A stretch of DNA of 64,000 bases, taken from positions 111 to 64,110 of the forward strand of contig JAFYIE010000103.1 of assembly GCA_017538795.1 (NCBI GenBank), in the 5' to 3' direction. Made by a program: the position numbers and the translations under genes. Every line of letters begins with the position of its first letter. The first letter of the stretch is position 1. The notes under the pieces were generated by a model, which saw nothing but the letters and a program-made list of their open reading frames with translations, was not told the DNA's origin and searched no databases. This document shows positions 1-64,000 of the stretch, one piece after another. The stretch comes from Bacteroidales bacterium. Lineage in GTDB: Bacteria; Bacteroidota; Bacteroidia; Bacteroidales; F082.

Positions 1-1531
1 TCAAATATGGATAGTCTGCATAATTAACCCTGGATGTGACATTAATGGAATCAACCGTTTTTTTAATATTCTTACATACAGGCTCGTTCATAAATAAATC
101 CATCGATAGATCAACATCTTGACGTTTTTGTCCAAGTTCTTGTTCTAATGCGTCGACTTTTATTTCCTGTTGCTTTATAATGCCAAGCATTTTGTTTTTC
201 TCCCGATACCTGGTCTTTTTCTGGGTATCAATAATTCGTTGGTGCTCTTTATTAAGTTTATTAATTTTCTTTGAAGAATGTGTAAATAGAAAAACGCATA
301 ATAAGACAGCAATAGCAAGGATCAATGATACTACAATGATTATTCTGATTTTGTTTCTTTTGTGTGACTCGTATATCTTTTTGTTCACATAGCTTTGAAA
401 CATATCATTTAATTTTGACGAATCAAGAGATTTGTCATATTGTGACATGGTGTTCTTTGATAAAAGACCGGAATATTTGTTAGCCTCAAGAGTATCAGCT
501 AATATAATACTAATGTTCATTAAAAAGTCGGCTGTCTGAAGTTTTCTTACACTATTATTTTCTTCTTTTTCATAAACAATATTAAGATAAAAATTAGCCG
601 AATCGTATATCTTTTCTTCAAAATAAAGACTACCTATTGTATAGTATCTTGTTAATAATTCATCCTCACTTTCTGCTTGATCTGCAACCTGCTTAAGCCG
701 TTCTAACGTCGGCATTAATCCATATCCATACTCATAAAATAACACTGCCATGCTTGATACCAGATCCCTATAAATCAAATTATTAGAGTCTGGTAATGAT
801 TTTATAGCTTCGCTGTAGTAATAGTAAGCACTGTCATTTTGTCCTAAAATATCATATAATTGGCCCAATTTAGCCAATGTATTGGATATACCGTATTTGG
901 ATGTTGGCGCTATTTTATAGAATATTAAAGACTCTTTCCCGCAATAAATTGCGTTTTCTATCATAAACTGGCTGGTAAATAGTTCTTTCAAACGATTATA
1001 CGTCAATCCCATGAACTTCGCCTTGTAACCAACCAGTTGTTTCTTATCAAAATGGTTCTCCATTATCTCTAAAGTGTGCAAATATTCCTTGCAGGCATCG
1101 ACAACACTGTCGTTTTCGTAAAAACCGACGCCGTTCATGTAGTGCGAGCGGGCGGATAGAAGCGTAAAATCGTCGTTGCCAGGATATTGCGCCGCAAGGC
1201 TGTCGAAATAATGCATCGCATCCTGTAGAGACGTTTCCTGAAACGTCTCATTTCTGTATCGGTTTAATTGAGCGTTGTCGGTTTTGTAAAGAGCTTCGGA
1301 AAGAAGTAGTGATTGATAGTTTGTGTTAAATTCAAATGAGGTTCCTCGCTCCGCTCGGAATGACTGTAATGTTTGAAGCGCCGAGGCGGCATCACGCTGC
1401 ATCAGGCTGTCGATAAGCAACAGAGTGTCGGAAAAGGCAAATGGCAACGGCTGAGGCTCAACAATAGGCTCGGATTGCTTGTTGCAAGCAAGAAGCAGAA
1501 CCGCAAACAATATCAAAAACAACCTTTTCAC
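1..1531 (-). CDS. TPR-repeat, membrane-anchored regulator-like lipoprotein; N-terminal part only, the C-terminus runs off the window start
   Basis: My own minus-strand translation gives an open frame from GTG at 1531 to position 1 with no stop. It is absent from the ORF track because it has no stop in the window. The N-terminus VKRLFLILFAVLLLACNKQ is a lipoprotein-type signal. It is followed by helical TPR-like repeats, one TM helix (IRIIIVVSLILAIAVLLCVFLF) and a coiled-coil. The layout matches the protein at 62231..63976. Confidence 0.55.
   Translation of the reverse strand, partial: MKRLFLILFAVLLLACNKQSEPIVEPQPLPFAFSDTLLLIDSLMQRDAASALQTLQSFRAERGTSFEFNTNYQSLLLSEALYKTDNAQLNRYRNETFQETSLQDAMHYFDSLAAQYPGNDDFTLLSARSHYMNGVGFYENDSVVDACKEYLHTLEIMENHFDKKQLVGYKAKFMGLTYNRLKELFTSQFMIENAIYCGKESLIFYKIAPTSKYGISNTLAKLGQLYDILGQNDSAYYYYSEAIKSLPDSNNLIYRDLVSSMAVLFYEYGYGLMPTLERLKQVADQAESEDELLTRYYTIGSLYFEEKIYDSANFYLNIVYEKEENNSVRKLQTADFLMNISIILADTLEANKYSGLLSKNTMSQYDKSLDSSKLNDMFQSYVNKKIYESHKRNKIRIIIVVSLILAIAVLLCVFLFTHSSKKINKLNKEHQRIIDTQKKTRYREKNKMLGIIKQQEIKVDALEQELGQKRQDVDLSMDLFMNEPVCKNIKKTVDSINVTSRVNYADYPYL
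1338..1364 (+). repeat. Solo arm of the REP/MITE-like repeat family (GAGGTTCCTCGCTCCGCTCGGAATGAC), lying inside the CDS on the opposite strand
   Basis: It differs by 1 nt from the arm at 24310..24337. It is preceded by the same TTCAAATGAG context as the copy at 20221. On the minus strand it is read in frame as ..SFRAERGTSFE.. Confidence 0.7.
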
Positions 1532-1580
1532 ATTGCAAAGATAAATAAAAAAGTTAACAATCAACAGCTGTTAATCAAAT

Positions 1581-1637
1581 AAACAACTGTCAATTGTTAA
1601 CTATTAACTATCTATAAAACTATTAAGCTATTAAACT
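1581..1637 (-). repeat. AGTT-core tandem array with a 7-8 bp period, between the C69 peptidase stop and the next gene start
   Basis: The minus strand reads AGTTTAAT AGCTTAAT AGTTTTAT AGAT AGTTAAT AGTTAAC AATTGAC AGTTG. This is the same repeat type as at 51684..51774. Confidence 0.55.
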
Positions 1638-3375
1638 AATAAGCTTTAAGTTTATCTCCGGTCTGGTCGATAATTGCCTTATAGAACTCGTCGCTGTATT
1701 TCGGCTGTTCAACCTTTGGAGCGTAGTATTTGTAACCCTCAGGAATTGCGCGTGCTGTCTTCACGTTGCCGTCCATGTATTTCACAAATAGATACTGATA
1801 GAACATCTTCCAGTCGGCGCAAAGCTTTGTTGCCTCTGTGTTTGAGTATTTTGTGAGGAATTTCACTGCTTCTGCAGGGTCGTTGGCATAAATCTCGGCC
1901 GCTTTTGTGTTGATATTTTGCACCGATTTCACCCAGCCTTGTTCGTATTCAGCCTGTTTTGCGGCTATTTCAGGATGGATATAGTCGTATTTGGTGTATG
2001 CGAAGTTTGAAACTTGGTTGAAGATCCAGAAACCTGCTGTCTCCGAATATTCCATCATCGAGCCGTTGCCTTCGCGATAGCAGAGCGGAATCTCTGTCAT
2101 GCAGGTATACATCGGGCAGTAAACGGTGCTTGCCGCGTCGTCGACACCCCACCAGATGATGCCACCGATTTCAGGGATGCTGTTGGCGTTGCTCTGTGAA
2201 ACAAACGAGAAGCCTGTCTGCTGTGTGGCTGTTGTTCTCTCGTGCACGTATCCTACGCCGTCGACTTCCCAACCCATTGGACGCCAGCGATATGGGCAAT
2301 GAAATGGACCTGCGCCGAGGTCTTTCGACATGTCGAGTTCTGTTCCCTCGAGGTGGTCGCGCATGAAGCTCATCATGTCGAGAACCGACACTTTCTTGTT
2401 AGGTTTCACCCAAAGAGGCATTCTGTTGCTTGGGAAGTTCTCTACCGTCTGTGGCTCGCCTTTCACGTATGGCTTGGCGCGCATGATGTTGCGGCCTGTG
2501 GCATAGTCCCAATAATTGTTCATGTTGTCAGCAACCTGGTTGAACATAGCCCACACACGGATTTCACAACCACGTGCCGCACCGAAGTCAACAGGAGCGT
2601 AAACATCTGAGAATGAGAAGTCTTCATCTTTTCCAACGTAGAAATTGTTCTTCTTTGCAAACGAGATAACGTCTTCTGCGTAGATGCAGTCAACGTTCTT
2701 GTCGGTCATAAACTTCTTGAAATCTTTTGAAGTCAACGAGGTTTTGTTCTTCTTGGCGAGCGGGAAGGTGGTGATACGTGCCTGGTTGGCGTGACCGCAG
2801 ACATATCCGTCAGGGATGCGGCGCGCTACCCAAACCATGCCTTTCTCGAATTTGCCTTTGCCAATCATTTCCATAATCCAGACTTCTTCGGTGTCGGCTA
2901 TTGAGAATGACTCGCCTTCGCTGATGTAGCCATATTTTGCTGTGAGTTCGGCGATGTTGCGGATAGCTTCGCGGGCTGTCTTGCAGCGCTGCAACGAGAT
3001 GTAAATCAATGTGCCATAGTCCATCAAACCTTCGCCTTCCCAAAGCTCTTCAAGGCCTCCGTAAGTGGTCTCGCCAATGGCTAATTGATACTCGTTCATG
3101 TTGCCTACAACATTATAGGTGTGGCGTACTTCAGGAATCTGGCCGAGATACTTTCCGCTGTCCCAATCGTAAAGGTCGCGCATGGCGCCTTCCGGATAAT
3201 CGGCAGCCGGGAAATGATATAACTCACCATAAAGTACATGAGAATCAGCGGCATACGAAATCATTGTCGAGCCGTCGACTGAAGCTCCCTTGGTGACGAG
3301 GAAATTGGTGCATGCACTCGCCTTCGTCATTCCAAGAAGGCAGATAATTGCTAATAATGTCAATAATTTTTTCAT
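1636..3375 (-). CDS. Secreted dipeptidase, peptidase family C69
   Basis: 579-aa ORF. A signal peptide is followed by ..ASAC/TNFLVTKGASVDGS, which is the N-terminal nucleophile Cys motif of C69 (Ntn-hydrolase) dipeptidases. Its start overlaps the ribF stop as ATGA. Confidence 0.8.
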   Translation of the reverse strand: MKKLLTLLAIICLLGMTKASACTNFLVTKGASVDGSTMISYAADSHVLYGELYHFPAADYPEGAMRDLYDWDSGKYLGQIPEVRHTYNVVGNMNEYQLAIGETTYGGLEELWEGEGLMDYGTLIYISLQRCKTAREAIRNIAELTAKYGYISEGESFSIADTEEVWIMEMIGKGKFEKGMVWVARRIPDGYVCGHANQARITTFPLAKKNKTSLTSKDFKKFMTDKNVDCIYAEDVISFAKKNNFYVGKDEDFSFSDVYAPVDFGAARGCEIRVWAMFNQVADNMNNYWDYATGRNIMRAKPYVKGEPQTVENFPSNRMPLWVKPNKKVSVLDMMSFMRDHLEGTELDMSKDLGAGPFHCPYRWRPMGWEVDGVGYVHERTTATQQTGFSFVSQSNANSIPEIGGIIWWGVDDAASTVYCPMYTCMTEIPLCYREGNGSMMEYSETAGFWIFNQVSNFAYTKYDYIHPEIAAKQAEYEQGWVKSVQNINTKAAEIYANDPAEAVKFLTKYSNTEATKLCADWKMFYQYLFVKYMDGNVKTARAIPEGYKYYAPKVEQPKYSDEFYKAIIDQTGDKLKAY

Positions 3376-4307
3376 ATTTTTTTATTTAAAATGTTAATAA
3401 TTTGCTGTTTGTCAATATCAATCTGATGTTTTAAGGCTTCAAAATTATCAAATTTTTTGTCATCACGCACAAAATCCACGAATCTTATTTTTATTTCTTT
3501 GTCATAAAGATTTCCGTCGAAGCCAATGATATAAGTTTCAATGCTTTGCGGACGTTCGTCGTGCATTGTCGGGCGCTTCCCGATGTAAGTCATAGCAGGA
3601 AACGATTTTCCGTCTATTTCAGCGAAAGTGGCGTAAACACCTTGTCTTTCAATGAGTTGGAACTCTTCCGCCACATCAATGTTCGCCGTCGGATAGCCCA
3701 TTTTTTGTCCAACTTGTTGACCGTGAACTACTTTGCCTGTATATGAAAATTCATATCCGAGAAGCATATTGGCATGTTTTATGTCGCCGTTTTCCAAAAA
3801 ATGACGGATTTTAGTTGAACTTACCGCCACGTTTTCAACATCTTGCTCCTGAATTTTCTCAACTTTGAAATTATAGCGGTTTCCAAGCTCGTAAAGCATC
3901 TCGAAATCGCCGGTTCTGCCTTTCCCGAAATGGTGGTCGTAGCCGATAATCAGCACCGCCGGGTGGATGTTTTTCACAAGATAATCTTTGATAAAATCCT
4001 CCGACGATATGGCGGCAAATTCTTTTGTGAAATTTATAATTATCAGATTATCAATGCCTAACGCCTCAAGATGACTGATTTTTTCCTGCTGTGTTGAGAT
4101 AAAACGGATGCCTGAATCGTTGCTCAGCACCTGCCTCGGGTGAGGGTAAAACGTCACCACCACGCTCTCGCCGTCGAGTTCTTTGGCGCGGTTCACCATG
4201 TTCTTCAGTATCTCCTGATGCCCACGATGCACCCCGTCGAACGTGCCGATGGTAACGACAGCATTCGGAACCTGCTTATAATCTTCTATATTATAATAAA
4301 CTTTCAA
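3372..4307 (-). CDS. ribF: Bifunctional riboflavin kinase / FAD synthetase
   Basis: 311 aa. It has the nucleotidyltransferase motif VVTIGTFDGVHRGHQ at the N-terminus and a riboflavin-kinase domain at the C-terminus (GYPTANI). The start is a TTG inside a heptamer array and there is no in-frame ATG alternative. Confidence 0.88.
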   Translation of the reverse strand: MKVYYNIEDYKQVPNAVVTIGTFDGVHRGHQEILKNMVNRAKELDGESVVVTFYPHPRQVLSNDSGIRFISTQQEKISHLEALGIDNLIIINFTKEFAAISSEDFIKDYLVKNIHPAVLIIGYDHHFGKGRTGDFEMLYELGNRYNFKVEKIQEQDVENVAVSSTKIRHFLENGDIKHANMLLGYEFSYTGKVVHGQQVGQKMGYPTANIDVAEEFQLIERQGVYATFAEIDGKSFPAMTYIGKRPTMHDERPQSIETYIIGFDGNLYDKEIKIRFVDFVRDDKKFDNFEALKHQIDIDKQQIINILNKKI

Positions 4308-4333
4308 CTTTCAACTCTAAACTTTAAACTGTG
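4299..4333 (-). repeat. AGTT-core heptamer array, 5 units with an exact 7-bp period
   Basis: Plus-strand AACT cores fall at 4299, 4306, 4313, 4320 and 4327. The minus strand reads AGTTTAA AGTTTAG AGTTGAA AGTTGAA AGTTTAT. Confidence 0.75.
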
Positions 4334-5305
4334 AAATAAATATTCCGCTATTTCCACGGCATTCGTTGCAGCTCCTTTTCTGATATTATCCGTTACAACC
4401 CAGAAATTAAAGCCGTTTTCAATACTATTGTCGCGACGCATTCTACCGACGAAGACTTCATCTTTGTCGTATGCCATCAACGGGGTCGGATAAAGATTCT
4501 CGCTTGGATTATCAGCGACAATAACGCCTGGCGTGTTCTCCAAAATCTTTCTAATCTCTTGAACATCATAAGGTTGTGAAAATTCCACATTTACCGATTC
4601 GGAGTGACCGCCATAAGCCGGAACTCGCGCCACTGTTGCCGAAACTGCTATATTTGAATGCAAAATCTTGTTTGTCTCAAAAATGAGTTTTTCCTCTTCG
4701 GTGGTGTTGCCGTCTTCTAAGAAATTGCCTCCGTGAGGGATGATGTTTTCGTGTATTTGGTGAGGATATGCCGGGTTTTCGGCTTTCTCGCCACGCTGCT
4801 CACAATGCAGCTGGTTCAACCCTTTGATGCCACTGCCGCTCACCGACTGATATGTCGAAACCACTATGCGTTTGATGCCATAGCGACGGTGCATCGGGGC
4901 AAGCGCCATCACCAGACCTATTGTTGAACAGTTTGGATTTGCGATGATGTGAGTGTCGGCGTTTATGTCGCTGGCGTTGATTTCTGGAACCACCAACGGA
5001 ATGCCTTCTTTTTTGCGCCAAGCGGAGCTGTTATCGACAACGTATGTGCCTTTTTCGGCAAACAACGGGGCGTATTTCAATGAAGCGTCGGCTCCAGCTG
5101 AGAAAATCGCGATGTCGGGACGTTTTTCAATGGCGTCTTCAACAGATATCAAAGTGTATTCTTTACCTTTAAAAAGTGTTTTTTTCCCGATGGAACGCTC
5201 CGATGCCGCCACAATAAGCTCGTCGATAGGCAGATTTCTCTCCGCCAACACCTGAAGCATCTTTTGTCCTACAAGTCCTGTCGCTCCAATAACCGCTATT
5301 TTCAT
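4304..5305 (-). CDS. asd: Aspartate-semialdehyde dehydrogenase
   Basis: 333 aa. It has a Rossmann N-terminus (MKIAVIGATGLVGQ) and the active-site motif IANPNCSTI. The last 8 or so codons (SLKFRVES) are encoded by the heptamer array. Confidence 0.9.
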   Translation of the reverse strand: MKIAVIGATGLVGQKMLQVLAERNLPIDELIVAASERSIGKKTLFKGKEYTLISVEDAIEKRPDIAIFSAGADASLKYAPLFAEKGTYVVDNSSAWRKKEGIPLVVPEINASDINADTHIIANPNCSTIGLVMALAPMHRRYGIKRIVVSTYQSVSGSGIKGLNQLHCEQRGEKAENPAYPHQIHENIIPHGGNFLEDGNTTEEEKLIFETNKILHSNIAVSATVARVPAYGGHSESVNVEFSQPYDVQEIRKILENTPGVIVADNPSENLYPTPLMAYDKDEVFVGRMRRDNSIENGFNFWVVTDNIRKGAATNAVEIAEYLFHSLKFRVES

Positions 5306-5440
5306 TTTTTATCCTCCCGAAATGTTAATTTTTTTTAACAAATATGCCTTAATTGTATGTGTTTTATTAAGACTTCCTTCTTTTTTCTGCAAGTTAAGTT
5401 AAATAATGTTAAAAACGAATAACGTTAAAAAAATATGTTA

Positions 5441-5448
5441 TACTTTTG
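5441..5448 (+). promoter_or_regulatory. Bacteroidota -7 promoter box TACTTTTG
   Basis: Exact match to TAnnTTTG. It overlaps the TTG used by the ORF track at 5446, which argues for the ATG at 5485 as the real start. Confidence 0.45.
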
Positions 5449-5484
5449 CGCAAAAGTAAGAAAAAAACTCAAACATTTGTAGTT

Positions 5485-8061
5485 ATGGATGTAAAAATGT
5501 TTAAGATATTGGCGCTCCTTATATTAATGATACCGCTTCCAGGTCTGGCGCAGGTTTACGACGACTTCTCTGACGGCGATTTTAGTGATAATCCTGCTTG
5601 GATCGGCACAGAATCTCTCTTTGTGGTGAATGAGGCTAAGCAACTGCAACTGTATTCTGAAACAGCAGGCGACGCATGGCTGTTTTGCGACGCGGATGTG
5701 GCTAACGGTGTTTTAAATGGGGATTTTGAATGGCGTTTCTGGCTTCGTGAAGCGTTCTCGCCATCAAGTAAAAATTTCTGCGACATTTACATCTGTGATA
5801 AATATTTTGTTAGGTTCGGAGAAGCGGGGAGTAATGATGTTGTTGATTTACAGCGTGTTGATGATGGTGCGACCGTTAGCGTCTGCCGTGGTACCGACAC
5901 ATTCATCGCGACATCATTCTCCGCCTTCTTCAAAGTGACCAGAAACGCCGAAGGGGTGTGGAAAATCTTTGTCGACAAAACAGGTTCTGAGGATTATATC
6001 CTTGAAGCTCAAGGTGTTGACAATACTTACGAGCCGTCTGGAAATTTTGGAATTAAAGCTACTTTTAGTGCGAGCAATGCGAAAAAAATATATCTCGATA
6101 ACATTTATGCGGGTCCACTGATCATAGACACGGAATCTCCACACCTTGATGATCTTATATTGTTGAAATACAATAAATTACAACTTGATTTCAACGAACC
6201 TGTTGATAATGTTTTTGCTTTGAATGCCGATAATTACAATATGAATAATAATGTCGGCAAACCAATGTATGCCGAATATAACGGCAGCAACCACTCTTCT
6301 TTGATTTTGTCTTTTTCAAACGAGATAAAAGAAGGAGTGTATTATACATTGACTATCAATAAAATACAAGATTTGTCAGGAAATATAACGGAAAACATCC
6401 AATATACATTTATTCATTACGACATTCATGAATATGACGTTTTGATAAATGAAATCATGGCCGATCCGGAGCCGAGCGTTGGGTTGCCGGCTTGTGAATA
6501 TATTGAATTGTATAACACCACCGACCATCCTATCAATTTGAAAGACTGGTCGTTGACAATAGGAAACAGTGAGAAAATAATAACACAAGATATTGATATT
6601 CAGGCAAATAGTTTCATGATTTTATGTAAGGAGGACGCTGTTCCTTTCTTATCGGAATATGGTGAATGTGTGGGTTTTTCATCGTTCTCGATACCAAATT
6701 CTGGTACAAACATCTCGTTGTTTTTCATAAATAAAAAGGTTCATAAATTGGTTTTTGATTCATCCTGGTATCGAGACGATGATAAGTCTGACGGCGGTTG
6801 GTCGTTGGAACAAATAGACCCACACTCACCTTGTTTGGAAGCCATAAACTGGCGCGCAAGCTGTAACAAAAACGGCGGTACGCCTGGTGCCGTCAACTCT
6901 GTTAACGCCGAAAATCCCGTTACGCCTGCAGTGAATTACATAAATGTGCTGTCTCCAAACACAATAGAAGTCGTTTTCAACCAAGAAATGGATATTGAAT
7001 CTTTGAAAAATCCTGAAAACTACACTATTATTGAATTTGATTCTCACCCTAATTATGCTCTGCCATCACAAGATAATTGTAAAAGCGTTACACTTTCTTT
7101 TTCACAGAATCTACAGATTCGGAAAGTTTATAGTATTTTGGTTTTTGGTTCTTCAAATTGTTCGGGAGTGCCGGTCTTGGATGGTTGTGTCTACGCTTTC
7201 GGACTTCCGGATGATGCGGTTGTGGGCGATGTGGTCATCAATGAAATTCTTTTTGACCCCATCAGCCCCGCAACCGATTACGTTGAGATTTTTAATAAAT
7301 CAGATAAAGTGTTGAATGTCAGTAAATTAAAGTTGGGTGTTGTCAAGTCGTCATTTCCAAATCCACCCGACACGACAATAAAGGAAATATGTTCCGAAAA
7401 CCGACAGCTTTTGCCACGGAAATATCTTCTTTTGACAACAACTCCCGAAGTCACAGGCACCCAATATGAGTGCACGACCGATAATTTTATCACTATGCGG
7501 AGTTTTCCTTCGTATCCGAATGCAGGAGCGGAAGCCGTGTTATATTATGAAGATGATATCATTGATTTCATGAGTTATTCCGAAGATTCTCATTATCCTT
7601 TGCTGACCGAAACGAAAGGTGTTTCGCTTGAACGGGTTAATCCGGATATAGGTTCGGCTGACAAGGATAATTGGCATTCGGCCGCCGCTCCTTTGTATGG
7701 AACTCCAGGTTACCAAAACTCGGTTTTTGTTGAAAACGAAGAAGAAACAGCCAATGTCGAGATATTTCCGCCTGTTTTCTCGCCGGATGGCGACGGCTTC
7801 AATGATGTTACAACAATAAATTTGTCGTCTTTTGAATGTGACTACTCCGCGAAAATCATCATTTTCGACTCGCAAGGAAGGTTTGTGCGTAATGTCGTGA
7901 ACTGTCAAACCATAGCCTCACAAAGCGTTTTTTTGTGGAATGGCTTGGATGAAAACAGTAGAATGGTCTCACCGGGAATTTATGTTGTTTTTATAGAAGT
8001 ATTTGATACTCAAGGAGATATAAAGAGATTTAAAAAGGCTGTTGTGGTTGCATCCAAATAA
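5485..8061 (+). CDS. Secreted protein with two lamin-tail domains and a type-B T9SS (gliding-motility-associated) C-terminal domain
   Basis: Signal peptide MDVKMFKILALLILMIPLPGLAQ. There are two LTD-like segments (VLINEIMADPEP..EYIELYN and VVINEILFDPIS..DYVEIFN). The C-terminus FSPDGDGFNDV... is typical of the type-B CTD. Confidence 0.72.
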   Translation: MDVKMFKILALLILMIPLPGLAQVYDDFSDGDFSDNPAWIGTESLFVVNEAKQLQLYSETAGDAWLFCDADVANGVLNGDFEWRFWLREAFSPSSKNFCDIYICDKYFVRFGEAGSNDVVDLQRVDDGATVSVCRGTDTFIATSFSAFFKVTRNAEGVWKIFVDKTGSEDYILEAQGVDNTYEPSGNFGIKATFSASNAKKIYLDNIYAGPLIIDTESPHLDDLILLKYNKLQLDFNEPVDNVFALNADNYNMNNNVGKPMYAEYNGSNHSSLILSFSNEIKEGVYYTLTINKIQDLSGNITENIQYTFIHYDIHEYDVLINEIMADPEPSVGLPACEYIELYNTTDHPINLKDWSLTIGNSEKIITQDIDIQANSFMILCKEDAVPFLSEYGECVGFSSFSIPNSGTNISLFFINKKVHKLVFDSSWYRDDDKSDGGWSLEQIDPHSPCLEAINWRASCNKNGGTPGAVNSVNAENPVTPAVNYINVLSPNTIEVVFNQEMDIESLKNPENYTIIEFDSHPNYALPSQDNCKSVTLSFSQNLQIRKVYSILVFGSSNCSGVPVLDGCVYAFGLPDDAVVGDVVINEILFDPISPATDYVEIFNKSDKVLNVSKLKLGVVKSSFPNPPDTTIKEICSENRQLLPRKYLLLTTTPEVTGTQYECTTDNFITMRSFPSYPNAGAEAVLYYEDDIIDFMSYSEDSHYPLLTETKGVSLERVNPDIGSADKDNWHSAAAPLYGTPGYQNSVFVENEEETANVEIFPPVFSPDGDGFNDVTTINLSSFECDYSAKIIIFDSQGRFVRNVVNCQTIASQSVFLWNGLDENSRMVSPGIYVVFIEVFDTQGDIKRFKKAVVVASK

Positions 8062-8098
8062 AAGCGAAGAAAAAAGCGTTTGTTTAAAAAAATATTCG

Positions 8099-8106
8099 TA
8101 CTTTTG
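8099..8106 (+). promoter_or_regulatory. -7 promoter box TACTTTTG
   Basis: Exact TAnnTTTG, ending 24 nt upstream of the ATG at 8130. Confidence 0.45.
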
Positions 8107-8129
8107 TACTTTTAAGATAAGGTATAAAT

Positions 8130-8831
8130 ATGACTTTTTTTCACGGCGCATTGATGGGTTTAACCTTGGCTACGGTGTTCGGCTTCGGACCCGCGTTCTT
8201 TTTGCTTATCCAAACAAGCATTAGCAAGGGTTTTAAAACCGCTTTGTTGTTCGATTTGGGTGTTTTGTTGAGCGACGTCATAGTTGTTATTTTGATGATG
8301 ATGACATCGATTCAGATAACTCTTGACAACGGTGGAAATATGGTGCTTGCCGGCATTACGGCGGGGTTGATAATAATAGGTTTCGGTATTTACACATATT
8401 ACAGCAAACCGGAAAAAATAGTTGAACGCTCGGCAAAGAAAAGCGCCGAGCTTGAAGAAGTTGAGAAACGTCTTGAGAAATTCGATGAAAAATTAGACAA
8501 AAAACACAATGGCTCAAAATGGTATATTTATGTATCTAAAGGCTTTATAATGAACGTGTTCAACCCGTTTATCTGGGTCTTTTGGATGACGTCGGTGGCA
8601 ACGGTATCCGGCTCAGAGGTATATAACGGCAAAGAATCTCTCATCGCGTTGTTCTTCATAGGGACTTTCGTCACGGTTTTCGCCTTCGATATAATGAAAA
8701 TAGTGGGTGCCTACTCCTTAAAACGTTTTTTCACCGAGAAAAGGATGAAAATTCTCAACCAGGGCACAGGTATCGTCCTTGCCATCTGCGGTTTGATACT
8801 GATTATCAGAGTACTTTTCTTTAGAATTTAA
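8130..8831 (+). CDS. LysE/RhtB-type membrane exporter family protein
   Basis: 233 aa and multi-TM. The N-terminus (GLTLATVFGFGPAFFLLIQTS) resembles LysE-family translocators. A charged central loop (KKSAELEEVEKRLEKFDEK) is present. It overlaps the convergent recJ end by 11 nt. Confidence 0.55.
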   Translation: MTFFHGALMGLTLATVFGFGPAFFLLIQTSISKGFKTALLFDLGVLLSDVIVVILMMMTSIQITLDNGGNMVLAGITAGLIIIGFGIYTYYSKPEKIVERSAKKSAELEEVEKRLEKFDEKLDKKHNGSKWYIYVSKGFIMNVFNPFIWVFWMTSVATVSGSEVYNGKESLIALFFIGTFVTVFAFDIMKIVGAYSLKRFFTEKRMKILNQGTGIVLAICGLILIIRVLFFRI

Positions 8832-10545
8832 TGTCCTTTACGTTCAGTTGCAACGTGGTCTTTCCCTGCCAGAAGTTTTCTTCAATGTAGTAGCACATTG
8901 TGAACGGCTCTTTGTCGTGGATGCGCTCATATAAATCGCCTTTCTGGAATGCAATTCCTGAAAATACACAATCGGTATTGCCTTGCTGCATCACGCTGAG
9001 TTTCAAGTGCTTGCGATTGCCTACTGCACGTGAAAAACCTGCGTCGACGACGTTCTTTGTCAAGAAGACCGGCGACAAGTTGCCTGGTCCGAACGGAGCG
9101 AACTGCTTGAGGATGCGCACAAACTTAGGCGTGATATTCGTGAAATCCATCTCGATGTCAACGTTGAGCTCCGGTGTCAAATCGCTTTCTTCGAGGTGTT
9201 CCGACACATATTTCTCAAATCTTTCAGCGAATTTTTCAAGATTTTCGGGTTTCAACGATAATCCCGCCGCATATTTATGTCCGCCAAAGTGTTCGAGTAA
9301 ATCGGAGCAGTCGTCGATGGCGTCATAGATATCAAAGTTCTTTATTGAACGCGCGGAGCCTGTGATGAGGTTGCCCGAACGTGTCAAAACTATTGTCGGA
9401 CGGTAATACGAGTCTGTGAGTCGCGAAGCCACAATACCGATAACGCCTTTGTGCCAGTTTTCGTTGAAAATCACGGTGCTCTTGGCGTTGCGCAACTTCT
9501 CGTCAGCGTCGATCATCCGAAGTGCTTCCTCGGTGATGGCGTTGTCAAACTCACGTCGTTTCTCGTTGAGGCTGTTGATGCCGGTAGCGAGTTTTTCAGC
9601 ATGGTCGTAGTTGGTGGCAAGAAGCAGTCGCACCGAGTCGCTGGCTTTCTCCAAACGTCCCGCCGCATTGATACGTGGTCCAATAAGAAACACCAAATCG
9701 CTGATTGTCAACTCTCTTTCGAGCGCGTTCTTCTGCTCGGCCTGACGCAAAACAGCCGCAATACCCGGACGCGGGTTCTTGTTGAGCTGAATTAGACCGA
9801 AATAGGCCAAAACTCTGTTTTCGCCAGTGATAGGAACGATATCAGCAGCAATGCTAACTGCCACATAGTCAAGGAGTTCGTAAACTTCTTCTATCGGTCT
9901 GCCAAGCCGCATCGACAAAGCGGTGATGAGTTTGAAGCCGACACCGCAGCCTGAAAGTTCTTTGTAAGGATATTGACAATCAGGACGTTTAGAGTCGAGC
10001 ACGGCCACCGCATTAGGAATCACATCATCAGGACGGTGATGGTCGCAAATGATGAAGTCGACGCCGCGTTGGTTGGCATATTCAATCTTTTCCACAGCTT
10101 TGATGCCACAGTCAAGCACGATAACGAGCCCAAAACCGTTATCAGCGGCGTAATCGATGCCTTTATATGAAATTCCGTATCCCTCTTCGTAACGATCCGG
10201 GATGTAGAACTCAATTTTCTTTTTGTTGACAAAATTCTTTAAATATGTGTAAATCAAGGCGACGGCGGTGGTTCCATCAACATCGTAATCACCGTAAATC
10301 AGAATTTTTTCACCGTCTTTCATCGCTTTTTGCAGTCTGTCGACAGCCTTGTCCATATCCTTCATCAAAAACGGGTCGTGAAGGTGCTCAAGCGACGGTC
10401 TGAAGAAATTTTTAGCCTCCTCGAAGTTGGTAATGCCACGCTGAACCAACAAAATAGCCAGAATCTCGTCAATGCCCAACGACTCTGACAAGCTCCTAAC
10501 TACTTGTTTATCTACATCTTTTGCTAAAATCCAGCGCGTTTCCAA
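8821..10545 (-). CDS. recJ: Single-stranded-DNA-specific exonuclease RecJ
   Basis: 574 aa. It has the DHH-family motifs (IYGDYDVDGTT, DCG, ICDHHRP) and the DHHA1 motif (FGGHKYAAG). Confidence 0.9.
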   Translation of the reverse strand: METRWILAKDVDKQVVRSLSESLGIDEILAILLVQRGITNFEEAKNFFRPSLEHLHDPFLMKDMDKAVDRLQKAMKDGEKILIYGDYDVDGTTAVALIYTYLKNFVNKKKIEFYIPDRYEEGYGISYKGIDYAADNGFGLVIVLDCGIKAVEKIEYANQRGVDFIICDHHRPDDVIPNAVAVLDSKRPDCQYPYKELSGCGVGFKLITALSMRLGRPIEEVYELLDYVAVSIAADIVPITGENRVLAYFGLIQLNKNPRPGIAAVLRQAEQKNALERELTISDLVFLIGPRINAAGRLEKASDSVRLLLATNYDHAEKLATGINSLNEKRREFDNAITEEALRMIDADEKLRNAKSTVIFNENWHKGVIGIVASRLTDSYYRPTIVLTRSGNLITGSARSIKNFDIYDAIDDCSDLLEHFGGHKYAAGLSLKPENLEKFAERFEKYVSEHLEESDLTPELNVDIEMDFTNITPKFVRILKQFAPFGPGNLSPVFLTKNVVDAGFSRAVGNRKHLKLSVMQQGNTDCVFSGIAFQKGDLYERIHDKEPFTMCYYIEENFWQGKTTLQLNVKDIKF

Positions 10546-10565
10546 AATAAAAAATTTTTAACTCG

Positions 10566-10573
10566 CAAAATTA
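10566..10573 (-). promoter_or_regulatory. -7 promoter box TAATTTTG for recJ
   Basis: Exact TAnnTTTG on the minus strand, 21 nt upstream of the recJ ATG. Confidence 0.4.
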
Positions 10574-10671
10574 CGAAATTTAATCTGAAATTCCAAGAAA
10601 AAACGGAATTTTTTTAAATAAAAAATATAAAAAAAGATAACATGCTCAGTATTAAGGAAATACAACCACCC

Positions 10672-10792
10672 CGTCATTTCGACTGAAGCGTAGCGAAATG
10701 GAGAAATCCTTTTTAGGAAGAAACAATATGAAAAAACGATTTATACAATGATTTATCGGATGGAGGATTTCTCGACTACGCTCGAAATGACG
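10672..10792. repeat. Imperfect palindromic REP/MITE-like element, a divergent family member
   Basis: The left arm is CGTCATTTCGACTGAAGCGTAGCGAAATGGAGAAATCCT (10672..10710). The right arm is AGGATTTCTCGACTACGCTCGAAATGACG (10764..10792). The arms are complementary except for two short insertions in the left arm. Confidence 0.7.
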
Positions 10793-10825
10793 TTGATAAA
10801 CAATTGTTTCGTCCCTACAAAAAAA

Positions 10826-10860
10826 ATCTTTAAACTTTACACTTTAAACTATAAACTTTT
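10826..10860 (-). repeat. AGTT-core heptamer array, 4-5 units
   Basis: Plus-strand cores are (ATCT 10826), AACT 10833, CACT 10840, AACT 10847 and AACT 10854. The core pattern is the same as the array at 63588..63622. It ends 3 nt before the purH -7 box. Confidence 0.7.
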
Positions 10861-10863
10861 TAT

Positions 10864-10871
10864 TATATTTG
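10864..10871 (+). promoter_or_regulatory. -7 promoter box TATATTTG for purH
   Basis: Exact TAnnTTTG, 22 nt upstream of the ATG at 10894. Confidence 0.5.
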
Positions 10872-10893
10872 CACTTTAAAACTTTACTCGGTT

Positions 10894-12384
10894 ATGTCGC
10901 CTAAAAAAATTACAAGTGCTTTAATATCAGTATTTTATAAAACTGATCTCGATAAAATAGTCGCTCTTTTGAAAAAGAACGGTGTCCAGATTTATGCTAC
11001 CGGCGGAACGCTTGATTTTATCAAAAAAATCGATGACAGCGTGCGTTCAGTCGAGTCGTTGACCGGCTATCCTTCAATTCTCGGCGGTCGCGTGAAAACC
11101 TTACATCCTAAAGTGTTCGGAGGAATTCTCGGACGTCTTGACAACGAAACGGACCTCGCCGAGATGAAACAATATGAAATTCCGGCTCTCGACCTCGTTA
11201 TCGTCGACCTATATCCTTTCGAGGAGACTGTCCGCAACACCAACGACGAAGCGCAAATCATCGAAAAGATTGACATCGGCGGCATCTCGCTCATTCGTGC
11301 CGGCGCGAAAAACTTCAAAGACTGCCTCATCGTGCCATCTTCAAACTACTACAAGGAATTCATGGAGATGTACGAGAAACAAAACGGCTGCACCACTTTG
11401 GATGACAGAAAACGCTTCGCGAAATACGCTTTTGCGACAAGTTCGCACTACGATACGGCTATTTACAACTGGTTCTCGGGCGAGACAGTTACACCTCTCA
11501 GATATGGCGAAAATCCTCATCAACAGGCTGTTTTCAACGGAAACCTTGATGATGTTTTCGAGAAGTTGCATGGTAAAGACTTGTCCTACAACAACTTACT
11601 TGACCTCGACGCAGGTTTGAACCTTATTCGCGAGTTCGACGAACCGACATTCGCTATTTTGAAACATAATAACCCTTGCGGAATTGCTTCAAAACCTTCA
11701 ATATCAGAGGCTTACGACGCTGCTTTGGCCGGCGATCCTGTCTCGGCATTCGGCGGAGTGTTCGTCAGCAACCGCGTAATCGACGTGAAGACGGCCGAAG
11801 AGATGAACAAAATGTTTTTCGAAGTGTGCGTGGCTCCAGGTTACGACGAAGGCGTGCTCGACATTCTCTTCTCGAAGAAAAACCGCATCGTGCTGAAGCT
11901 GAAATCAAATAAATTCCCGACAAAGGTTTATAAATCGGCGCTTAACGGCATCCTCGAGCAGGAACGTGACCTTCACATGGAGACAAAAGACGATTTCAAA
12001 GCTGTAACGGACAAACTTGTTGATAATAAAGATGTTGACGACCTGATTTTCGCTAATAAAATAGTGAAACACAGCCGTTCAAACGCTATAGTTTTGGCTA
12101 AAAACAAACAACTTTACGCTTCAGGTATCGGCCAGACCTCACGTGTCGACTCGCTGCGTCAGGCTATCGCCAAGGCAAAGAGCTTCAACTTCGACCTCAA
12201 CGGCGCTGTGTTGGCATCCGACGCCTTCTTCCCGTTCTCCGACTGCGTGGAGATTGCGAGCGAAGCAGGTATCAAATCGATAATTCAACCAGGCGGCTCA
12301 GTGCGCGACCAAGAGTCGATTGACGCTTGCAACAAACTAGGAATAGCCATGGTTTTCACAGGATACAGACATTTCAAACATTAA
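10894..12384 (+). CDS. purH: Bifunctional AICAR transformylase / IMP cyclohydrolase
   Basis: 496 aa. The N-terminal MGS-like domain (ALISVFYKTDL..ATGGT) and the AICARFT core (GGISLIRAGAKNF, LRYGENPHQ) are both present. Confidence 0.93.
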   Translation: MSPKKITSALISVFYKTDLDKIVALLKKNGVQIYATGGTLDFIKKIDDSVRSVESLTGYPSILGGRVKTLHPKVFGGILGRLDNETDLAEMKQYEIPALDLVIVDLYPFEETVRNTNDEAQIIEKIDIGGISLIRAGAKNFKDCLIVPSSNYYKEFMEMYEKQNGCTTLDDRKRFAKYAFATSSHYDTAIYNWFSGETVTPLRYGENPHQQAVFNGNLDDVFEKLHGKDLSYNNLLDLDAGLNLIREFDEPTFAILKHNNPCGIASKPSISEAYDAALAGDPVSAFGGVFVSNRVIDVKTAEEMNKMFFEVCVAPGYDEGVLDILFSKKNRIVLKLKSNKFPTKVYKSALNGILEQERDLHMETKDDFKAVTDKLVDNKDVDDLIFANKIVKHSRSNAIVLAKNKQLYASGIGQTSRVDSLRQAIAKAKSFNFDLNGAVLASDAFFPFSDCVEIASEAGIKSIIQPGGSVRDQESIDACNKLGIAMVFTGYRHFKH

Positions 12385-12397
12385 AAAAAATAATAAA

Positions 12398-13420
12398 ATG
12401 GGATTATTTTCATTCTTCGATAAAGAGGTGGCAATCGACCTCGGTACAGCTAACACCATCATTATGTACAACGACAAAGTGGTGGTCGACGAGCCGTCAA
12501 TCGTTGCCATAAAACGTGATACACAGCAAATCATGGCGGTGGGAAAACGCGCTATGATGATGCACGGAAAGACTCACGAAAATATCAAAACCATCAGACC
12601 TCTGCGTGACGGTGTTATCGCCGACTTCCAGGCAGCTGAATTCATGCTGAGAGAGATGATAAAGATGATAAACTTCCACAACAGCATATTCCCTCCGGCG
12701 TTGAAGATGGTTATCTGCATCCCTTCAGGTATCACAGAGGTTGAGGAGAGAGCCGTTAAAGACAGCGCGGAACAGGCTGGCGCTAAGGAAGTCAGACTTA
12801 TCCACGAGCCAATGGCAGCAGCTATCGGTATCGGCATCGACGTGCTCGAGCCAATGGGTAACATGATTGTAGATATCGGAGGCGGAACATCGGAAATAGC
12901 GGTTATCGCACTCGGTGGCATCGTCACAAATAAGTCAATTCGTATCGCTGGCGACGACTTTACCGACGAAATCGTGGAATATATGCGTAAGGAACATAAT
13001 CTCAATGTTGGTGAACGTACCGCTGAGCTTATCAAAATAGAGGTTGGCGCCGCTATCCAAGAGCTCGACAACCCACCTGAGGACTACGCTGTCCACGGCC
13101 GCGACATGCTCACCGGTATCCCTAAAGAAATAAAAGTTAACTACAAGGAAATCGCACATTGCCTCGATAAGAGCGTTTCGAAGATCGAGACAGCGGTTCT
13201 TAACACTCTTGAGACGACGCCTCCTGAGCTTTCAGCTGATATCTACCGCACAGGTATCTACCTGACGGGCGGCGGCGCATTGTTGAGAGGTCTCGACAAA
13301 CGTCTGCACGACAGAACACAGCTTCCTATCCATGTGGCCGAAGACCCACTTCGCGCAGTGGCTCGCGGCACAGGCATAGCTCTGAAAAACTTCGACGGCT
13401 TCCCGTTCCTGATAAAGTAA
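12398..13420 (+). CDS. mreB: Rod-shape-determining actin homologue MreB
   Basis: 340 aa with actin-fold motifs (IDLGTANT, DIGGGTSE, LTGGGALLRGLD). Confidence 0.95.
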   Translation: MGLFSFFDKEVAIDLGTANTIIMYNDKVVVDEPSIVAIKRDTQQIMAVGKRAMMMHGKTHENIKTIRPLRDGVIADFQAAEFMLREMIKMINFHNSIFPPALKMVICIPSGITEVEERAVKDSAEQAGAKEVRLIHEPMAAAIGIGIDVLEPMGNMIVDIGGGTSEIAVIALGGIVTNKSIRIAGDDFTDEIVEYMRKEHNLNVGERTAELIKIEVGAAIQELDNPPEDYAVHGRDMLTGIPKEIKVNYKEIAHCLDKSVSKIETAVLNTLETTPPELSADIYRTGIYLTGGGALLRGLDKRLHDRTQLPIHVAEDPLRAVARGTGIALKNFDGFPFLIK

Positions 13421-13433
13421 TCGGGAGTGTGAG

Positions 13434-14234
13434 ATGTATAACTTATTCATTTTCATAAAAAAATATAACGCGGTAATACTTTTTATTCTGCTTGAAATGC
13501 TGTGCTTTATCATGGTGGTGCATAGCCTTCCTTATCAGAATAGAAAGCTGGTGAACGTGTCGAACAGCATCGCCGGAGGTTTTCATAAAACCACGTCGAA
13601 CTGGAGCGACTACATTCATCTCAAAGGCGAAAACGAGGCTCTTCTCGAACATAACGCATTGCTGCTTAGCAGATTAGGATGTGACGAGGTGGAAGCCGAC
13701 ACTGTTTATTACGACGACATGTTCTCTTATATTCCAGCTCATGTTGTGAATAACAGCATTTATGAATTGAATAATTATATAGTCATCGACAAAGGCAGCG
13801 TCGACGGCATCGAGCCTGATATGGGCGTGATTTGCAGCGACGGCGTCGTGGGGAAGGTTCTCAATGTAAGCACACACTATGCCTCGGTGATGAGTTTGCT
13901 TAACTCTTACTCGATTTTAAGCTGTAGATTTACTGATAATCAATATGTTGCGAATGTTGTATGGGATAATGGCAGCTATCGTTACGGACTGGCGAAAGAC
14001 ATCCCGTCACACCTTATTATTAATGCTGGCGACACCTTGGTTACAAGCGGATTTTCAACATCATTCCCAGCAGATGTTATGGTTGGCACAATAGAAGAGT
14101 ACGGAAATGATGAAAATAGCATGTTCAGCACGGCGAAACTGAGGTTTTCGACGAATTTCAGCACTCTGCGTCATGTTTATGTCGTGAAAAATAATTTCAA
14201 AGCGGAAATAGATTCGTTATGTATAGCCCAGTGA
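13434..14234 (+). CDS. mreC: Rod-shape-determining protein MreC
   Basis: 266 aa. It has an N-terminal TM segment, a coiled-coil (ENEALLEHNALL) and a beta-rich C-terminal domain. It sits between mreB and mreD. Confidence 0.82.
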   Translation: MYNLFIFIKKYNAVILFILLEMLCFIMVVHSLPYQNRKLVNVSNSIAGGFHKTTSNWSDYIHLKGENEALLEHNALLLSRLGCDEVEADTVYYDDMFSYIPAHVVNNSIYELNNYIVIDKGSVDGIEPDMGVICSDGVVGKVLNVSTHYASVMSLLNSYSILSCRFTDNQYVANVVWDNGSYRYGLAKDIPSHLIINAGDTLVTSGFSTSFPADVMVGTIEEYGNDENSMFSTAKLRFSTNFSTLRHVYVVKNNFKAEIDSLCIAQ

Positions 14235-14731
14235 TACGCAATATAATACGATTTATAAGTCTGCTTATGGCTCAGGTGTTTATATTCGATAACATCCGCT
14301 TCGGCAACTACATTCACCCGTATGTTTATATGCTTTTTGTGATGCTGCTTCCTTTCGAGACTCCGAAATGGCGCTTGATTTTGGACGGTTTCTTAATGGG
14401 AATGTCTATCGATATTTTCAGCGGAACGCCGGGTTTGAACGCCGCGGCGACAGTGTTTATGGCGTACGTGAGACCTTATGTCATAAACGCCATGACCCGA
14501 AAAAGCGATATTGAAGACAAAACGGAGCCTTCAGTTACAGAAATGGGTGTGAACTGGTTTTTTGTTTACGGATTATTGCTTTTAATCTTGCATAATCTGG
14601 TACTTTTCTGGCTCGAAGCGTTCAGTATCAAGTTGTTAGGAATAGTTTTACTCGAGGTTCTGTTGAGCGCCCCGATATCTTTAATAGTGATAATTTTAAT
14701 AATATACATTTTTAAACCTATAAAAAAATAG
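14219..14731 (+). CDS. mreD: Rod-shape-determining protein MreD
   Basis: 170 aa, polytopic and hydrophobic. It overlaps the mreC end by 16 nt in the canonical mreBCD order. Confidence 0.7.
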   Translation: MYSPVIRNIIRFISLLMAQVFIFDNIRFGNYIHPYVYMLFVMLLPFETPKWRLILDGFLMGMSIDIFSGTPGLNAAATVFMAYVRPYVINAMTRKSDIEDKTEPSVTEMGVNWFFVYGLLLLILHNLVLFWLEAFSIKLLGIVLLEVLLSAPISLIVIILIIYIFKPIKK

Positions 14732-14736
14732 ATAAT

Positions 14737-15738
14737 ATGAAAAAATTATTAATCGCAGTTTTGATGCTGACAAGCATGGTTTCATGTACTAAATCATTCA
14801 AAATCAATGTAAATCTTGAAAATTCAACAGGAAAGACTGTTTATCTTCAACAATATGATGGAACAACTTTGAATAACATAGATTCTGTCGTCGCAAAAGA
14901 TAACATGGCTGTTTTTAAAGTGAAACAAAGCCAAAATATGGACGCATACAACATCATGATCAAGGGTTGGAGACGTTCACTGACAGTTTTTGCTGATAAT
15001 CAGGATGTTACTATAACCGGTGACTATCAAAAATATAACGGAATCAATGTTTCGGCTTCTGAAACCCAGGAGAAACTTAACAATTTTACAAAAAAAGTCG
15101 ACAAAATTGAAGACGAGCAGGAAATTTACTATTTTGTGATGGATTTTGCGAAACAAAACATTGATAATCCTGTAAGCGCTTATGCGTTATACCGTTACAA
15201 ATGGGCTTTCTCACTTGAGGATCTGGAACGTCTTGATGAAGCTATGCCACAAGACATGCAAAGCGCATACAAAAACCTTCTGAGTGAATATATAAACGCT
15301 CTTCGAAGAACTCTTCCGGGTAATAAATTCATCGATTTCACACAAAAAGACGTGAACGGCAACGATTTCACGATGTCGAACATGATGGGCTCAGCCAAGA
15401 TTATAATCCTCGATTTCTGGGCTTCATGGTGCCCTGACTGCCGTAAGGAAAACCCGAACCTTGTCGCTATTTATAAAGAATTCAAAGACAAAGGCCTTGA
15501 CATCGTAAGCGTTTCTCTTGACACCGACGCCGAAGCATGGAAAAAAGCTATAGCCGACGACAATCTTATATGGAAAAACCATGTTTCCGACCTTAAAGGA
15601 TGGAAAAACGTCGTCGCGGAACAATACACCATCTCTTTTATCCCGCAAAATCTGATTCTCGACGGAAATGGCTTGATTTTAGAGAAAAACTTGCCTTTTG
15701 AGAAGATGAGAGAATTGATTTCGTCGTACCTTAAATAA
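14737..15738 (+). CDS. TlpA/thioredoxin-family thiol-disulfide oxidoreductase lipoprotein
   Basis: 333 aa. It has a lipoprotein signal (LTSMVSC), an N-terminal beta domain and a C-terminal thioredoxin fold with active site WASWCPDC. Confidence 0.82.
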   Translation: MKKLLIAVLMLTSMVSCTKSFKINVNLENSTGKTVYLQQYDGTTLNNIDSVVAKDNMAVFKVKQSQNMDAYNIMIKGWRRSLTVFADNQDVTITGDYQKYNGINVSASETQEKLNNFTKKVDKIEDEQEIYYFVMDFAKQNIDNPVSAYALYRYKWAFSLEDLERLDEAMPQDMQSAYKNLLSEYINALRRTLPGNKFIDFTQKDVNGNDFTMSNMMGSAKIIILDFWASWCPDCRKENPNLVAIYKEFKDKGLDIVSVSLDTDAEAWKKAIADDNLIWKNHVSDLKGWKNVVAEQYTISFIPQNLILDGNGLILEKNLPFEKMRELISSYLK

Positions 15739-15874
15739 AAAAATTTGTTGCTTTACGCAGCAAAAACAATATTTTGACGTTATATAATAAATTTTAGACT
15801 TAGTCCAACTAATATCTAAATTTTAAATTTTTGAAAAAAAATTAATTTTTTTCTTACATGTAAAAAAATTTTAC

Positions 15875-15882
15875 TATTTTTG
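15875..15882 (+). promoter_or_regulatory. -7 promoter box TATTTTTG for the ABC efflux operon
   Basis: Exact TAnnTTTG, 26 nt upstream of the ATG at 15908. Confidence 0.45.
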
Positions 15883-15907
15883 CAGTGTCTTAGATACGTA
15901 GTACACT

Positions 15908-16615
15908 ATGATAAAACTTGAAAATATAAACAAAACTTATTTCGGAGCGCAGCCTCTGCACGTGCTGAAAGGCATCGACCTGAATGTTGAGGAAGGCGAG
16001 TTGGTGTCGATCATGGGCGCTTCCGGTTCGGGTAAGTCTACCTTATTAAATATAATAGGTATCCTCGACAACTACGACGAGGGCGATTATTATCTTGCCG
16101 GAAAATTGGTGAAAAACCTTTCGGAAAACCAGGCCGCGGAGTTTCGCAACAAGCTCATCGGGTTTATTTTCCAGTCGTTTAACCTGATTTCGTTCAAGAC
16201 AGCTCTCGAAAACGTGGCGTTGCCGTTGTTTTATCAAGGTGTGAGCCGCAAGAAACGCAACATGATGGCGATGGAATATCTCGAGCGTTTCGGATTGAAA
16301 AACTGGGCCGACCATTATCCTAACGAGCTTTCCGGAGGTCAGAAACAGCGTGTTTCAATAGCAAGGGCACTGGTGACTTCGCCGAAAATCATTCTCGCCG
16401 ACGAGCCGACAGGTGCTTTGGACAGCAAGACATCGGCCGAAGTGATGCAGATCCTTCGTGAGGTGAACGCCACCGGAATCACTATGGTGATAGTGACGCA
16501 CGAACGCGGAATAGCCAACCTTACAAAGAAAATCGTGCATCTGAAAGACGGTTTGATAGAATCTGTCGAGGAAAACGACCCTGATAAAATGGACTTCACA
16601 AAGGAGATAAAGTAA
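15908..16615 (+). CDS. ABC transporter ATP-binding protein (MacB/LolD type)
   Basis: 235 aa with Walker A GASGSGKST, signature LSGGQKQR and Walker B ILADEPTGALD. Confidence 0.9.
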   Translation: MIKLENINKTYFGAQPLHVLKGIDLNVEEGELVSIMGASGSGKSTLLNIIGILDNYDEGDYYLAGKLVKNLSENQAAEFRNKLIGFIFQSFNLISFKTALENVALPLFYQGVSRKKRNMMAMEYLERFGLKNWADHYPNELSGGQKQRVSIARALVTSPKIILADEPTGALDSKTSAEVMQILREVNATGITMVIVTHERGIANLTKKIVHLKDGLIESVEENDPDKMDFTKEIK

Positions 16616-17871
16616 TGTTTAACAGAGATTTTTGGTCGGAGATTTTCATGGCGCTCAGACGTAACAAACTGAGAACCATTCTCACCGGATTCGCCATTTC
16701 GTGGGGAATCTTCATGCTGATCATCCTGCTTTCGGCCGGCAACGGACTGAAAAACGGCGTCACCAGCAACTTCGCCGACCGAATCAAAAACACCTACACT
16801 ATTTGGTCGAGCTCAACCGAACTTCCTTACAAAGGACATAAAGCCGGACGCTTTATCATGATGAGCAACAAGGACGTACAACTTTTTGAATCGTTACATC
16901 AAGTTGAGGAAGTATCACCGACGATGTCGAAAGGCGGCACACTCATCTTCGGCGAGAAGTCAAGAACCATCGGTTTGGAGGGAGTGAAGCCGATATATAA
17001 AAATATCGAAGGTATAAAGATTCTGGAAGGCCGTTTCATCAATGAAAACGACATGAAAAACAAGACGAAAGTTGTTGTTATTGACGTGGATTCCAATGAT
17101 GAGCTCCTGCGCAATACAGAAGAGATCACTTTAGTAGGTAAAACGGTGTTTATCAATGGTTTAAGTTTTACAGTGGTGGGAGTCTGCAAAGTTAATATGT
17201 GGGGTGAACGCGGCATGGCTTATGCTCCGTATGCAACGTTGCAGGCTATTTATAATAATAATGATTGTTATCAAATAACCTTCACCACAAAAGGCCTTGA
17301 TACAAAAGAAGACAACGAGGCGTTTAAGATAGAGTTGAAGAGAAAAATCGCGGCATTGCACGAATTCTCGCCTGAAGACAAACGTGGCGTGTGGATCGAC
17401 AGCCATATGCTTGATTCATTGGAAACCATGAGGATTTTCAACACTATCAACATTTTTATCTGGGTTATCGGCATTGCGATGTTGATATCTGGAGTTGTTG
17501 GTGTCAGCAACATTATGCGAATCACTGTAAAGGAAAGGACTAATGAAATCGGAATTCGCAAAGCTTTGGGCGCAAAACCTCGTTCAATACTTCTTTCGAT
17601 AATAATGGAATCGCTCGTAATCACCACAATATTCGGGTATATCGGCATGGTGTGCGGCATAGGCGTGATGGAGCTTGTGAACATGGCTATGGAAGCCAGC
17701 GGAGAGCTGAGCGACGGCAACGGAATGTCGGTGTTTGTAAACCCAACAGTTGACATAACAATAGTTGTGATGGCAACAGTTGTGCTGATTATCAGCGGCG
17801 TGGCCGCCGGTTTCGCGCCAGCATGGAATTCAGTGAAAGTTAAACCAATAGAAGCAATGAACTACAGATAA
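16615..17871 (+). CDS. ABC transporter permease, FtsX/MacB type
   Basis: 418 aa. One N-terminal TM is followed by a large periplasmic domain and a C-terminal FtsX 3-TM bundle (ERTNEIGIRKALGA). Confidence 0.85.
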   Translation: MFNRDFWSEIFMALRRNKLRTILTGFAISWGIFMLIILLSAGNGLKNGVTSNFADRIKNTYTIWSSSTELPYKGHKAGRFIMMSNKDVQLFESLHQVEEVSPTMSKGGTLIFGEKSRTIGLEGVKPIYKNIEGIKILEGRFINENDMKNKTKVVVIDVDSNDELLRNTEEITLVGKTVFINGLSFTVVGVCKVNMWGERGMAYAPYATLQAIYNNNDCYQITFTTKGLDTKEDNEAFKIELKRKIAALHEFSPEDKRGVWIDSHMLDSLETMRIFNTINIFIWVIGIAMLISGVVGVSNIMRITVKERTNEIGIRKALGAKPRSILLSIIMESLVITTIFGYIGMVCGIGVMELVNMAMEASGELSDGNGMSVFVNPTVDITIVVMATVVLIISGVAAGFAPAWNSVKVKPIEAMNYR

Positions 17872-19136
17872 TGTTTGATTTAGATAGTTTAAACGAGATT
17901 TGGCAGACTATAGCCCGCAACAAGACACGAAGCCTCTTGACAGCGTTCGGTGTGTTCTGGGGTATCTTCATCTTGGTGATACTTTTGGCCTGCGGCAACG
18001 GCTTCGATAACGGCATCCGCAGTCAGGTCGAAGGATTCTCAACTAATTCTACATTTATGATTCCGAGTTTGACAACAGAAGCGTATAATGGTTATCAAAA
18101 AAATCGTTCCTGGAGCTTGAATTTGTCGGATATCGAAGCCATTAAAAGAAAAGTCAAGGGTGTGGATATGATTTCGCCTATTTCGAGTGTGTATACGTAT
18201 AACGGCGAAAATAATGTTTTTTATGGCATAAAAGGCGGCAATTTCGGCATGAAAGGCGTGCAGCAAAATTATAACGATATCGATAGAAGCAAGGTGATTT
18301 ACGGACGATTCATCAATGAAACAGATATAAACGAGGCCAGAAAAGTCTGCGTCTTGGGAAAAAAAGTGTACGAAGACCTTGTTGGCGCCGACAAAAATCC
18401 TCTCGGCCTGATGATAAAGGCAAACGGCATTTATTATCAAGTGGTTGGAGTTATAGAGGCGTACAATGGCAATATAAGTGTTGGCGGTTCGATGGACGAA
18501 ACAGTGATTTTGCCTCTTTCAACCATGCAGATAGCCTACCACACTGGCGACAAATTCGATTTCTTTGTGTTTACCACCGCAAGAGGTTACAATACAAAGG
18601 ATTTACAGGAGGAGGTCAAGACGTTATTGCGTGAGCGTCACGACATCGCCCCGACTGACGAAGGCGCTTTTATGTGCTTCGATTTCGAGCAGTTGTTTAT
18701 GGTTTTCGAATATCTGTTCCTCGGAATTAAGATATTGATTTGGATTGTGGGCATCGGCACCCTCCTTTCGGGTGTTGTAGGCGTGAGCAACATCATGCTG
18801 GTGACTATCAAAGAGAGAACACGTGAAATTGGCGTGCGGCGCGCTCTTGGCGCAAAACCGGCTCTAATCATACGTCAGGTGGTGGCCGAGAGTTTGCTGT
18901 TGACGATTTTAGCGGGTATCGTGGGGCTTGTGATAGGTGTGGCGATAATGGCTGTTGTTGCTGGATTTGTTGGAAACGCACCATCTGAAAACGTGATGTT
19001 CATCGACCCGCAGATTGGGTTCGGAGCAGCAATCGCCGCAACAATAATCATAGTTTTGTCAGGATTGCTCGCAGGTGTGCTTCCGGCAACGAGAGCGATT
19101 CAAATTAAAGCAATAGACGCAATTAGAGAAGAATAA
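17871..19136 (+). CDS. ABC transporter permease, FtsX/MacB type (second paralogue)
   Basis: 421 aa with the same architecture (ERTREIGVRRALGA). Its start is coupled to the upstream stop. Confidence 0.85.
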   Translation: MFDLDSLNEIWQTIARNKTRSLLTAFGVFWGIFILVILLACGNGFDNGIRSQVEGFSTNSTFMIPSLTTEAYNGYQKNRSWSLNLSDIEAIKRKVKGVDMISPISSVYTYNGENNVFYGIKGGNFGMKGVQQNYNDIDRSKVIYGRFINETDINEARKVCVLGKKVYEDLVGADKNPLGLMIKANGIYYQVVGVIEAYNGNISVGGSMDETVILPLSTMQIAYHTGDKFDFFVFTTARGYNTKDLQEEVKTLLRERHDIAPTDEGAFMCFDFEQLFMVFEYLFLGIKILIWIVGIGTLLSGVVGVSNIMLVTIKERTREIGVRRALGAKPALIIRQVVAESLLLTILAGIVGLVIGVAIMAVVAGFVGNAPSENVMFIDPQIGFGAAIAATIIIVLSGLLAGVLPATRAIQIKAIDAIREE

Positions 19137-19155
19137 TAATTAAAATTGTAGAAAT

Positions 19156-20229
19156 ATGAAAAAGTTTTTTAAAACATTGTTTTTCATCGCATTAGGCGTG
19201 GCGGTGATCTGGACATTCAGCTATCTGTTTAAGAAATCGCAGCCAAAGGAAAAAGTGTACGAAACGGTGGAAGCTACCATCGGAACAATTGAGAAAAAAA
19301 CAGTCGTGACAGGTCAGATAAACCCAAGAGACGAGGTCGCGATAAAGCCTCAGGTGTCGGGAATCATCTCCAAAATATACAAGGAAGCTGGCCAGATGGT
19401 GAAAAAAGACGAGGTCATCGCGGTGGTAAAAATCATTCCTGATGTAGCAAACCTCACAGCCACCGAGTCGCAGGTGAAACTGGCCAAACTCAATCTTGAC
19501 AATGTGGAAAAAACGTTTGAGCGTCAGAAAACGCTGAAAGACAAGGGTTTAATCGCAGTGGAAGAGTTCGAAAAATCACAACTTGAGTATGAGCAGGCAA
19601 AGGAAAACTACAACAACGCCCTCGATCAACTCAATATCGTGAAGGAAGGTATCTCGAAAAACGCTTCGGAATACACCAACACCTCTATAAAATCGACCAT
19701 CGACGGCATGATTTTGGATGTTCCGGTGAAGGTGGGAAACAGCGTCATCAACTCGAACACGTTTAACGACGGCACAACAATAGCCACCGTCGCCGACATG
19801 CGCGACATGATTTTTGTGGGAAAAATGGACGAGACGGAAGTCGGCCGAATCAACGAGGGAATGCCGATGGTAATAACAATAGGTGCCATGAATGACAAGA
19901 AATTCGATGCTGTTCTTGAATATATCGCTCCTAAAGGAACGTCTGAAAACGGAGCTGTGTTCTTCCAGATGAAAGCTCGCATGATAATCCCTGAAAGTGT
20001 ATATCTCCGCGCCGGCTACAGCGCCAACGGCGAAATCATCACCGAACAGGCCGTCGACGCCGTGACAGTGCCTGAAAGCTGCATTATCTACAGCAACGAC
20101 AGCACTTTCGTATACAAAGATAATGTTAAAACTCCAGTTACAACAGGCCTTTCGGATGGTGTCAATATCGTCGTGACAGAAGGAATTGCCGCAGGAGATA
20201 AGATTAGAGGAAATGAAATATTCAAATGA
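19156..20229 (+). CDS. Efflux periplasmic adaptor (HlyD/MacA family)
   Basis: 357 aa with an N-terminal TM, a lipoyl/barrel-sandwich region, a coiled-coil hairpin and a beta-barrel. Its stop TGA lies in the conserved TTCAAATGAG lead-in of a repeat arm. Confidence 0.85.
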   Translation: MKKFFKTLFFIALGVAVIWTFSYLFKKSQPKEKVYETVEATIGTIEKKTVVTGQINPRDEVAIKPQVSGIISKIYKEAGQMVKKDEVIAVVKIIPDVANLTATESQVKLAKLNLDNVEKTFERQKTLKDKGLIAVEEFEKSQLEYEQAKENYNNALDQLNIVKEGISKNASEYTNTSIKSTIDGMILDVPVKVGNSVINSNTFNDGTTIATVADMRDMIFVGKMDETEVGRINEGMPMVITIGAMNDKKFDAVLEYIAPKGTSENGAVFFQMKARMIIPESVYLRAGYSANGEIITEQAVDAVTVPESCIIYSNDSTFVYKDNVKTPVTTGLSDGVNIVVTEGIAAGDKIRGNEIFK

Positions 20230-20279
20230 GATTCCTCACTTCGTTCGGAATGACAAGCACGAAGTGCGAGGAAACTCAT
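20221..20279 (+). repeat. REP-family arm plus hairpin between the adaptor and TolC genes
   Basis: The sequence is TTCAAATGAGATTCCTCACTTCGTTCGGAATGACA followed by AGCACGAAGTGCGAGGAA. TTCCTCACTTCG pairs with CGAAGTG(C)GAGGAA. Confidence 0.65.
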
Positions 20280-20300
20280 AAAATAAAAACACAATACTAT

Positions 20301-21611
20301 ATGAAAAAATTAGTTCTAATTATTGCAATAATAACAACGGCGTTGTCAGTCCGAGCCCAGAAGGTTTGGACACTCGACGAGTGTGTTGACTATGCCTTGG
20401 AGCACAATGTGAGAGTGTTACAAAGCATGGTAAGTCAGGATAACGCCATGTACCAATATAAAATGGCGAAAAACGCCTGGCTCCCGACGGTGAGCGCCGA
20501 CGCTTCAGAGTCGTTCGGTTTCGGACAATCGCCTTCATATAACGGCGTTTACGTGCAAAACAACTCGGCCTCCACTTCGTTCGGAATATCAATGGGAATG
20601 CCTCTTTTCAACGGTTTGAGCCTCTACAATCAGATGAAATCAACCAATCTTGACTATGAAGCGTCGAAAAAAGACCTCGAAGCTGTGAAATATGACTTAA
20701 AACTTTTGATAATGTCATATTACATGCAAGTCGTTTATAATAAAGAACTTAAGGCCATAGCCGAGAAACAGCTGGCCATCACTGAGGAACAGCACGCGAA
20801 GACGCAACAGCTTTTTGAACTTGGTAAAGTGGCTGAAGCGAATGTTTACGAGAGCGCGGCGCAGGTAGCGACGGCAAAATCAACGCTGGTGCAAGCAGAA
20901 AACACTTTGATGCTAAGCATATTGGATATTGTTCAAACGCTTGAATTAGAGAGTGTTGAAGGTTTCGACGTTGTATCACCTGAGATATTCACCGCCATCG
21001 ACTCGCAAAGCTTGCCTTCACAAGAAGCTACATTCGATTTCGCTCTGCAGCATCAGCCAAAAATGGAAGCGGCAAACATGCGGCTTGAAAAGACTTATTA
21101 CGACGTAAAAGCCACAAAATCAGCATGGTACCCGTCGTTGCGACTTTTTGCGGGCTACTCGAACAGCTACTACAGATATCTGTCGTCGGGATATGAAAAT
21201 GAGTCGTTTTCCAAGCAAATCGAAAACAATGGCAGAACACAAATCGGAGTCAGTTTGAGCGTGCCGATTTTCAACGCTTTCCAGACCAAATACCGGGTGA
21301 AGATGTCGAAGCTTTCCATTCAGAATCAGGAACTTGAGATCAGTAACACGGCCAAGGAGCTGAAAAAGGAGATCCAACAGGCGTTTTATAGCGCAATAGC
21401 GGCTGAGCAGAAATACAAGGCGGCGGAAGAGACATTTCTGTCGGCACAAGTAGCTTATAGGTTTTCCAACGAGAGCTTCGATGCCGGCAAATCAACGCTT
21501 CTTGAGCTGAACGAAAGCAAAAACCGTCTTTTCAAATCGGAAAGCGAGATGCTACAGGCTAAATATGATTATCTTTATCGTTTGAAAGTATTGGAATTTT
21601 ATAATAAATAA
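20301..21611 (+). CDS. TolC-family outer-membrane efflux protein
   Basis: The ORF-track start at 20226 reads through the repeat. The ATG at 20301 gives the signal peptide MKKLVLIIAIITTALSVRAQ. The protein has two TolC repeats with long coiled-coils. Confidence 0.85.
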   Translation: MKKLVLIIAIITTALSVRAQKVWTLDECVDYALEHNVRVLQSMVSQDNAMYQYKMAKNAWLPTVSADASESFGFGQSPSYNGVYVQNNSASTSFGISMGMPLFNGLSLYNQMKSTNLDYEASKKDLEAVKYDLKLLIMSYYMQVVYNKELKAIAEKQLAITEEQHAKTQQLFELGKVAEANVYESAAQVATAKSTLVQAENTLMLSILDIVQTLELESVEGFDVVSPEIFTAIDSQSLPSQEATFDFALQHQPKMEAANMRLEKTYYDVKATKSAWYPSLRLFAGYSNSYYRYLSSGYENESFSKQIENNGRTQIGVSLSVPIFNAFQTKYRVKMSKLSIQNQELEISNTAKELKKEIQQAFYSAIAAEQKYKAAEETFLSAQVAYRFSNESFDAGKSTLLELNESKNRLFKSESEMLQAKYDYLYRLKVLEFYNK

Positions 21612-21699
21612 TGTTATAGTATAATGTTATTAAAATACTATTTTTTTTCATGAAATAAAATTTTTGTAACTTTTTTCTAAAATAATGCAGCAGAAAATA

Positions 21700-21707
21700 T
21701 ATTTTTG
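21700..21707 (+). promoter_or_regulatory. -7 promoter box TATTTTTG
   Basis: Exact TAnnTTTG, 41 nt upstream of the ATG at 21748. Confidence 0.4.
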
Positions 21708-21747
21708 CGTTCTGAAAGAAAAGAAATAACATTTAAACGGAATAAAA

Positions 21748-22689
21748 ATGAAAAAATTTACATTCTTAGCAGCTTTATTGCTGTTCGCAACAATCGGTAT
21801 TTTCGCGCAAAACGCGGATACAACGATATTTGTCAACAATCACGAAATTAAGATTAATGACAGCGGTGAGAAAATCAAGATTAAAATTTACGAACTCGAA
21901 AACGGTTCAAGAACAACAAACGATCCTATTTATGAGAGTTCATATTCAAGAAAACGCGAAGGCGGACGCGTGAAACGTTTTTCTTATTCGTTCAGCAACG
22001 ACGAGATCACGACAAAAGAAGACAACGGCACAACAGTCGTCAAGTCGACAAGCAGATGGTTCACCAAAGAACTCCACCAGCCATTCCCGAACTTATATTT
22101 CTCTCATCTTGAGTTGACAGACGGTTCTTTCGGCACTTATTCAAACATGATGCATCAGAAACAGTCGTCATTTGAGTGGGGTATGTACAGCCCGATCACT
22201 ATTTACTGCACAAAAGACGAGCATTTCGGAATCGCCACGGCTTTCGGATTCAGCAACAGCTATAATTTCTTCGGTCAGGATTATGTTTTGATGATGAATG
22301 ACGATGGTAACTCGGAAATGCAGCCACTTTCAGTCTACACCAACAATGAATATACCTCAACAAGCAAGAGCTTCCTGCGTTATTGGAGTTTGAGAGTGCC
22401 TTTGACAATGCAAGCGCAGTTCAAGGTCAACAGAAGTTATCTGACATTCTCGGCCGGTGCTGAAGTTGAATGGCGTATCTGGGTGCGTTCATTCGCAAGA
22501 TACGGTGGCGCAAAACACACCATCTCGAGCGATTTGGATTACAACGCGATAGGCTTTAACGCTCTGTTCCAGGTGGGTTACAACGGCTTCATCCTCTTCA
22601 GCAGAGTGGGTCTTACCGAGATGTTCAAAAGCAATAAGCTCAACGACGTCTACCAGATGTCTGTCGGTATCGGAATTAATTTCGATTAA
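21748..22689 (+). CDS. Hypothetical secreted protein, probably an outer-membrane beta-barrel
   Basis: 313 aa. It has the signal peptide MKKFTFLAALLLFATIGIFAQ, an alternating aromatic beta-strand pattern in the C-terminal half, and ends ..GIGINFD. I did not recognise a family. Confidence 0.45.
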   Translation: MKKFTFLAALLLFATIGIFAQNADTTIFVNNHEIKINDSGEKIKIKIYELENGSRTTNDPIYESSYSRKREGGRVKRFSYSFSNDEITTKEDNGTTVVKSTSRWFTKELHQPFPNLYFSHLELTDGSFGTYSNMMHQKQSSFEWGMYSPITIYCTKDEHFGIATAFGFSNSYNFFGQDYVLMMNDDGNSEMQPLSVYTNNEYTSTSKSFLRYWSLRVPLTMQAQFKVNRSYLTFSAGAEVEWRIWVRSFARYGGAKHTISSDLDYNAIGFNALFQVGYNGFILFSRVGLTEMFKSNKLNDVYQMSVGIGINFD

Positions 22690-22714
22690 AAATATTTCAT
22701 GACGAAAAAATGTT

Positions 22715-22722
22715 TATTTTTG
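22715..22722 (+). promoter_or_regulatory. -7 promoter box TATTTTTG
   Basis: Exact TAnnTTTG, ending only 4 nt before the ATG at 22727. Confidence 0.4.
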
Positions 22723-22726
22723 CCAC

Positions 22727-23842
22727 ATGGTAGAAAATGAACATTTTGAAAATCAGAAGCACGAATGGGAATCTGCACTGCAGGTCACTGGCGGCGACCA
22801 GAATGCGGTGCAGATTAACCCTAAGGCTTTGGAACGTCTGATGCTGAGCCGTCAGAAGCTCCTCCCTTTGAAAGAATACGTCGACGGTATACTTGCCGGC
22901 GACATCACGATATTGAGCAAGGCCATCACTTTGGTTGAGAGTTCTTTGCCCGCCCACCAGAAACTTGCACAGGAAATCATAGCGGAATGCATACCTCATA
23001 GCGGCAAGGCGCTTCGTCTTGGTATCACAGGCGTTCCTGGAGCTGGAAAAAGCACTTTCATCGAGGCGCTTGGCATGGAGCTTTGCCAGCAAAACAAACG
23101 TGTCGCGGTGCTTGCCATCGACCCGAGCAGCCAACGTTCCAAGGGTAGTATCCTGGGCGACAAAACACGTATGGAGATGCTCTCGCAACAGCGCAACGCC
23201 TATATCCGACCGTCAGCGTCTGCCGGAACCTTAGGTGGCGTCGCCAGAAAAACACGCGAAGCAATAATCCTCTGCGAGGCAGCAGGCTTCGACACCATCA
23301 TAGTGGAGACCGTCGGCGTCGGACAGAGCGAGACGGCCGTCTATTCCATGGTCGATTACTTCCTTTTGCTGCTCATCGGTGGCGCAGGCGACGAGCTTCA
23401 AGGCATCAAACGCGGCATCATGGAGATGGCCGATGGCATAGTCGTGAACAAAGCCGATGGCGACAACGTGCATCGTGCCGACAGAGCCGCAGCCGAAATT
23501 CGCAACGCGGTGCATCTGTTCCCGCCGTCAGAATCGGGACAGGAGGTGAAAGTGACGACATGCTCGGCAATGACGCATTTCAACGTCCCCGAAGTTTGGA
23601 ACATGGTGCTCGAACACGTTGAAAACATAAGAAAATCAGGCTATCTCGACGAGAAACGCGCCCGCCAGGACGTGCAGATGATGCTCGACACGATTGAGAA
23701 TACGCTGAAACAAAACTTTTACGAGAACGAAAAAATCAAAAATTGGCTTGGTGTTATCGAGAAAAACGTTCAAGATAAAAAAATTAGTGCCTATGAAGGT
23801 GCAAGGAGATTGCTGGAGCTCTTTGAGGTTCCTCGCTCCTGA
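22727..23842 (+). CDS. meaB: Methylmalonyl-CoA-mutase-associated G-protein chaperone (MeaB/ArgK family GTPase)
   Basis: 371-aa ORF with the P-loop GITGVPGAGKST, then ETVGVGQSE and NKADG. The real start may be the in-frame Met at 22841. The last residues and the stop are encoded by the repeat arm. Confidence 0.82.
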   Translation: MVENEHFENQKHEWESALQVTGGDQNAVQINPKALERLMLSRQKLLPLKEYVDGILAGDITILSKAITLVESSLPAHQKLAQEIIAECIPHSGKALRLGITGVPGAGKSTFIEALGMELCQQNKRVAVLAIDPSSQRSKGSILGDKTRMEMLSQQRNAYIRPSASAGTLGGVARKTREAIILCEAAGFDTIIVETVGVGQSETAVYSMVDYFLLLLIGGAGDELQGIKRGIMEMADGIVVNKADGDNVHRADRAAAEIRNAVHLFPPSESGQEVKVTTCSAMTHFNVPEVWNMVLEHVENIRKSGYLDEKRARQDVQMMLDTIENTLKQNFYENEKIKNWLGVIEKNVQDKKISAYEGARRLLELFEVPRS

Positions 23843-23954
23843 CGGAGCTCGGAATGACAACAGGGTCTATTAAGGGTCTGGCGCGGCATGTTGAAACGAA
23901 TTAATTAGCAGGAACAAGCAAGCCGCGCTACAATGCTTCTGATTTTGTTCCTGC
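23825..23954 (+). repeat. REP/MITE-family unit A: one arm plus structured spacer, upstream of the GIY-YIG gene
   Basis: The arm GAGGTTCCTCGCTCC-TGACGGA-GCTCGGAATGACA spans 23825..23859. GCGCGGC (23881) pairs with GCCGCGC (23922). GCAGGAACAA (23908) pairs with TTGTTCCTGC (23945). Confidence 0.7.
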
Positions 23955-23983
23955 GTTAATTTTAGTAACCAAAATTTTAAAAA

Positions 23984-24295
23984 ATGAAACCAAAAAAGTT
24001 TTACATCTACATCATGACCAATAAAAGCAGAAGAGTTCTGTATATTGGTGTTACAGGTAATCTTGAACAACGTATTTTTCAACACAAAAAGCATGTGTTT
24101 AAAGGTTCTTTTACTGACAAATACAATTGTGAATATTGCATTTATTACGAAGAGTTTAGATATGTAAACGATGCGATAGCAAGAGAAACTGAACTGAAAA
24201 AATGGAACAGAAAAAAGAAAGAAAAACTGATTAGCGCTTTGAATCCGACATGGCGCGAATTAGTTAATGAAAACGGCTATATACGTAACAAGTGA
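23984..24295 (+). CDS. GIY-YIG nuclease family protein (UPF0213/COG2827-like)
   Basis: 103 aa. It has the motifs FYIYIMTN..RVLYIGVTGNLEQRIFQH and the conserved downstream Arg/Glu (AIARETELK). Confidence 0.85.
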   Translation: MKPKKFYIYIMTNKSRRVLYIGVTGNLEQRIFQHKKHVFKGSFTDKYNCEYCIYYEEFRYVNDAIARETELKKWNRKKKEKLISALNPTWRELVNENGYIRNK

Positions 24296-24309
24296 TGTGA
24301 TATCACGAT

Positions 24310-24464
24310 GAGGTTCCTCGCTGCGCTCGGAATGACAGTAGAGTCATTTTGAGTTACTGTTTTGCGCGGCGAAACGTTGCGATGTGATTTGCAAAAACCA
24401 TCAAGCCGCGCTTAATTTGTCCCCATGTTTTAGCCTCTGTCATTCCGAGCGCAGCGAGGAACCT
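24310..24464. mobile_element. MITE-like element (unit B) with 27-bp perfect terminal inverted repeats and no ORF
   Basis: AGGTTCCTCGCTGCGCTCGGAATGACA at 24311..24337 is the exact reverse complement of 24438..24464. There is an internal GCGCGGC/GCCGCGC stem (24364/24405). The layout matches unit A. Confidence 0.65.
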
Positions 24465-24592
24465 TGTTAACGTAGTTCTTGGTTCAGCGAGCGGGTTTGT
24501 TGATAAAATGTTGAAAAAATTGTCGAACGTATAATTTTTTGCCGTATCTTTGCCAGTCCAAATTACATTGTAAAATTTAAAATAAAAAAATA

Positions 24593-24600
24593 TAATTTTG
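24593..24600 (+). promoter_or_regulatory. -7 promoter box TAATTTTG for glnA; a second exact box TATCTTTG lies at 24545..24552
   Basis: Both are exact TAnnTTTG matches upstream of the ATG at 24609. Confidence 0.4.
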
Positions 24601-24608
24601 CACTAATC

Positions 24609-26120
24609 ATGGACGCAAGAATTCAAATGAATCCAAACCTGTTGGTTCGCTATCTTCAGAAACCGGCAGCAGAGTTTACAAAACTAGACATTATCCGCTA
24701 TTGCGAAGAAAATCAAGTGGAATTTATTAACTTCCATTATTGTGGCTGGGACGGCAGGCTGAAAACCCTCAACTTTGTTGTCCATAGTTACGAACACCTC
24801 GACAATATCCTCTCGGCAGGAGAACGTGTTGACGGCTCAAGCCTGTTCCCGTTTATCGAGGCAGGAAAGAGCGACCTTTACGTGATGCCGAAATTCAGAA
24901 CGGCCTTCCGTAACCCGTTTACAGAGATTCCGACAGTCGACATCCTTTGCTCGTTCTACAACCGCGACGGAGAACCTTTCGAGAGCTCACCTGAGTACAT
25001 CCTCCACAAGGCTCATCAGGTGTTCCAGAAGACCACAGGCCTCAAGATGGAAACCATGGGCGAACTCGAATACTACATCATAGCCGACGATGAGGAGACA
25101 TACGAAGTGCCTGACCAGAAAGGCTATCACGAGAGCGCTCCGTTCAACAAATTCACCGATTACCGTGTGGAGGCCATGCGCCTTATCGCACAAGCCGGCG
25201 GTCTCATCAAATACGGCCATTCGGAGGTGGGTAACTTCACCAAAGACGGCAAGATTTATGAGCAAAACGAGATAGAATTTTTGCCTACAAACATAGAAGA
25301 CGCAGCCGACCAACTCGTTGTGGCTAAATGGATTATGCGTCAACTCGCATACCAGTACGGAGTGACAATCACATTCGCTCCGAAGATCACCGTGGGCAAG
25401 GCCGGAAGCGGTCTGCACGTGCACTGCAAATTCACCAAGAACGGCAAGAGCGTGATGGTGCGTAACGGCGAGCTCACCGACTACGCCAAGAAAGCCATCG
25501 CGGGATACATGATGGCAGGTACCTCTTTGCCGGCATTCGGCAATCCTAACCCGTTGTCGTTCATGCGTTTGGTGCCTCACCAGGAGGCTCCTACATCGCT
25601 CTGCTGGTCGTTCTCAAACCGCAGCGCTTTGGTACGTGTTCCTCTCGGCTGGATCAACAACGGAAAAGACATGCTAGCCGACTGCAATCCTGTTGAGAAA
25701 CCTTCGAACCGCGATTTCAGCGACAAACAGACATTCGAGTGGCGCGCTTCGGACGGTTGTGCCGACCTCTATCTGCTTATGGCGGCATTGTGCGCGGCGG
25801 CACGCTACGGCATGGAAAGCCCTGACGCCCTCAAAGTGGCTGAGAAGACATACGTGGGTCTTGGCGTGAACATTCACGACGACAAGAACAAGAAAGTTGC
25901 CGAAGCACTCGAGCAGCTTCCTGACTCATGCGTGAGAGCCGCCGAAGAGCTCGAAAAAGATCGTGCCATCTACACGGCAAAGGGCGTATTTTCTGACAAT
26001 ATCATCGATTATCTCATCAAATATCTCAGAAATTTCAACGATGCGAATTTGCGCGCGGAACTTGGAAATGACGAGGAAAAAATCATGAAATTGGTGAAAG
26101 AAAATATCCATGTCGGATAA
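24609..26120 (+). CDS. glnA: Glutamine synthetase (about 500 aa form)
   Basis: 503 aa. It has an N-terminal beta-grasp domain and a catalytic domain with the GS motifs (KAGSGLHVHCKF, HQEAPT, NRSALVRVP). Confidence 0.82.
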   Translation: MDARIQMNPNLLVRYLQKPAAEFTKLDIIRYCEENQVEFINFHYCGWDGRLKTLNFVVHSYEHLDNILSAGERVDGSSLFPFIEAGKSDLYVMPKFRTAFRNPFTEIPTVDILCSFYNRDGEPFESSPEYILHKAHQVFQKTTGLKMETMGELEYYIIADDEETYEVPDQKGYHESAPFNKFTDYRVEAMRLIAQAGGLIKYGHSEVGNFTKDGKIYEQNEIEFLPTNIEDAADQLVVAKWIMRQLAYQYGVTITFAPKITVGKAGSGLHVHCKFTKNGKSVMVRNGELTDYAKKAIAGYMMAGTSLPAFGNPNPLSFMRLVPHQEAPTSLCWSFSNRSALVRVPLGWINNGKDMLADCNPVEKPSNRDFSDKQTFEWRASDGCADLYLLMAALCAAARYGMESPDALKVAEKTYVGLGVNIHDDKNKKVAEALEQLPDSCVRAAEELEKDRAIYTAKGVFSDNIIDYLIKYLRNFNDANLRAELGNDEEKIMKLVKENIHVG

Positions 26121-26182
26121 AAAATTTGCAGGTCTGTTGAAAAAAAAATGAAAAAATCGCATGCGCGTATTTAAAAAGTGCG

Positions 26183-26190
26183 TATATTTG
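26183..26190 (+). promoter_or_regulatory. -7 promoter box TATATTTG for giant gene 1
   Basis: Exact TAnnTTTG, 86 nt upstream of the ATG at 26276. Confidence 0.4.
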
Positions 26191-26275
26191 CGAGTTAAAA
26201 ATGACAAAAAATAAGGTTTAAAACTTTAAAAATAGAAGACAATTAACAAATTTTATTAACAAAATCATTCAAATT

Positions 26276-29200
26276 ATGAGTAAAAAACTTATTCTCTTTT
26301 TGATGGTGCTCTTGTTCGGAAGCACAAGCTTCTTAAGAGCAGACGAAGTGACCATTGGAAGTTTAGAAGGTGCTGCTAACAACAGCTATCTCCCAATGAA
26401 CTCACTTTACAACTATTCCTACACACAGCAGATCTACACTGCTGAGGAAATTGGAATGGCTGGTACAATCAACTCAATCACAATGTGGTTGTACGGAAAC
26501 GCAAATCTTTATGAAATGCCTTTCGACATCTACATGGTTGAAGTTGATAAAGAAACATTTGACAGCACAACAGACTGGGTGACAGTTGCAACAAGCGACA
26601 TTGTTTACTCAGGTACTGTGACAGTTCACAACACTGACGCTGAACCTTACACATTCACCCTTGACACTCCATTTGTGTACAGCGGTGAAGGTAACTTGTT
26701 GATTGCATTCAACAACTTGACAGGTCAGTGGAAGAGCGGTTTGAACGGTAAAGTATTTGGTGCTTCTGGCGATCCAAATATGGCTATTTACGTTCGTCAG
26801 GATAGCGGTGCTTACGATCCTACAAACCCAACATTCACTGCAACAAGCACAACTTATGCAAGAAACGTTGTTATGATCGACATTACCGGTGGCACACCAG
26901 GTCCTGGTCCAACACCAACACCAACAGGTAGCCTTACAGTTACCCCAGCAGACGTTTGGGATTTGGGTGAAAGACCAACAAACGGTTGGATGGAACCATT
27001 CACAGCAAGAATTGAAAACAATGGCGCAACAGCAATTGTTGAAGGTACAATGAGTAACACATCAGGTGTCACACCATTTGCTTTGAGCGAGGAAATCAAC
27101 CAGACACTTGAAACAGGTGACGTTATCGATTTCGAAGTTGAATGGAATAACGTGGCTGATGGTGACTACACAGAAGAATTCACACTCTTCTATACAGAAA
27201 CAAGAGACATCGTCACAATTCCTGTGACAGCTACACTCTACGAAGCTGGTGAAGCTGATATCGTTGAGACAGCAAAGACACTCGCATTATCATACACAGC
27301 AGGTGTCGCTAACTTCGGACACACTCCAGCTGACCTTCACGATAACTATTTCGGAGAGTATGAAGATGTTGACGCTGTTTATCAGTTCAATCTTACAAAA
27401 GACTCTAAATTCTCTGTAACAGGTGGTGAATTCATCGGTATCTACAACAAGGTTGCTGATTTCCACCCAACAGCAGCTATTGAACCAGTTGTTGCATCAT
27501 TGACAGGTTCAATTTCAGAGGCAACACTCCTCGCAGGTCAGTACTACATGATCGTTGCAGGCGATGCAATTACAGAAGTTTCAGGTACAGTTGAGCAGAT
27601 TCCAGCTCCAGAAGCTCTTACAGCTTTGGCACCAGTAGACGGCGCAACAGGTCTTGAAGGCAACATCGTCCTCACATGGGAAGGTGGCGAAAACGCTACA
27701 CAATATCAGGTATTGTTCGGCACATCACCAACCAACTTGCCAGTCGCTTTGGATTGGACAAGAGTTGAAGAAGGTTTCGGTTCATTCGACGTTACAAGCC
27801 TCGTTTCAGCTAACACACAGTATTTCTGGCAGATCAAAGCCAAGAACTCAAACGGCACAGTTTCAACAACACGTTGGGGCTTCACAACAGCTTTGATTAC
27901 TCCAAGCAACGTTACAGCTTCAGAAGAAAAGATCTTCGTTGACGAGACTACATTAATTAAATGGAAACTCGCCGGCACAGGTGGCTTCACAGGTGAACTC
28001 ACAGTTGCTGACGGTACAGAAACAAACTCATACGTTCCTGTTTACGGTCTCTGGGCAGACTACTACACAAGAGGTGAGATGATTTATCCAGCTGAAATGC
28101 TCGAAGAGATGGAAGGTGGTACAATCACATCATTGACATTCTACCTCAGCTCACCAGCAACAGCAGCATGGACACCAGACGTGTTCCAGGTCTACTTCCA
28201 GGAAGTTGACGCTACAACATTGTCATCATACTACACAGCAACAAACGCTCAGATCAGCTACACTGGTTACCTCGATGGTACAGGCACAACAATGGTTATC
28301 AACCTCGATGAGCCTTACACATACGGCGGTGGCAACCTCCTCGTCGGTATCCAGGAGACAGTGAACGGCACATACAAATCAGCATCATTCTATGGTGTTA
28401 CAGCAACAGGTGCTTCAGCATCAGGTTACAACAGCTCAGCATTGGCAAGCGTTACATTCAACCAGCGTAACTTCTTACCAAAAGTGACCTTCACTTGCGG
28501 TGACAAGAAGGGTGGCCGTGCTATCCAGGGCTTCAACGTTTACTACGGCGATGTGAAAGCTAACACTTCACTCATCACAGAGAACAAGTACTTACTTGGC
28601 AACCTCCCATACGAAGCAACAAACGGTCACAACGTGACAGTTACAGCTGTTTACGATGAGGGTGAATCAGAGAAATCAGATCCAGTCGTGGTGAAGGTTT
28701 CAGGTTATGGTACATTGACAGGTACTGTTAAAGAACTCATCAGCAACACAGGAATCGCCGGCGTTACAGTTAAATACAACGGTACAGATGAATTTGGCAA
28801 CGTTACAGCTTACCAGGGCACAACAAATGCAAGCGGTGTTTACACAATTGGAAACGTGAAAGCCGGTATTTATAATATAGGTAAGGCAGAAAAAGAAGGC
28901 ATGGAGACAGCCTACATGGAAAATCCTGTAACTCTTGCTTACCAGGGCACAGAAACAATCAACTTCACAATGCACGAGGTTTACAACCCAGTTATGAGCG
29001 TTGTAGCAGAAGAAATGGATGCCGAAATGTCAAGAGTGAAATGGTCTATGACAGAGGTTATCCCTGTTCCTAACCCAGGTGGCAACACACCAGGCGGCGG
29101 CACAACTCCAGTTGCAGACGAAACATTCAACTTCGACGATAACACAATGATGGGCTGGACTTCAATCGACGGCGACGGCGACGGTAACGGTTGGGTATCA

Positions 29201-32200
29201 AGCGCAAACCCAGGTATCTACCACAACTCAGGCGTCAACCTCTCAGGTACAGGTCACAACGCATCAGAAGCATACGTGATTTCAGGTTCATACGCTAACC
29301 AGACAGGTCAAGCTTTGACACCAAACAACTTCCTCGTATCACCTACAAAGGCTGCTTGGTCATCAATCACATTCTATGCATGCGCACAGGATGCAAGCTA
29401 CGCAGCTGAACACTTCGGCGTTGCAGTTTCAACAACAGGCAACACATCAGCAGCCGACTTCACAACAGTTGAAGAATGGACATTGACAGCTAAAGGTCAG
29501 GGTACTATGAGCGTCGGTCGTAACGGCCAGACAAGAGCTCAGGGTAACTGGTATGAGAAGACAGTTGACCTCAGCGCATACGCAGGCCAGGAGATCTGGG
29601 TTGCTATCCGCCACTTCAACTGCACAGACATGTTCATCTTGAACGTTGACGATATCACATTGCACGGCTCAAGCAAGGGCAGCCGCGACGTTCAGGAATA
29701 TGCAGTCTACAGAAAAGCTATCCTCAAAGAAAACGAACTCACACCAGCTGACTCAGTGTGCTTCGGAACAACAACCGACACATTGTTTGCTGACTTCGGA
29801 TGGGCCAACATGGAACCAGGTCTCTATCAGTATGGTGTATCAGCTATCTATCCTTCACCAGCTAAGGGTGGTAACCGCGCAGAAACCGTTATCGACTTCG
29901 AAACAGGCGACTTCAGTCAGTTCCCGAATGGCGTAACACAAGGTACATATCCTTGGACAGTTGTTGACGGTGGTCACACAGGCAAAGCAATGAAGACAAG
30001 CAACGCCGGTGTTTCAAGCTCAACATCACAGATCGACGCTACAGTGACATTGCCAACAGACGGTAACATCTCATTCTGGGCATTGTGCATGGGCGAAGGT
30101 ACTTCAACAATTTGGGATAAGTGCATCTTCGAACTCGACGGTACACAGATGTTCTGCTATGGCGCTAACCAGTCAGGCTGGAACGAATACAGCTACGACG
30201 TTGAAGCAGGTGAACACACACTTACTTGGAAATACAGCAAGGACGGCAGTGTTAACCCAACAGGCGACTACATGATGGTTGACGACATCACTCTCACATA
30301 CGAAGGTGGTGGCGCAAGCAACGACGATCCTGAGACACCTATCGTTTGGTCAAATGTCCTTCCAAAGGATATCAAGACAACAGTTATTGTTAACGCAGTT
30401 CTTCCTGATGCATCAGCAGAAGGCGTGACAGTGAGATTCAACAACACATTCGAGAACACAACATTCACTATCACACTCGATGAGACTGGTACAGACACTA
30501 TTACAGACTTCCGTAAAGGTGAATACACAGTGACATTCAACCACGAAGACTATGTAACAACATACGTTAATGTTCCAGTAAGCATCTGGGATGCAACAGA
30601 ATTGTCAGCAACATTTGAAGAAATCTTCAAGCCAGTTGGTTCAGTTACAGTTTCAAGATCAGGTTACGCAGCATGGGATGAAGTTGTTCCAGTTAACGAC
30701 AGAGTCGCTCAGTACTACATGGTTAAGTTAGACAACTTACTCTATGCAGAGACAACAGATAACTTTATCCAGATTGACCAAGATGAACTTGAAGTTGGTA
30801 CAACATACACAGTTGGTGTAGCAGTTGTTTACACAACAGGTATGAGCCCTTATGTATACGGTAGCTTCACATACACAGACTGTACAGGTGCAGCACACCA
30901 GATCGACACAGTCATGGCAGCTAACACTCCAGGCAACACCAATGTGACAATCGCATGGGATGGTACAACACCTAACCCGAACCCGAATCCAAACCCGAAC
31001 CCGAACCCAGGTCAGGGTAACTCATTCAACTTCGATGACGGCACAATGATGGGCTGGACATCAATCGACGGCGACGGCGACGGCAATGGTTGGGTATCAA
31101 GCACAACACCTGGTATCTACCACAACTCAGGCGTCAACCTCTCAGGTACAGGCCACAACGCTTCAGAAGCATACGTGATCTCAGGTTCATATGCTAACCA
31201 GACAGGTCAAGCTTTGACACCAAACAACTTCCTCGTATCACCAGCTAAGGGTCAGTACTCAAGCATCACATTCTATGCATGCGCACAGGATGCAAACTAC
31301 GCAGCTGAACACTATGGCGTTGCAGTTTCAACAACAAACAACACAAGCGCATCAGCATTCACAACAGTCGCTGAATGGACATTGACAGCTAAGGGTGAAG
31401 GCGCAGCATCAGTCGGTCGTGACGGCCAGACAAGAGCACAGGGTGCATGGTATGAGAAGACAGTTGACCTCAGCGCATACGCAGGCCAGGAGATCTGGGT
31501 TGCTATCCGCCACTTCAACTGCACAGACATGTTCATCTTGAATGTTGACGACATCACATTGACATCTCCAGCTAAGGCATTGGCAGCAGGTACAGTTGCT
31601 AACGCAGGTACAGGCTACGGCGCCATCAACTACGACCGCGACGGTAACTGGTACTACTATGACAATGGTACTAACTACGACGCTATCGGTTTGACATCAG
31701 GTGGTGGCTTCTACTGGGGCATCATGTTCCCTGCAGGAACAATCGAGGGCAACAGACTCACCAAGGTTTCATACTTCGACCACACAGCAAGTTCAGGTAC
31801 AGTGACTATCTATCAAGGCGGCACATCAGCTCCTGGTACACAGCTCTACTCACAGCCATACACCACAACAGGCATTACAGCTAACGTTGAAATCGAAATG
31901 GGCGAACCAGTCGAAATCGACGCTGAACAGAACATCTGGGTCATCATGCACAACACAAGCGGTCAGTATGTTGCTTCATACGACGGTGCATCACCAGGCC
32001 AGACAAACGGTTCATGGCTCTCAACAGACGGTGCTACATGGTATGAATCACTCTACTCAGCAACAGGCGGCTCATACGGCGGCAACTGGAACATCCGCGC
32101 TTACGTTGAAGCAGGTAGCGGTCCAGCACCTTCAGGCCTCGTAGCTAACAAGTACAACATCTTCTTCGACGGTGAACTCGTTGGCGCAACAGCAAGCACA

Positions 32201-32566
32201 AGCTTCACATATGATGCAGGCGACTTCGAAGAGCATACATATAGAGTTGTTTGGGTTGACAGCGACTACCTCCAGTCATGCGACGAACACAACACTATCG
32301 TCTACGCTGCACAGCCATTGAGCATCGGCGAGAACGAAGTCATCAACTCAATCTATCCTAACCCAACAAGCGGCGACCTCCGCATCGAGGCTACAGCAAT
32401 GAAGCACATCAGCATTGTCAACGCAATGGGTCAGGTGGTTTACGACATGGATGTGAACGCTGACGAAAAGGTCCTCAACATGGCTCAGTTCGAAGCAGGT
32501 GTTTACATGGTCAATGTGATTACTGAAAACGGTTCAAGCGTGAAACGCGTGACAGTTGTCAAGTAA
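26276..32566 (+). CDS. Giant T9SS-sorted multidomain surface/adhesin-like protein with two gingipain/HagA-type cleaved-adhesin modules
   Basis: 2096 aa with the signal peptide MSKKLILFLMVLLFGSTSFLRA. The cleaved-adhesin hallmarks are GWTSIDGDGDGNGW, LTPNNFLVSP, FYACAQDASYAAEHFGVAVSTT and WYEKTVDLSAYAGQEIWVAIRHFNCTDMFILNVDDITL. FN3-like and carboxypeptidase-regulatory-like domains are also present. The type-A T9SS CTD is IYPNPTSGDLRIE...VKRVTVVK. Confidence 0.85.
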   Translation: MSKKLILFLMVLLFGSTSFLRADEVTIGSLEGAANNSYLPMNSLYNYSYTQQIYTAEEIGMAGTINSITMWLYGNANLYEMPFDIYMVEVDKETFDSTTDWVTVATSDIVYSGTVTVHNTDAEPYTFTLDTPFVYSGEGNLLIAFNNLTGQWKSGLNGKVFGASGDPNMAIYVRQDSGAYDPTNPTFTATSTTYARNVVMIDITGGTPGPGPTPTPTGSLTVTPADVWDLGERPTNGWMEPFTARIENNGATAIVEGTMSNTSGVTPFALSEEINQTLETGDVIDFEVEWNNVADGDYTEEFTLFYTETRDIVTIPVTATLYEAGEADIVETAKTLALSYTAGVANFGHTPADLHDNYFGEYEDVDAVYQFNLTKDSKFSVTGGEFIGIYNKVADFHPTAAIEPVVASLTGSISEATLLAGQYYMIVAGDAITEVSGTVEQIPAPEALTALAPVDGATGLEGNIVLTWEGGENATQYQVLFGTSPTNLPVALDWTRVEEGFGSFDVTSLVSANTQYFWQIKAKNSNGTVSTTRWGFTTALITPSNVTASEEKIFVDETTLIKWKLAGTGGFTGELTVADGTETNSYVPVYGLWADYYTRGEMIYPAEMLEEMEGGTITSLTFYLSSPATAAWTPDVFQVYFQEVDATTLSSYYTATNAQISYTGYLDGTGTTMVINLDEPYTYGGGNLLVGIQETVNGTYKSASFYGVTATGASASGYNSSALASVTFNQRNFLPKVTFTCGDKKGGRAIQGFNVYYGDVKANTSLITENKYLLGNLPYEATNGHNVTVTAVYDEGESEKSDPVVVKVSGYGTLTGTVKELISNTGIAGVTVKYNGTDEFGNVTAYQGTTNASGVYTIGNVKAGIYNIGKAEKEGMETAYMENPVTLAYQGTETINFTMHEVYNPVMSVVAEEMDAEMSRVKWSMTEVIPVPNPGGNTPGGGTTPVADETFNFDDNTMMGWTSIDGDGDGNGWVSSANPGIYHNSGVNLSGTGHNASEAYVISGSYANQTGQALTPNNFLVSPTKAAWSSITFYACAQDASYAAEHFGVAVSTTGNTSAADFTTVEEWTLTAKGQGTMSVGRNGQTRAQGNWYEKTVDLSAYAGQEIWVAIRHFNCTDMFILNVDDITLHGSSKGSRDVQEYAVYRKAILKENELTPADSVCFGTTTDTLFADFGWANMEPGLYQYGVSAIYPSPAKGGNRAETVIDFETGDFSQFPNGVTQGTYPWTVVDGGHTGKAMKTSNAGVSSSTSQIDATVTLPTDGNISFWALCMGEGTSTIWDKCIFELDGTQMFCYGANQSGWNEYSYDVEAGEHTLTWKYSKDGSVNPTGDYMMVDDITLTYEGGGASNDDPETPIVWSNVLPKDIKTTVIVNAVLPDASAEGVTVRFNNTFENTTFTITLDETGTDTITDFRKGEYTVTFNHEDYVTTYVNVPVSIWDATELSATFEEIFKPVGSVTVSRSGYAAWDEVVPVNDRVAQYYMVKLDNLLYAETTDNFIQIDQDELEVGTTYTVGVAVVYTTGMSPYVYGSFTYTDCTGAAHQIDTVMAANTPGNTNVTIAWDGTTPNPNPNPNPNPNPGQGNSFNFDDGTMMGWTSIDGDGDGNGWVSSTTPGIYHNSGVNLSGTGHNASEAYVISGSYANQTGQALTPNNFLVSPAKGQYSSITFYACAQDANYAAEHYGVAVSTTNNTSASAFTTVAEWTLTAKGEGAASVGRDGQTRAQGAWYEKTVDLSAYAGQEIWVAIRHFNCTDMFILNVDDITLTSPAKALAAGTVANAGTGYGAINYDRDGNWYYYDNGTNYDAIGLTSGGGFYWGIMFPAGTIEGNRLTKVSYFDHTASSGTVTIYQGGTSAPGTQLYSQPYTTTGITANVEIEMGEPVEIDAEQNIWVIMHNTSGQYVASYDGASPGQTNGSWLSTDGATWYESLYSATGGSYGGNWNIRAYVEAGSGPAPSGLVANKYNIFFDGELVGATASTSFTYDAGDFEEHTYRVVWVDSDYLQSCDEHNTIVYAAQPLSIGENEVINSIYPNPTSGDLRIEATAMKHISIVNAMGQVVYDMDVNADEKVLNMAQFEAGVYMVNVITENGSSVKRVTVVK
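29126..29662 (+). repeat. Cleaved-adhesin module copy 1 (537 bp), near-identical to 31025..31561
   Basis: By-eye alignment gives roughly 90% nucleotide identity over the full module, with long identical runs such as caggccaggagatctgggttgctatccgccacttcaactgcacagacatgttcatcttgaa. Confidence 0.8.
30971..31009 (+). repeat. (Pro-Asn)n hexanucleotide microsatellite linker
   Basis: The sequence cct aac ccg aac ccg aat cca aac ccg aac ccg aac cca encodes PNPNPNPNPNPNP in frame. Confidence 0.85.
31025..31561 (+). repeat. Cleaved-adhesin module copy 2 (537 bp)
   Basis: See 29126..29662. A third, more diverged copy lies in the next gene at 36459..37006. Confidence 0.8.
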
Positions 32567-32588
32567 TTGAACACCTATTAATAATAAT

Positions 32589-32623
32589 AAGGAACGTCAC
32601 CCTAAAAAGTGACGCTCCTTATT
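32589..32623 (+). terminator. Hairpin after giant gene 1
   Basis: AAGGAACGTCAC (32589..32600) pairs with GTGACGCTCCTT (32609..32620), a 12-bp stem with one mismatch. The T-tract is weak. Confidence 0.5.
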
Positions 32624-32681
32624 GGAGTTAAAATGAAAAATTGAAGAAAATTAACATAATTATTAACTAAATTTTTCTATT

Positions 32682-35600
32682 ATGAAAAAAGTATTTTTAA
32701 CTTTAACGATGCTGTTGTTTGCCTTTGTAGGCACAATGAGAGCTGACGAAGTAACTATTGGTGATCCTACTGCGACAACAGTCAATACTTATCTTCCGAC
32801 TTACTCATTGTATGAGAAATCATTTACACAGCAGATTTACACAGCCGATGAAATCGGTATGGCTGGTACAATCAACACTCTTACGATGTGGCTGAAGAAC
32901 TCTTCTTCATACGCTCGTAACCTTAATGTTTACATGAAGGAAGTTGAAGAAACCTCATTCGCAAGTGCTACAGCATGGGTGAGCATGTCAAGTTCTGACC
33001 TTGTCGGCTCATTCTCTTTGGCAAATGGTATTAGCAGTCCTGTCGAGACAGCTGTTGAACTCACCACTCCTTTTGAGTACACAGGTGCTGGCAACCTGGT
33101 GATTTGCATCCAGGATGTTACCGGTTCATGGAGCGGTGGCGCAGGTAGTGTCGTCAATACTACTACTGAATACCAAGCTATTTATGCTTATCGTGACGGT
33201 ACTACCTATGACCCATCAAATCCAGGTGTTAACGGTACTATTGTTAAAGTAAAGAGCGTTGTTATGCTCGACATTACTCCAGCTGGTGGCGGTGGAGCTC
33301 TCACAACAACTCCAGACGTTCTCGACCTTGGTTATCGTCCGAATGGCGCTTGGATGGCTCCATACGTGTTCACAATCAATGGCTCAGGTACAACAGTCAA
33401 TGCATTGGATATGAGCGGTAACTACTTCTCATACAATGCTGAATTGCCTGCAACACTCACAACATCACGTCCACTTGAGGTTACTTTAACAACAGGTGAA
33501 GCTGAAGAAGGTCCTGTCAACAGCACAATGACAGTTCTCTTTGGCGGCAACAGAGACGCACAGCAGTTCAATGTTACAGCTAACGCTTACAACCCGGTTG
33601 ACGGTGATGTTTTTGAGAATGCTATCGAAGCAACAGCAATGCCTTTCGCTGGCAATGCTCCTACAGGCATCTACAAGAACTATGATCTTCCAGTAGCTAC
33701 AGAAGGTGCTGAAGCTATGTACAAAGTTACATTCGATAACGATGTTCTCTTCAGTGCAGGTACTGCAGGTGAAAACGCTGTTACAGCTATCTATCCTGAA
33801 GACTTCAACGGCCAGCCTGGTCCTATGGCCGACAACAACTATGTTTACAATGGCCCAACAGTTAACCCAGGCCCATTGAGCATGTGGTTCAGCTATGACT
33901 ACACTGGCACTAACACATGGTTCGGCACTTCAGCTGGTGGCGGAATGATCTTCGGTTACAAGATCACTGCTGCAATGCTTCAGGAACTCGGTCTTGGCAA
34001 CTGCGCCATCACAACAGTTGAGGCAGCAGCACGTAACAGTACAGCTGCAACATACTATGATTTGGTTATTTTGAAGGGCGGTGACGAACCTGACCTCAAC
34101 AACATGGTTTACTATCAGTCATTTGAAGACTTTACACCAGGTTATTTCTTCGATGTCAACCTCGATGAACCACAGTTCTTAGGCGATGACGAGAATCTCT
34201 GGATCATGTTCTATTCAGATTCTCCATATGCAGCATACTGCGGTAGACAGCCAGTTGATGCAGCTAACAGCAAGATTTGGTACACAACCAACCTTACAAG
34301 TTGGTACAGCAACACAACTTACACTCCTGTTATTTACACTCGTTTCCTCGAGTTACCTACAGGTCGTGAAGTTACAGTGAACCTCGCTGACATGAAGATT
34401 AGAGAGAGCAAGCCAGCAGAAGGCCAGATTGCAGAAGCTAACGGTAATGTAATGGGTGTTGCAAAAGCTCAGATGCAGAAAGCTAACCGTGGCAACCGCG
34501 ACGTTCAGACCGTTCTTAACGAAGGTTTCGAAGGCGGTTCAATGCCAACAGGTTGGACACAGACTGGTGACGGTGGAAGTGTATGGTATGTCGGTAGCGG
34601 TGACTACAGCTCATCAACAGGTTCTGCAACTGGCACATACAATGCTTTGATCACTCACGGTACATCTAGTAGTGTTCAATATCTTGTAACTCCAGCAATG
34701 GATTTGAGCAATGCTACATCAGCAACAGTCAGCTGCAACTACGTTAACCGTAGCTGGGCTGGTGACTATGATGGTTTCGCTATTTGCTACCGCGTTAACG
34801 GTGGTGCATGGAATGAGTTGTTTGTCGAACCTAGTTATCACAGTGTTTGGAATGCCTCTGGTGACATTGAACTTACAGGTTTGGCAGCTAACTACCAGAT
34901 TGGTTTCAGATTTACTGATCACTACGGTTATGGCGTAGGTCTTGACGACGTTGTCGTAACCGCTGACATTAATGATACTCCAGAGCCTCCAACACCAACA
35001 GCAACCTATCAGATTGAAGACTTGTATGTCCCAGCAGGTACATACTATGTAGCAGTTGCTTCAACAACTGAAGAATTCAATGTTGACATGGCAGTGGCAG
35101 AGGTTCCAGCTCCAGAACAGGCAGTTGTTATTTCTCCAGCTGATGGTGAAACCAACGTGGCAACTCCATATCTCGCAGAGTGGATCCTTGGTGACTACAC
35201 AGAAGAGATGCAGGTTTTGGTTGGTACACAGTATCCTCCACAAACAGCATTGATCGACTGGACAGACTATCTCGTTGAGTCAGCATTCTTGTTAGACCTC
35301 GAGCCTAACCAGAGCTACTTCATGCAGGTGAACGCACGTAACGCAGCCGGCACAACAATGGGTGAAGTTTATGCTTTCACAACACCTATCGACCCAGTTC
35401 AGAACTTCGCAGTTGAAGAAGATGAACTCTATCCAGGCGATGCAGCAGTGTTCACATGGGATGCAGCACGTACATTCAAGAGCTACAACCTCTACTGCAA
35501 CGGTGTGAAGGTCAATGAAACACCTATCACAACCAACACATACACCGTTGAAGGTCTTGAGTACAACATGAACGGTTATGAATTCGCTGTTACAAACGTT

Positions 35601-38600
35601 TTCGACGCAGGTGAATCAGCATATTCAAATATCGTTACAGTTTACATGACAGGCTTCGGTTCAGTTGAAGGTTATGTTTATGACACAGACACATTACATC
35701 CAATCGCCGGTGCAACAATCATGGCACTTGGTATTGATGAGCACGGCAACGCACAGTCATTTGAGTTGACAACAGACGAAACTGGTTTCTATGAAGGTGA
35801 TATTCTCGCTGGTATGTATGCTATCGGCATTGTAACAGAGGGTTATCAGGCCGAAGGTGTAGAAATCGCTGTTGCTTACGACCAGTTGACAGAAGTTGCT
35901 GACATCTTCACACACGAGTTCTACTATCCTCTCGAGCAGATTACTGCTACAGAACAGGAAAACGACGACGTGTTAGTTGAATGGTCATGGACTCCAGCAG
36001 AATTGATCGTTGACTTCGAGACAGGCGACTTCTCACAGGCCAACTTCACATTGCCGGCAACATATCCATGGGCTATCACAACAGGTCATTCACACGAAGG
36101 CACATACGCTATCAAGTCAACCTGCGAGGGCGTTGCAAGCGGTCTCTCAGAAGTTGAGGTAACAGTTGATGTTCCTTACGATGGCAAGATGGGATTCTGG
36201 GTAGCAGTTTCATCAGAAGCTAACTACGACAAGTTCCACTTCTACATTGACGGTGTTGAAAAGGGTGCAGCTATCAGCGGTGTTGCAGCATACGCATACA
36301 AAGAGTTCGACGTAACAGAGGGTACACACACATACAAGTGGGCTTACCAGAAAGACTCTTCAGTGAACAGCAATGACGACTGCGCATATGTCGACGACAT
36401 CACTCTCTACAGATATGAGGCTCCACTTCCACCAGTTGTTGGTGCTACAACATACGACTTTGAAGACGGCACAATGATGGGCTGGACATCAATCGACGCT
36501 GATAACGACGGTTACGGTTGGGTTGCAGGTTCAGAAGTTGGTGGCGTTTACTTAGTATCAGGCGCAAGCCTTGCAGGTAGCGGTAACAACGCATCACAAG
36601 GTTTGGTTTGCTCAGGTTCATACAGCAACGCAACAGGTGCTGCTTTGAATCCAAACAACTTCCTCGTATCACCTTCAGCTATTTCAGCTGAAAACGGTGC
36701 ACAGATCCAGTTCTGGGCATGCGGTCAGGATGCAAGCTATGTTGCTGAACACTTCGGTGTTGCAGTTGCAACAGCAGCTACCCCAACAGCAGCTGACTTC
36801 ACAACAATTCAGGAATGGACAATGACAGCTAAGAGAGGTGCCGCCGCTGTTGAAGAATACAGCGAAATCCGCGGTACAAGAGCACAGGGTGCTTGGTATC
36901 AGTTCACAGCTGACCTCAGCGCATACGCAGGCCAGGACATCTGGGTTGCTATCCGCCACTTCAACTGCACAGATATGTTCATCCTCGATGTTGATGATAT
37001 CACATTGGCAACAGGCGGTTCGAAACTCGCTCCACGCGGCGACCGTTCACTTGCTAACTACATCCTCTATCGTAAGAACATCTATACCAATGATTCAATT
37101 GTTGTTGCCAACAACATCGCATCAGACGTGATGTCATACACAGACAACATGCCTACATTCGGTATCTACCAGTGGGGTATCCAGGCTAAGTACGAAGGCT
37201 ATGCTCCAACACCAGACGCAACCCGTTCAGAGGTTATCATCGGTGAAGGTGCAACAACCAACAGCTACTTACCAACATACATATTCTACAACTACTCATT
37301 GACAGAGCAGATTTTCACTGCAGCTGAACTCGGCGCAGCAGGTACAATCAACTCAGTGTCATTCTTCAACACAGGTAGCGAAGCGGTACGTGACCTCGCT
37401 GTTTACATGGCTAACACAACAAAGAACGTGTTTGCTGACAACTTCGATTGGCAGGCTATGACAGCAGCTGACAAGGTGTTTGAAGGTACAGTGGTATTTG
37501 AGTCAAATGGTTGGACAACTATCACATTCAGCACACCATTCGCATACAATGGCACAAGCAACGTTATCCTTGCTGTTGATGACAACACAGGTGACTATCA
37601 AAGCAGTATTCCGTTCAAGGCTGACAATACAGCAACTGAGATGGCACTTCGCGTTTACAGCGACGGTACCAACTACGATCCAGCATCTCCATCTAACTAC
37701 AGCGGTACAACAATGTCAGTTAGAAACCAGATTAAGCTTGATGTTACAGGCGGTCAGCCAGGTCCAGGTCCACAACCAACTCCAGGCGATGGTTTGTCAG
37801 AGATCATCTGGTCAAATATCATCGAGAAGGATATGGAAGCTACATTGACATTCAACATCACATTAGATAACGGTGAAGATGTTGCCGGTGCAACAATCGC
37901 TATTGTTGGTGAAGATAACACATACAATGTAACAGTTACTGACGCTACAACAGAAGTTATTGTTCGCAAGGCTCCTGCATACGATATCACAGTGACAAAG
38001 GCTGGTTATACACAGTGGACATTGTCAGGTGCTATCGAGGCAGATGCTGAATATGACATCGAACTCGTCGAACTCATTGCTCCAGTTGCTGGTCTCTACG
38101 TATCACCTACAGGTTGGGTGATGTGGGAAGGCACTGGTGGAACACCAGGCCCAGGTCCACAACCAGGTCCAGGTAGCAACTCATTCACAGAAGGCTTTGA
38201 AGGCGGTTTGAACGGCTGGAACGTTCTTACAGTCAATGCAGCAGGTGGTGAATGGCTCCACAGCGACGACAACCTCGGTGGTTATGACTACACAGAGCTT
38301 GCACACGGTGGTACAGGCTTCGCAATGTGCTATTCATATGTTGACTATGTCGGTGCATTCGACACAGACAGCTACCTCTACACACCTCAGAAGTATGCTA
38401 TTGAAAACGGTTCAACATTGACATTCTGGGCTGACAATGCTAATGACACATATCCAGAGAACTTCTCAGTATGCGTTGCAACAGCTGACAACCCAACAGC
38501 AGCAGACTTCACACAAGTTTGGAGCGGTGGTGCTAAGGGCACAGGCAATGGCGGTGCAGCAGTACGTCACCAGAACAACCGTTATGAGAACTGGCGTTCA

Positions 38601-41033
38601 CACAACATCGATTTGAGCGCATACGCAGGTCAGGAAGTTTACATTGCATTCCACGATGTCAACTACGATGCATATGAGATTTGGATTGATGACGTTGAGC
38701 TTGGTGTTACAAATAAGGGCGATCGTACAGCTTTGAGCTACAAGGTTATGCTCGATGGTAAGTATGACGGTGAGACTGTTAACCCATTCTTCCAGCACAA
38801 TGTTGAAGGTCTTGAAGAAGGTTCAGAACACACCACAGCAGTCAGACCAATCTACCTCAACGGTATGGGTGACTGGATGTACTACACATGGACATACACT
38901 TCATGCGACAACTTCACAGGTGTCACCAACCTTGCAGCAGCAGCTCAGGGTGCTGACGTGAAACTCACATGGACAATGCCAAACGGTACAAATCCAAATC
39001 CTAACCCGAACCCGAATCCGAACCCAGGTACAGGTTGGACAGAAGGCTTTGAAAGCGGTATGCCAGCTGGTTGGAACGTCATCGACGCTAACAACGATGG
39101 TTGGACATGGTGCTTAACAAGTGCAATTCCATCAACATGGACATACTATGCAAGCATGACACTTGACTGGTACAGAACAGGTACAAATGCTATCTGCAGC
39201 GGTTCATATATCAATGGTGTTGGCGCTCTCACACCAGACGAGTATCTCGTTATGGGTCAGCAGACACTTGGTGCAGGTTCATCAATTAAGTTCTATGCAG
39301 CAGCAACAGACGCAAGCTATCCAGCAGATCACTTCGGAATCTTCGTTTCAGACAATGGAACAAGCAACTGGACAATGGTTAACGAATGGACATTGACAGC
39401 TAAGGACGGTGGTGTTGCAGGTGGCCGCGAGTCACGCGACGGCAACGGCGCTAAACTCGGTTCATGGCATGAATACACAGCTGACCTCAGCGCATTCTCA
39501 GGTCAGAAGTATGTTGCTCTCCGTCACTTCAACTGCAACGACCAGTACATCATGTGCGTTGACGACATTGAGTTCACACCAGGTTCAAAGGGTGACAATC
39601 GCGCAATGTGGGATCTCGTTGGATCATTCACAGGCACAAGCGCCGGTCAGCAGGCTGTTGCAACAGATGGCAACTACATCTACACAGCAAGCTGGCAGTC
39701 ATCTCCAACAGGTGGTCACACCTTCTATCAGTACACAATGGACGGTACATTTGTTGAAGGCTTCGAAATCGCAGGTGCAACAGGTATCCGCGACCTCACA
39801 ACCGATGGTGAGTACTTCTATGGCACATCAGGTGGTGCACAGATCTTCATCCTCGACTTCACAACACGTACATTGGTTGGTACAATCAACTGCTCAGGTT
39901 TGACATCACGTCACATCAGCTACGACCCAGAGCGTGACGGATTCTGGTCAGGTAACTGGTCAACATTGGCACTGTACAGCCGTACAGGTGCTTTGATCCA
40001 GAACGGTCCAGCTCCAACAAGCGCATACGGTTCAGCTTACTACAAAGATTCAGACAACGTCGAACACCTCTTCTTGTTCTGCCAGCCTAACAGTGATTGC
40101 AAGGTCTACGACTACAACATCACAACAGGTACACTCGGTTCAAATGTCGTGTTAGACTACTCAGCTACAGCTCCTGGTTGCACAGGTATCGCCGGTGGTT
40201 GCTTCATTGGTGAATACAACGGCAACACATGCTGGTATGGTAACTCACAGCAGGATCCTAACCTCATCGCTATCTACGAACTCGAAGCCGGCACACCAGG
40301 TCCAGGCCCAGGTCCACAACCACATGTTGAAGGTATCCTTGGTGCTATGGTCTTTGCTGATGGCGAATTCTTAGCATTCCTCGAAGGCAGTGCAACAGAG
40401 TACGTTGTTGAAGCTGCAGCAGCATTCGATGCAGAGTACGGCGTAAGAGTTGTTTACGACGGCGCAATGGATACAACATACTATGCAATGTCATGCATGG
40501 AGACAGTTGAGTACACAGGCGGTGGCACATCATGCGATCCTGTAACCAACTTGACAGCTGAGCCATACACATACAATGGCAACAGAGGCGCATTGGTACA
40601 GTTCACAGAGCCAGCAGGTGCAACATCATACAAGGTTTATGTTGATGGTCAGCTCCTCGGTTCAATCGGTTCACAGCCTATCTTCATCAACTTCGAAGGT
40701 TCAGACGATGGCGAATACATGATTGGCATTGTAGCTGTTTACACAGGCTGCGAGTCAGACATGGTTGAAGTTTCATTCCTCTGGCAAGGTGTTGATGAGA
40801 ACGAGATTGTCAACGCTATCTATCCTAACCCAACAAGCAGCGATCTCCACATCAATGCTACAGCAATGACACGCGTAAGTGTGTACAACGCAATGGGTCA
40901 GATGGTTTATGCTGAAACAGTCAACGGTGATGAAGCTACTATCAACATGGGTCAGTTCGAATCAGGTATCTACATGGTGAGAATCGACACAGAAAATGGT
41001 AGCAGCGTGAAGAGAATCACAGTTGTAAAATAA
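32682..41033 (+). CDS. Giant T9SS-sorted multidomain surface/adhesin-like protein, paralogue of the upstream gene
   Basis: 2783 aa with the signal peptide MKKVFLTLTMLLFAFVGTMRA. It has several cleaved-adhesin or related modules (GWTSIDADNDGYGW..IRHFNCTDMFILDVDDITL; GWNVIDANNDGWTW..LRHFNCNDQYIMCVDDIEF). A beta-propeller-like region lies at about 39594..40300. The type-A T9SS CTD is IYPNPTSSDLHIN...VKRITVVK. Confidence 0.85.
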   Translation: MKKVFLTLTMLLFAFVGTMRADEVTIGDPTATTVNTYLPTYSLYEKSFTQQIYTADEIGMAGTINTLTMWLKNSSSYARNLNVYMKEVEETSFASATAWVSMSSSDLVGSFSLANGISSPVETAVELTTPFEYTGAGNLVICIQDVTGSWSGGAGSVVNTTTEYQAIYAYRDGTTYDPSNPGVNGTIVKVKSVVMLDITPAGGGGALTTTPDVLDLGYRPNGAWMAPYVFTINGSGTTVNALDMSGNYFSYNAELPATLTTSRPLEVTLTTGEAEEGPVNSTMTVLFGGNRDAQQFNVTANAYNPVDGDVFENAIEATAMPFAGNAPTGIYKNYDLPVATEGAEAMYKVTFDNDVLFSAGTAGENAVTAIYPEDFNGQPGPMADNNYVYNGPTVNPGPLSMWFSYDYTGTNTWFGTSAGGGMIFGYKITAAMLQELGLGNCAITTVEAAARNSTAATYYDLVILKGGDEPDLNNMVYYQSFEDFTPGYFFDVNLDEPQFLGDDENLWIMFYSDSPYAAYCGRQPVDAANSKIWYTTNLTSWYSNTTYTPVIYTRFLELPTGREVTVNLADMKIRESKPAEGQIAEANGNVMGVAKAQMQKANRGNRDVQTVLNEGFEGGSMPTGWTQTGDGGSVWYVGSGDYSSSTGSATGTYNALITHGTSSSVQYLVTPAMDLSNATSATVSCNYVNRSWAGDYDGFAICYRVNGGAWNELFVEPSYHSVWNASGDIELTGLAANYQIGFRFTDHYGYGVGLDDVVVTADINDTPEPPTPTATYQIEDLYVPAGTYYVAVASTTEEFNVDMAVAEVPAPEQAVVISPADGETNVATPYLAEWILGDYTEEMQVLVGTQYPPQTALIDWTDYLVESAFLLDLEPNQSYFMQVNARNAAGTTMGEVYAFTTPIDPVQNFAVEEDELYPGDAAVFTWDAARTFKSYNLYCNGVKVNETPITTNTYTVEGLEYNMNGYEFAVTNVFDAGESAYSNIVTVYMTGFGSVEGYVYDTDTLHPIAGATIMALGIDEHGNAQSFELTTDETGFYEGDILAGMYAIGIVTEGYQAEGVEIAVAYDQLTEVADIFTHEFYYPLEQITATEQENDDVLVEWSWTPAELIVDFETGDFSQANFTLPATYPWAITTGHSHEGTYAIKSTCEGVASGLSEVEVTVDVPYDGKMGFWVAVSSEANYDKFHFYIDGVEKGAAISGVAAYAYKEFDVTEGTHTYKWAYQKDSSVNSNDDCAYVDDITLYRYEAPLPPVVGATTYDFEDGTMMGWTSIDADNDGYGWVAGSEVGGVYLVSGASLAGSGNNASQGLVCSGSYSNATGAALNPNNFLVSPSAISAENGAQIQFWACGQDASYVAEHFGVAVATAATPTAADFTTIQEWTMTAKRGAAAVEEYSEIRGTRAQGAWYQFTADLSAYAGQDIWVAIRHFNCTDMFILDVDDITLATGGSKLAPRGDRSLANYILYRKNIYTNDSIVVANNIASDVMSYTDNMPTFGIYQWGIQAKYEGYAPTPDATRSEVIIGEGATTNSYLPTYIFYNYSLTEQIFTAAELGAAGTINSVSFFNTGSEAVRDLAVYMANTTKNVFADNFDWQAMTAADKVFEGTVVFESNGWTTITFSTPFAYNGTSNVILAVDDNTGDYQSSIPFKADNTATEMALRVYSDGTNYDPASPSNYSGTTMSVRNQIKLDVTGGQPGPGPQPTPGDGLSEIIWSNIIEKDMEATLTFNITLDNGEDVAGATIAIVGEDNTYNVTVTDATTEVIVRKAPAYDITVTKAGYTQWTLSGAIEADAEYDIELVELIAPVAGLYVSPTGWVMWEGTGGTPGPGPQPGPGSNSFTEGFEGGLNGWNVLTVNAAGGEWLHSDDNLGGYDYTELAHGGTGFAMCYSYVDYVGAFDTDSYLYTPQKYAIENGSTLTFWADNANDTYPENFSVCVATADNPTAADFTQVWSGGAKGTGNGGAAVRHQNNRYENWRSHNIDLSAYAGQEVYIAFHDVNYDAYEIWIDDVELGVTNKGDRTALSYKVMLDGKYDGETVNPFFQHNVEGLEEGSEHTTAVRPIYLNGMGDWMYYTWTYTSCDNFTGVTNLAAAAQGADVKLTWTMPNGTNPNPNPNPNPNPGTGWTEGFESGMPAGWNVIDANNDGWTWCLTSAIPSTWTYYASMTLDWYRTGTNAICSGSYINGVGALTPDEYLVMGQQTLGAGSSIKFYAAATDASYPADHFGIFVSDNGTSNWTMVNEWTLTAKDGGVAGGRESRDGNGAKLGSWHEYTADLSAFSGQKYVALRHFNCNDQYIMCVDDIEFTPGSKGDNRAMWDLVGSFTGTSAGQQAVATDGNYIYTASWQSSPTGGHTFYQYTMDGTFVEGFEIAGATGIRDLTTDGEYFYGTSGGAQIFILDFTTRTLVGTINCSGLTSRHISYDPERDGFWSGNWSTLALYSRTGALIQNGPAPTSAYGSAYYKDSDNVEHLFLFCQPNSDCKVYDYNITTGTLGSNVVLDYSATAPGCTGIAGGCFIGEYNGNTCWYGNSQQDPNLIAIYELEAGTPGPGPGPQPHVEGILGAMVFADGEFLAFLEGSATEYVVEAAAAFDAEYGVRVVYDGAMDTTYYAMSCMETVEYTGGGTSCDPVTNLTAEPYTYNGNRGALVQFTEPAGATSYKVYVDGQLLGSIGSQPIFINFEGSDDGEYMIGIVAVYTGCESDMVEVSFLWQGVDENEIVNAIYPNPTSSDLHINATAMTRVSVYNAMGQMVYAETVNGDEATINMGQFESGIYMVRIDTENGSSVKRITVVK
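38991..39026 (+). repeat. (Asn-Pro)n hexanucleotide microsatellite linker
   Basis: The sequence aat cca aat cct aac ccg aac ccg aat ccg aac cca encodes NPNPNPNPNPNP in frame. Confidence 0.85.
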
Positions 41034-41068
41034 GACGTTAGTCATTAGACTATAGACGTTAGAAATAG
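41034..41068 (+). repeat. Heptamer-periodic array (GACGTTA GTCATTA GACTATA GACGTTA GAAATAG) directly after the giant gene 2 stop
   Basis: Five units with an exact 7-bp period. The last unit runs into the terminator stem. Confidence 0.55.
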
Positions 41069-41098
41069 GGGCTTCCGAAAGGGGGCCCTTATTTTTTT
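41065..41098 (+). terminator. Intrinsic terminator of giant gene 2
   Basis: ATAGGGGCTTCC, a GAAA loop, then GGGGGCCCTTAT form a 12-bp stem (with G-U pairs) and a GAAA tetraloop. A TTTTTT run follows. Confidence 0.75.
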
Positions 41099-41099
41099 G

Positions 41100-41127
41100 A
41101 GTTAGAAGTTAGTAGTTAGAAGTTGCG
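41100..41127 (+). repeat. AGTT-core heptamer array, 4 units
   Basis: AGTTAGA AGTTAGT AGTTAGA AGTTGCG, with cores at 41100, 41107, 41114 and 41121. Confidence 0.75.
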
Positions 41128-41245
41128 GATTTTTGCAAGAAGTGTTAAAAAATTAAACATAATTTTATTAACAATAGAAATGCATGGAAACTTTGGAAGT
41201 TGACGATGTAAAGAATTGATTTTCAGGGTTTTATGGAGTGTATTG

Positions 41246-41284
41246 AAAGATTAGTCGTTTTTCGTACGACTAATCTTTTTTGTT
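41246..41284 (+). terminator. Orphan intrinsic terminator with no ORF upstream
   Basis: AAAGATTAGTCG (41246..41257) pairs with CGACTAATCTTT (41267..41278), a perfect 12-bp stem. It is followed by a T-rich tract (TTTGTTGG). Confidence 0.65.
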
Positions 41285-41289
41285 GGTTG

Positions 41290-41297
41290 TATTTTTG
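41290..41297 (+). promoter_or_regulatory. -7 promoter box TATTTTTG for ssb
   Basis: Exact TAnnTTTG, 29 nt upstream of the ATG at 41327. Confidence 0.45.
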
Positions 41298-41326
41298 CGT
41301 TGTATTAACTTAAAAAATTTAAAATT

Positions 41327-41695
41327 ATGGGAACTTTAAGGAATTCAGTTCATTTGATTGGAAGGCCGGGGATGGATCCGGAGGTGAAGGTTTTTGGCGA
41401 GGGTAAGAGGCTTGCCAGGTTTACGTTTGCCACAAACGACAAGCATTACAACGACAAGATGGAGTTGATTACAGACACTGAGTGGCATAATTTGCTTGCG
41501 TGGGGCAGGGTTGCAGAACAGGTGGAAAAAATCGTGAAAAAAGGCCGTTTAATGGCCATAGAAGGCAAGCTTCAGACGCGGCAGTACGAAGACAAGGACA
41601 AAAACAAACGTTACATTACGGAGATTGTAATAGACGAATTCATGCTTATCGACAAGATGAGTAATGAGGACGAGCAGAAAACGGATACGGAATAG
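41327..41695 (+). CDS. ssb: Single-stranded DNA-binding protein (short form)
   Basis: 122 aa with an OB-fold pattern (NSVHLIGRPGMDPEV..TEWHNLLAWGR..AIEGKLQTRQYEDKDKNKRYITEIV). It has an acidic tail but no canonical DDDIPF end. Confidence 0.82.
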   Translation: MGTLRNSVHLIGRPGMDPEVKVFGEGKRLARFTFATNDKHYNDKMELITDTEWHNLLAWGRVAEQVEKIVKKGRLMAIEGKLQTRQYEDKDKNKRYITEIVIDEFMLIDKMSNEDEQKTDTE

Positions 41696-41718
41696 GTTCA
41701 TAGTAGGGGCTTACCGCT

Positions 41719-41740
41719 ATGAGACACTCGTCTCATTTTA
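41719..41740 (+). terminator. Terminator hairpin after ssb
   Basis: ATGAGAC, loop ACTC, GTCTCAT form a perfect 7-bp stem followed by TTTAAAAAGTTTTT. Confidence 0.55.
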
Positions 41741-41859
41741 AAAAGTTTTTGTTTTACGATGCTCATAAATTTGGTTTCACATCTTCAGTTTTGGTTTCAC
41801 ACTGTTGCAGGTCGGTGGTCCCTACATGAATAAAAGGCTTATGATGTTAAAAAAATGAC

Positions 41860-41867
41860 TATCTTTG
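41860..41867 (+). promoter_or_regulatory. -7 promoter box TATCTTTG
   Basis: Exact TAnnTTTG, 29 nt upstream of the ATG at 41897. It overlaps the 19-bp palindrome TTGTTGTTTGAAACAACAA (41865..41883). Confidence 0.45.
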
Positions 41868-41896
41868 TTGTTTGAAACAACAAAAAAAGTAAAACG

Positions 41897-42811
41897 ATGA
41901 AGATAGTCTTTTTAGAACCGTTGGGACTCACGGTGGAAGCCATTGAGAAGGCTTGTGACAAACTGAAGAAACAGGGGCATGAGGTTGTGGTTTATCCCGA
42001 CAGAAAGCCGGAGTTGAACATAGAACGCGCGGCAGGAGCTGACGTCGTTGTGGAAAGCAACATGCCGTTGCGCAAGGATTTTTTTGACGCATGTCCTAAC
42101 CTGAAAATGCTTTCGATAGCATTTACGGGACTCGATCATATCGATATGGAAGAGTGCAAACGTCGTGACATTGTGGTGAAGAACGCGGCCGGATATTCGA
42201 CTGAGGCGGTGGCGGAAGAGACGATTTGCATGATGATAGGGCTGTACCGTCATGTCATTGAGAATGACAGGATCACACGTAGCTGCAAGGGGTCGTCTAT
42301 TGCTCCTGGATGTGAGATATCGGGGAAGACCGTGGGCATCATAGGAATGGGAGCCATCGGACAGCGTACGGCAGCGTTAGCGCAGGCATTCGGATGCAAG
42401 GTGATTGCGTGGAACCGCACGCCGAAGCAGGTGGCAGGGGTGACGTTTGTTGACAAAGAGACGTTGCTCAAAGAAGCTGATATTGTTGCGTTGCATATCG
42501 CTTTGAATAACGAGACGCGAGACTTTATCACGGCTGCTGACATGGCGAAAATGAAGCCTTCGGCGATATTGGTGAACGCAGCAAGAGGGCCGGTGGTAAA
42601 CACAGCAGACCTTGCGGAGGCGTTGAAGAAAGGTGTTATTGCAGGGGCGGCGCTTGATGTGTATGATGGGGAGCCGCCACTGAATCCTGAAAATCCGATT
42701 TTAACGGCTCCGAATACGATGTTGATGCCTCATGTGGGGTTTGCGACGAAAGAAGCGTTTATTTTGAGACTGGGGATTGTAGTAGGAAATGTAGAGAAAT
42801 TTATTAGTTAA
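41897..42811 (+). CDS. D-isomer-specific 2-hydroxyacid dehydrogenase (glycerate/phosphoglycerate dehydrogenase-like)
   Basis: 304 aa with the NAD-binding motif GIIGMGAIGQRTA and the catalytic Arg/Glu/His pattern (NAARG..., PHVGFAT). Confidence 0.82.
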   Translation: MKIVFLEPLGLTVEAIEKACDKLKKQGHEVVVYPDRKPELNIERAAGADVVVESNMPLRKDFFDACPNLKMLSIAFTGLDHIDMEECKRRDIVVKNAAGYSTEAVAEETICMMIGLYRHVIENDRITRSCKGSSIAPGCEISGKTVGIIGMGAIGQRTAALAQAFGCKVIAWNRTPKQVAGVTFVDKETLLKEADIVALHIALNNETRDFITAADMAKMKPSAILVNAARGPVVNTADLAEALKKGVIAGAALDVYDGEPPLNPENPILTAPNTMLMPHVGFATKEAFILRLGIVVGNVEKFIS

Positions 42812-42852
42812 TCAGTTAGTCAGTTAGGTAAACTGGACAACTGACTAATTGA
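42812..42852. terminator. Bidirectional terminator hairpin built from two opposed AGTT arrays
   Basis: TCAGTTAGTCAGTT (42812..42825) pairs with AACTGACTAATTGA (42839..42852), a 14-bp stem with one G-U pair and a 13-nt loop. It lies between the convergent dehydrogenase and dnaG genes. Confidence 0.65.
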
Positions 42853-42864
42853 TTAACTGAATAA

Positions 42865-44847
42865 CTATTTTGTGATTACGATTCCGAGGTCGCGGTTGAT
42901 TCGGGTGCGGATGTCGTCGAGTTTTTTCTTCTTTTGAAGGAGGATGAGTTGGTCGTCGGGATCGGAGGTTTCCATCAGCTCTTTCACTATGGCGGTGCGG
43001 CGGTCTTCGATAACCATGTCTTTATAGCGTAGGATGGACGTGAGGACGGTCTTTTTCAGGACATCGTCTTCGGTTTTGACAACGATACGGTGACGTTGCC
43101 AGTCGTCGAGTTTATACTGTGTGCTGAGCAGATTGGCGGCTAAGACAGCGACATCTTGATCTTCGCTTGAAGTGAAATCCTGTGCTGTCGGGAGGATGCC
43201 GGTATCGAGGCCACGGTCGTAAGCGTCGAAAATCTTTTTATGGGTCTCGTCGCGGAAAAGAAGTCCGTCGTTTTTAAGGTCGTCGATGATGAGAGAAGCT
43301 ATCGGAGTATTATAAACGACATCGTTATCGTTTTCGTCCTTACCTTCAATCTCTATAGTCTCGTTGCCGTGGGTGAGGAGAAGCTTCACGAGTTCCTGCT
43401 CTTGGAAGAAGCCGATGGGAGGTTGATTTTCAGCCTGCGTATGAGACTGATAGGACGGAGAGGTCTGAGAGGACTCATATGTCTTATATTCCTGATACGA
43501 AAGCTGAGAGTCTTGTTTTGGATCCAATCCTAATTGTTTGCGGTATTTCGCACGGAGGATTTTGTTGACCTCGTTGGTGAGCGTCTGTTCAGCCATCTCG
43601 AGGGTGCGGCTGCATTCTTTGATGTAGGAGGCACGATAGATCGGGTCGGGGATGACGGCGATGGTCTCGACTATGTCTTTGATGACGGTGGCGCGTTTGA
43701 TAGGGTCGTTTTTAGCATCCTTCAGAAGGAGATTCGTCTTGAATCCAATGAAGTCGCGGGCGTTGTCTTCGAGATATTTTGTGACAACTTCGATAGGGTT
43801 GTTTTGTACAAAGCTGTCGGGGTCATCCTCAGGCGGCAGCACCACGATGCGGACGTTCATGCCTTCTTCGAGAATCATGTTGGTGCCACGCAGGGCGGCG
43901 TGAATACCTGCAGCGTCGCCGTCGTAGAGCATGGTGATGTTTTTGGTGTAGCGGCTTATCATGCGGATTTGCTCCGTCGTAAGAGACGTTCCCGAGCTTG
44001 CCACCACGTTTTCAATGCCGGCTTGGTGCATACTCAAGACGTCGGCGTAACCTTCAACCAAGATGCAGTTGTCGAGGCGCGAAATCTCGTTGCGAGCAAA
44101 GAAAATGCCGTAGAGCGTCTGACTTTTGTTGTAAATCTCTGATTCAGGCGAGTTTACGTATTTTGCCTTGGTCTTCTCCTTGGTGAGGATACGTCCGCCG
44201 AAACCTATTACCTTTCCTGTGAGGTTATGAATCGGGAAGATGACGCGGCCTTGGTAGCGGTCGTAGAGACGGTTTTCGTAGCTTCCGGTGAGTCCGACTT
44301 TTATCAAAAGGTCTTTGTCGTAGCCGTTTTTTGTAGCGAATTCGGTGAAGGCCGAGCCGCTGTTGGGGCAGTAGCCGAGCTGGAACTTGTTGATGATGGC
44401 GTCGCGGAAGCCACGTTCGTGGAAGTAGGCGAGGCCGACCGACTGTCCTTCGTCGGAGGTCATCATGATATTGGAGAAGTAGTTTTGCGCGAAGCTGTTG
44501 ATGTTGAACATACGCTCGCGTTCGTTCTGCGCCGCCAGTTCTTCAGGCGTCTGCTCGCGTTCTTCAATCTTGATGCCGTATTTTTTAGCGAGGTAGCGGA
44601 GCGCTTCCTGGAACGAATAATGCTCGTGTTCCATGATGAAACGCACAGAGTCGCCAGCTTTGCCGCAGCCGAAGCATTTGAAGATGTTTCGTGCCGGGTT
44701 GACGTTGAACGACGGTGTCTTCTCCTTGTGGAACGGGCATACTCCGATGAGGTTGGAGCCACGTTTTTTGAGGGTAACGAACTCGCTGACGACGTCTTCG
44801 ATGCGCGCCGTCTCCATGATCTGGTTTATGGTTTCGCGTGGAATCAT
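42865..44847 (-). CDS. dnaG: DNA primase
   Basis: 660 aa with the zinc ribbon CPFHKEKTPSFNVNPARNIFKCFGCG, an RNA polymerase core and a TOPRIM domain (LVEGYADV..DGDAAG). Confidence 0.9.
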   Translation of the reverse strand: MIPRETINQIMETARIEDVVSEFVTLKKRGSNLIGVCPFHKEKTPSFNVNPARNIFKCFGCGKAGDSVRFIMEHEHYSFQEALRYLAKKYGIKIEEREQTPEELAAQNERERMFNINSFAQNYFSNIMMTSDEGQSVGLAYFHERGFRDAIINKFQLGYCPNSGSAFTEFATKNGYDKDLLIKVGLTGSYENRLYDRYQGRVIFPIHNLTGKVIGFGGRILTKEKTKAKYVNSPESEIYNKSQTLYGIFFARNEISRLDNCILVEGYADVLSMHQAGIENVVASSGTSLTTEQIRMISRYTKNITMLYDGDAAGIHAALRGTNMILEEGMNVRIVVLPPEDDPDSFVQNNPIEVVTKYLEDNARDFIGFKTNLLLKDAKNDPIKRATVIKDIVETIAVIPDPIYRASYIKECSRTLEMAEQTLTNEVNKILRAKYRKQLGLDPKQDSQLSYQEYKTYESSQTSPSYQSHTQAENQPPIGFFQEQELVKLLLTHGNETIEIEGKDENDNDVVYNTPIASLIIDDLKNDGLLFRDETHKKIFDAYDRGLDTGILPTAQDFTSSEDQDVAVLAANLLSTQYKLDDWQRHRIVVKTEDDVLKKTVLTSILRYKDMVIEDRRTAIVKELMETSDPDDQLILLQKKKKLDDIRTRINRDLGIVITK

Positions 44848-46205
44848 ATAGCCCAGATTAAGAGTCCGCCGATGATTATTATTCCTGATACGACGAGGTC
44901 GATGAGGCAGAATCCCATGATATCCTTTGCGTTAAGTTTCGCTATGGCGAGAGCCGGGAGAGCCCAGAAAGGCTGGATGAGGTTAGTCCATGCGTCGCCC
45001 CAAGCGATTGCCATTCCTGTGAGTCCGTGGTCGACGTTGAGCGCTTCACCCGCGGCGAACATGATAGGCGCTTGTATTGCCCAGTGGCCGCCGCCGGAAG
45101 GGACGAACATGTTCAGGATGGCAGCGCAAAGGAAAGTATATATTGGATAAGTCGTTGACGTTGAGATGTTTACAAAAGCCTCGCTGACGACGGTTCCGAG
45201 GCAGATGCCTGAGGCGCCGACACCTGTGATGATGCCCATGATGCCCGCGTAGAACGGGAACTGGAGCACTATTCCTGCCGCGCCGCTGACAGATTTTCCG
45301 AAAGAGCGGACGTAGGCGATAGGTGTTTTATGCAAAATGATGCCGAGGAAGAGGAACAGCAGGATCACCGATCCGAGGTCGAAGGCTTTGTGCTTGACGA
45401 ACAGGCTGATTATCAAGAAAGATAGGCCTAAGAGGGCTAATAGGGCGGATAAGATGCGGCTGTTTTCCAATTTCATGGCCGGGGTTGATTGCAGAGGCGC
45501 ATGCGTCGGTACATCGTCCTCTGACAACAATGCAGGGTCGATGGTGACGATGTTGTCGCCTTTAGGGTGCATTGCCGAATTTATTGCTACCAACGCGATG
45601 GTCACAAGAGCCACCATGATGATGTTGTGATAATCGAGGATGGTGTTTGAGATAGGGATGACCGAAGAGATGACGCCGTTGGTGTCTTTTGCCAGTTCGT
45701 TGACGTCGGAGGCCATTTTCAACGGGATGGAACCTGATATTCCGGCGTGCCACACCACGAAGCCGCTGTAGGCTGAGGCGATGAGCAGGCGGTAGTCGAC
45801 GCCCTTAAGTTTTTTCGCTATCTCTTTGGCGAAGATGGCGCCCACGATGAGGCCGAAGCCCCAGTTGAGCCAGCATGCCACGGCAGAGATGCCTGTCACG
45901 AGAGCGATAGCGCCGGCAGGTGTTTTCGGCAGAGACGCGAGTTTGTTGATAAACTTTTTGATAGAAGGAGTTGCCGCCAGTGTAGCGCCTGTCACGAGGA
46001 CGAGAGCCATCTGCATCGAGAAACCGAGCAAGTTCCACACGCCACCGCCCCAGTTGCTCACCACTTCGGTGATGCTCTGGTGACATACCGGCATTGCGAC
46101 CAGGATGGCCACAAACGTTAAAATTATCGCAAAGATAAACGGCTCAGGCAGGTATTTCTGCATGAAAGACACACAACCGTTTATTATTTTCTGGAAGAAT
46201 TTCAT
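44844..46205 (-). CDS. atoE: Short-chain fatty acid transporter (AtoE family)
   Basis: 453 aa and polytopic. The N-terminus (FMQKYLPEPFIFAIILTF) and overall pattern fit the AtoE/TIGR00366 family. It has ATGA overlaps with both neighbours. Confidence 0.72.
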   Translation of the reverse strand: MKFFQKIINGCVSFMQKYLPEPFIFAIILTFVAILVAMPVCHQSITEVVSNWGGGVWNLLGFSMQMALVLVTGATLAATPSIKKFINKLASLPKTPAGAIALVTGISAVACWLNWGFGLIVGAIFAKEIAKKLKGVDYRLLIASAYSGFVVWHAGISGSIPLKMASDVNELAKDTNGVISSVIPISNTILDYHNIIMVALVTIALVAINSAMHPKGDNIVTIDPALLSEDDVPTHAPLQSTPAMKLENSRILSALLALLGLSFLIISLFVKHKAFDLGSVILLFLFLGIILHKTPIAYVRSFGKSVSGAAGIVLQFPFYAGIMGIITGVGASGICLGTVVSEAFVNISTSTTYPIYTFLCAAILNMFVPSGGGHWAIQAPIMFAAGEALNVDHGLTGMAIAWGDAWTNLIQPFWALPALAIAKLNAKDIMGFCLIDLVVSGIIIIGGLLIWAI

Positions 46206-47506
46206 TCTACAATAATTTTAATTGTTTTCTTCAGGCCGTCGGCGTTTGTAATGTTAAGGAAATACAAGCCTTTCTGAAGATCTTCGACAGGGATGACATA
46301 TTCGCTGAGGCTGTCGTCGACAAAAATGTTGTCGGAATACACCAGTTGTCCTAAAGTATTGAACAACAATATATTAGCTTTTCCGAAACTATCCTGATAG
46401 AACCTGATGTTTAATTCTTTTGAAGCCGGATTAGGGAAGATGTCGTAGCTTAATTCGTTGGTTGTCAGTTCGTTGACATCTTCGTTGAGATATGCGACAA
46501 GTTCCATGGTTACCGGGATGTGGTCGGAGTTACCGAAGAGAGCGTCGGCCACATCTTGCGAAACGGCGTAGTTTGTCGGGTTGTTGATGCTTTTGTTGAA
46601 GCGTCGGCCGTCGTTGCCGAGGGCGTTGTAGCTGCCGCCGACGTAGCGGATGCCGTCGCGGCCGCCGTAGATGTTTTCCGACATCAGGATAAAGTCGAAG
46701 CGGTCGTCCATGCCGCCTGAAGAGTGGCAGTCGCTGTCGTTGTCTTTATGTGTCGACTGGGTGTGATATTCAGCGTAGCTGCCGTTGTTGTTCCATGCGC
46801 CGACTCCGTAAGGGTAAAGCGGGTCGATGAAGTAAGAGTTCGGGTAAGCTGTTTGGTTTGTGAGTGCCTGATAGGCGTCTTCCGCTGAAGTGTAAAGGTT
46901 GAAATCGCCCATGATGAGGACGTTTCTTTCGCGGTAGTTACTTTCCAGATATCTCATGGTGTTTTCGGCCATGATTTTGCGTTTTCCTTCATTGTCGGTG
47001 CCTGTTCCCGCCTTGAGATGAGCTATGACGCACGTCAGGGTTATATGTCCGGAGTCGTCGTTTTTGAACTTGAAGTCGTAAACGTCGACGTCGCGGGTAT
47101 AGGTTTGAGCCACATAATGACCGGTCAGCGTCAGTTTTGTCGAGTTATAGAAGATGCAGTTGATGAGCGACGATGAGTTGCCGGTGTTGGAGCCAGCGCT
47201 CGTCATCCAATAGTTCAATCCATTGATGTTCAATACGTTACTGACAAAATCGTTAGGCAGAGAAGTGCTTCTTCCCATCTCGCAGACGGTGAGGATATCG
47301 GGATAGTAGGCGGTTAAGATAGTTCTGATATAACCGTTTTTATCGTTGATATTGTTGTTTGTGGTATTGCAATAGCCGGTGTTGTTGCCATAGTTCAAAA
47401 GGTTATACTGCATCACTTTCAGCGTGTCGTTTTGGGCTGATAGTGAGATGGTGAATCCTAATAGGATTAATGGAATTAGCAGGATTAATGCAATCTTTTT
47501 CATCAT
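46202..47506 (-). CDS. Secreted endonuclease/exonuclease/phosphatase (EEP) family protein with T9SS C-terminal domain
   Basis: 434 aa with a signal peptide. The EEP motifs are LKVMQYNLLNYG, DILTVCEM, IMGDFN and SDHIPV. The CTD is IFPNPASKELNIRF...KTIKIIVE. Confidence 0.8.
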   Translation of the reverse strand: MMKKIALILLIPLILLGFTISLSAQNDTLKVMQYNLLNYGNNTGYCNTTNNNINDKNGYIRTILTAYYPDILTVCEMGRSTSLPNDFVSNVLNINGLNYWMTSAGSNTGNSSSLINCIFYNSTKLTLTGHYVAQTYTRDVDVYDFKFKNDDSGHITLTCVIAHLKAGTGTDNEGKRKIMAENTMRYLESNYRERNVLIMGDFNLYTSAEDAYQALTNQTAYPNSYFIDPLYPYGVGAWNNNGSYAEYHTQSTHKDNDSDCHSSGGMDDRFDFILMSENIYGGRDGIRYVGGSYNALGNDGRRFNKSINNPTNYAVSQDVADALFGNSDHIPVTMELVAYLNEDVNELTTNELSYDIFPNPASKELNIRFYQDSFGKANILLFNTLGQLVYSDNIFVDDSLSEYVIPVEDLQKGLYFLNITNADGLKKTIKIIVE

Positions 47507-47524
47507 GGCAACAACTTTATATTA

Positions 47525-48700
47525 TTATTCGATACGTTTGAGCATGCTTATCTCGGCGCTGGTGAGGAAACGCCAGTGGCCGCGTGGCAGGTTCTGTTTG
47601 GTGAGGCCTGCGAGCATGACGCGATCGAGTTTTGTCACTTCGTAGCCGAGGCTTTCGAAGATACGGCGCACGATGTGGTTACGTCCCGAGTGGATCTCGA
47701 CGCCGACTTCGCGCATTGTAGGGTCGTCGGTGACGTAGTCGATTTTGTCGACCTCGATAGGGCCGTCTTCGAGCATGAGACCGTTCTGAATTTTTTCGAA
47801 GTCTTTGGTTGTCAAAGGCTTGTTGAGTGTGACGTGATACAACTTCTTAACCTCGTGGCTTGGGTGAGTGAGAGTCTTAGCCAGTTCGCCGTCGTTGGTG
47901 AGCAGCAGCAGTCCGATGGTGTTACGGTCGAGGCGGCCGACAGGGTAGATACGTTCCTGGCATGCCCCTTCGACGAGGTCCATCACGGTGTGGCGCTCGT
48001 ATGGGTCGTCGCTTGTGGTGATGACGCCTTTAGGCTTGTTGAGAAGCACATAACGAAGCTTTTCGCGGTTGAGAGCCTGTCCGCCGTACACCACTTTGTC
48101 GGTTGTTTTTACCTTTGTGCCGAGTTCTGTCACCACCTGGCCGTTCACTGTCACAGCGCCGGCTAGGATGAGGTCGTCGGCTTCGCGGCGTGAGCATATG
48201 CCAGAGTCGGCGAGGTATTTGTTGAGACGGATCTCGCCAGTAGCGCGTGGACGGTCGAACTCCGGGTCTTTCTCTCTTCTGTAGCCACGACGGCCGCCTC
48301 TTGCCGGACGTTCCTCGTCACGGTCAAAGCGCTTGCCGAAAGGTTTTTTGTCGCCAAAAGGCTTTCTTGCACCGCGTTCTTCGCGCTCTTCTTTATTAAA
48401 TGATCTTCTGCCGAAAGGCTTCTTTTCGTTACTTTCGTCATCGTTTCTTCTCGAAAAACCACGTCTTGCAGGTTTACGGTCGTCACGACCGAATGATTTT
48501 CTTTCACTTCTCTCGTCATCACGACGACCAAAGCTTCTTTTTTCGCCGAAAGGTTTTCTTTCATGGCGTTCATCATCGCCCTCGCGGCGAGCTTTTTCTT
48601 TTGCAAACTGCTCTAATCTCTCGTCACTGAATCTTCTGACTTCGGCAGTTTTTCTTCTGGCAACGTGTTGACGTTTGCCGCTTCTTTCTTCGTTATTCAT
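47525..48700 (-). CDS. Pseudouridine synthase (RsuA/RluB family) with a roughly 155-aa basic repeat extension at the N-terminus
   Basis: 391 aa. It has an S4 domain (IRLNKYLADSGICSRREADDLI) and the catalytic motif YPVGRLDRNTIGLLLLTNDG. The N-terminus is rich in R/K/E/D with KPFG and SFG repeats. Confidence 0.85.
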   Translation of the reverse strand: MNNEERSGKRQHVARRKTAEVRRFSDERLEQFAKEKARREGDDERHERKPFGEKRSFGRRDDERSERKSFGRDDRKPARRGFSRRNDDESNEKKPFGRRSFNKEEREERGARKPFGDKKPFGKRFDRDEERPARGGRRGYRREKDPEFDRPRATGEIRLNKYLADSGICSRREADDLILAGAVTVNGQVVTELGTKVKTTDKVVYGGQALNREKLRYVLLNKPKGVITTSDDPYERHTVMDLVEGACQERIYPVGRLDRNTIGLLLLTNDGELAKTLTHPSHEVKKLYHVTLNKPLTTKDFEKIQNGLMLEDGPIEVDKIDYVTDDPTMREVGVEIHSGRNHIVRRIFESLGYEVTKLDRVMLAGLTKQNLPRGHWRFLTSAEISMLKRIE

Positions 48701-48748
48701 TGTTAAAAAATAATTATAATATAAATTTGGGCTGCAAAATTACAAAAA

Positions 48749-48783
48749 AGTTAGGAGTTAGGAGTTAGAAGTTAGAAGTTTTT
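48749..48783 (+). repeat. AGTT-core heptamer array, 5 units with an exact 7-bp period
   Basis: AGTTAGG AGTTAGG AGTTAGA AGTTAGA AGTTTTT, with cores at 48749, 48756, 48763, 48770 and 48777. It ends 4 nt before a -7 box. Confidence 0.8.
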
Positions 48784-48787
48784 TTTG

Positions 48788-48795
48788 TATTTTTG
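48788..48795 (+). promoter_or_regulatory. -7 promoter box TATTTTTG for the S8 protease gene
   Basis: Exact TAnnTTTG. It overlaps the TTG used as the start in the ORF track (48793), which favours the ATG at 48817. Confidence 0.45.
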
Positions 48796-48816
48796 CAAAG
48801 TATTAAAAGTTGTTAT

Positions 48817-50460
48817 ATGAAAAAGTTATCATTACTTCTTATTATGGTGGTGTCTGCGATAGTTATGCAGGCGCAGATTGCTACAAACATTTATTGGGTG
48901 AAGTTTACCGACAAGAACAATTCACCTTATTCTATCGACAACCCGAGCGAATATCTGAGCCAGAGGGCTTTGGAACGCCGCGCGCGTTTAGGCATCGAGA
49001 TTGACGAATACGACATCCCTGTGAACCCGCAGTATTTGCAGGCAGTCGCCGATTGTGGAGCGCAGCTCTTGAATCCTTCGAAATGGTTGAACGGAGTGTC
49101 GATTTACACCACCAGCCAGAGTGTGGTTGACGCTATCAATCAATTGGAATTTGTAGAGGTGGTGCGTAATTGCCCTGATTATCCTGAAGCTCAGCGCGAC
49201 AAGGAAATTTGGATGGAGAACGAGATGAAAGCATCGGGAAGTCCGGTGGTGTCAAGAGGTTATTACGGAGGTGCTGAGGTGCAGGTTAATCAACTGAGAG
49301 TAAATGAGTTGCATGAAATGGGATTTGATGGAACGGGCATTCATATCGCTGTTTTGGATGGTGGTTTCATAGGTACTGACATTCACCACACTTTTGACAA
49401 TATGCGTGAGGAAGGCCGTTTGCTTGGCGTTCGCGACTTTGTATATGGTTCAGGATCAGTGTATTCGCAGAGCACACACGGCACTTCATGCTTAAGTACC
49501 ATTGCCGCCTATGACCCAAACAATATGGTGGGAACGGCTCCTAAAGCATCGTTTTATCTGTTCCATACCGAAGACGGAAATGGTGAAAATATTGTTGAGG
49601 AATACAACTGGGTGTCGGGTGCTGAATTAGCTGATTCTCTTGGCGTTGACGTTTGTTCGACATCTTTGGGATACATTGATTTCGACATGCCACAGTGGGA
49701 TCATTATTTCCCGGATTATGACGGTCACACCGCTCCTATGAGTATTGGTGCTGAGATTGCCGCAAGCCGTGGAATGATATGTACAAACGCGGCCGGCAAT
49801 GAAGGCGGTGGCACATGCACTTTGGGAATTCCGGCAGACGCTGAGCATATCATCACTGTCGGAGCTGTCGATGATCAAGGCGATCGTGCTGATTTCAGCT
49901 CGGTGGGACCTACCTACGACGGTCGTATCAAACCCGACGTGATGGCGATGGGTCAAGGCACCTACGTGGCATCTGGTAATCCAGGCGGTTGGTATGGTGA
50001 CTATTACAACGGCAACGGCACCTCGTTCGCCAACCCGGTGTTGGCCGGTGCGGTGGCATGTCTACGTCAAGCAAGACCAAACGCTTCAGTACAGGAAATT
50101 TGCGACGCTGTGAGAATGGCGGGTGACAATGCAAACAATCCGAACAGCTACGATGGCTATGGTATCCCTGATTTCGTGATGGCATTACAAATACTTGATG
50201 TTGAGGAAGTTGTGATTGGTGAGAATGAAATCGTCAGCGTGTATCCTAATCCTTCGAAAGGCAATGTTAATGTGACATTAAAAGAAGGCGTTGACAGAGT
50301 CAATATGACAGTGTACGACAATATAGGACGTATGATTGTTAACACAATGAATGTTAATGAGTTAGAAATTGCTTTGAACAATTTGAATTCGGGAATTTAC
50401 ACTGTCAGTGTGGTTTCGGAAAATGGCAGTCAGACGCTGAAAGTTGTCATAACGAAGTAA
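48817..50460 (+). CDS. Secreted subtilisin-like serine protease (S8) with T9SS C-terminal domain
   Basis: Signal peptide MKKLSLLLIMVVSAIVMQAQ. The catalytic triad contexts are AVLDGGF, STHGTSC and GNGTSFANP. The CTD is VYPNPSKGNVNVTL...LKVVITK. Confidence 0.85.
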   Translation: MKKLSLLLIMVVSAIVMQAQIATNIYWVKFTDKNNSPYSIDNPSEYLSQRALERRARLGIEIDEYDIPVNPQYLQAVADCGAQLLNPSKWLNGVSIYTTSQSVVDAINQLEFVEVVRNCPDYPEAQRDKEIWMENEMKASGSPVVSRGYYGGAEVQVNQLRVNELHEMGFDGTGIHIAVLDGGFIGTDIHHTFDNMREEGRLLGVRDFVYGSGSVYSQSTHGTSCLSTIAAYDPNNMVGTAPKASFYLFHTEDGNGENIVEEYNWVSGAELADSLGVDVCSTSLGYIDFDMPQWDHYFPDYDGHTAPMSIGAEIAASRGMICTNAAGNEGGGTCTLGIPADAEHIITVGAVDDQGDRADFSSVGPTYDGRIKPDVMAMGQGTYVASGNPGGWYGDYYNGNGTSFANPVLAGAVACLRQARPNASVQEICDAVRMAGDNANNPNSYDGYGIPDFVMALQILDVEEVVIGENEIVSVYPNPSKGNVNVTLKEGVDRVNMTVYDNIGRMIVNTMNVNELEIALNNLNSGIYTVSVVSENGSQTLKVVITK

Positions 50461-50498
50461 AATTTTTGCGAAAACGTTTGGAATTGTTAAATAATTCA

Positions 50499-50506
50499 TA
50501 TCTTTG
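50499..50506 (+). promoter_or_regulatory. -7 promoter box TATCTTTG for the oxidative-stress cluster
   Basis: Exact TAnnTTTG, 21 nt upstream of the ATG at 50528. Confidence 0.45.
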
Positions 50507-50527
50507 TAGTTCAAAAATTTTAAAATT

Positions 50528-51508
50528 ATGGATTTAACTACATCATATCTCGGATTAAAACTTAAGAATCCTATTGTTGTCGGAAGTTCGACTTTTACCG
50601 GAACCGTTGAAGGCATAGTGAATTGTGCTAAGGCAGGCGCTGGCGCTGTGGTGCTCAAGTCGCTTTTCGAGGAGCAGATTTTGTCGGATATCAAGAAAGA
50701 AGAAGGCTACACCGATATTTATAATTCAAATCCTGATGCCGATTTGTATATGAAGACTTTCCTTCGCGGAAACGAGATTGCGATTTATGAAAATCTTATC
50801 CGTGAGGCAAAGAAAAGCGTCGATATCCCGATTATCGCTAGCATCAACTGCGCCGACAAAGGCGAGTGGACAAGCTTCGCCAAGGAGCTTCAGGATGCGG
50901 GTGCTGACGCCCTCGAACTGAATATCTCGGTTTCTCCTTTTGACAAGGATATGGCATCGAAAAATATTGAGGATGAAGTAGTTAGCATCTTTAATGAGGT
51001 GAAAAAGACAGTGACGATACCAGTGTCGGTGAAGCTTGGAAATCATTTTACCAACATTGGCAACATCGCTTTCCGTTTGTCGATGGCAGGCGCGGCAGGC
51101 TTGGTGCTCTTCAACCGTTTCTACAACCCGACAATCGACATCGAGAACATGAAGGTTGTCCCGGGTTCGGCGCTTTCTGTGGAAGAGGAGAACAGCGACA
51201 CTTTGAGATGGATCTCGTTGCTTTCGGCGCAGGGCATCCCTTGCTGCCTCTCGGCTTCGACAGGTGTTCATAAGGCGGAAGACGTGGTGCGCCAACTGCT
51301 TGCGGGCGCGACTACAGTGCAGGTGTGCAGCACCTTGTATCGCAACGGCGTGAAACATGTCGCTGATTTGGTGGCAGGTTTGGAAGCCTGGATGAAGAAA
51401 CACAACTTCAACAACATTGGCGAGTTCAAAGGAAAATGCAGCGCTTCGGCCGATGTGAAAGTATTTGAGAGACTGCAATATTTGAGAAGAAACAATGATT
51501 TAAATTAA
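50528..51508 (+). CDS. Dihydroorotate-dehydrogenase-like flavoprotein (PyrD-family TIM barrel)
   Basis: 326 aa. The N-terminus (LGLKLKNPIVVGSS...AGAGAVVLKS) and the distribution of Gly-rich FMN-binding segments resemble class-1 DHOD-like proteins. The substrate is unknown. Confidence 0.68.
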   Translation: MDLTTSYLGLKLKNPIVVGSSTFTGTVEGIVNCAKAGAGAVVLKSLFEEQILSDIKKEEGYTDIYNSNPDADLYMKTFLRGNEIAIYENLIREAKKSVDIPIIASINCADKGEWTSFAKELQDAGADALELNISVSPFDKDMASKNIEDEVVSIFNEVKKTVTIPVSVKLGNHFTNIGNIAFRLSMAGAAGLVLFNRFYNPTIDIENMKVVPGSALSVEEENSDTLRWISLLSAQGIPCCLSASTGVHKAEDVVRQLLAGATTVQVCSTLYRNGVKHVADLVAGLEAWMKKHNFNNIGEFKGKCSASADVKVFERLQYLRRNNDLN

Positions 51509-51526
51509 CCTTTAATAATTATTACT

Positions 51527-51685
51527 ATGGCAAAATACGTATGTGACGTCTGCGGTTATGTTTATGACCCGGCAGTTGGCGATCCGGACAACGGCATCGC
51601 TCCAGGAACACCATTCGACAAATTACCGGAAAGCTGGTCATGCCCACTTTGCGGTGTCGGAAAAGAACACTTCGGACTTGAATAG
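51527..51685 (+). CDS. Rubredoxin (52 aa; below the ORF-track cutoff)
   Basis: My own translation is [52 protein letters not shown]. It has both the CxxCG and CPxCG iron-binding knuckles. Confidence 0.88.
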
Positions 51686-51774
51686 TTAGGAGTTAGAAGT
51701 TAGCAGTTGTTCAGTTAGTCAGTTGATAGTTGACAATTGATAGTTGACAGTTAGCAATTTAAAGTTAGAAGTTA
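51684..51774 (+). repeat. AGTT-core tandem array, 13 units, filling the whole rubredoxin-Hrb spacer
   Basis: AGTT/AATT cores fall at 51684, 51691, 51698, 51705, 51713, 51721, 51728, 51735, 51742, 51749, 51756, 51763 and 51770. The period is 7 bp, with two 8-bp steps. The array starts inside the TAG stop and ends at the ATG. Confidence 0.85.
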
Positions 51775-52383
51775 ATGGATACAAAGGCTCTTTCAAAAAT
51801 AGGATACGGTCTTTATGTCCTGACGACGAACTACGATAACATCGACAATGGCTGCATCATCAACACGGTGCAGCAGGTGACAAGCGAGCCGCTGAGGTTG
51901 TCGATAGTTGTCAACAAGAAAAACTACACGCACGATCTCATTTTGGACTCGTGCGTGTTCAATATCAACGTGTTGACGACGGAGACACCGTTTAAGGTGT
52001 TTGAGCATTTCGGGTTTCAGTCGGGAAGGAACGTGAACAAGTTCGCTGGTTGCGAGCAGGAGCTTCGCGCCGTGAACCATGTGCTGTATCTGCCGAGATA
52101 TATCAACGCATATTTCGCATGCAGAGTTGTGAAGTCGGTAGATCTCGGCACCCACACCATGTTCATCGCCGATGTGCTCGACGCGGTGAATGTTAATGAC
52201 TTAGACTCAGTCACCTACGATTATTATCAGAAAAACATCAAGCCGAAGAAGAAGGTGACGAAGGGCTGCTGGGTGTGCAAGGTCTGCGGCTGGGTGTATG
52301 AAGGCGAGCAGCTGCCTGATGACATCGTGTGCCCGCTGTGCAAGCACGGGAAGGAAGAGTTTGAGTACGTGGAGCCGACGTGA
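51775..52383 (+). CDS. Flavin-reductase-domain / rubredoxin-domain fusion (high-molecular-weight rubredoxin, Hrb-like)
   Basis: 202 aa. The N-terminal flavin reductase-like domain (YGLYVLTT...GCIINTV) is followed by a C-terminal CWVCKVCGWVYEG...CPLCKHGKEEFE rubredoxin knuckle pair. Confidence 0.8.
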   Translation: MDTKALSKIGYGLYVLTTNYDNIDNGCIINTVQQVTSEPLRLSIVVNKKNYTHDLILDSCVFNINVLTTETPFKVFEHFGFQSGRNVNKFAGCEQELRAVNHVLYLPRYINAYFACRVVKSVDLGTHTMFIADVLDAVNVNDLDSVTYDYYQKNIKPKKKVTKGCWVCKVCGWVYEGEQLPDDIVCPLCKHGKEEFEYVEPT

Positions 52384-52440
52384 AGAGAAGAGTTAGAAGT
52401 TAGTAGTGAGAAGTTAGAAGTTAATCAGTTAAATAGTTTT
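52384..52440 (+). repeat. AGTT-core tandem array, about 8 units, filling the whole Hrb-FDP spacer
   Basis: AGAGAAG AGTTAGA AGTTAGT AGTGAGA AGTTAGA AGTTAATC AGTTAAAT AGTTTTAAT, then ATG. Confidence 0.8.
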
Positions 52441-52443
52441 AAT

Positions 52444-53628
52444 ATGAAAATACAGTTAGTGGAAAATATTTATTACGTGGGGGTGAATGACCGCCGCACG
52501 GAGATGTTTGAGAACCACATGGAGTTGCCGAATGGTGTGTCGTATAACTCGTATCTTATTGTAGATGATAAGGTTGCGTTGATCGACCCGGTGGAGCCGG
52601 AGTTCATGGCGCAGTATATGTTTCAGATCAAGCGCATCTTGGGCGACCGCAAAGTCGACTACCTGATTGTGAACCACGACGAGCCGGATCACAGCGGCTC
52701 GGTGGGAGCGGTGTTGAGAGAATGGCCTGAGGTGACGGTTGTCGGAAATGCCAAGACTTTCGCGCCATTGGAGAACTTCTACGGTGCCATCGCAAACAAG
52801 AAAATCGTGGCTGAAGGTGAGACGTTGAGTCTTGGAAAGCACACACTGCAGTTTTTTATGGCTCCGATGTGTCACTGGCCTGAGTCGATGGCGACATACG
52901 AGCAGAGCACGAAGATCATCTTTTCGAACGACGCTTTCGGAGGTTTCGGTGCTTTGAATGGCGGCATCTTCGACGACGAAGTGAATCTCGATTTTTACGA
53001 GGACGACATGCGCCGTTACTATGCCAACATCGTCGGAAAGGTAGCGATGATGGCGCTGAAGACTATCCAGAAAGTAGGCACCCTCGACATCAAGATGATT
53101 GCTCCATCGCATGGATTGATTTGGAGAAGCAACCTTCAATGGGTCGTTGAGCGTTACACTGCATGGAGTTTGCAGCAGGCCAAAGAAGGCGTGGTTATCG
53201 TGTATGGCTCGATGTACGGCAACACCGGCAGAATGGCTGATATAGTGGCAAGAGGCGTGGCAGACGCCGGCGTCAAAGAGATCAAGGTGTACGACGTGTC
53301 GAAGACGGAGACGTCGTTCATTTTCAGCGACATCTGGAAATACAAAGGCGTTATTTTAGGAGCCTGCTCGCACTACGGCAGCATCTTCCCTAACATGACA
53401 GGACTGCTTCACGAGTTGGCCGAGTACAAGCCACAGAACAAGGTGTTCGGTCTGTTTGGCGGCGCATCGTGGAGCGGAGGCGGTCTCAAGACATTGAAAG
53501 AAAACGCTGAAGCATGCAAGTGGAACATCGTTGGCGAGCCTGTCGAGGTGAAGGGAGCGCCGATTAGAGAGGAAGACATTGAAAAGCTTTATAATCTCGG
53601 TCTCGAAATTGGTAAAAACTTAAAATAA
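52444..53628 (+). CDS. Flavodiiron protein (rubredoxin:oxygen/NO oxidoreductase, FprA/ROO type)
   Basis: 394 aa. The metallo-beta-lactamase-like diiron domain (NHDEPDHSG) is followed by a C-terminal flavodoxin domain (VVIVYGSMYGNT). Confidence 0.9.
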   Translation: MKIQLVENIYYVGVNDRRTEMFENHMELPNGVSYNSYLIVDDKVALIDPVEPEFMAQYMFQIKRILGDRKVDYLIVNHDEPDHSGSVGAVLREWPEVTVVGNAKTFAPLENFYGAIANKKIVAEGETLSLGKHTLQFFMAPMCHWPESMATYEQSTKIIFSNDAFGGFGALNGGIFDDEVNLDFYEDDMRRYYANIVGKVAMMALKTIQKVGTLDIKMIAPSHGLIWRSNLQWVVERYTAWSLQQAKEGVVIVYGSMYGNTGRMADIVARGVADAGVKEIKVYDVSKTETSFIFSDIWKYKGVILGACSHYGSIFPNMTGLLHELAEYKPQNKVFGLFGGASWSGGGLKTLKENAEACKWNIVGEPVEVKGAPIREEDIEKLYNLGLEIGKNLK

Positions 53629-53634
53629 AGAATT

Positions 53635-54210
53635 ATGATTGAATTACCGAAATTACCGTATGCTTTGGACGCACTAGCGCCGCATATCTCGCAAAAGACA
53701 TTAGAATTTCACTATGGCAAGCATCACAACGCCTATGTGAACAACTTGAACAAACTCATCGTTGGCACTCCGTTTGAGAACAAAACGCTTGAAGAGATAG
53801 TGAAGACTACGCAGGGAGGCATGTTCAACAACGCTGCTCAGGTGTGGAACCACACTTTTTACTGGAACTGCATGACGCCGAATCCGAAAAAAGCTGCTCC
53901 GGAAGGCAAACTCATGGAAGCCATAGTGCGTGACTTCGGAAGCTTCGACGCTTTTAAAGAGAAGTTTATCAATGCTTGCGTGACGTTGTTTGGCTCAGGA
54001 TGGGCTTGGCTTGTTGCCGACAAAGACGGAAAGCTCTCGATAGTGCAGACTTCAAACGCACAGACGCCTCTGACAGAAGGCCTGAAGCCGCTGTTGGTGT
54101 GCGACGTGTGGGAGCACGCATACTATCTGGATTACCAGAACCTTCGTGCCAACTACGTGAACGAGTTCTGGGCAATAATTAACTGGGAGTTTGTAGAATC
54201 AAATTATTAG
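53635..54210 (+). CDS. sodB: Fe/Mn superoxide dismutase
   Basis: 191 aa with LPKLPYALDALAPHIS..EFHYGKHH and DVWEHAYYLDYQN. Confidence 0.92.
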   Translation: MIELPKLPYALDALAPHISQKTLEFHYGKHHNAYVNNLNKLIVGTPFENKTLEEIVKTTQGGMFNNAAQVWNHTFYWNCMTPNPKKAAPEGKLMEAIVRDFGSFDAFKEKFINACVTLFGSGWAWLVADKDGKLSIVQTSNAQTPLTEGLKPLLVCDVWEHAYYLDYQNLRANYVNEFWAIINWEFVESNY

Positions 54211-54212
54211 TA

Positions 54213-55337
54213 CTAATAACTTTCTATAGTTTCAAGTTCCTGATAATAAATCTGCGGAACTTCCTCGTGATAATCTCTGCTGTAAAAGTCGGCCGGTTTT
54301 AACAATTTTCCGAACACAAAATCCTGAATGAGCACGAACTCGTTGCCTTCGCTGAGGAGCGCGTATTTGTGGTCAGGATCCTTAATCATATCGTCGAAAT
54401 TGTTGATATCTTCTTCAGAATAGTCGTACATATCAGCGTTGGCGCGCATGTTATATGTGGTGACGCTGACGCTTTTGCCGTCTTTGGTGGTGAGTGTCAG
54501 GCGTTGTTGAAAAGGCGAGTTGATGATAGAATCGCGTCTCTCCGGCTTGATATCGTCGAGGAACGCCTCAAAACGCACGTTGTTGAACGACGACATGAGG
54601 TTCAGAACTCTCAAAGTGTCGAACTCCACAGGCTGTCCGTTGAGACGGCTCATGGTATACTGGTAGCGCCCGTTTTCATTGATGATGAAGCCATTATCCG
54701 GGTCGTTGTAGATCTCAAGTTTCAGCGACTTAATGTTTCCTAGCTGTTCGTTGAAGATTAGATGATCGCGCCAGTCGGTAGGGTTGGCGGTAAAACGTGA
54801 GCTGATGAAGCCTCTCAAACCGTTGAGATGAGCAATGAAGACTTTGTCGGAGCCTTCTTTCAGGACGTAGGTGCCCATGTTGTCGCGCGTAACGTTGCCA
54901 ATATAAAACACCTTGCTGCATTTCTCGTGATAGAATAGTTTTACCTTGTTGAAGAGGTTGATGCGCGGCATCATCTGGTAGATCTCCACCTTGGTGTTGG
55001 TGCTCGACATACGGGTGATGATACCATCGCTTTTCTTGTTCGATACAGGCATCTTGATTCTCATGCGGTTTAATGTGTAGAGAATCTTGTTAATCATCTT
55101 TTGTGACGCCGGAAACTCGTCGTTGACGATCCAACAGCTGTCGGTGCGGCGCAGAAGCACCTGGTTGCCACTTTTGTCGGCAAGGAACAGCTTGGTGATG
55201 CTGGCGGTGTCGTAGACGGTGAAATCCGACGCCTCGTCGTTCAAAGTGCTGAGATAGCTGTTGTTTCCGATGAGGATGCCCGCGATGACGAGAAGCACGA
55301 GAGCAATCACTATTGCGATGGTGTTATTTTTTTTCAT
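54213..55337 (-). CDS. Membrane-anchored protein downstream of gldG (DUF4340-like)
   Basis: The start is taken at the ATG at 55337 (MKKNNTIAIVIALVLLVIAGILIG), which forms an ATGA overlap with the gldG stop. The longer ORF-track start at 55427 would overlap gldG by 94 nt. The family call is from gene context and topology only. Confidence 0.5.
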   Translation of the reverse strand: MKKNNTIAIVIALVLLVIAGILIGNNSYLSTLNDEASDFTVYDTASITKLFLADKSGNQVLLRRTDSCWIVNDEFPASQKMINKILYTLNRMRIKMPVSNKKSDGIITRMSSTNTKVEIYQMMPRINLFNKVKLFYHEKCSKVFYIGNVTRDNMGTYVLKEGSDKVFIAHLNGLRGFISSRFTANPTDWRDHLIFNEQLGNIKSLKLEIYNDPDNGFIINENGRYQYTMSRLNGQPVEFDTLRVLNLMSSFNNVRFEAFLDDIKPERRDSIINSPFQQRLTLTTKDGKSVSVTTYNMRANADMYDYSEEDINNFDDMIKDPDHKYALLSEGNEFVLIQDFVFGKLLKPADFYSRDYHEEVPQIYYQELETIESY

Positions 55338-57097
55338 CTTGTAAATTTTTTCTTTCTTAAAATAGCGAGAACTATTCCTAAAATTATCATGATGGCGCTT
55401 GGCAAAATCACGTTGACGACCTGCCACAGCGTCGGGTTGTCGTTGACTTTATTCATGTCGAGAAGCCGTATCTTAAGCTCTCGCGAACGGATATTGATGA
55501 GGCCGTCGCCCTCGAGGAGATAAGAGATGGCGTTTTCAATAAACTGCTTGTTGCCGTAGGTGTTGTTGGTGTATTGGTCGTAGCCCAACGGCAGCGGTGA
55601 GCCGACGCGTTTGTTGTTTTTCTTGGCGTAGTCGAGTTGCGCCAGCTGGTTGCGGATGATGTCACCGTCGGCGATGACGATCATGGAGGTGTTGGCGCTC
55701 TCTGTCTTGAAACCTATCTCCGACGAGTTTGTTATCTCGACAGGCATGCGGTTCTCGTAAAGCGAATGGAACACTCCGTTGAGGAGATATGCCGTCATGA
55801 TGCCTTTTTGTGGAAACATGCTTGCGCTCGGGCGCTGGTTCAAGATATCCAGCGAGATGTAAACTGGCGCGCTCGACACCTTGGTGTAATCAGATGTCTT
55901 CAGAAGCGGTATCTTCTGAATCTCAGGTGCTGATGTCGTTGGCTCCAAAGAGCTTACGAAGTCTGCCTTCACCGCTTCGAGGTTTCTCACGATAGGATGT
56001 TCCGATGCCGGACTGAGCAGCGGGAAATAATACCAAGGCAGGAGTATGCTCTGCATGTTGTTGCCTTGTCCGGTGACGAGTCCGATTTGTGCGCACGGAT
56101 AGGAGAGAAGCAGGTTCTTGTTCATGCGCAGTCCGTATTTGAAGAGCTGGTCGTCGAGGTTTAGGTTGAGCGCCAGTCCCATGGTGGATTCGGCGTTCTG
56201 CAGGCTGTCCATCGAGGCGCTGACAGGATCGAGGAGCCACATCACCTTGCCGCCGTACATGATGTACTGGTCGATAATGAACTTGTCTTTTTCGGAGAAC
56301 GGGATGGTAGGTTTCGCGATGATGATAGCATCGTAAGAAGGCTTGATGACGATGTTGCTGTCGCGGTCGAAGTCTCTCTTCATCAACGAGTTAATTTGTT
56401 CGTTGAGCGTGGTGCGTTTGATGAAGTATTTCTTCGAGATGGCGTTGGCGATGTCGTAAACCTCGAGGTCGCTGAGCTCGCCGTGACCGTCGACGAATGC
56501 CACGGTAGCCCTGTTCTTCGTAGAAATTTCTTTTATCGCGCTGATGAGCTTGTATTCAAGATCTTGAGCCGAGTTGTTTAGCACGGCCTCCTGACTTTGT
56601 CCCGACTGTCCCGAAAGGAGGTCGATAGGCAGTTCGTTCTCGCGGTAACTCAGGATGATGCCTGGCCAAATCATGATTTGCTGCAATCCGGTGTTGGTCT
56701 GAACCGTCTCGGTGTAATAATTCAAGCCGCTTTGATAAAGGATCTTATACGTCTCCTGACGTTCTACAGGGTCGTTGCTTTCCGACGGGTTAATGAATTC
56801 ATAGTCAATGAATTTGCTGTAGGCTCGGAACTCGTCGAGCATCTCTTTCGTCTCCTTGCGGAGCTTTTTGAAGCCTGCCGGGAACTCGCCTTCAAGATAA
56901 ACACGGAAGAAGACGTAGTCGTCGAGGTTCTTCAAGATGTCTCTCGAGGTGTTGGAGATGGTGTAGCGTTTCTCGGAAGTGAGGTCGAGACGGGTGTAGA
57001 CAAACGAGCCTATAATGTTTATCAACACAATGATTATCAATGTGATAACCAAAGATGTGATTTCGTTGCGTTTGATATTTTTTCTCTTGTTTTCCAT
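55334..57097 (-). CDS. gldG: Gliding-motility-associated ABC transporter accessory protein GldG
   Basis: 587 aa with an N-terminal TM, the motif RLDLTSEKRYTISNTS, a large extracytoplasmic domain and a C-terminal TM. It lies directly downstream of gldF. Confidence 0.78.
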   Translation of the reverse strand: MENKRKNIKRNEITSLVITLIIIVLINIIGSFVYTRLDLTSEKRYTISNTSRDILKNLDDYVFFRVYLEGEFPAGFKKLRKETKEMLDEFRAYSKFIDYEFINPSESNDPVERQETYKILYQSGLNYYTETVQTNTGLQQIMIWPGIILSYRENELPIDLLSGQSGQSQEAVLNNSAQDLEYKLISAIKEISTKNRATVAFVDGHGELSDLEVYDIANAISKKYFIKRTTLNEQINSLMKRDFDRDSNIVIKPSYDAIIIAKPTIPFSEKDKFIIDQYIMYGGKVMWLLDPVSASMDSLQNAESTMGLALNLNLDDQLFKYGLRMNKNLLLSYPCAQIGLVTGQGNNMQSILLPWYYFPLLSPASEHPIVRNLEAVKADFVSSLEPTTSAPEIQKIPLLKTSDYTKVSSAPVYISLDILNQRPSASMFPQKGIMTAYLLNGVFHSLYENRMPVEITNSSEIGFKTESANTSMIVIADGDIIRNQLAQLDYAKKNNKRVGSPLPLGYDQYTNNTYGNKQFIENAISYLLEGDGLINIRSRELKIRLLDMNKVNDNPTLWQVVNVILPSAIMIILGIVLAILRKKKFTR

Positions 57098-57106
57098 CGC
57101 CGCCTC

Positions 57107-57838
57107 CTACCATTTTCTGCTCGACAAAGTGAGTTTTGTCAGGCTTAAGAATAACACAATCACGCTGAGAAAATATATCAGGTCGCGGGTGTCGATGACG
57201 CCGCGGCTCATTGAGCTGTAGTGCGCCGACATGCCGAGTTGCTGGATGAAAAGGTCGACTTTTCCGAACAACGCCATCGAGTAGATGAGGTCGAAGCCGA
57301 TGTAAAGGAATCCGCAGAGGAACACCGACAAGATAAACGCGAGAATCTGGTTGTTGGTGACAGAGCTGCAGAAGACTCCTATCGAGACGAATGCAGAGCT
57401 TAGGAAAAACAACCCGATGTAAGAGCCCCAGATGCCGCCGTGGTCGACGTTGCCGACGGGCATGGCGAGACGTGAGACGGAGATGTAATAAATTAATGTC
57501 GGGATGAGCGATAGGAGCACCAACGCTACGCCTGCGAGGTATTTGGCGCACACAATCTGCCAGTCGGAGAGTGGCTTGGTGAGAAGCATCTCGATGGTTC
57601 CGGTGCGACGTTCCTCGGCGAAGAAACGCATGGTGACGGCCGGCACTAGAAACAGAAACACCCACGGAGCCAAGATGAAGAGGCTGTCGAGGCTCGCGTA
57701 GCCATACGACATGATGTTGAAATCGCTCTTAAACACCCACAGAAACAGTCCGGTGATGAGCAAAAAGACCACCACCACCATGATTCCGATGAGGGAGCTT
57801 AAGAAGTTGTTTATCTCTTTTCTGAAAAGCGCGTACAT
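57107..57838 (-). CDS. gldF: Gliding-motility-associated ABC-2 permease GldF
   Basis: 243 aa with 6 TM segments. The N-terminus FRKEINNFLSSLIGIMVVVVFLLITGLFLWVF is typical of GldF. Confidence 0.78.
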   Translation of the reverse strand: MYALFRKEINNFLSSLIGIMVVVVFLLITGLFLWVFKSDFNIMSYGYASLDSLFILAPWVFLFLVPAVTMRFFAEERRTGTIEMLLTKPLSDWQIVCAKYLAGVALVLLSLIPTLIYYISVSRLAMPVGNVDHGGIWGSYIGLFFLSSAFVSIGVFCSSVTNNQILAFILSVFLCGFLYIGFDLIYSMALFGKVDLFIQQLGMSAHYSSMSRGVIDTRDLIYFLSVIVLFLSLTKLTLSSRKW

Positions 57839-57840
57839 TA

Positions 57841-58371
57841 TTATTCTCCTTCAAATGATATTGAACTGAAGACTGGAAAGCCGGTAAGATGTTCACGTCC
57901 TTTAAGTTCGGAAAGCTCGATAAGTACACTGATGCCAGCCACTATGCCGCCAGTCTTTTCCACCAGCTGCGTGATTGCCTTGGTGGTGCCACCGGTAGCC
58001 AGCAGGTCGTCGACGATGAGCACCTTGGTGCCAGGTTTATAGCTGTCGACATGCATCTCCAGACGGCTGGTACCATACTCCAAGTCATATTCCTGAGCGA
58101 TGACTTTGGTTGGTAGCTTCCCCTTTTTACGAATCAAGACCAAAGGCTTGTGCATCTTATAAGCCATGGCAGCGCCAAAGATGAAACCGCGGGCTTCAGC
58201 ACCTGCGATGACATCAAAATCAATGTCTTTCACCTTTTCGCACATGTCGTCAATAGCTTGATGGAAGCCCTCAGCGTCATTGATCAATGTGGTTATATCA
58301 CGGAAAATGATTCCTGGTTTTGGGAAATCCGGTATGGAACGTACGTAGTCTTTCAAGTCTTTCATGTCCAA
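57841..58371 (-). CDS. apt: Adenine phosphoribosyltransferase
   Basis: 176 aa with IPDFPKPGIIFRDIT and the PRPP motif VLIVDDLLATGGT. Confidence 0.92.
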   Translation of the reverse strand: MDMKDLKDYVRSIPDFPKPGIIFRDITTLINDAEGFHQAIDDMCEKVKDIDFDVIAGAEARGFIFGAAMAYKMHKPLVLIRKKGKLPTKVIAQEYDLEYGTSRLEMHVDSYKPGTKVLIVDDLLATGGTTKAITQLVEKTGGIVAGISVLIELSELKGREHLTGFPVFSSISFEGE

Positions 58372-58427
58372 AAATTTTAGGTAGCAAAAATACTAAAAAT
58401 TTATGTGAAATGAGATAGTTTTTTTTA

Positions 58428-58435
58428 TAAATTTG
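58428..58435 (+). promoter_or_regulatory. -7 promoter box TAAATTTG
   Basis: Exact TAnnTTTG, 40 nt upstream of the ATG at 58476. Confidence 0.4.
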
Positions 58436-58475
58436 CGATGATGAATTTAGATATGTTAACATAAAGAGATAGACC

Positions 58476-60659
58476 ATGAAATCAAACGGTAATTACGACT
58501 GGAAATTCTCGACGGTGGGTGGCGTGACACGCGTCAACATCGAGTCGGGACAAGACATCATGCATCTGGATGAACTTGACAGAAAGCTCTGGACAGCGTT
58601 GAGCTGCCCACTGAAAAACCTCGAAATCGACGAGAAGACGATGACGATGCTCGACACTAACGGCGACGGCAAGATTCACATCGAAGAGATTGTGGCGGCT
58701 TCGAAATGGCTCACAAGAATCATCAACGACCCTGAGCTGTTGCTGAAACGCGAGGATTTCATCCCGTTCTCGGCGTTCAACAGGTCGAATGAAGAAGGCT
58801 TGCATCTGCTCGAGACCTCAAAACAAATCCTCGAAAATCTTGGATTAGAGAAAGACAGCATCTCCATCGCCGACGTCTCCGACAGCTTGGCAATCTTCGC
58901 CAAGACACGCTTCAACGGCGACGGCATCATCACCGAGAACTCTGCCGACGACGAGGCTGTCAAAGCTCTCATCAAACACGTTCTTGATTGCATGGGCAAC
59001 GTCACCGACCGCAGCGGCGACCCTGGCGTCAACACCGACCATATCGAGGCGTTCTTCACCGATTTGGCCGACTACACCGCTTGGAAAGAAGCCGGCGACG
59101 CCGACAAAGACAACATCTTCCCTTATGGCGACGACACAGCGGCTGCATTGGCGGCATGCATGGCGGTGAAAGACAAAGTCGAAGACTTCTTCATGCGTTG
59201 CAAACTCGCCTCATTCAACGCCGACAGCGCATCAGTGCTCGACGTCTCGTCGGCGAAGATTGGCGAGATAAGCGGCAACAACCTAGCGGCAAGCACCGAC
59301 GAGATTGCGACATACCCGCTGGCACGCGTCAACGCGGAACATAAACTGCCTCTTGGAAAAGAAATCAACCCGGCATGGGCTGCAGCGATGGCAAATCTCA
59401 AGAAACTCGTCATCGACAAAGAGTTTAAAGACGCCGAATACCTCACAGAGGAACAATGGAATGGCATCTTGGCTAAATTCGCGGCTTACAACGCCTGGAT
59501 GGGTGCCAAGAAAGGCGCCGAAGTGGAAGGCTTGGGCTACGAGACAGCGAAAAATATCCTCGCCGAGAACAAGAAAGAAGTTCTGCTCGACCTTGTGGCA
59601 CAAGACAAAGCCCTCGAAAGCAAGTCGAACGCCATCGACCAGGTCGACAAGATGTTGCATCTCTACAGAGATTTCTTCACCTTGCTGACAAACTTCGTCA
59701 CCTTTGCCGATTTATACTCGCCTGAGAAGAGAGCTATCTTCCAGGCCGGTACTTTGTACATCGACGAGCGTGCCTGCGACCTCTGTATCAAGGTCTCAGA
59801 CATGGGCGCTCAAGGCGCTATGGCTCCGCTGAGCAACATGTATATCCTTTACTGCGACTGCACCTGCAAGAGCAAGCCTGGCACCATGACAATAGCAGCT
59901 GTCGTTACCGATGGCGATGTCGGCTCGATCATGGTTGGGAAACACGCCGTGTTCTACGACCGCGACGGCATCGGCTGGAACGCCACCGTGACAAAGATCG
60001 TGGAGAATCCTATCAGCATCCGTCAGGCATTCTGGCAGCCTTACCGCAAGATGTCGAAGTCGATAGAAGACATGATCAACAAACGCGCGGCCGAGAAAGA
60101 CGCAAAGGTGATGGCCGAAGCCAACACGAAGATTCAAACTGCAGAAATCCCAGCAGAAAAGAAACCAGCAGAGGTGAAGCCTCCGTTCGACATCGCTAAG
60201 TTTGCCGGTATCTTCGCCGCGATAGGCTTAGCGTTAGGCATGGTGGGTGCTGCTATCGGAGGATTGTTTGCATGGCTTGGACTCCACTGGTATCATTGGA
60301 TTATATTATTCGCAGCCATCATTATTATCATTTCTGGTCCTGCAATGGTGATGGCATGGATGAAGCTCCGCAAACGCAACCTCTCGCCGATTTTGAATGC
60401 CAACGGCTGGGCTCTGAACGCCAGAGTGCTTGTCAACGTGAAGTTCGGCGCCACCCTGACGAGCATCGCGAAATATCCTATCGTGAAGACAAAAGACCCG
60501 TTCGCGATGAAGGCTCCTTGGTGGAAGAAACTGCTGAGATGGCTGGTCGTCATCATCTGCCTTGGCGTTATTGCCTATTTCATCTGGCGGCCTAAAGCCG
60601 AACCAAAGGCCGAAGCTGCCGAGCAACCTGTCGAGGTAGTGGAGACACCTGCGAAATAA
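58476..60659 (+). CDS. EF-hand-containing membrane protein of unknown function
   Basis: 727 aa. A canonical EF-hand loop DTNGDGKIHIEE sits near residue 60 and a second degenerate loop is NGDGIITE. A long helical region and a Cys-rich beta segment follow. The C-terminus has three hydrophobic helices. I did not recognise a family. Confidence 0.7.
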   Translation: MKSNGNYDWKFSTVGGVTRVNIESGQDIMHLDELDRKLWTALSCPLKNLEIDEKTMTMLDTNGDGKIHIEEIVAASKWLTRIINDPELLLKREDFIPFSAFNRSNEEGLHLLETSKQILENLGLEKDSISIADVSDSLAIFAKTRFNGDGIITENSADDEAVKALIKHVLDCMGNVTDRSGDPGVNTDHIEAFFTDLADYTAWKEAGDADKDNIFPYGDDTAAALAACMAVKDKVEDFFMRCKLASFNADSASVLDVSSAKIGEISGNNLAASTDEIATYPLARVNAEHKLPLGKEINPAWAAAMANLKKLVIDKEFKDAEYLTEEQWNGILAKFAAYNAWMGAKKGAEVEGLGYETAKNILAENKKEVLLDLVAQDKALESKSNAIDQVDKMLHLYRDFFTLLTNFVTFADLYSPEKRAIFQAGTLYIDERACDLCIKVSDMGAQGAMAPLSNMYILYCDCTCKSKPGTMTIAAVVTDGDVGSIMVGKHAVFYDRDGIGWNATVTKIVENPISIRQAFWQPYRKMSKSIEDMINKRAAEKDAKVMAEANTKIQTAEIPAEKKPAEVKPPFDIAKFAGIFAAIGLALGMVGAAIGGLFAWLGLHWYHWIILFAAIIIIISGPAMVMAWMKLRKRNLSPILNANGWALNARVLVNVKFGATLTSIAKYPIVKTKDPFAMKAPWWKKLLRWLVVIICLGVIAYFIWRPKAEPKAEAAEQPVEVVETPAK

Positions 60660-60680
60660 CAATAAAAGCTATTATCTAAG

Positions 60681-60716
60681 AATGCCGTGGAATTTATTTT
60701 CCGCGGCATTTTTTTA
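60681..60716 (+). terminator. Intrinsic terminator
   Basis: AATGCCGTGGAA (60681..60692) pairs with TTCCGCGGCATT (60699..60710), a 12-bp stem with one G-U pair. A TTTTTT run follows. Confidence 0.78.
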
Positions 60717-60731
60717 TAATTAAAAAATCTG

Positions 60732-60739
60732 TACTTTTG
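60732..60739 (+). promoter_or_regulatory. -7 promoter box TACTTTTG
   Basis: Exact TAnnTTTG, 32 nt upstream of the ATG at 60772. Confidence 0.45.
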
Positions 60740-60771
60740 CCACAAATTTTAAAACAAAAAAATTTAATCAT

Positions 60772-62178
60772 ATGCAAAAAACTTTTAACACTAAAAACAT
60801 AATTCTTTCAATAGTTATCTTGTTGATAACTATAATATTATGGGTTCTGCCGACGGAGTCGTTCGGTATCGACGGACTGACAGTCACGCAGCAACGCACC
60901 ATGGCTATCTTTGTGTTCGCCGCCTTGATGTGGCTGTTTGAGGTCATCCCGGCTTGGGCTACCTCGGTGACGACTATCGTCGCATTGCTTTTTGCCGTGT
61001 CCGACAAAGGCTTCGTGGCCGAAGGCCATGGCGCCGTGGTCAGCTATCGCGAAATCATGGCGTCGTTTGCCGATCCCGTGATAATGTTGTTTTTAGGTGG
61101 CTTTGTGTTGGCTATCGCCGCCAATAAAGTGGGTCTCGACGCTTATCTCGCCCGAACCTTGCTCCGTATCTTCGGCAACAAGCCGAAATACGTGCTTCTC
61201 GGATTGTTGCTGGTACCTGGCACCTTCTCGATGTTTATGTCGAACACCGCCACTGCCGCCATGATGCTCGCATTTATGGCTCCTGTGCTTAAGACCTTGC
61301 CGAAAGACAGCGCCGCTCCCGCCGCACTGACACTCGCCATCCCGATAGCTGCTAACTTCGGTGGACTGGGAACGCCTATCGGCACGCCGCCCAACGCCAT
61401 AGCTCTCGGACAGCTGGCAAAGGTAGGCATCGACATCAGCTTCGGCTCCTGGACAGTTCACATGATTCCTTTCGTGATACTCCTCCTCCTGATAGCATGG
61501 GTCGTGCTGATGCTTTTCTTCCCGATGAAGATGGAAAAATTGGAAATCAATATCGAAGCAACCGACAAATTCAACCGTGATTTCTGGATCGTCGCAATAA
61601 CAATGCCTGTCACGATTTTGCTGTGGGTCACCGAAGGCTGGACGCATTTCGACTCAAACATCGTGGCGTTGGTGCCGTTCGCGGTGTTCTCGATAACGGG
61701 TTTGTTCAAGGAAGACGACTTCGCGAAAATAGAATGGCATATCCTTTGGATGGTGGCTGGCGGCTTCGCCTTGGGTAGCTGTCTCAACGACACTGGCCTG
61801 GCGAAGGTGCTTATCAACGCCATACCGTTCACACATTGGCATGCTGTGGCAGTGGTAATTGGAGCCGGATTTATCATGTACCTGCTCTCGACATTCATCT
61901 CCAACTCTTCGGCAGCGAGCCTGTTTATGCCTGTTCTCGCAGTAGTATCAACCGCCATCAAAGGTGAGCTGACAGCCCTCGGAGGCGCCTCCTCGCTAAT
62001 CCTTTACGTCGCCATCTGCTGCTCTCTGGCAATGACACTGCCAATATCCACCCCGCCTAACGCTATAGCCGCCTCTACCGGTCTCGTAAAAACGAGCCAG
62101 ATGGTGAAGGTGGGCCTGATTTTAGGAATAATCGGCGGAGTGCTGGGATACCTTTTGTTAAAGATATTTCCGTTCTAA
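60772..62178 (+). CDS. DASS/SLC13-family anion:sodium symporter (dicarboxylate/sulfate type)
   Basis: 468 aa and polytopic with an internal repeat. It has two hairpin signature segments (SNTATAAMM..., SNSSAASLFMP) and two PPNAIA motifs. Confidence 0.82.
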   Translation: MQKTFNTKNIILSIVILLITIILWVLPTESFGIDGLTVTQQRTMAIFVFAALMWLFEVIPAWATSVTTIVALLFAVSDKGFVAEGHGAVVSYREIMASFADPVIMLFLGGFVLAIAANKVGLDAYLARTLLRIFGNKPKYVLLGLLLVPGTFSMFMSNTATAAMMLAFMAPVLKTLPKDSAAPAALTLAIPIAANFGGLGTPIGTPPNAIALGQLAKVGIDISFGSWTVHMIPFVILLLLIAWVVLMLFFPMKMEKLEINIEATDKFNRDFWIVAITMPVTILLWVTEGWTHFDSNIVALVPFAVFSITGLFKEDDFAKIEWHILWMVAGGFALGSCLNDTGLAKVLINAIPFTHWHAVAVVIGAGFIMYLLSTFISNSSAASLFMPVLAVVSTAIKGELTALGGASSLILYVAICCSLAMTLPISTPPNAIAASTGLVKTSQMVKVGLILGIIGGVLGYLLLKIFPF

Positions 62179-62204
62179 TAGGCGTGATGAACAACAGATT
62201 TTTG

Positions 62205-62212
62205 TATCTTTG
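62205..62212 (+). promoter_or_regulatory. -7 promoter box TATCTTTG
   Basis: Exact TAnnTTTG. It overlaps the TTG start of the ORF track (62210), which favours the ATG at 62231. Confidence 0.45.
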
Positions 62213-62230
62213 CATCGTAAAAAATTGAGA

Positions 62231-63976
62231 ATGCAAAAGGTAAAACACCTTATATTATATGTGATTCTGGCTTTGTCTGCCGTCAGCTGTGTAAACACTG
62301 ACAGTAAGGTGAAATATGAACCTCAGCCGGGCGACACACTCTACACCGAAAATGCGGCTATGGTTGTTTTCGACCGTAACCCTGAACGTGCGCTGCTGAT
62401 ACTCGATTCGGCGGTGGTTGTCGGCAATCTGGACGAAGATCGCGCTAAGATGTTGCGTGCCAGAGTGCTGAGCCGCTCGACAGCCGACCTGCATTTTGAG
62501 GAAGCTCTCCAGATTTGCGAAGCTCTGATGCAGAGCGATTTTGTTGATAATCCGGTTAATCGCGAGAATGTGCTCGACTTGCTGATCACCATCACACGCC
62601 GACGTGGCGACAATGAGCAATGGGTGCGCTGGTCGACCGAGAAAGTTGACCTTTGTCGTCAGCAAGGCGATGAGACTGAGGCGTTGCGCACCGAAGCCGA
62701 GATAGGGTTCATCTTGGCACAATTAGGCGAAGAGGAGAGAGGTTTGGCCAAACTTAGCGGGGTCATCGGGGCTCTAGACGAGCAACGTCATTTCAACGAA
62801 ATGGATGCCTGCATCATAGCAATCAAACGAAAGATAAATATTTTAGATATTCTCGACAGGACTGAAAACATCATCCCGCTTGCACAGCGCATCATCGACA
62901 AAATCGACGACTACCGCCAACACAGCGACGATTATGCTGACGGCTCGTTCCGTCTGCCGCAAACAGACGAGCAATTCAACGGCTACTGTAATTTCTATAC
63001 CGCTCAGGCTTACTGTTTCCTCGCCAAAGCGTATGCCGAAATAGGAGAGTACGATACAGCCCGTCATTACATGTCGCTGTTCGAAGAAAGTGACTATGGC
63101 AAGACCTTCTCAGGTCGTATGATGGCATCCCGCACATGGTGTATCTTGGGTGATTACGACAAAATGCTTGCCATCTACGACGTAGCGGCCGCGCGCTTAG
63201 GCAACGACACCATGAATCTCGATTTTTCGTCGATGCTTTACAACCGCGCCTTTGCCGCCGAAGCCGCTGGCGATTACCAAGCCTCTACAAGCTACTGGCG
63301 TCGTTATACTGAGATAAAAAATGTTCTCGACAGAAAGCAGCACGAGGGACAAGCATTTCATTACGCAGCGCGCTACAAACTGCAGGAGGAGCGTATGAAC
63401 ACCGAACGCGAACAGGCTAAAGCCAAGCAAAACAAAAGTCTCGCTTTGGCAGGCTTTATCTTGGTGATTTTGTCTGTTGGTTTCATAATCCGACTGTTGA
63501 TACAACGCCACGCCATCGACCGCAAAAACCGTGTGCTCACCGAGCAGATGATAGAGGCTGTTAAATATAAAAAGGAAATATCCCAAAAACTCCAAACTTC
63601 ACACTTCAAACTCCAAACTCGAGCCGTGGAGGAGCTTAACGATGAACAGCTGTTCGATTATCTTAGCAATGTCATCCGTCGCGAGGAGCTGTTCCTCAAC
63701 CACAGCTTCGGCCGTCAGGTGCTTATGGATCGCTTCCATATAAACGAGCGTCGTATCGGTGCTGCTTTCTCGTGTTGTGAAGGCTTGCCTGATTTCATCC
63801 GCGACTTGCGTCTGGAATATGCTTGCCAGCTGATTACCGACAATCCGGAGATGACCATCAGCGAGGTGGCGACTGCCTCGGGATTCTCAAACCTCACCGT
63901 CTTCGGTCGCGACTTCAAGCGTAAATATGAGGTTACCCCGACGTATTTTAGAAGTCAAATGACAGCTAAAAAGTAG
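62231..63976 (+). CDS. One-component transmembrane regulator: lipoprotein signal, TPR sensor domain, TM helix, C-terminal AraC-type HTH
   Basis: The signal is MQKVKHLILYVILALSAVSC. TPR-like repeats are followed by the TM helix LALAGFILVILSVGFIIRLLI. The C-terminus ISEVATASGFSNLTVFGRDFKRKYEVTPTYFR is an AraC/XylS HTH. Confidence 0.8.
   Translation: MQKVKHLILYVILALSAVSCVNTDSKVKYEPQPGDTLYTENAAMVVFDRNPERALLILDSAVVVGNLDEDRAKMLRARVLSRSTADLHFEEALQICEALMQSDFVDNPVNRENVLDLLITITRRRGDNEQWVRWSTEKVDLCRQQGDETEALRTEAEIGFILAQLGEEERGLAKLSGVIGALDEQRHFNEMDACIIAIKRKINILDILDRTENIIPLAQRIIDKIDDYRQHSDDYADGSFRLPQTDEQFNGYCNFYTAQAYCFLAKAYAEIGEYDTARHYMSLFEESDYGKTFSGRMMASRTWCILGDYDKMLAIYDVAAARLGNDTMNLDFSSMLYNRAFAAEAAGDYQASTSYWRRYTEIKNVLDRKQHEGQAFHYAARYKLQEERMNTEREQAKAKQNKSLALAGFILVILSVGFIIRLLIQRHAIDRKNRVLTEQMIEAVKYKKEISQKLQTSHFKLQTRAVEELNDEQLFDYLSNVIRREELFLNHSFGRQVLMDRFHINERRIGAAFSCCEGLPDFIRDLRLEYACQLITDNPEMTISEVATASGFSNLTVFGRDFKRKYEVTPTYFRSQMTAKK
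63588..63622 (-). repeat. AGTT-core heptamer array (5 units) embedded inside the regulator CDS, antisense to it
   Basis: Plus-strand cores are AACT 63588, AACT 63595, CACT 63602, AACT 63609 and AACT 63616. The minus strand reads GAGTTTG GAGTTTG AAGTGTG AAGTTTG GAGTTTT. It is translated as KLQTSHFKLQTR. Confidence 0.7.
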
Positions 63977-64000
63977 AAAATCGTTCGATTTTTTGTGTTT

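Follow-up and report, generated by a model that had tools for sequence, protein, structure and literature searches.

An uncultured Bacteroidales bacterium carries, in the 64,000-nt stretch of DNA analyzed here (the window), a rubredoxin–Hrb–flavodiiron protein operon whose intercistronic spacers are filled with head-to-tail heptamers built on an AGTT core, and arrays of the same type recur elsewhere in the window. The 64 kb hold 10–11 array loci, nine of which are intergenic or at the ends of open reading frames (ORFs). Arrays had been described at ten sites from the letters alone (the sequence-only reading), and they were found at all ten:

1581..1637, minus strand: degenerate array that begins in the TAG stop of ORF 1636..3375 (minus)
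4296..4333, minus strand: five-unit array (AGTTTAA, AGTTTAG, AGTTGAA twice, AGTTTAT) at the end of ORF 4304..5305 (minus)
10826..10860, minus strand: four- to five-unit array (AGTTTAT, AGTTTAA, AGTGTAA, AGTTTAA) directly upstream of a TAnnTTTG box (10864)
41034..41068, plus strand: degenerate GTTAG-core heptamer array directly 3′ of the TAA of a 2783-aa ORF (TRF period 7, 4.4 copies, 70% matches)
41100..41127, plus strand: four-unit array (AGTTAGA, AGTTAGT, AGTTAGA, AGTTGCG) directly after a terminator T-run
42806..42864, no single strand: two opposed short arrays between convergent genes for a 2-hydroxyacid dehydrogenase (plus) and DnaG (minus)
48749..48783, plus strand: five-unit array (AGTTAGG twice, AGTTAGA twice, AGTTTTT) between divergent promoters
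51684..51774, plus strand: 13-unit AGTT/AATT-core array that begins in the rubredoxin TAG (ORF 51527..51685) and runs as far as the Hrb ATG (51775)
52384..52443, plus strand: AGAGAAG followed by seven to eight AGTT-core units, filling the 60 nt from the Hrb TGA to the flavodiiron protein ATG (52444)
63585..63622, minus strand: five-unit stop-free array (AGTTTGG, AGTTTGA, AGTGTGA, AGTTTGG, AGTTTTT), antisense inside the AraC-family ORF 62231..63976

The rubredoxin–Hrb spacer (51686..51774, 89 nt, TAG to ATG) is made up of 13 units with an AGTT or AATT core, as had been claimed for its whole length, and the estimate of about eight units in the Hrb–flavodiiron spacer agrees with the seven to eight found there after AGAGAAG. 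Both operon arrays extend right up to the downstream ATG, and no ATG was found within either spacer. The units are less regular than first described. Several are 8 nt long (AGTTGTTC, AGTTAGTC, AGTTAATC and AGTTAAAT) where a strict 7-bp period had been stated, and two sites, 1581..1637 and 41034..41068, are degenerate (70–78% matches by TRF). The core had been called invariant; on a unit split that used the core itself, which makes its constancy partly circular, 38 units have G at position 2 and 3 have A, whereas at position 4 T occurs in 38 units and G in 3. Variation falls mostly at positions 5–7, while A1, T3 and T4 are nearly constant across independent loci and lineages. C accounts for 7 of the 287 bases in the units, 38 of the 41 window units contain a sense stop codon, and in direct arrays no reading frame stays open beyond 21 nt. 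A selected three-frame stop cassette was nevertheless rejected as a general function, as the stop content of the G-rich strand in 198 independent heptamer arrays was that expected from composition (122 compared to 124.8).

The arrays are real and far beyond chance. In the comparison with shuffled DNA that had been proposed as a check, TRF detected nine period-7 arrays of at least 3.5 copies in the window (copy numbers 3.6–4.9) and none in 100 dinucleotide-preserving shuffles; the pattern (AGTTNNN)4AGTT with up to two mismatches gave 12 matches compared to 0 expected; and arrays of at least four units numbered 6 compared to 0.006 expected when the 3334 nt of intergenic DNA alone was shuffled. 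Arrays occupy 390 of these 3334 nt, so an uncultured gut or rumen-type Bacteroidales bacterium can give ~12% of its intergenic DNA to them. Their placement at gene boundaries, and the view that they are not relics of coding repeats, were likewise supported. Assembly or chimera artefacts, a hazard that the sequence-only reading had itself raised, are an extremely improbable source. Metagenome assemblies are indeed the source of the window and its closest matches, and mis-assembly of short tandem repeats can occur, but identical arrays are present in three independent metagenome assemblies (L001–L003), with unit-step variants in others and related arrays in ENA, JGI, Logan and NCBI assemblies. 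The arrays are also at most 95 nt long, below sequencing-read length, and the same arrays occur in isolate genomes such as those of Chishuiella changwenlii DSM 27989 and Nostoc sp. NIES-4103.

Comparison with relatives showed that the arrays are hypervariable and that their length changes in whole units. In seven lineages whose Hrb proteins are ≥92% identical, the rubredoxin–Hrb spacer is either the 7-nt TCTGGTC without an array or 31, 34, 52, 88, 95 or 89 nt; array units number 0, 4, 4, 7, 12–13 and 13 across lineages, and their sequences differ. The window and L004 differ in this spacer by 37 nt, corresponding to three units of 7 nt and two of 8 nt, and L125 and L126 differ by 7 nt, or one unit. 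Comparing the window with L004 and L125 hints that change is greatest towards the 5′, stop-proximal end. Lineages with 92–95% amino acid identity in Hrb have the same operon with the 7-nt spacer and no array, which argues against any required leader, processing or binding function, roles that had been offered as possibilities. Outgroup spacers at this junction measure 15 nt (79% identity) and 11–18 nt (71% identity). In L258 (97% identity in Hrb), the array before the Hrb ATG is 31 nt long and entirely different. The Hrb–flavodiiron spacer varies in the same manner: L125 and L258 carry five different units plus a hairpin element, and L128 has no array. Over the syntenic 20 kb, two of four window arrays are common to L125 and none of four to L128. 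The array at 48749..48783 is absent from the orthologous site in L125, L128/L129 and L132. The opposed arrays at 42806..42864 are not conserved in L125 or L128, and at the convergent junction in L128 and L129 there are other heptamers (TAGTCTT and TAGCCAT). A single oxidative-stress operon junction with 0, 4, 7 or 13 units in close lineages amounts to a natural experiment, and such hypervariable loci could serve as markers for strain typing.

Knowledge of tandem heptanucleotide arrays in cyanobacteria dates from 1990, when Mazel et al. reportedly described short tandemly repeated repetitive (STRR) heptanucleotides. The sequence-only reading recognized no described repeat class in the window arrays, a view that does not hold: tandem heptanucleotides are on record as STRR sequences, as long simple sequence repeats (LSSR) and as TAACTGA direct repeats. 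As simple-sequence arrays of heptanucleotides, the window arrays belong to the STRR/LSSR type, a poorly understood class. LSSRs including heptanucleotides are attributed to Mrazek 2007 in the summary given in PMC4679880, according to which heptanucleotides are the commonest long SSR class and 7-nt indels separate Cyanothece strains. The window arrays share with this type at least three head-to-tail 7-nt units, many dispersed and mostly non-coding loci, lengths greater than chance allows, whole-unit copy differences between related strains and no established function. In contrast to the cyanobacterial STRR sequences, they reside in a gut or rumen-type Bacteroidales bacterium and mix units that have an AGTT core and a variable tail, some of them 8 nt long; no tandem CCCCAGT, TTGGTCA or CAACAGT (classical STRR1–3) was found in the window. 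REP/BIME and CRISPR sequences are also short, intergenic and repeated at many loci, whereas the window units are non-palindromic and head-to-tail, lack spacers, have a period of 7–8 nt and gave no Rfam match. Nothing relevant was found in the literature on the exact units (AGTTAGG and others).

Window-type arrays extend to Cyanobacteria. A genome scan for (AGTTAGN)n, taken as a sample and not a census, gave at least 120 matches; among the 120 listed, ~62 loci were cyanobacterial and 31 were from Bacteroidota, the matches belonging mainly to these Bacteroidota and to heterocystous Cyanobacteria (Nostoc, Calothrix, Rivularia, Richelia and others). Cultivable Bacteroidota rich in arrays include Chishuiella changwenlii DSM 27989, Chryseobacterium limigenitum, Hymenobacter piscis and Flavobacterium psychrophilum. 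This spread, among the 120 matches listed, is the same odd combination of Cyanobacteria and Bacteroidetes known for TAACTGA direct repeats, which have been reported in Beggiatoaceae, Cyanobacteria and five Bacteroidetes (MacGregor 2015; PMC4679880). Those repeats resemble the window arrays further in being intergenic heptamer direct repeats that adjoin start or stop codons in SD-poor contexts, and their TAACT core is the reverse complement of the window AGTTA; only this 5-nt core is common to both. They differ in that window units are mixed, not uniform, and in that the mRNA sense in the window is mostly AGUUA just after stop codons, not UAACUGA just before starts. Forward TAACTGA units a few nucleotides upstream of a start were not observed, the window sense strand being AGTTA; the window contains eight single copies of TAACTGA, five of them inside arrays, and no tandem TAACTGA. 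A degenerate pattern scan of viral contigs returned at least 120 matches, again a sample and not a census.

We lean towards reading the window arrays as STRR/LSSR-type sequences that are driven by slippage, tolerated in free non-coding space and at most tunable unstructured spacers. They would arise and change quickly in the non-coding DNA of this Bacteroidales lineage, probably by slipped-strand mispairing or unequal exchange between units, and would persist only where an insert of 7-nt period is harmless: directly after stop codons (often using or supplying the stop), between cistrons, between a stop and a terminator hairpin, or between a terminator and the next promoter. The rubredoxin–Hrb–flavodiiron–SOD operon would then be a case in which gaps of 7–18 nt, as in array-free relatives, were inflated to 60–95 nt. 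Because direct arrays are C-poor, AUG-free and structure-free and have all frames closed, any effect that they have is most likely that of a single-stranded spacer able to expand. It would keep termination at one cistron apart from an SD-independent start at the following one, and changes in its length could alter expression ratios unit by unit. Two observations on the sequences themselves count against this slippage-driven, tolerated-repeat explanation. Directly upstream of the Hrb ATG, the window and L125 agree at 30/30 positions, while the genes are 81–90% identical, and the steady core with its variable tail suggests either a constrained core or some templated process.

The folding results are in agreement with an unstructured spacer. 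Direct arrays give purine/U-rich, C-poor RNA with a minimum free energy (MFE) of −3.6 to −4.4 kcal/mol and z scores of +0.5 to +1.9. In the operon, the RNA of 52384..52443 is unstructured (MFE −3.9, z +0.5) and that of 51684..51774 folds no better than expected (MFE −17.4 kcal/mol, z −0.8, not significant); 4296..4333 is unstructured as well (z +1.35). Structured RNA was rejected on these grounds, as direct arrays are no better folded than shuffles, the whole window gave no Rfam match at the gathering threshold and no tRNA or tmRNA gene was found in it. Opposed arrays, by comparison, form terminator-like hairpins (fold z ~−7). At 42806..42864, each array is sense to its adjoining gene and the pair yields a hairpin with a stem of ~20 bp (z −6.8 on the plus strand and −7.1 on the minus strand), which may act as a terminator between the convergent genes. 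After the array at 1581..1637 come a hairpin (z −2.5 for this part) and a T-run, and then a TAnnTTTG box (1543) ahead of the next gene. The suggestion of unstructured purine-rich leaders that tune translation therefore stands in part: direct arrays are indeed unstructured and purine/U-rich, but array-free close relatives speak against a required leader function. To our knowledge, no phyla rely less on SD sequences than Cyanobacteria and Bacteroidota. SD sequences have been reported absent in Bacteroidota, the host phylum (PMC6847099), and initiation in Bacteroidetes is tuned by mRNA structure, not by SD sequences (PMC6847099, PMC7797042).

Promoters were located with the motif TAnnTTTG in place of the sigma-70 consensus; a sigma-70 promoter/terminator scan, whose model is uninformative for a Bacteroidales genome, gave 13 terminator-like matches compared to 14.5 expected. 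The array at 48749..48783 has a TAnnTTTG box on either side, at 48742 on the minus strand and at 48788 on the plus strand, and that at 10826..10860 is antisense to the gene that it precedes (plus strand, starting at 10894). Downstream of the 41034..41068 array, an intrinsic-terminator hairpin, GGGGCUUCCGAAAGGGGGCCC, at ~41069..41099 is followed by a U-run, and the 41100..41127 array comes next. That the arrays at 48749, 10826 and 41100 adjoin or sit just upstream of TAnnTTTG-type boxes, an arrangement also present in L147, L248 and L240, raises a DNA-level role as phased sites for a nucleoid or transcription protein or as UP-like promoter modules, comparable to the TTTTGAT heptads in the promoter of ctxAB or the heptamers that precede recO and recF in Nostoc. 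With 21 bp, three units span two helical turns, and deletion of heptamers changed promoter–reporter output in Nostoc and E. coli (bioRxiv 10.1101/2022.06.06.494920); the altered reporter expression in Nostoc also counts against the slippage explanation. We nonetheless judge a DNA-level role very unlikely in the window, where 7 of 11 arrays lie after stops or between cistrons and not at promoters. Those adjacent to promoters are not conserved in relatives and occur in both orientations, and unit sequences differ widely among loci and strains.

Whole-unit length polymorphism between strains would also be expected of contingency loci, at which reversible gain or loss of units switches or tunes expression; phase variation through SSRs is well established in other bacteria (PMC12721329, PMC4679880). 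The one in-ORF array lends itself to this idea, as 7 is not a multiple of 3 and a single-unit change would shift the frame. The array at 63585..63622 encodes the linker SQKLQTSHFKLQTRA, which joins a hydrophobic membrane-helix-like segment to a C-terminal part with a Pfam HTH_18 match. Phase variation of this AraC-family gene was rejected, however, because homologs with ~80% identity keep an in-frame 7-aa repeat, NSKLQT(P/Q), at this position, making it a conserved linker. Indels there keep to multiples of 3 nt, and none of the homologs has a frameshift that maps to the array; length differences fall mostly at N-terminal start calls, and truncated entries are not broken at the array. In the window, the TAnnTTTG motif scan placed no array between −33 and −7 elements, and neither unit changes that switch a frame or promoter spacing nor ON/OFF variants were found. 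The arrays share with SSR contingency loci and the ctxAB heptads of Vibrio cholerae (bioRxiv 10.1101/2021.05.14.444153) a strain-variable unit number and, for some, a position near promoters, but they lie outside promoter spacers, show no frame switching, have no known binding protein and accompany housekeeping or oxidative-stress genes, not genes for surface structures. Contingency function is accordingly improbable here.

Position and orientation bear on whether the arrays are read by the cell. The arrays had been said usually to follow the orientation of the downstream gene, a rule that was rejected for want of bias in the wider sample: among the matches listed, tandem gene pairs had 14 sense and 10 antisense arrays in Bacteroidota and 25 and 24, respectively, in Cyanobacteria. 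Orientation by position replaces it. In the window, 7 of 11 arrays are sense to the upstream gene and start in or next to its stop codon. G-rich-sense arrays adjoined stop codons in 15/21, 7/21, 21/34 and 25/34 cases, and C-rich-sense arrays in 0/15, 1/19, 0/28 and 2/53. Stop-adjoining arrays therefore have a G-rich, C-poor sense strand, and the opposite orientation is found near downstream starts and promoters, a pattern that looks new. Among the matches listed in the wider sample, almost all arrays were intergenic (one of ~107 inside an ORF), TAACT-sense arrays lay 8–60 nt upstream of start codons and most sense arrays lay 65–650 nt from the next start codon. For TAACTGA repeats, the single stop-adjacent set in Flexibacter litoralis is reversed, matching the polarity in the window (PMC4679880).

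Neutral slippage alone does not predict a position that depends on orientation, which counts against the slippage explanation and invites a reading of the arrays as RNA cis-elements, recognized by a single-strand-binding factor with a footprint of ~7 nt (ribosomal protein S1, a cold-shock-domain protein or similar) and forming a post-transcriptional regulon or, in phyla poor in SD sequences, ribosome landing pads. MacGregor proposed this model for TAACTGA repeats (PMC4679880). It would account for a conserved core with a varying tail, an orientation-dependent placement around stop and start codons in two phyla, arrays that are single-stranded as RNA, the two operon arrays that reach the ATG, the concentration in Cyanobacteria and Bacteroidota among the matches listed and the identity of the 30 nt before the Hrb ATG in the window and L125. 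We regard it as possible but on the whole unlikely. Close relatives have no arrays at the same junctions, and L258 places a different 31-nt array at the same ATG; several arrays, located upstream of a promoter or beyond a terminator, may not be transcribed with a gene; most sense arrays, among the matches listed, are 65–650 nt from the next start; and no binder has been named anywhere. Quite unlikely, in our estimate, is the more specific version in which the arrays are polar cis-elements read in a ~7-nt register by a conserved trans-acting single-strand-binding factor or a ribosome component. If that were true, the factor would control post-termination events (ribosome release or re-initiation, 3′-end formation or ribosome loading), and the core sequence would co-evolve with the factor in each lineage. 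The orientation rule, holding in two phyla, offers a testable handle for separating neutral slippage products from elements read by the cell.

The arrangement in the window operon is not confined to it, as another rumen Bacteroidales metagenome-assembled genome (L190) has intercistronic spacers that consist wholly of such units. Arrays can also mislead gene calling by supplying stop codons and C-terminal tails; ORF 4304..5305 (minus) takes its final ~9 codons (HSLKFRVES) and its TGA from the array at 4296..4333.

The sequence at 51684..52440, read directly in the window, was as the sequence-only reading had described it, and related arrays were found at all the other sites which that reading had listed. 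The rubredoxin (Rd) ORF (51527..51685) ends in TAG, and the 89 nt from there to the ATG (51775) of Hrb, a flavin-reductase/rubredoxin fusion protein, consist throughout of 13 units: AGTTAGG, AGTTAGA, AGTTAGC, AGTTGTTC and AGTTAGTC (units 1–5), then AGTTGAT, AGTTGAC, AATTGAT, AGTTGAC, AGTTAGC, AATTTAA, AGTTAGA and AGTTA (units 6–13). Between the Hrb TGA and the ATG of the flavodiiron protein (FDP; 52444) lie 60 nt, which comprise AGAGAAG and then 7–8 more units, and neither operon spacer contains an ATG. The period is not strictly 7 bp as had been claimed, because several units are 8 nt long, and the arrays at 1581..1637 and 41034..41068 are degenerate. The core, described as invariant, is largely kept, with small variation at position 2 (G in 38 units, A in 3) and position 4 (T in 38 units, G in 3). 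C is nearly absent from the unit sense strand (7 of 287 bases). Stop codons occur within 38 of the 41 units; a stop-codon cassette as the selected function was rejected, the stop content of heptamer arrays in general being that expected from composition.

Comparison with shuffled sequence, as the sequence-only reading had proposed, revealed a large excess over chance. TRF detected nine period-7 arrays of at least 3.5 copies in the window and none in 100 dinucleotide-preserving shuffles, and (AGTTNNN)4AGTT with up to two mismatches gave 12 window matches versus 0 expected. When only intergenic DNA was shuffled (3334 nt, 28.5% G+C, 390 nt of it in arrays), six arrays of at least four units were observed versus 0.006 expected. 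An assembly artefact can be dismissed, as three independent assemblies (L001–L003) carry the arrays unchanged and others carry unit-step variants.

Seven of the 11 window arrays are sense to the upstream gene and begin in or beside its stop codon (stop side), and three adjoin promoter-like TAnnTTTG boxes or come after a terminator.

Gene contexts of the window arrays
1581..1637, stop side, then a hairpin, a T-run and a TAnnTTTG box
4296..4333, stop side; 4304..4333 gives the last ~9 codons (HSLKFRVES) and TGA stop of ORF 4304..5305 (-)
41034..41068, stop side, with a TAA stop on one side and a classic terminator hairpin on the other
42806..42864, stop side, both halves
Rd–Hrb and Hrb–FDP spacers, stop side
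48749..48783, flanked by two divergent TAnnTTTG boxes
10826..10860, promoter/terminator side, antisense to the gene downstream of the array
41100..41127, promoter/terminator side
63585..63622, antisense within an AraC-family ORF, stop-free, encoding a linker

The array at 4304..4333 (-) provides both codons and stop, and the repeat therefore rewrote the C-terminal tail of its ORF, which we tentatively take to resemble aspartate-semialdehyde dehydrogenase. Direct arrays are unstructured as RNA (minimum free energy −3.6 to −4.4 kcal/mol, z +0.5 to +1.9), with z −0.8 for the fold of the 13-unit array, and the opposed pair lying between the convergent genes for the dehydrogenase and dnaG folds into a strong hairpin whichever strand is read (z −6.8 and −7.1). 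Rfam and ARAGORN gave no match anywhere in the window.

The operon was compared across lineages with Hrb 71–100% identical; the closest Hrb homologs bearing a source name came from MAGs of 'Bacteroidales bacterium'.

Rd–Hrb spacer in the window and in comparison loci
L128, L259, L262 and L266: 7 nt, TCTGGTC, TAA stop, array-free
L258 (Hrb 97% identical to the window): 31 nt, (AGTTTAG/AGTTTAA)4
L268 and L270: 34 nt, AGTTAGTC units
L004 (Hrb DNA near-identical, 2 differences): 52 nt, AGTTAGC units
L126 / L125: 88 / 95 nt, AGTTGAC, AATTGAC and AATTGAT units
Window: 89 nt, mixed units
Outgroups (79%, 71%): 15 nt, array-free

Spacer lengths change by whole units, 37 nt (3 × 7 + 2 × 8) separating the window from L004 and 7 nt separating L125 from L126. 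Every array-bearing lineage has a TAG stop, the AG of which starts the first unit. The Hrb–FDP spacer varies similarly between lineages, and over the syntenic 20 kb two of four window arrays are common to L125 and none of four to L128. L128 and L129 have the same Hrb protein, yet different heptamers at the convergent SOD/DUF4340 junction, (TAGTCTT)3 versus (TAGCCAT)n plus an inverted copy. In the window, this junction (54205..54220) has convergent stop codons 2 nt apart and the palindrome TTAGTACTAA; the inserts in relatives are opposed arrays in L125 (12575..12620) and L129 (12500..12600) and two same-direction arrays in L128 (12500..12560). Because spacers, units and presence differ among relatives, the arrays are lineage-specific, hypervariable and dispensable for the operon. 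Their presence or absence among relatives also weakens the binding, leader or processing roles that had been proposed.

A contrary sign is that the final 30 nt before the Hrb ATG are identical (30/30) between the window and L125, in which the genes are 81–90% identical; L258 has an entirely different sequence there. Across lineages, the stop-proximal end of the Rd–Hrb junction is variable and the ATG-proximal end is shared, which fits either turnover focused on the 5′ end or a constraint acting close to the start codon. Between L004 (1..849) and the window (51640..52460), the two Hrb differences lie at the 5′ end and the Hrb–FDP spacer is identical; L004 departs from the window at many sites in the 3′ end of rubredoxin, and its array is also different. 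This pattern suggests a putative recombination breakpoint at or near the Rd–Hrb array.

The arrays had been thought to form an undescribed repeat class, but tandem heptanucleotide arrays are already described, the cyanobacterial STRR sequences of Mazel et al. (1990) reportedly being one example. As Mrazek et al. 2007 is quoted in PMC4679880, heptanucleotide units are the commonest category of long simple sequence repeats. Direct repeats of TAACTGA are known from Beggiatoaceae, 15 Cyanobacteria and 5 Bacteroidetes, where most are intergenic and near start codons and where 7-nt indels distinguish Cyanothece strains (PMC4679880), and removing the heptamer repeats upstream of Nostoc recO/recF reportedly alters reporter output (preprint, bioRxiv 10.1101/2022.06.06.494920). 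The window arrays show what defines the heptanucleotide class: their 7-nt units stand in tandem, their loci are many and intergenic, they outnumber chance expectation, and they are polymorphic in unit steps. They match neither the classical STRR1–3 units nor exact TAACTGA units; with the latter they have just the core AGTTA in common (TAACT on the opposite strand), and a literature search found no paper naming these exact units. The feature is real and striking, yet belongs to a known kind of repeat.

One genome of each GTDB species was scanned with the pattern AGTTAGNAGTTAGNAGTTAGNAGTT, giving at least 120 loci. Among the matches listed, ~62 loci were cyanobacterial, mostly heterocystous (Nostoc, Rivularia, Calothrix and Richelia), and 31 were from Bacteroidota, including rumen/gut Bacteroidales MAGs, Prevotella, Paludibacteraceae, Muribaculaceae, Alistipes and Alloprevotella, as well as Flavobacteriia (Chishuiella, Chryseobacterium, Croceitalea, Euzebyella and Flavobacterium) and Hymenobacter; the others were a few further FCB members, ~10 gut Firmicutes MAGs and about a dozen more. 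Almost all arrays in these listed matches are intergenic, often with several different heptamer arrays in series, and in a yak-rumen Bacteroidales MAG (L190) intercistronic spacers are wholly AGTTAGC units. In IMG/VR, at least 120 viral contigs (L005..L124), including giant-virus MAGs, carry exact (AGTTNNN)4AGTT arrays.

The proposal that arrays are oriented as the downstream gene was not borne out, with no overall bias in tandem gene pairs among the matches listed (sense:antisense 14:10 in Bacteroidota and 25:24 in Cyanobacteria). In the same matches, sense arrays begin −20 to +8 nt from the upstream stop codon, with 65–650 nt to the next start, and antisense arrays lie at least 34 nt from the upstream stop and mostly 8–60 nt ahead of the downstream start; where genes converge, an array has the sense orientation of the gene it adjoins (13 of 14 cyanobacterial and 7–8 of 9 Bacteroidota cases). 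TRF period-7 arrays in the listed loci (L138..L257) were oriented by their G-rich strand and scored for a stop codon within 10 nt.

Stop codon at array ends, among the matches listed
Bacteroidota, seeded-type units: 5′ side 15/21, 3′ side 0/15
Bacteroidota, other units: 5′ side 7/21, 3′ side 1/19
Cyanobacteria, seeded-type units: 5′ side 21/34, 3′ side 0/28
Cyanobacteria, other units: 5′ side 25/34, 3′ side 2/53

Among these matches, the G-rich, C-poor strand is mRNA sense in nearly all stop-abutting arrays of both phyla, and the opposite orientation is found near downstream starts or promoters, again in both. Antisense arrays in two Bacteroidota loci (L147 and L248) have a terminator hairpin on one side and a −33/−7 promoter on the other. 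ORF calling cannot have produced the rule for AGTTAGN arrays, because both strands have stops in all three frames. It agrees with the TAACTGA sets of Flexibacter litoralis, in which forward sets precede start codons by 1–43 nt and the single stop-adjacent set is reversed (PMC4679880).

The best-supported reading, held with modest confidence, is that of slippage-driven simple-sequence arrays accumulating in free non-coding space; the anatomy, polymorphism and folding of the arrays are shown directly, and we infer both slippage as the generating process and any effect on expression. Through arrays, operon gaps of 7–18 nt, as in array-free relatives, have become 60–95-nt spacers, and the expanded spacers are C-poor, AUG-free and structure-free. 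Bacteroidetes ribosomes reportedly ignore SD sequences and depend on unstructured leaders (PMC6847099 and PMC7797042); they would tolerate such a spacer, which may tune the ratio of neighboring cistrons in unit steps, and opposed arrays fold into terminator-like hairpins. Neutral slippage does not explain the conserved core or the orientation rule, and for this reason a single-strand-binding factor that reads the arrays is kept alive as a less likely rival. Modulation of promoters by the arrays at the DNA level is less likely than such a factor and appears doubtful. Phase variation through the arrays, also ranked below the factor, is improbable; it drew no support from the sole in-ORF array (63585..63622), which corresponds to a 7-aa tandem repeat, NSKLQT(P/Q), conserved in the linker of AraC-family homologs of ~80% identity (P0122..P0196), three heptamers making 21 nt or 7 codons. 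Most worth pursuing are two things: the dependence of array position on orientation, seen in two phyla, and the graded set of 0–13 units that lineages offer naturally at a single operon junction.

Elsewhere in the window, a perfect 28-nt inverted repeat, AGGTTCCTCGCTGCGCTCGGAATGACAG, has arms at 24311..24338 and 24437..24464, 98 nt apart, inside a region of 766 nt that lacks ORFs of at least 110 aa. The same motif, GAGATTCCTCGC...GCTCGGAATGAC, is the hairpin element of the relatives' Hrb–FDP spacer (L125 10652..10690, and the spacers of L258 and L268), and a degenerate copy lies at 10692..10782 of the window; it looks like a family of small dispersed palindromic (MITE/REP-like) elements. Two giant ORFs, 26276..32566 (2096 aa) and 32682..41033 (2783 aa), contain in-frame hexanucleotide and 12-/18-nt coding repeats (AACCCG, CCAGGT, CGACGG and AATCCG). 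GC skew is +0.11 to +0.19 across 40001..56000, a stretch with genes on both strands, and near zero in the rest of the window.
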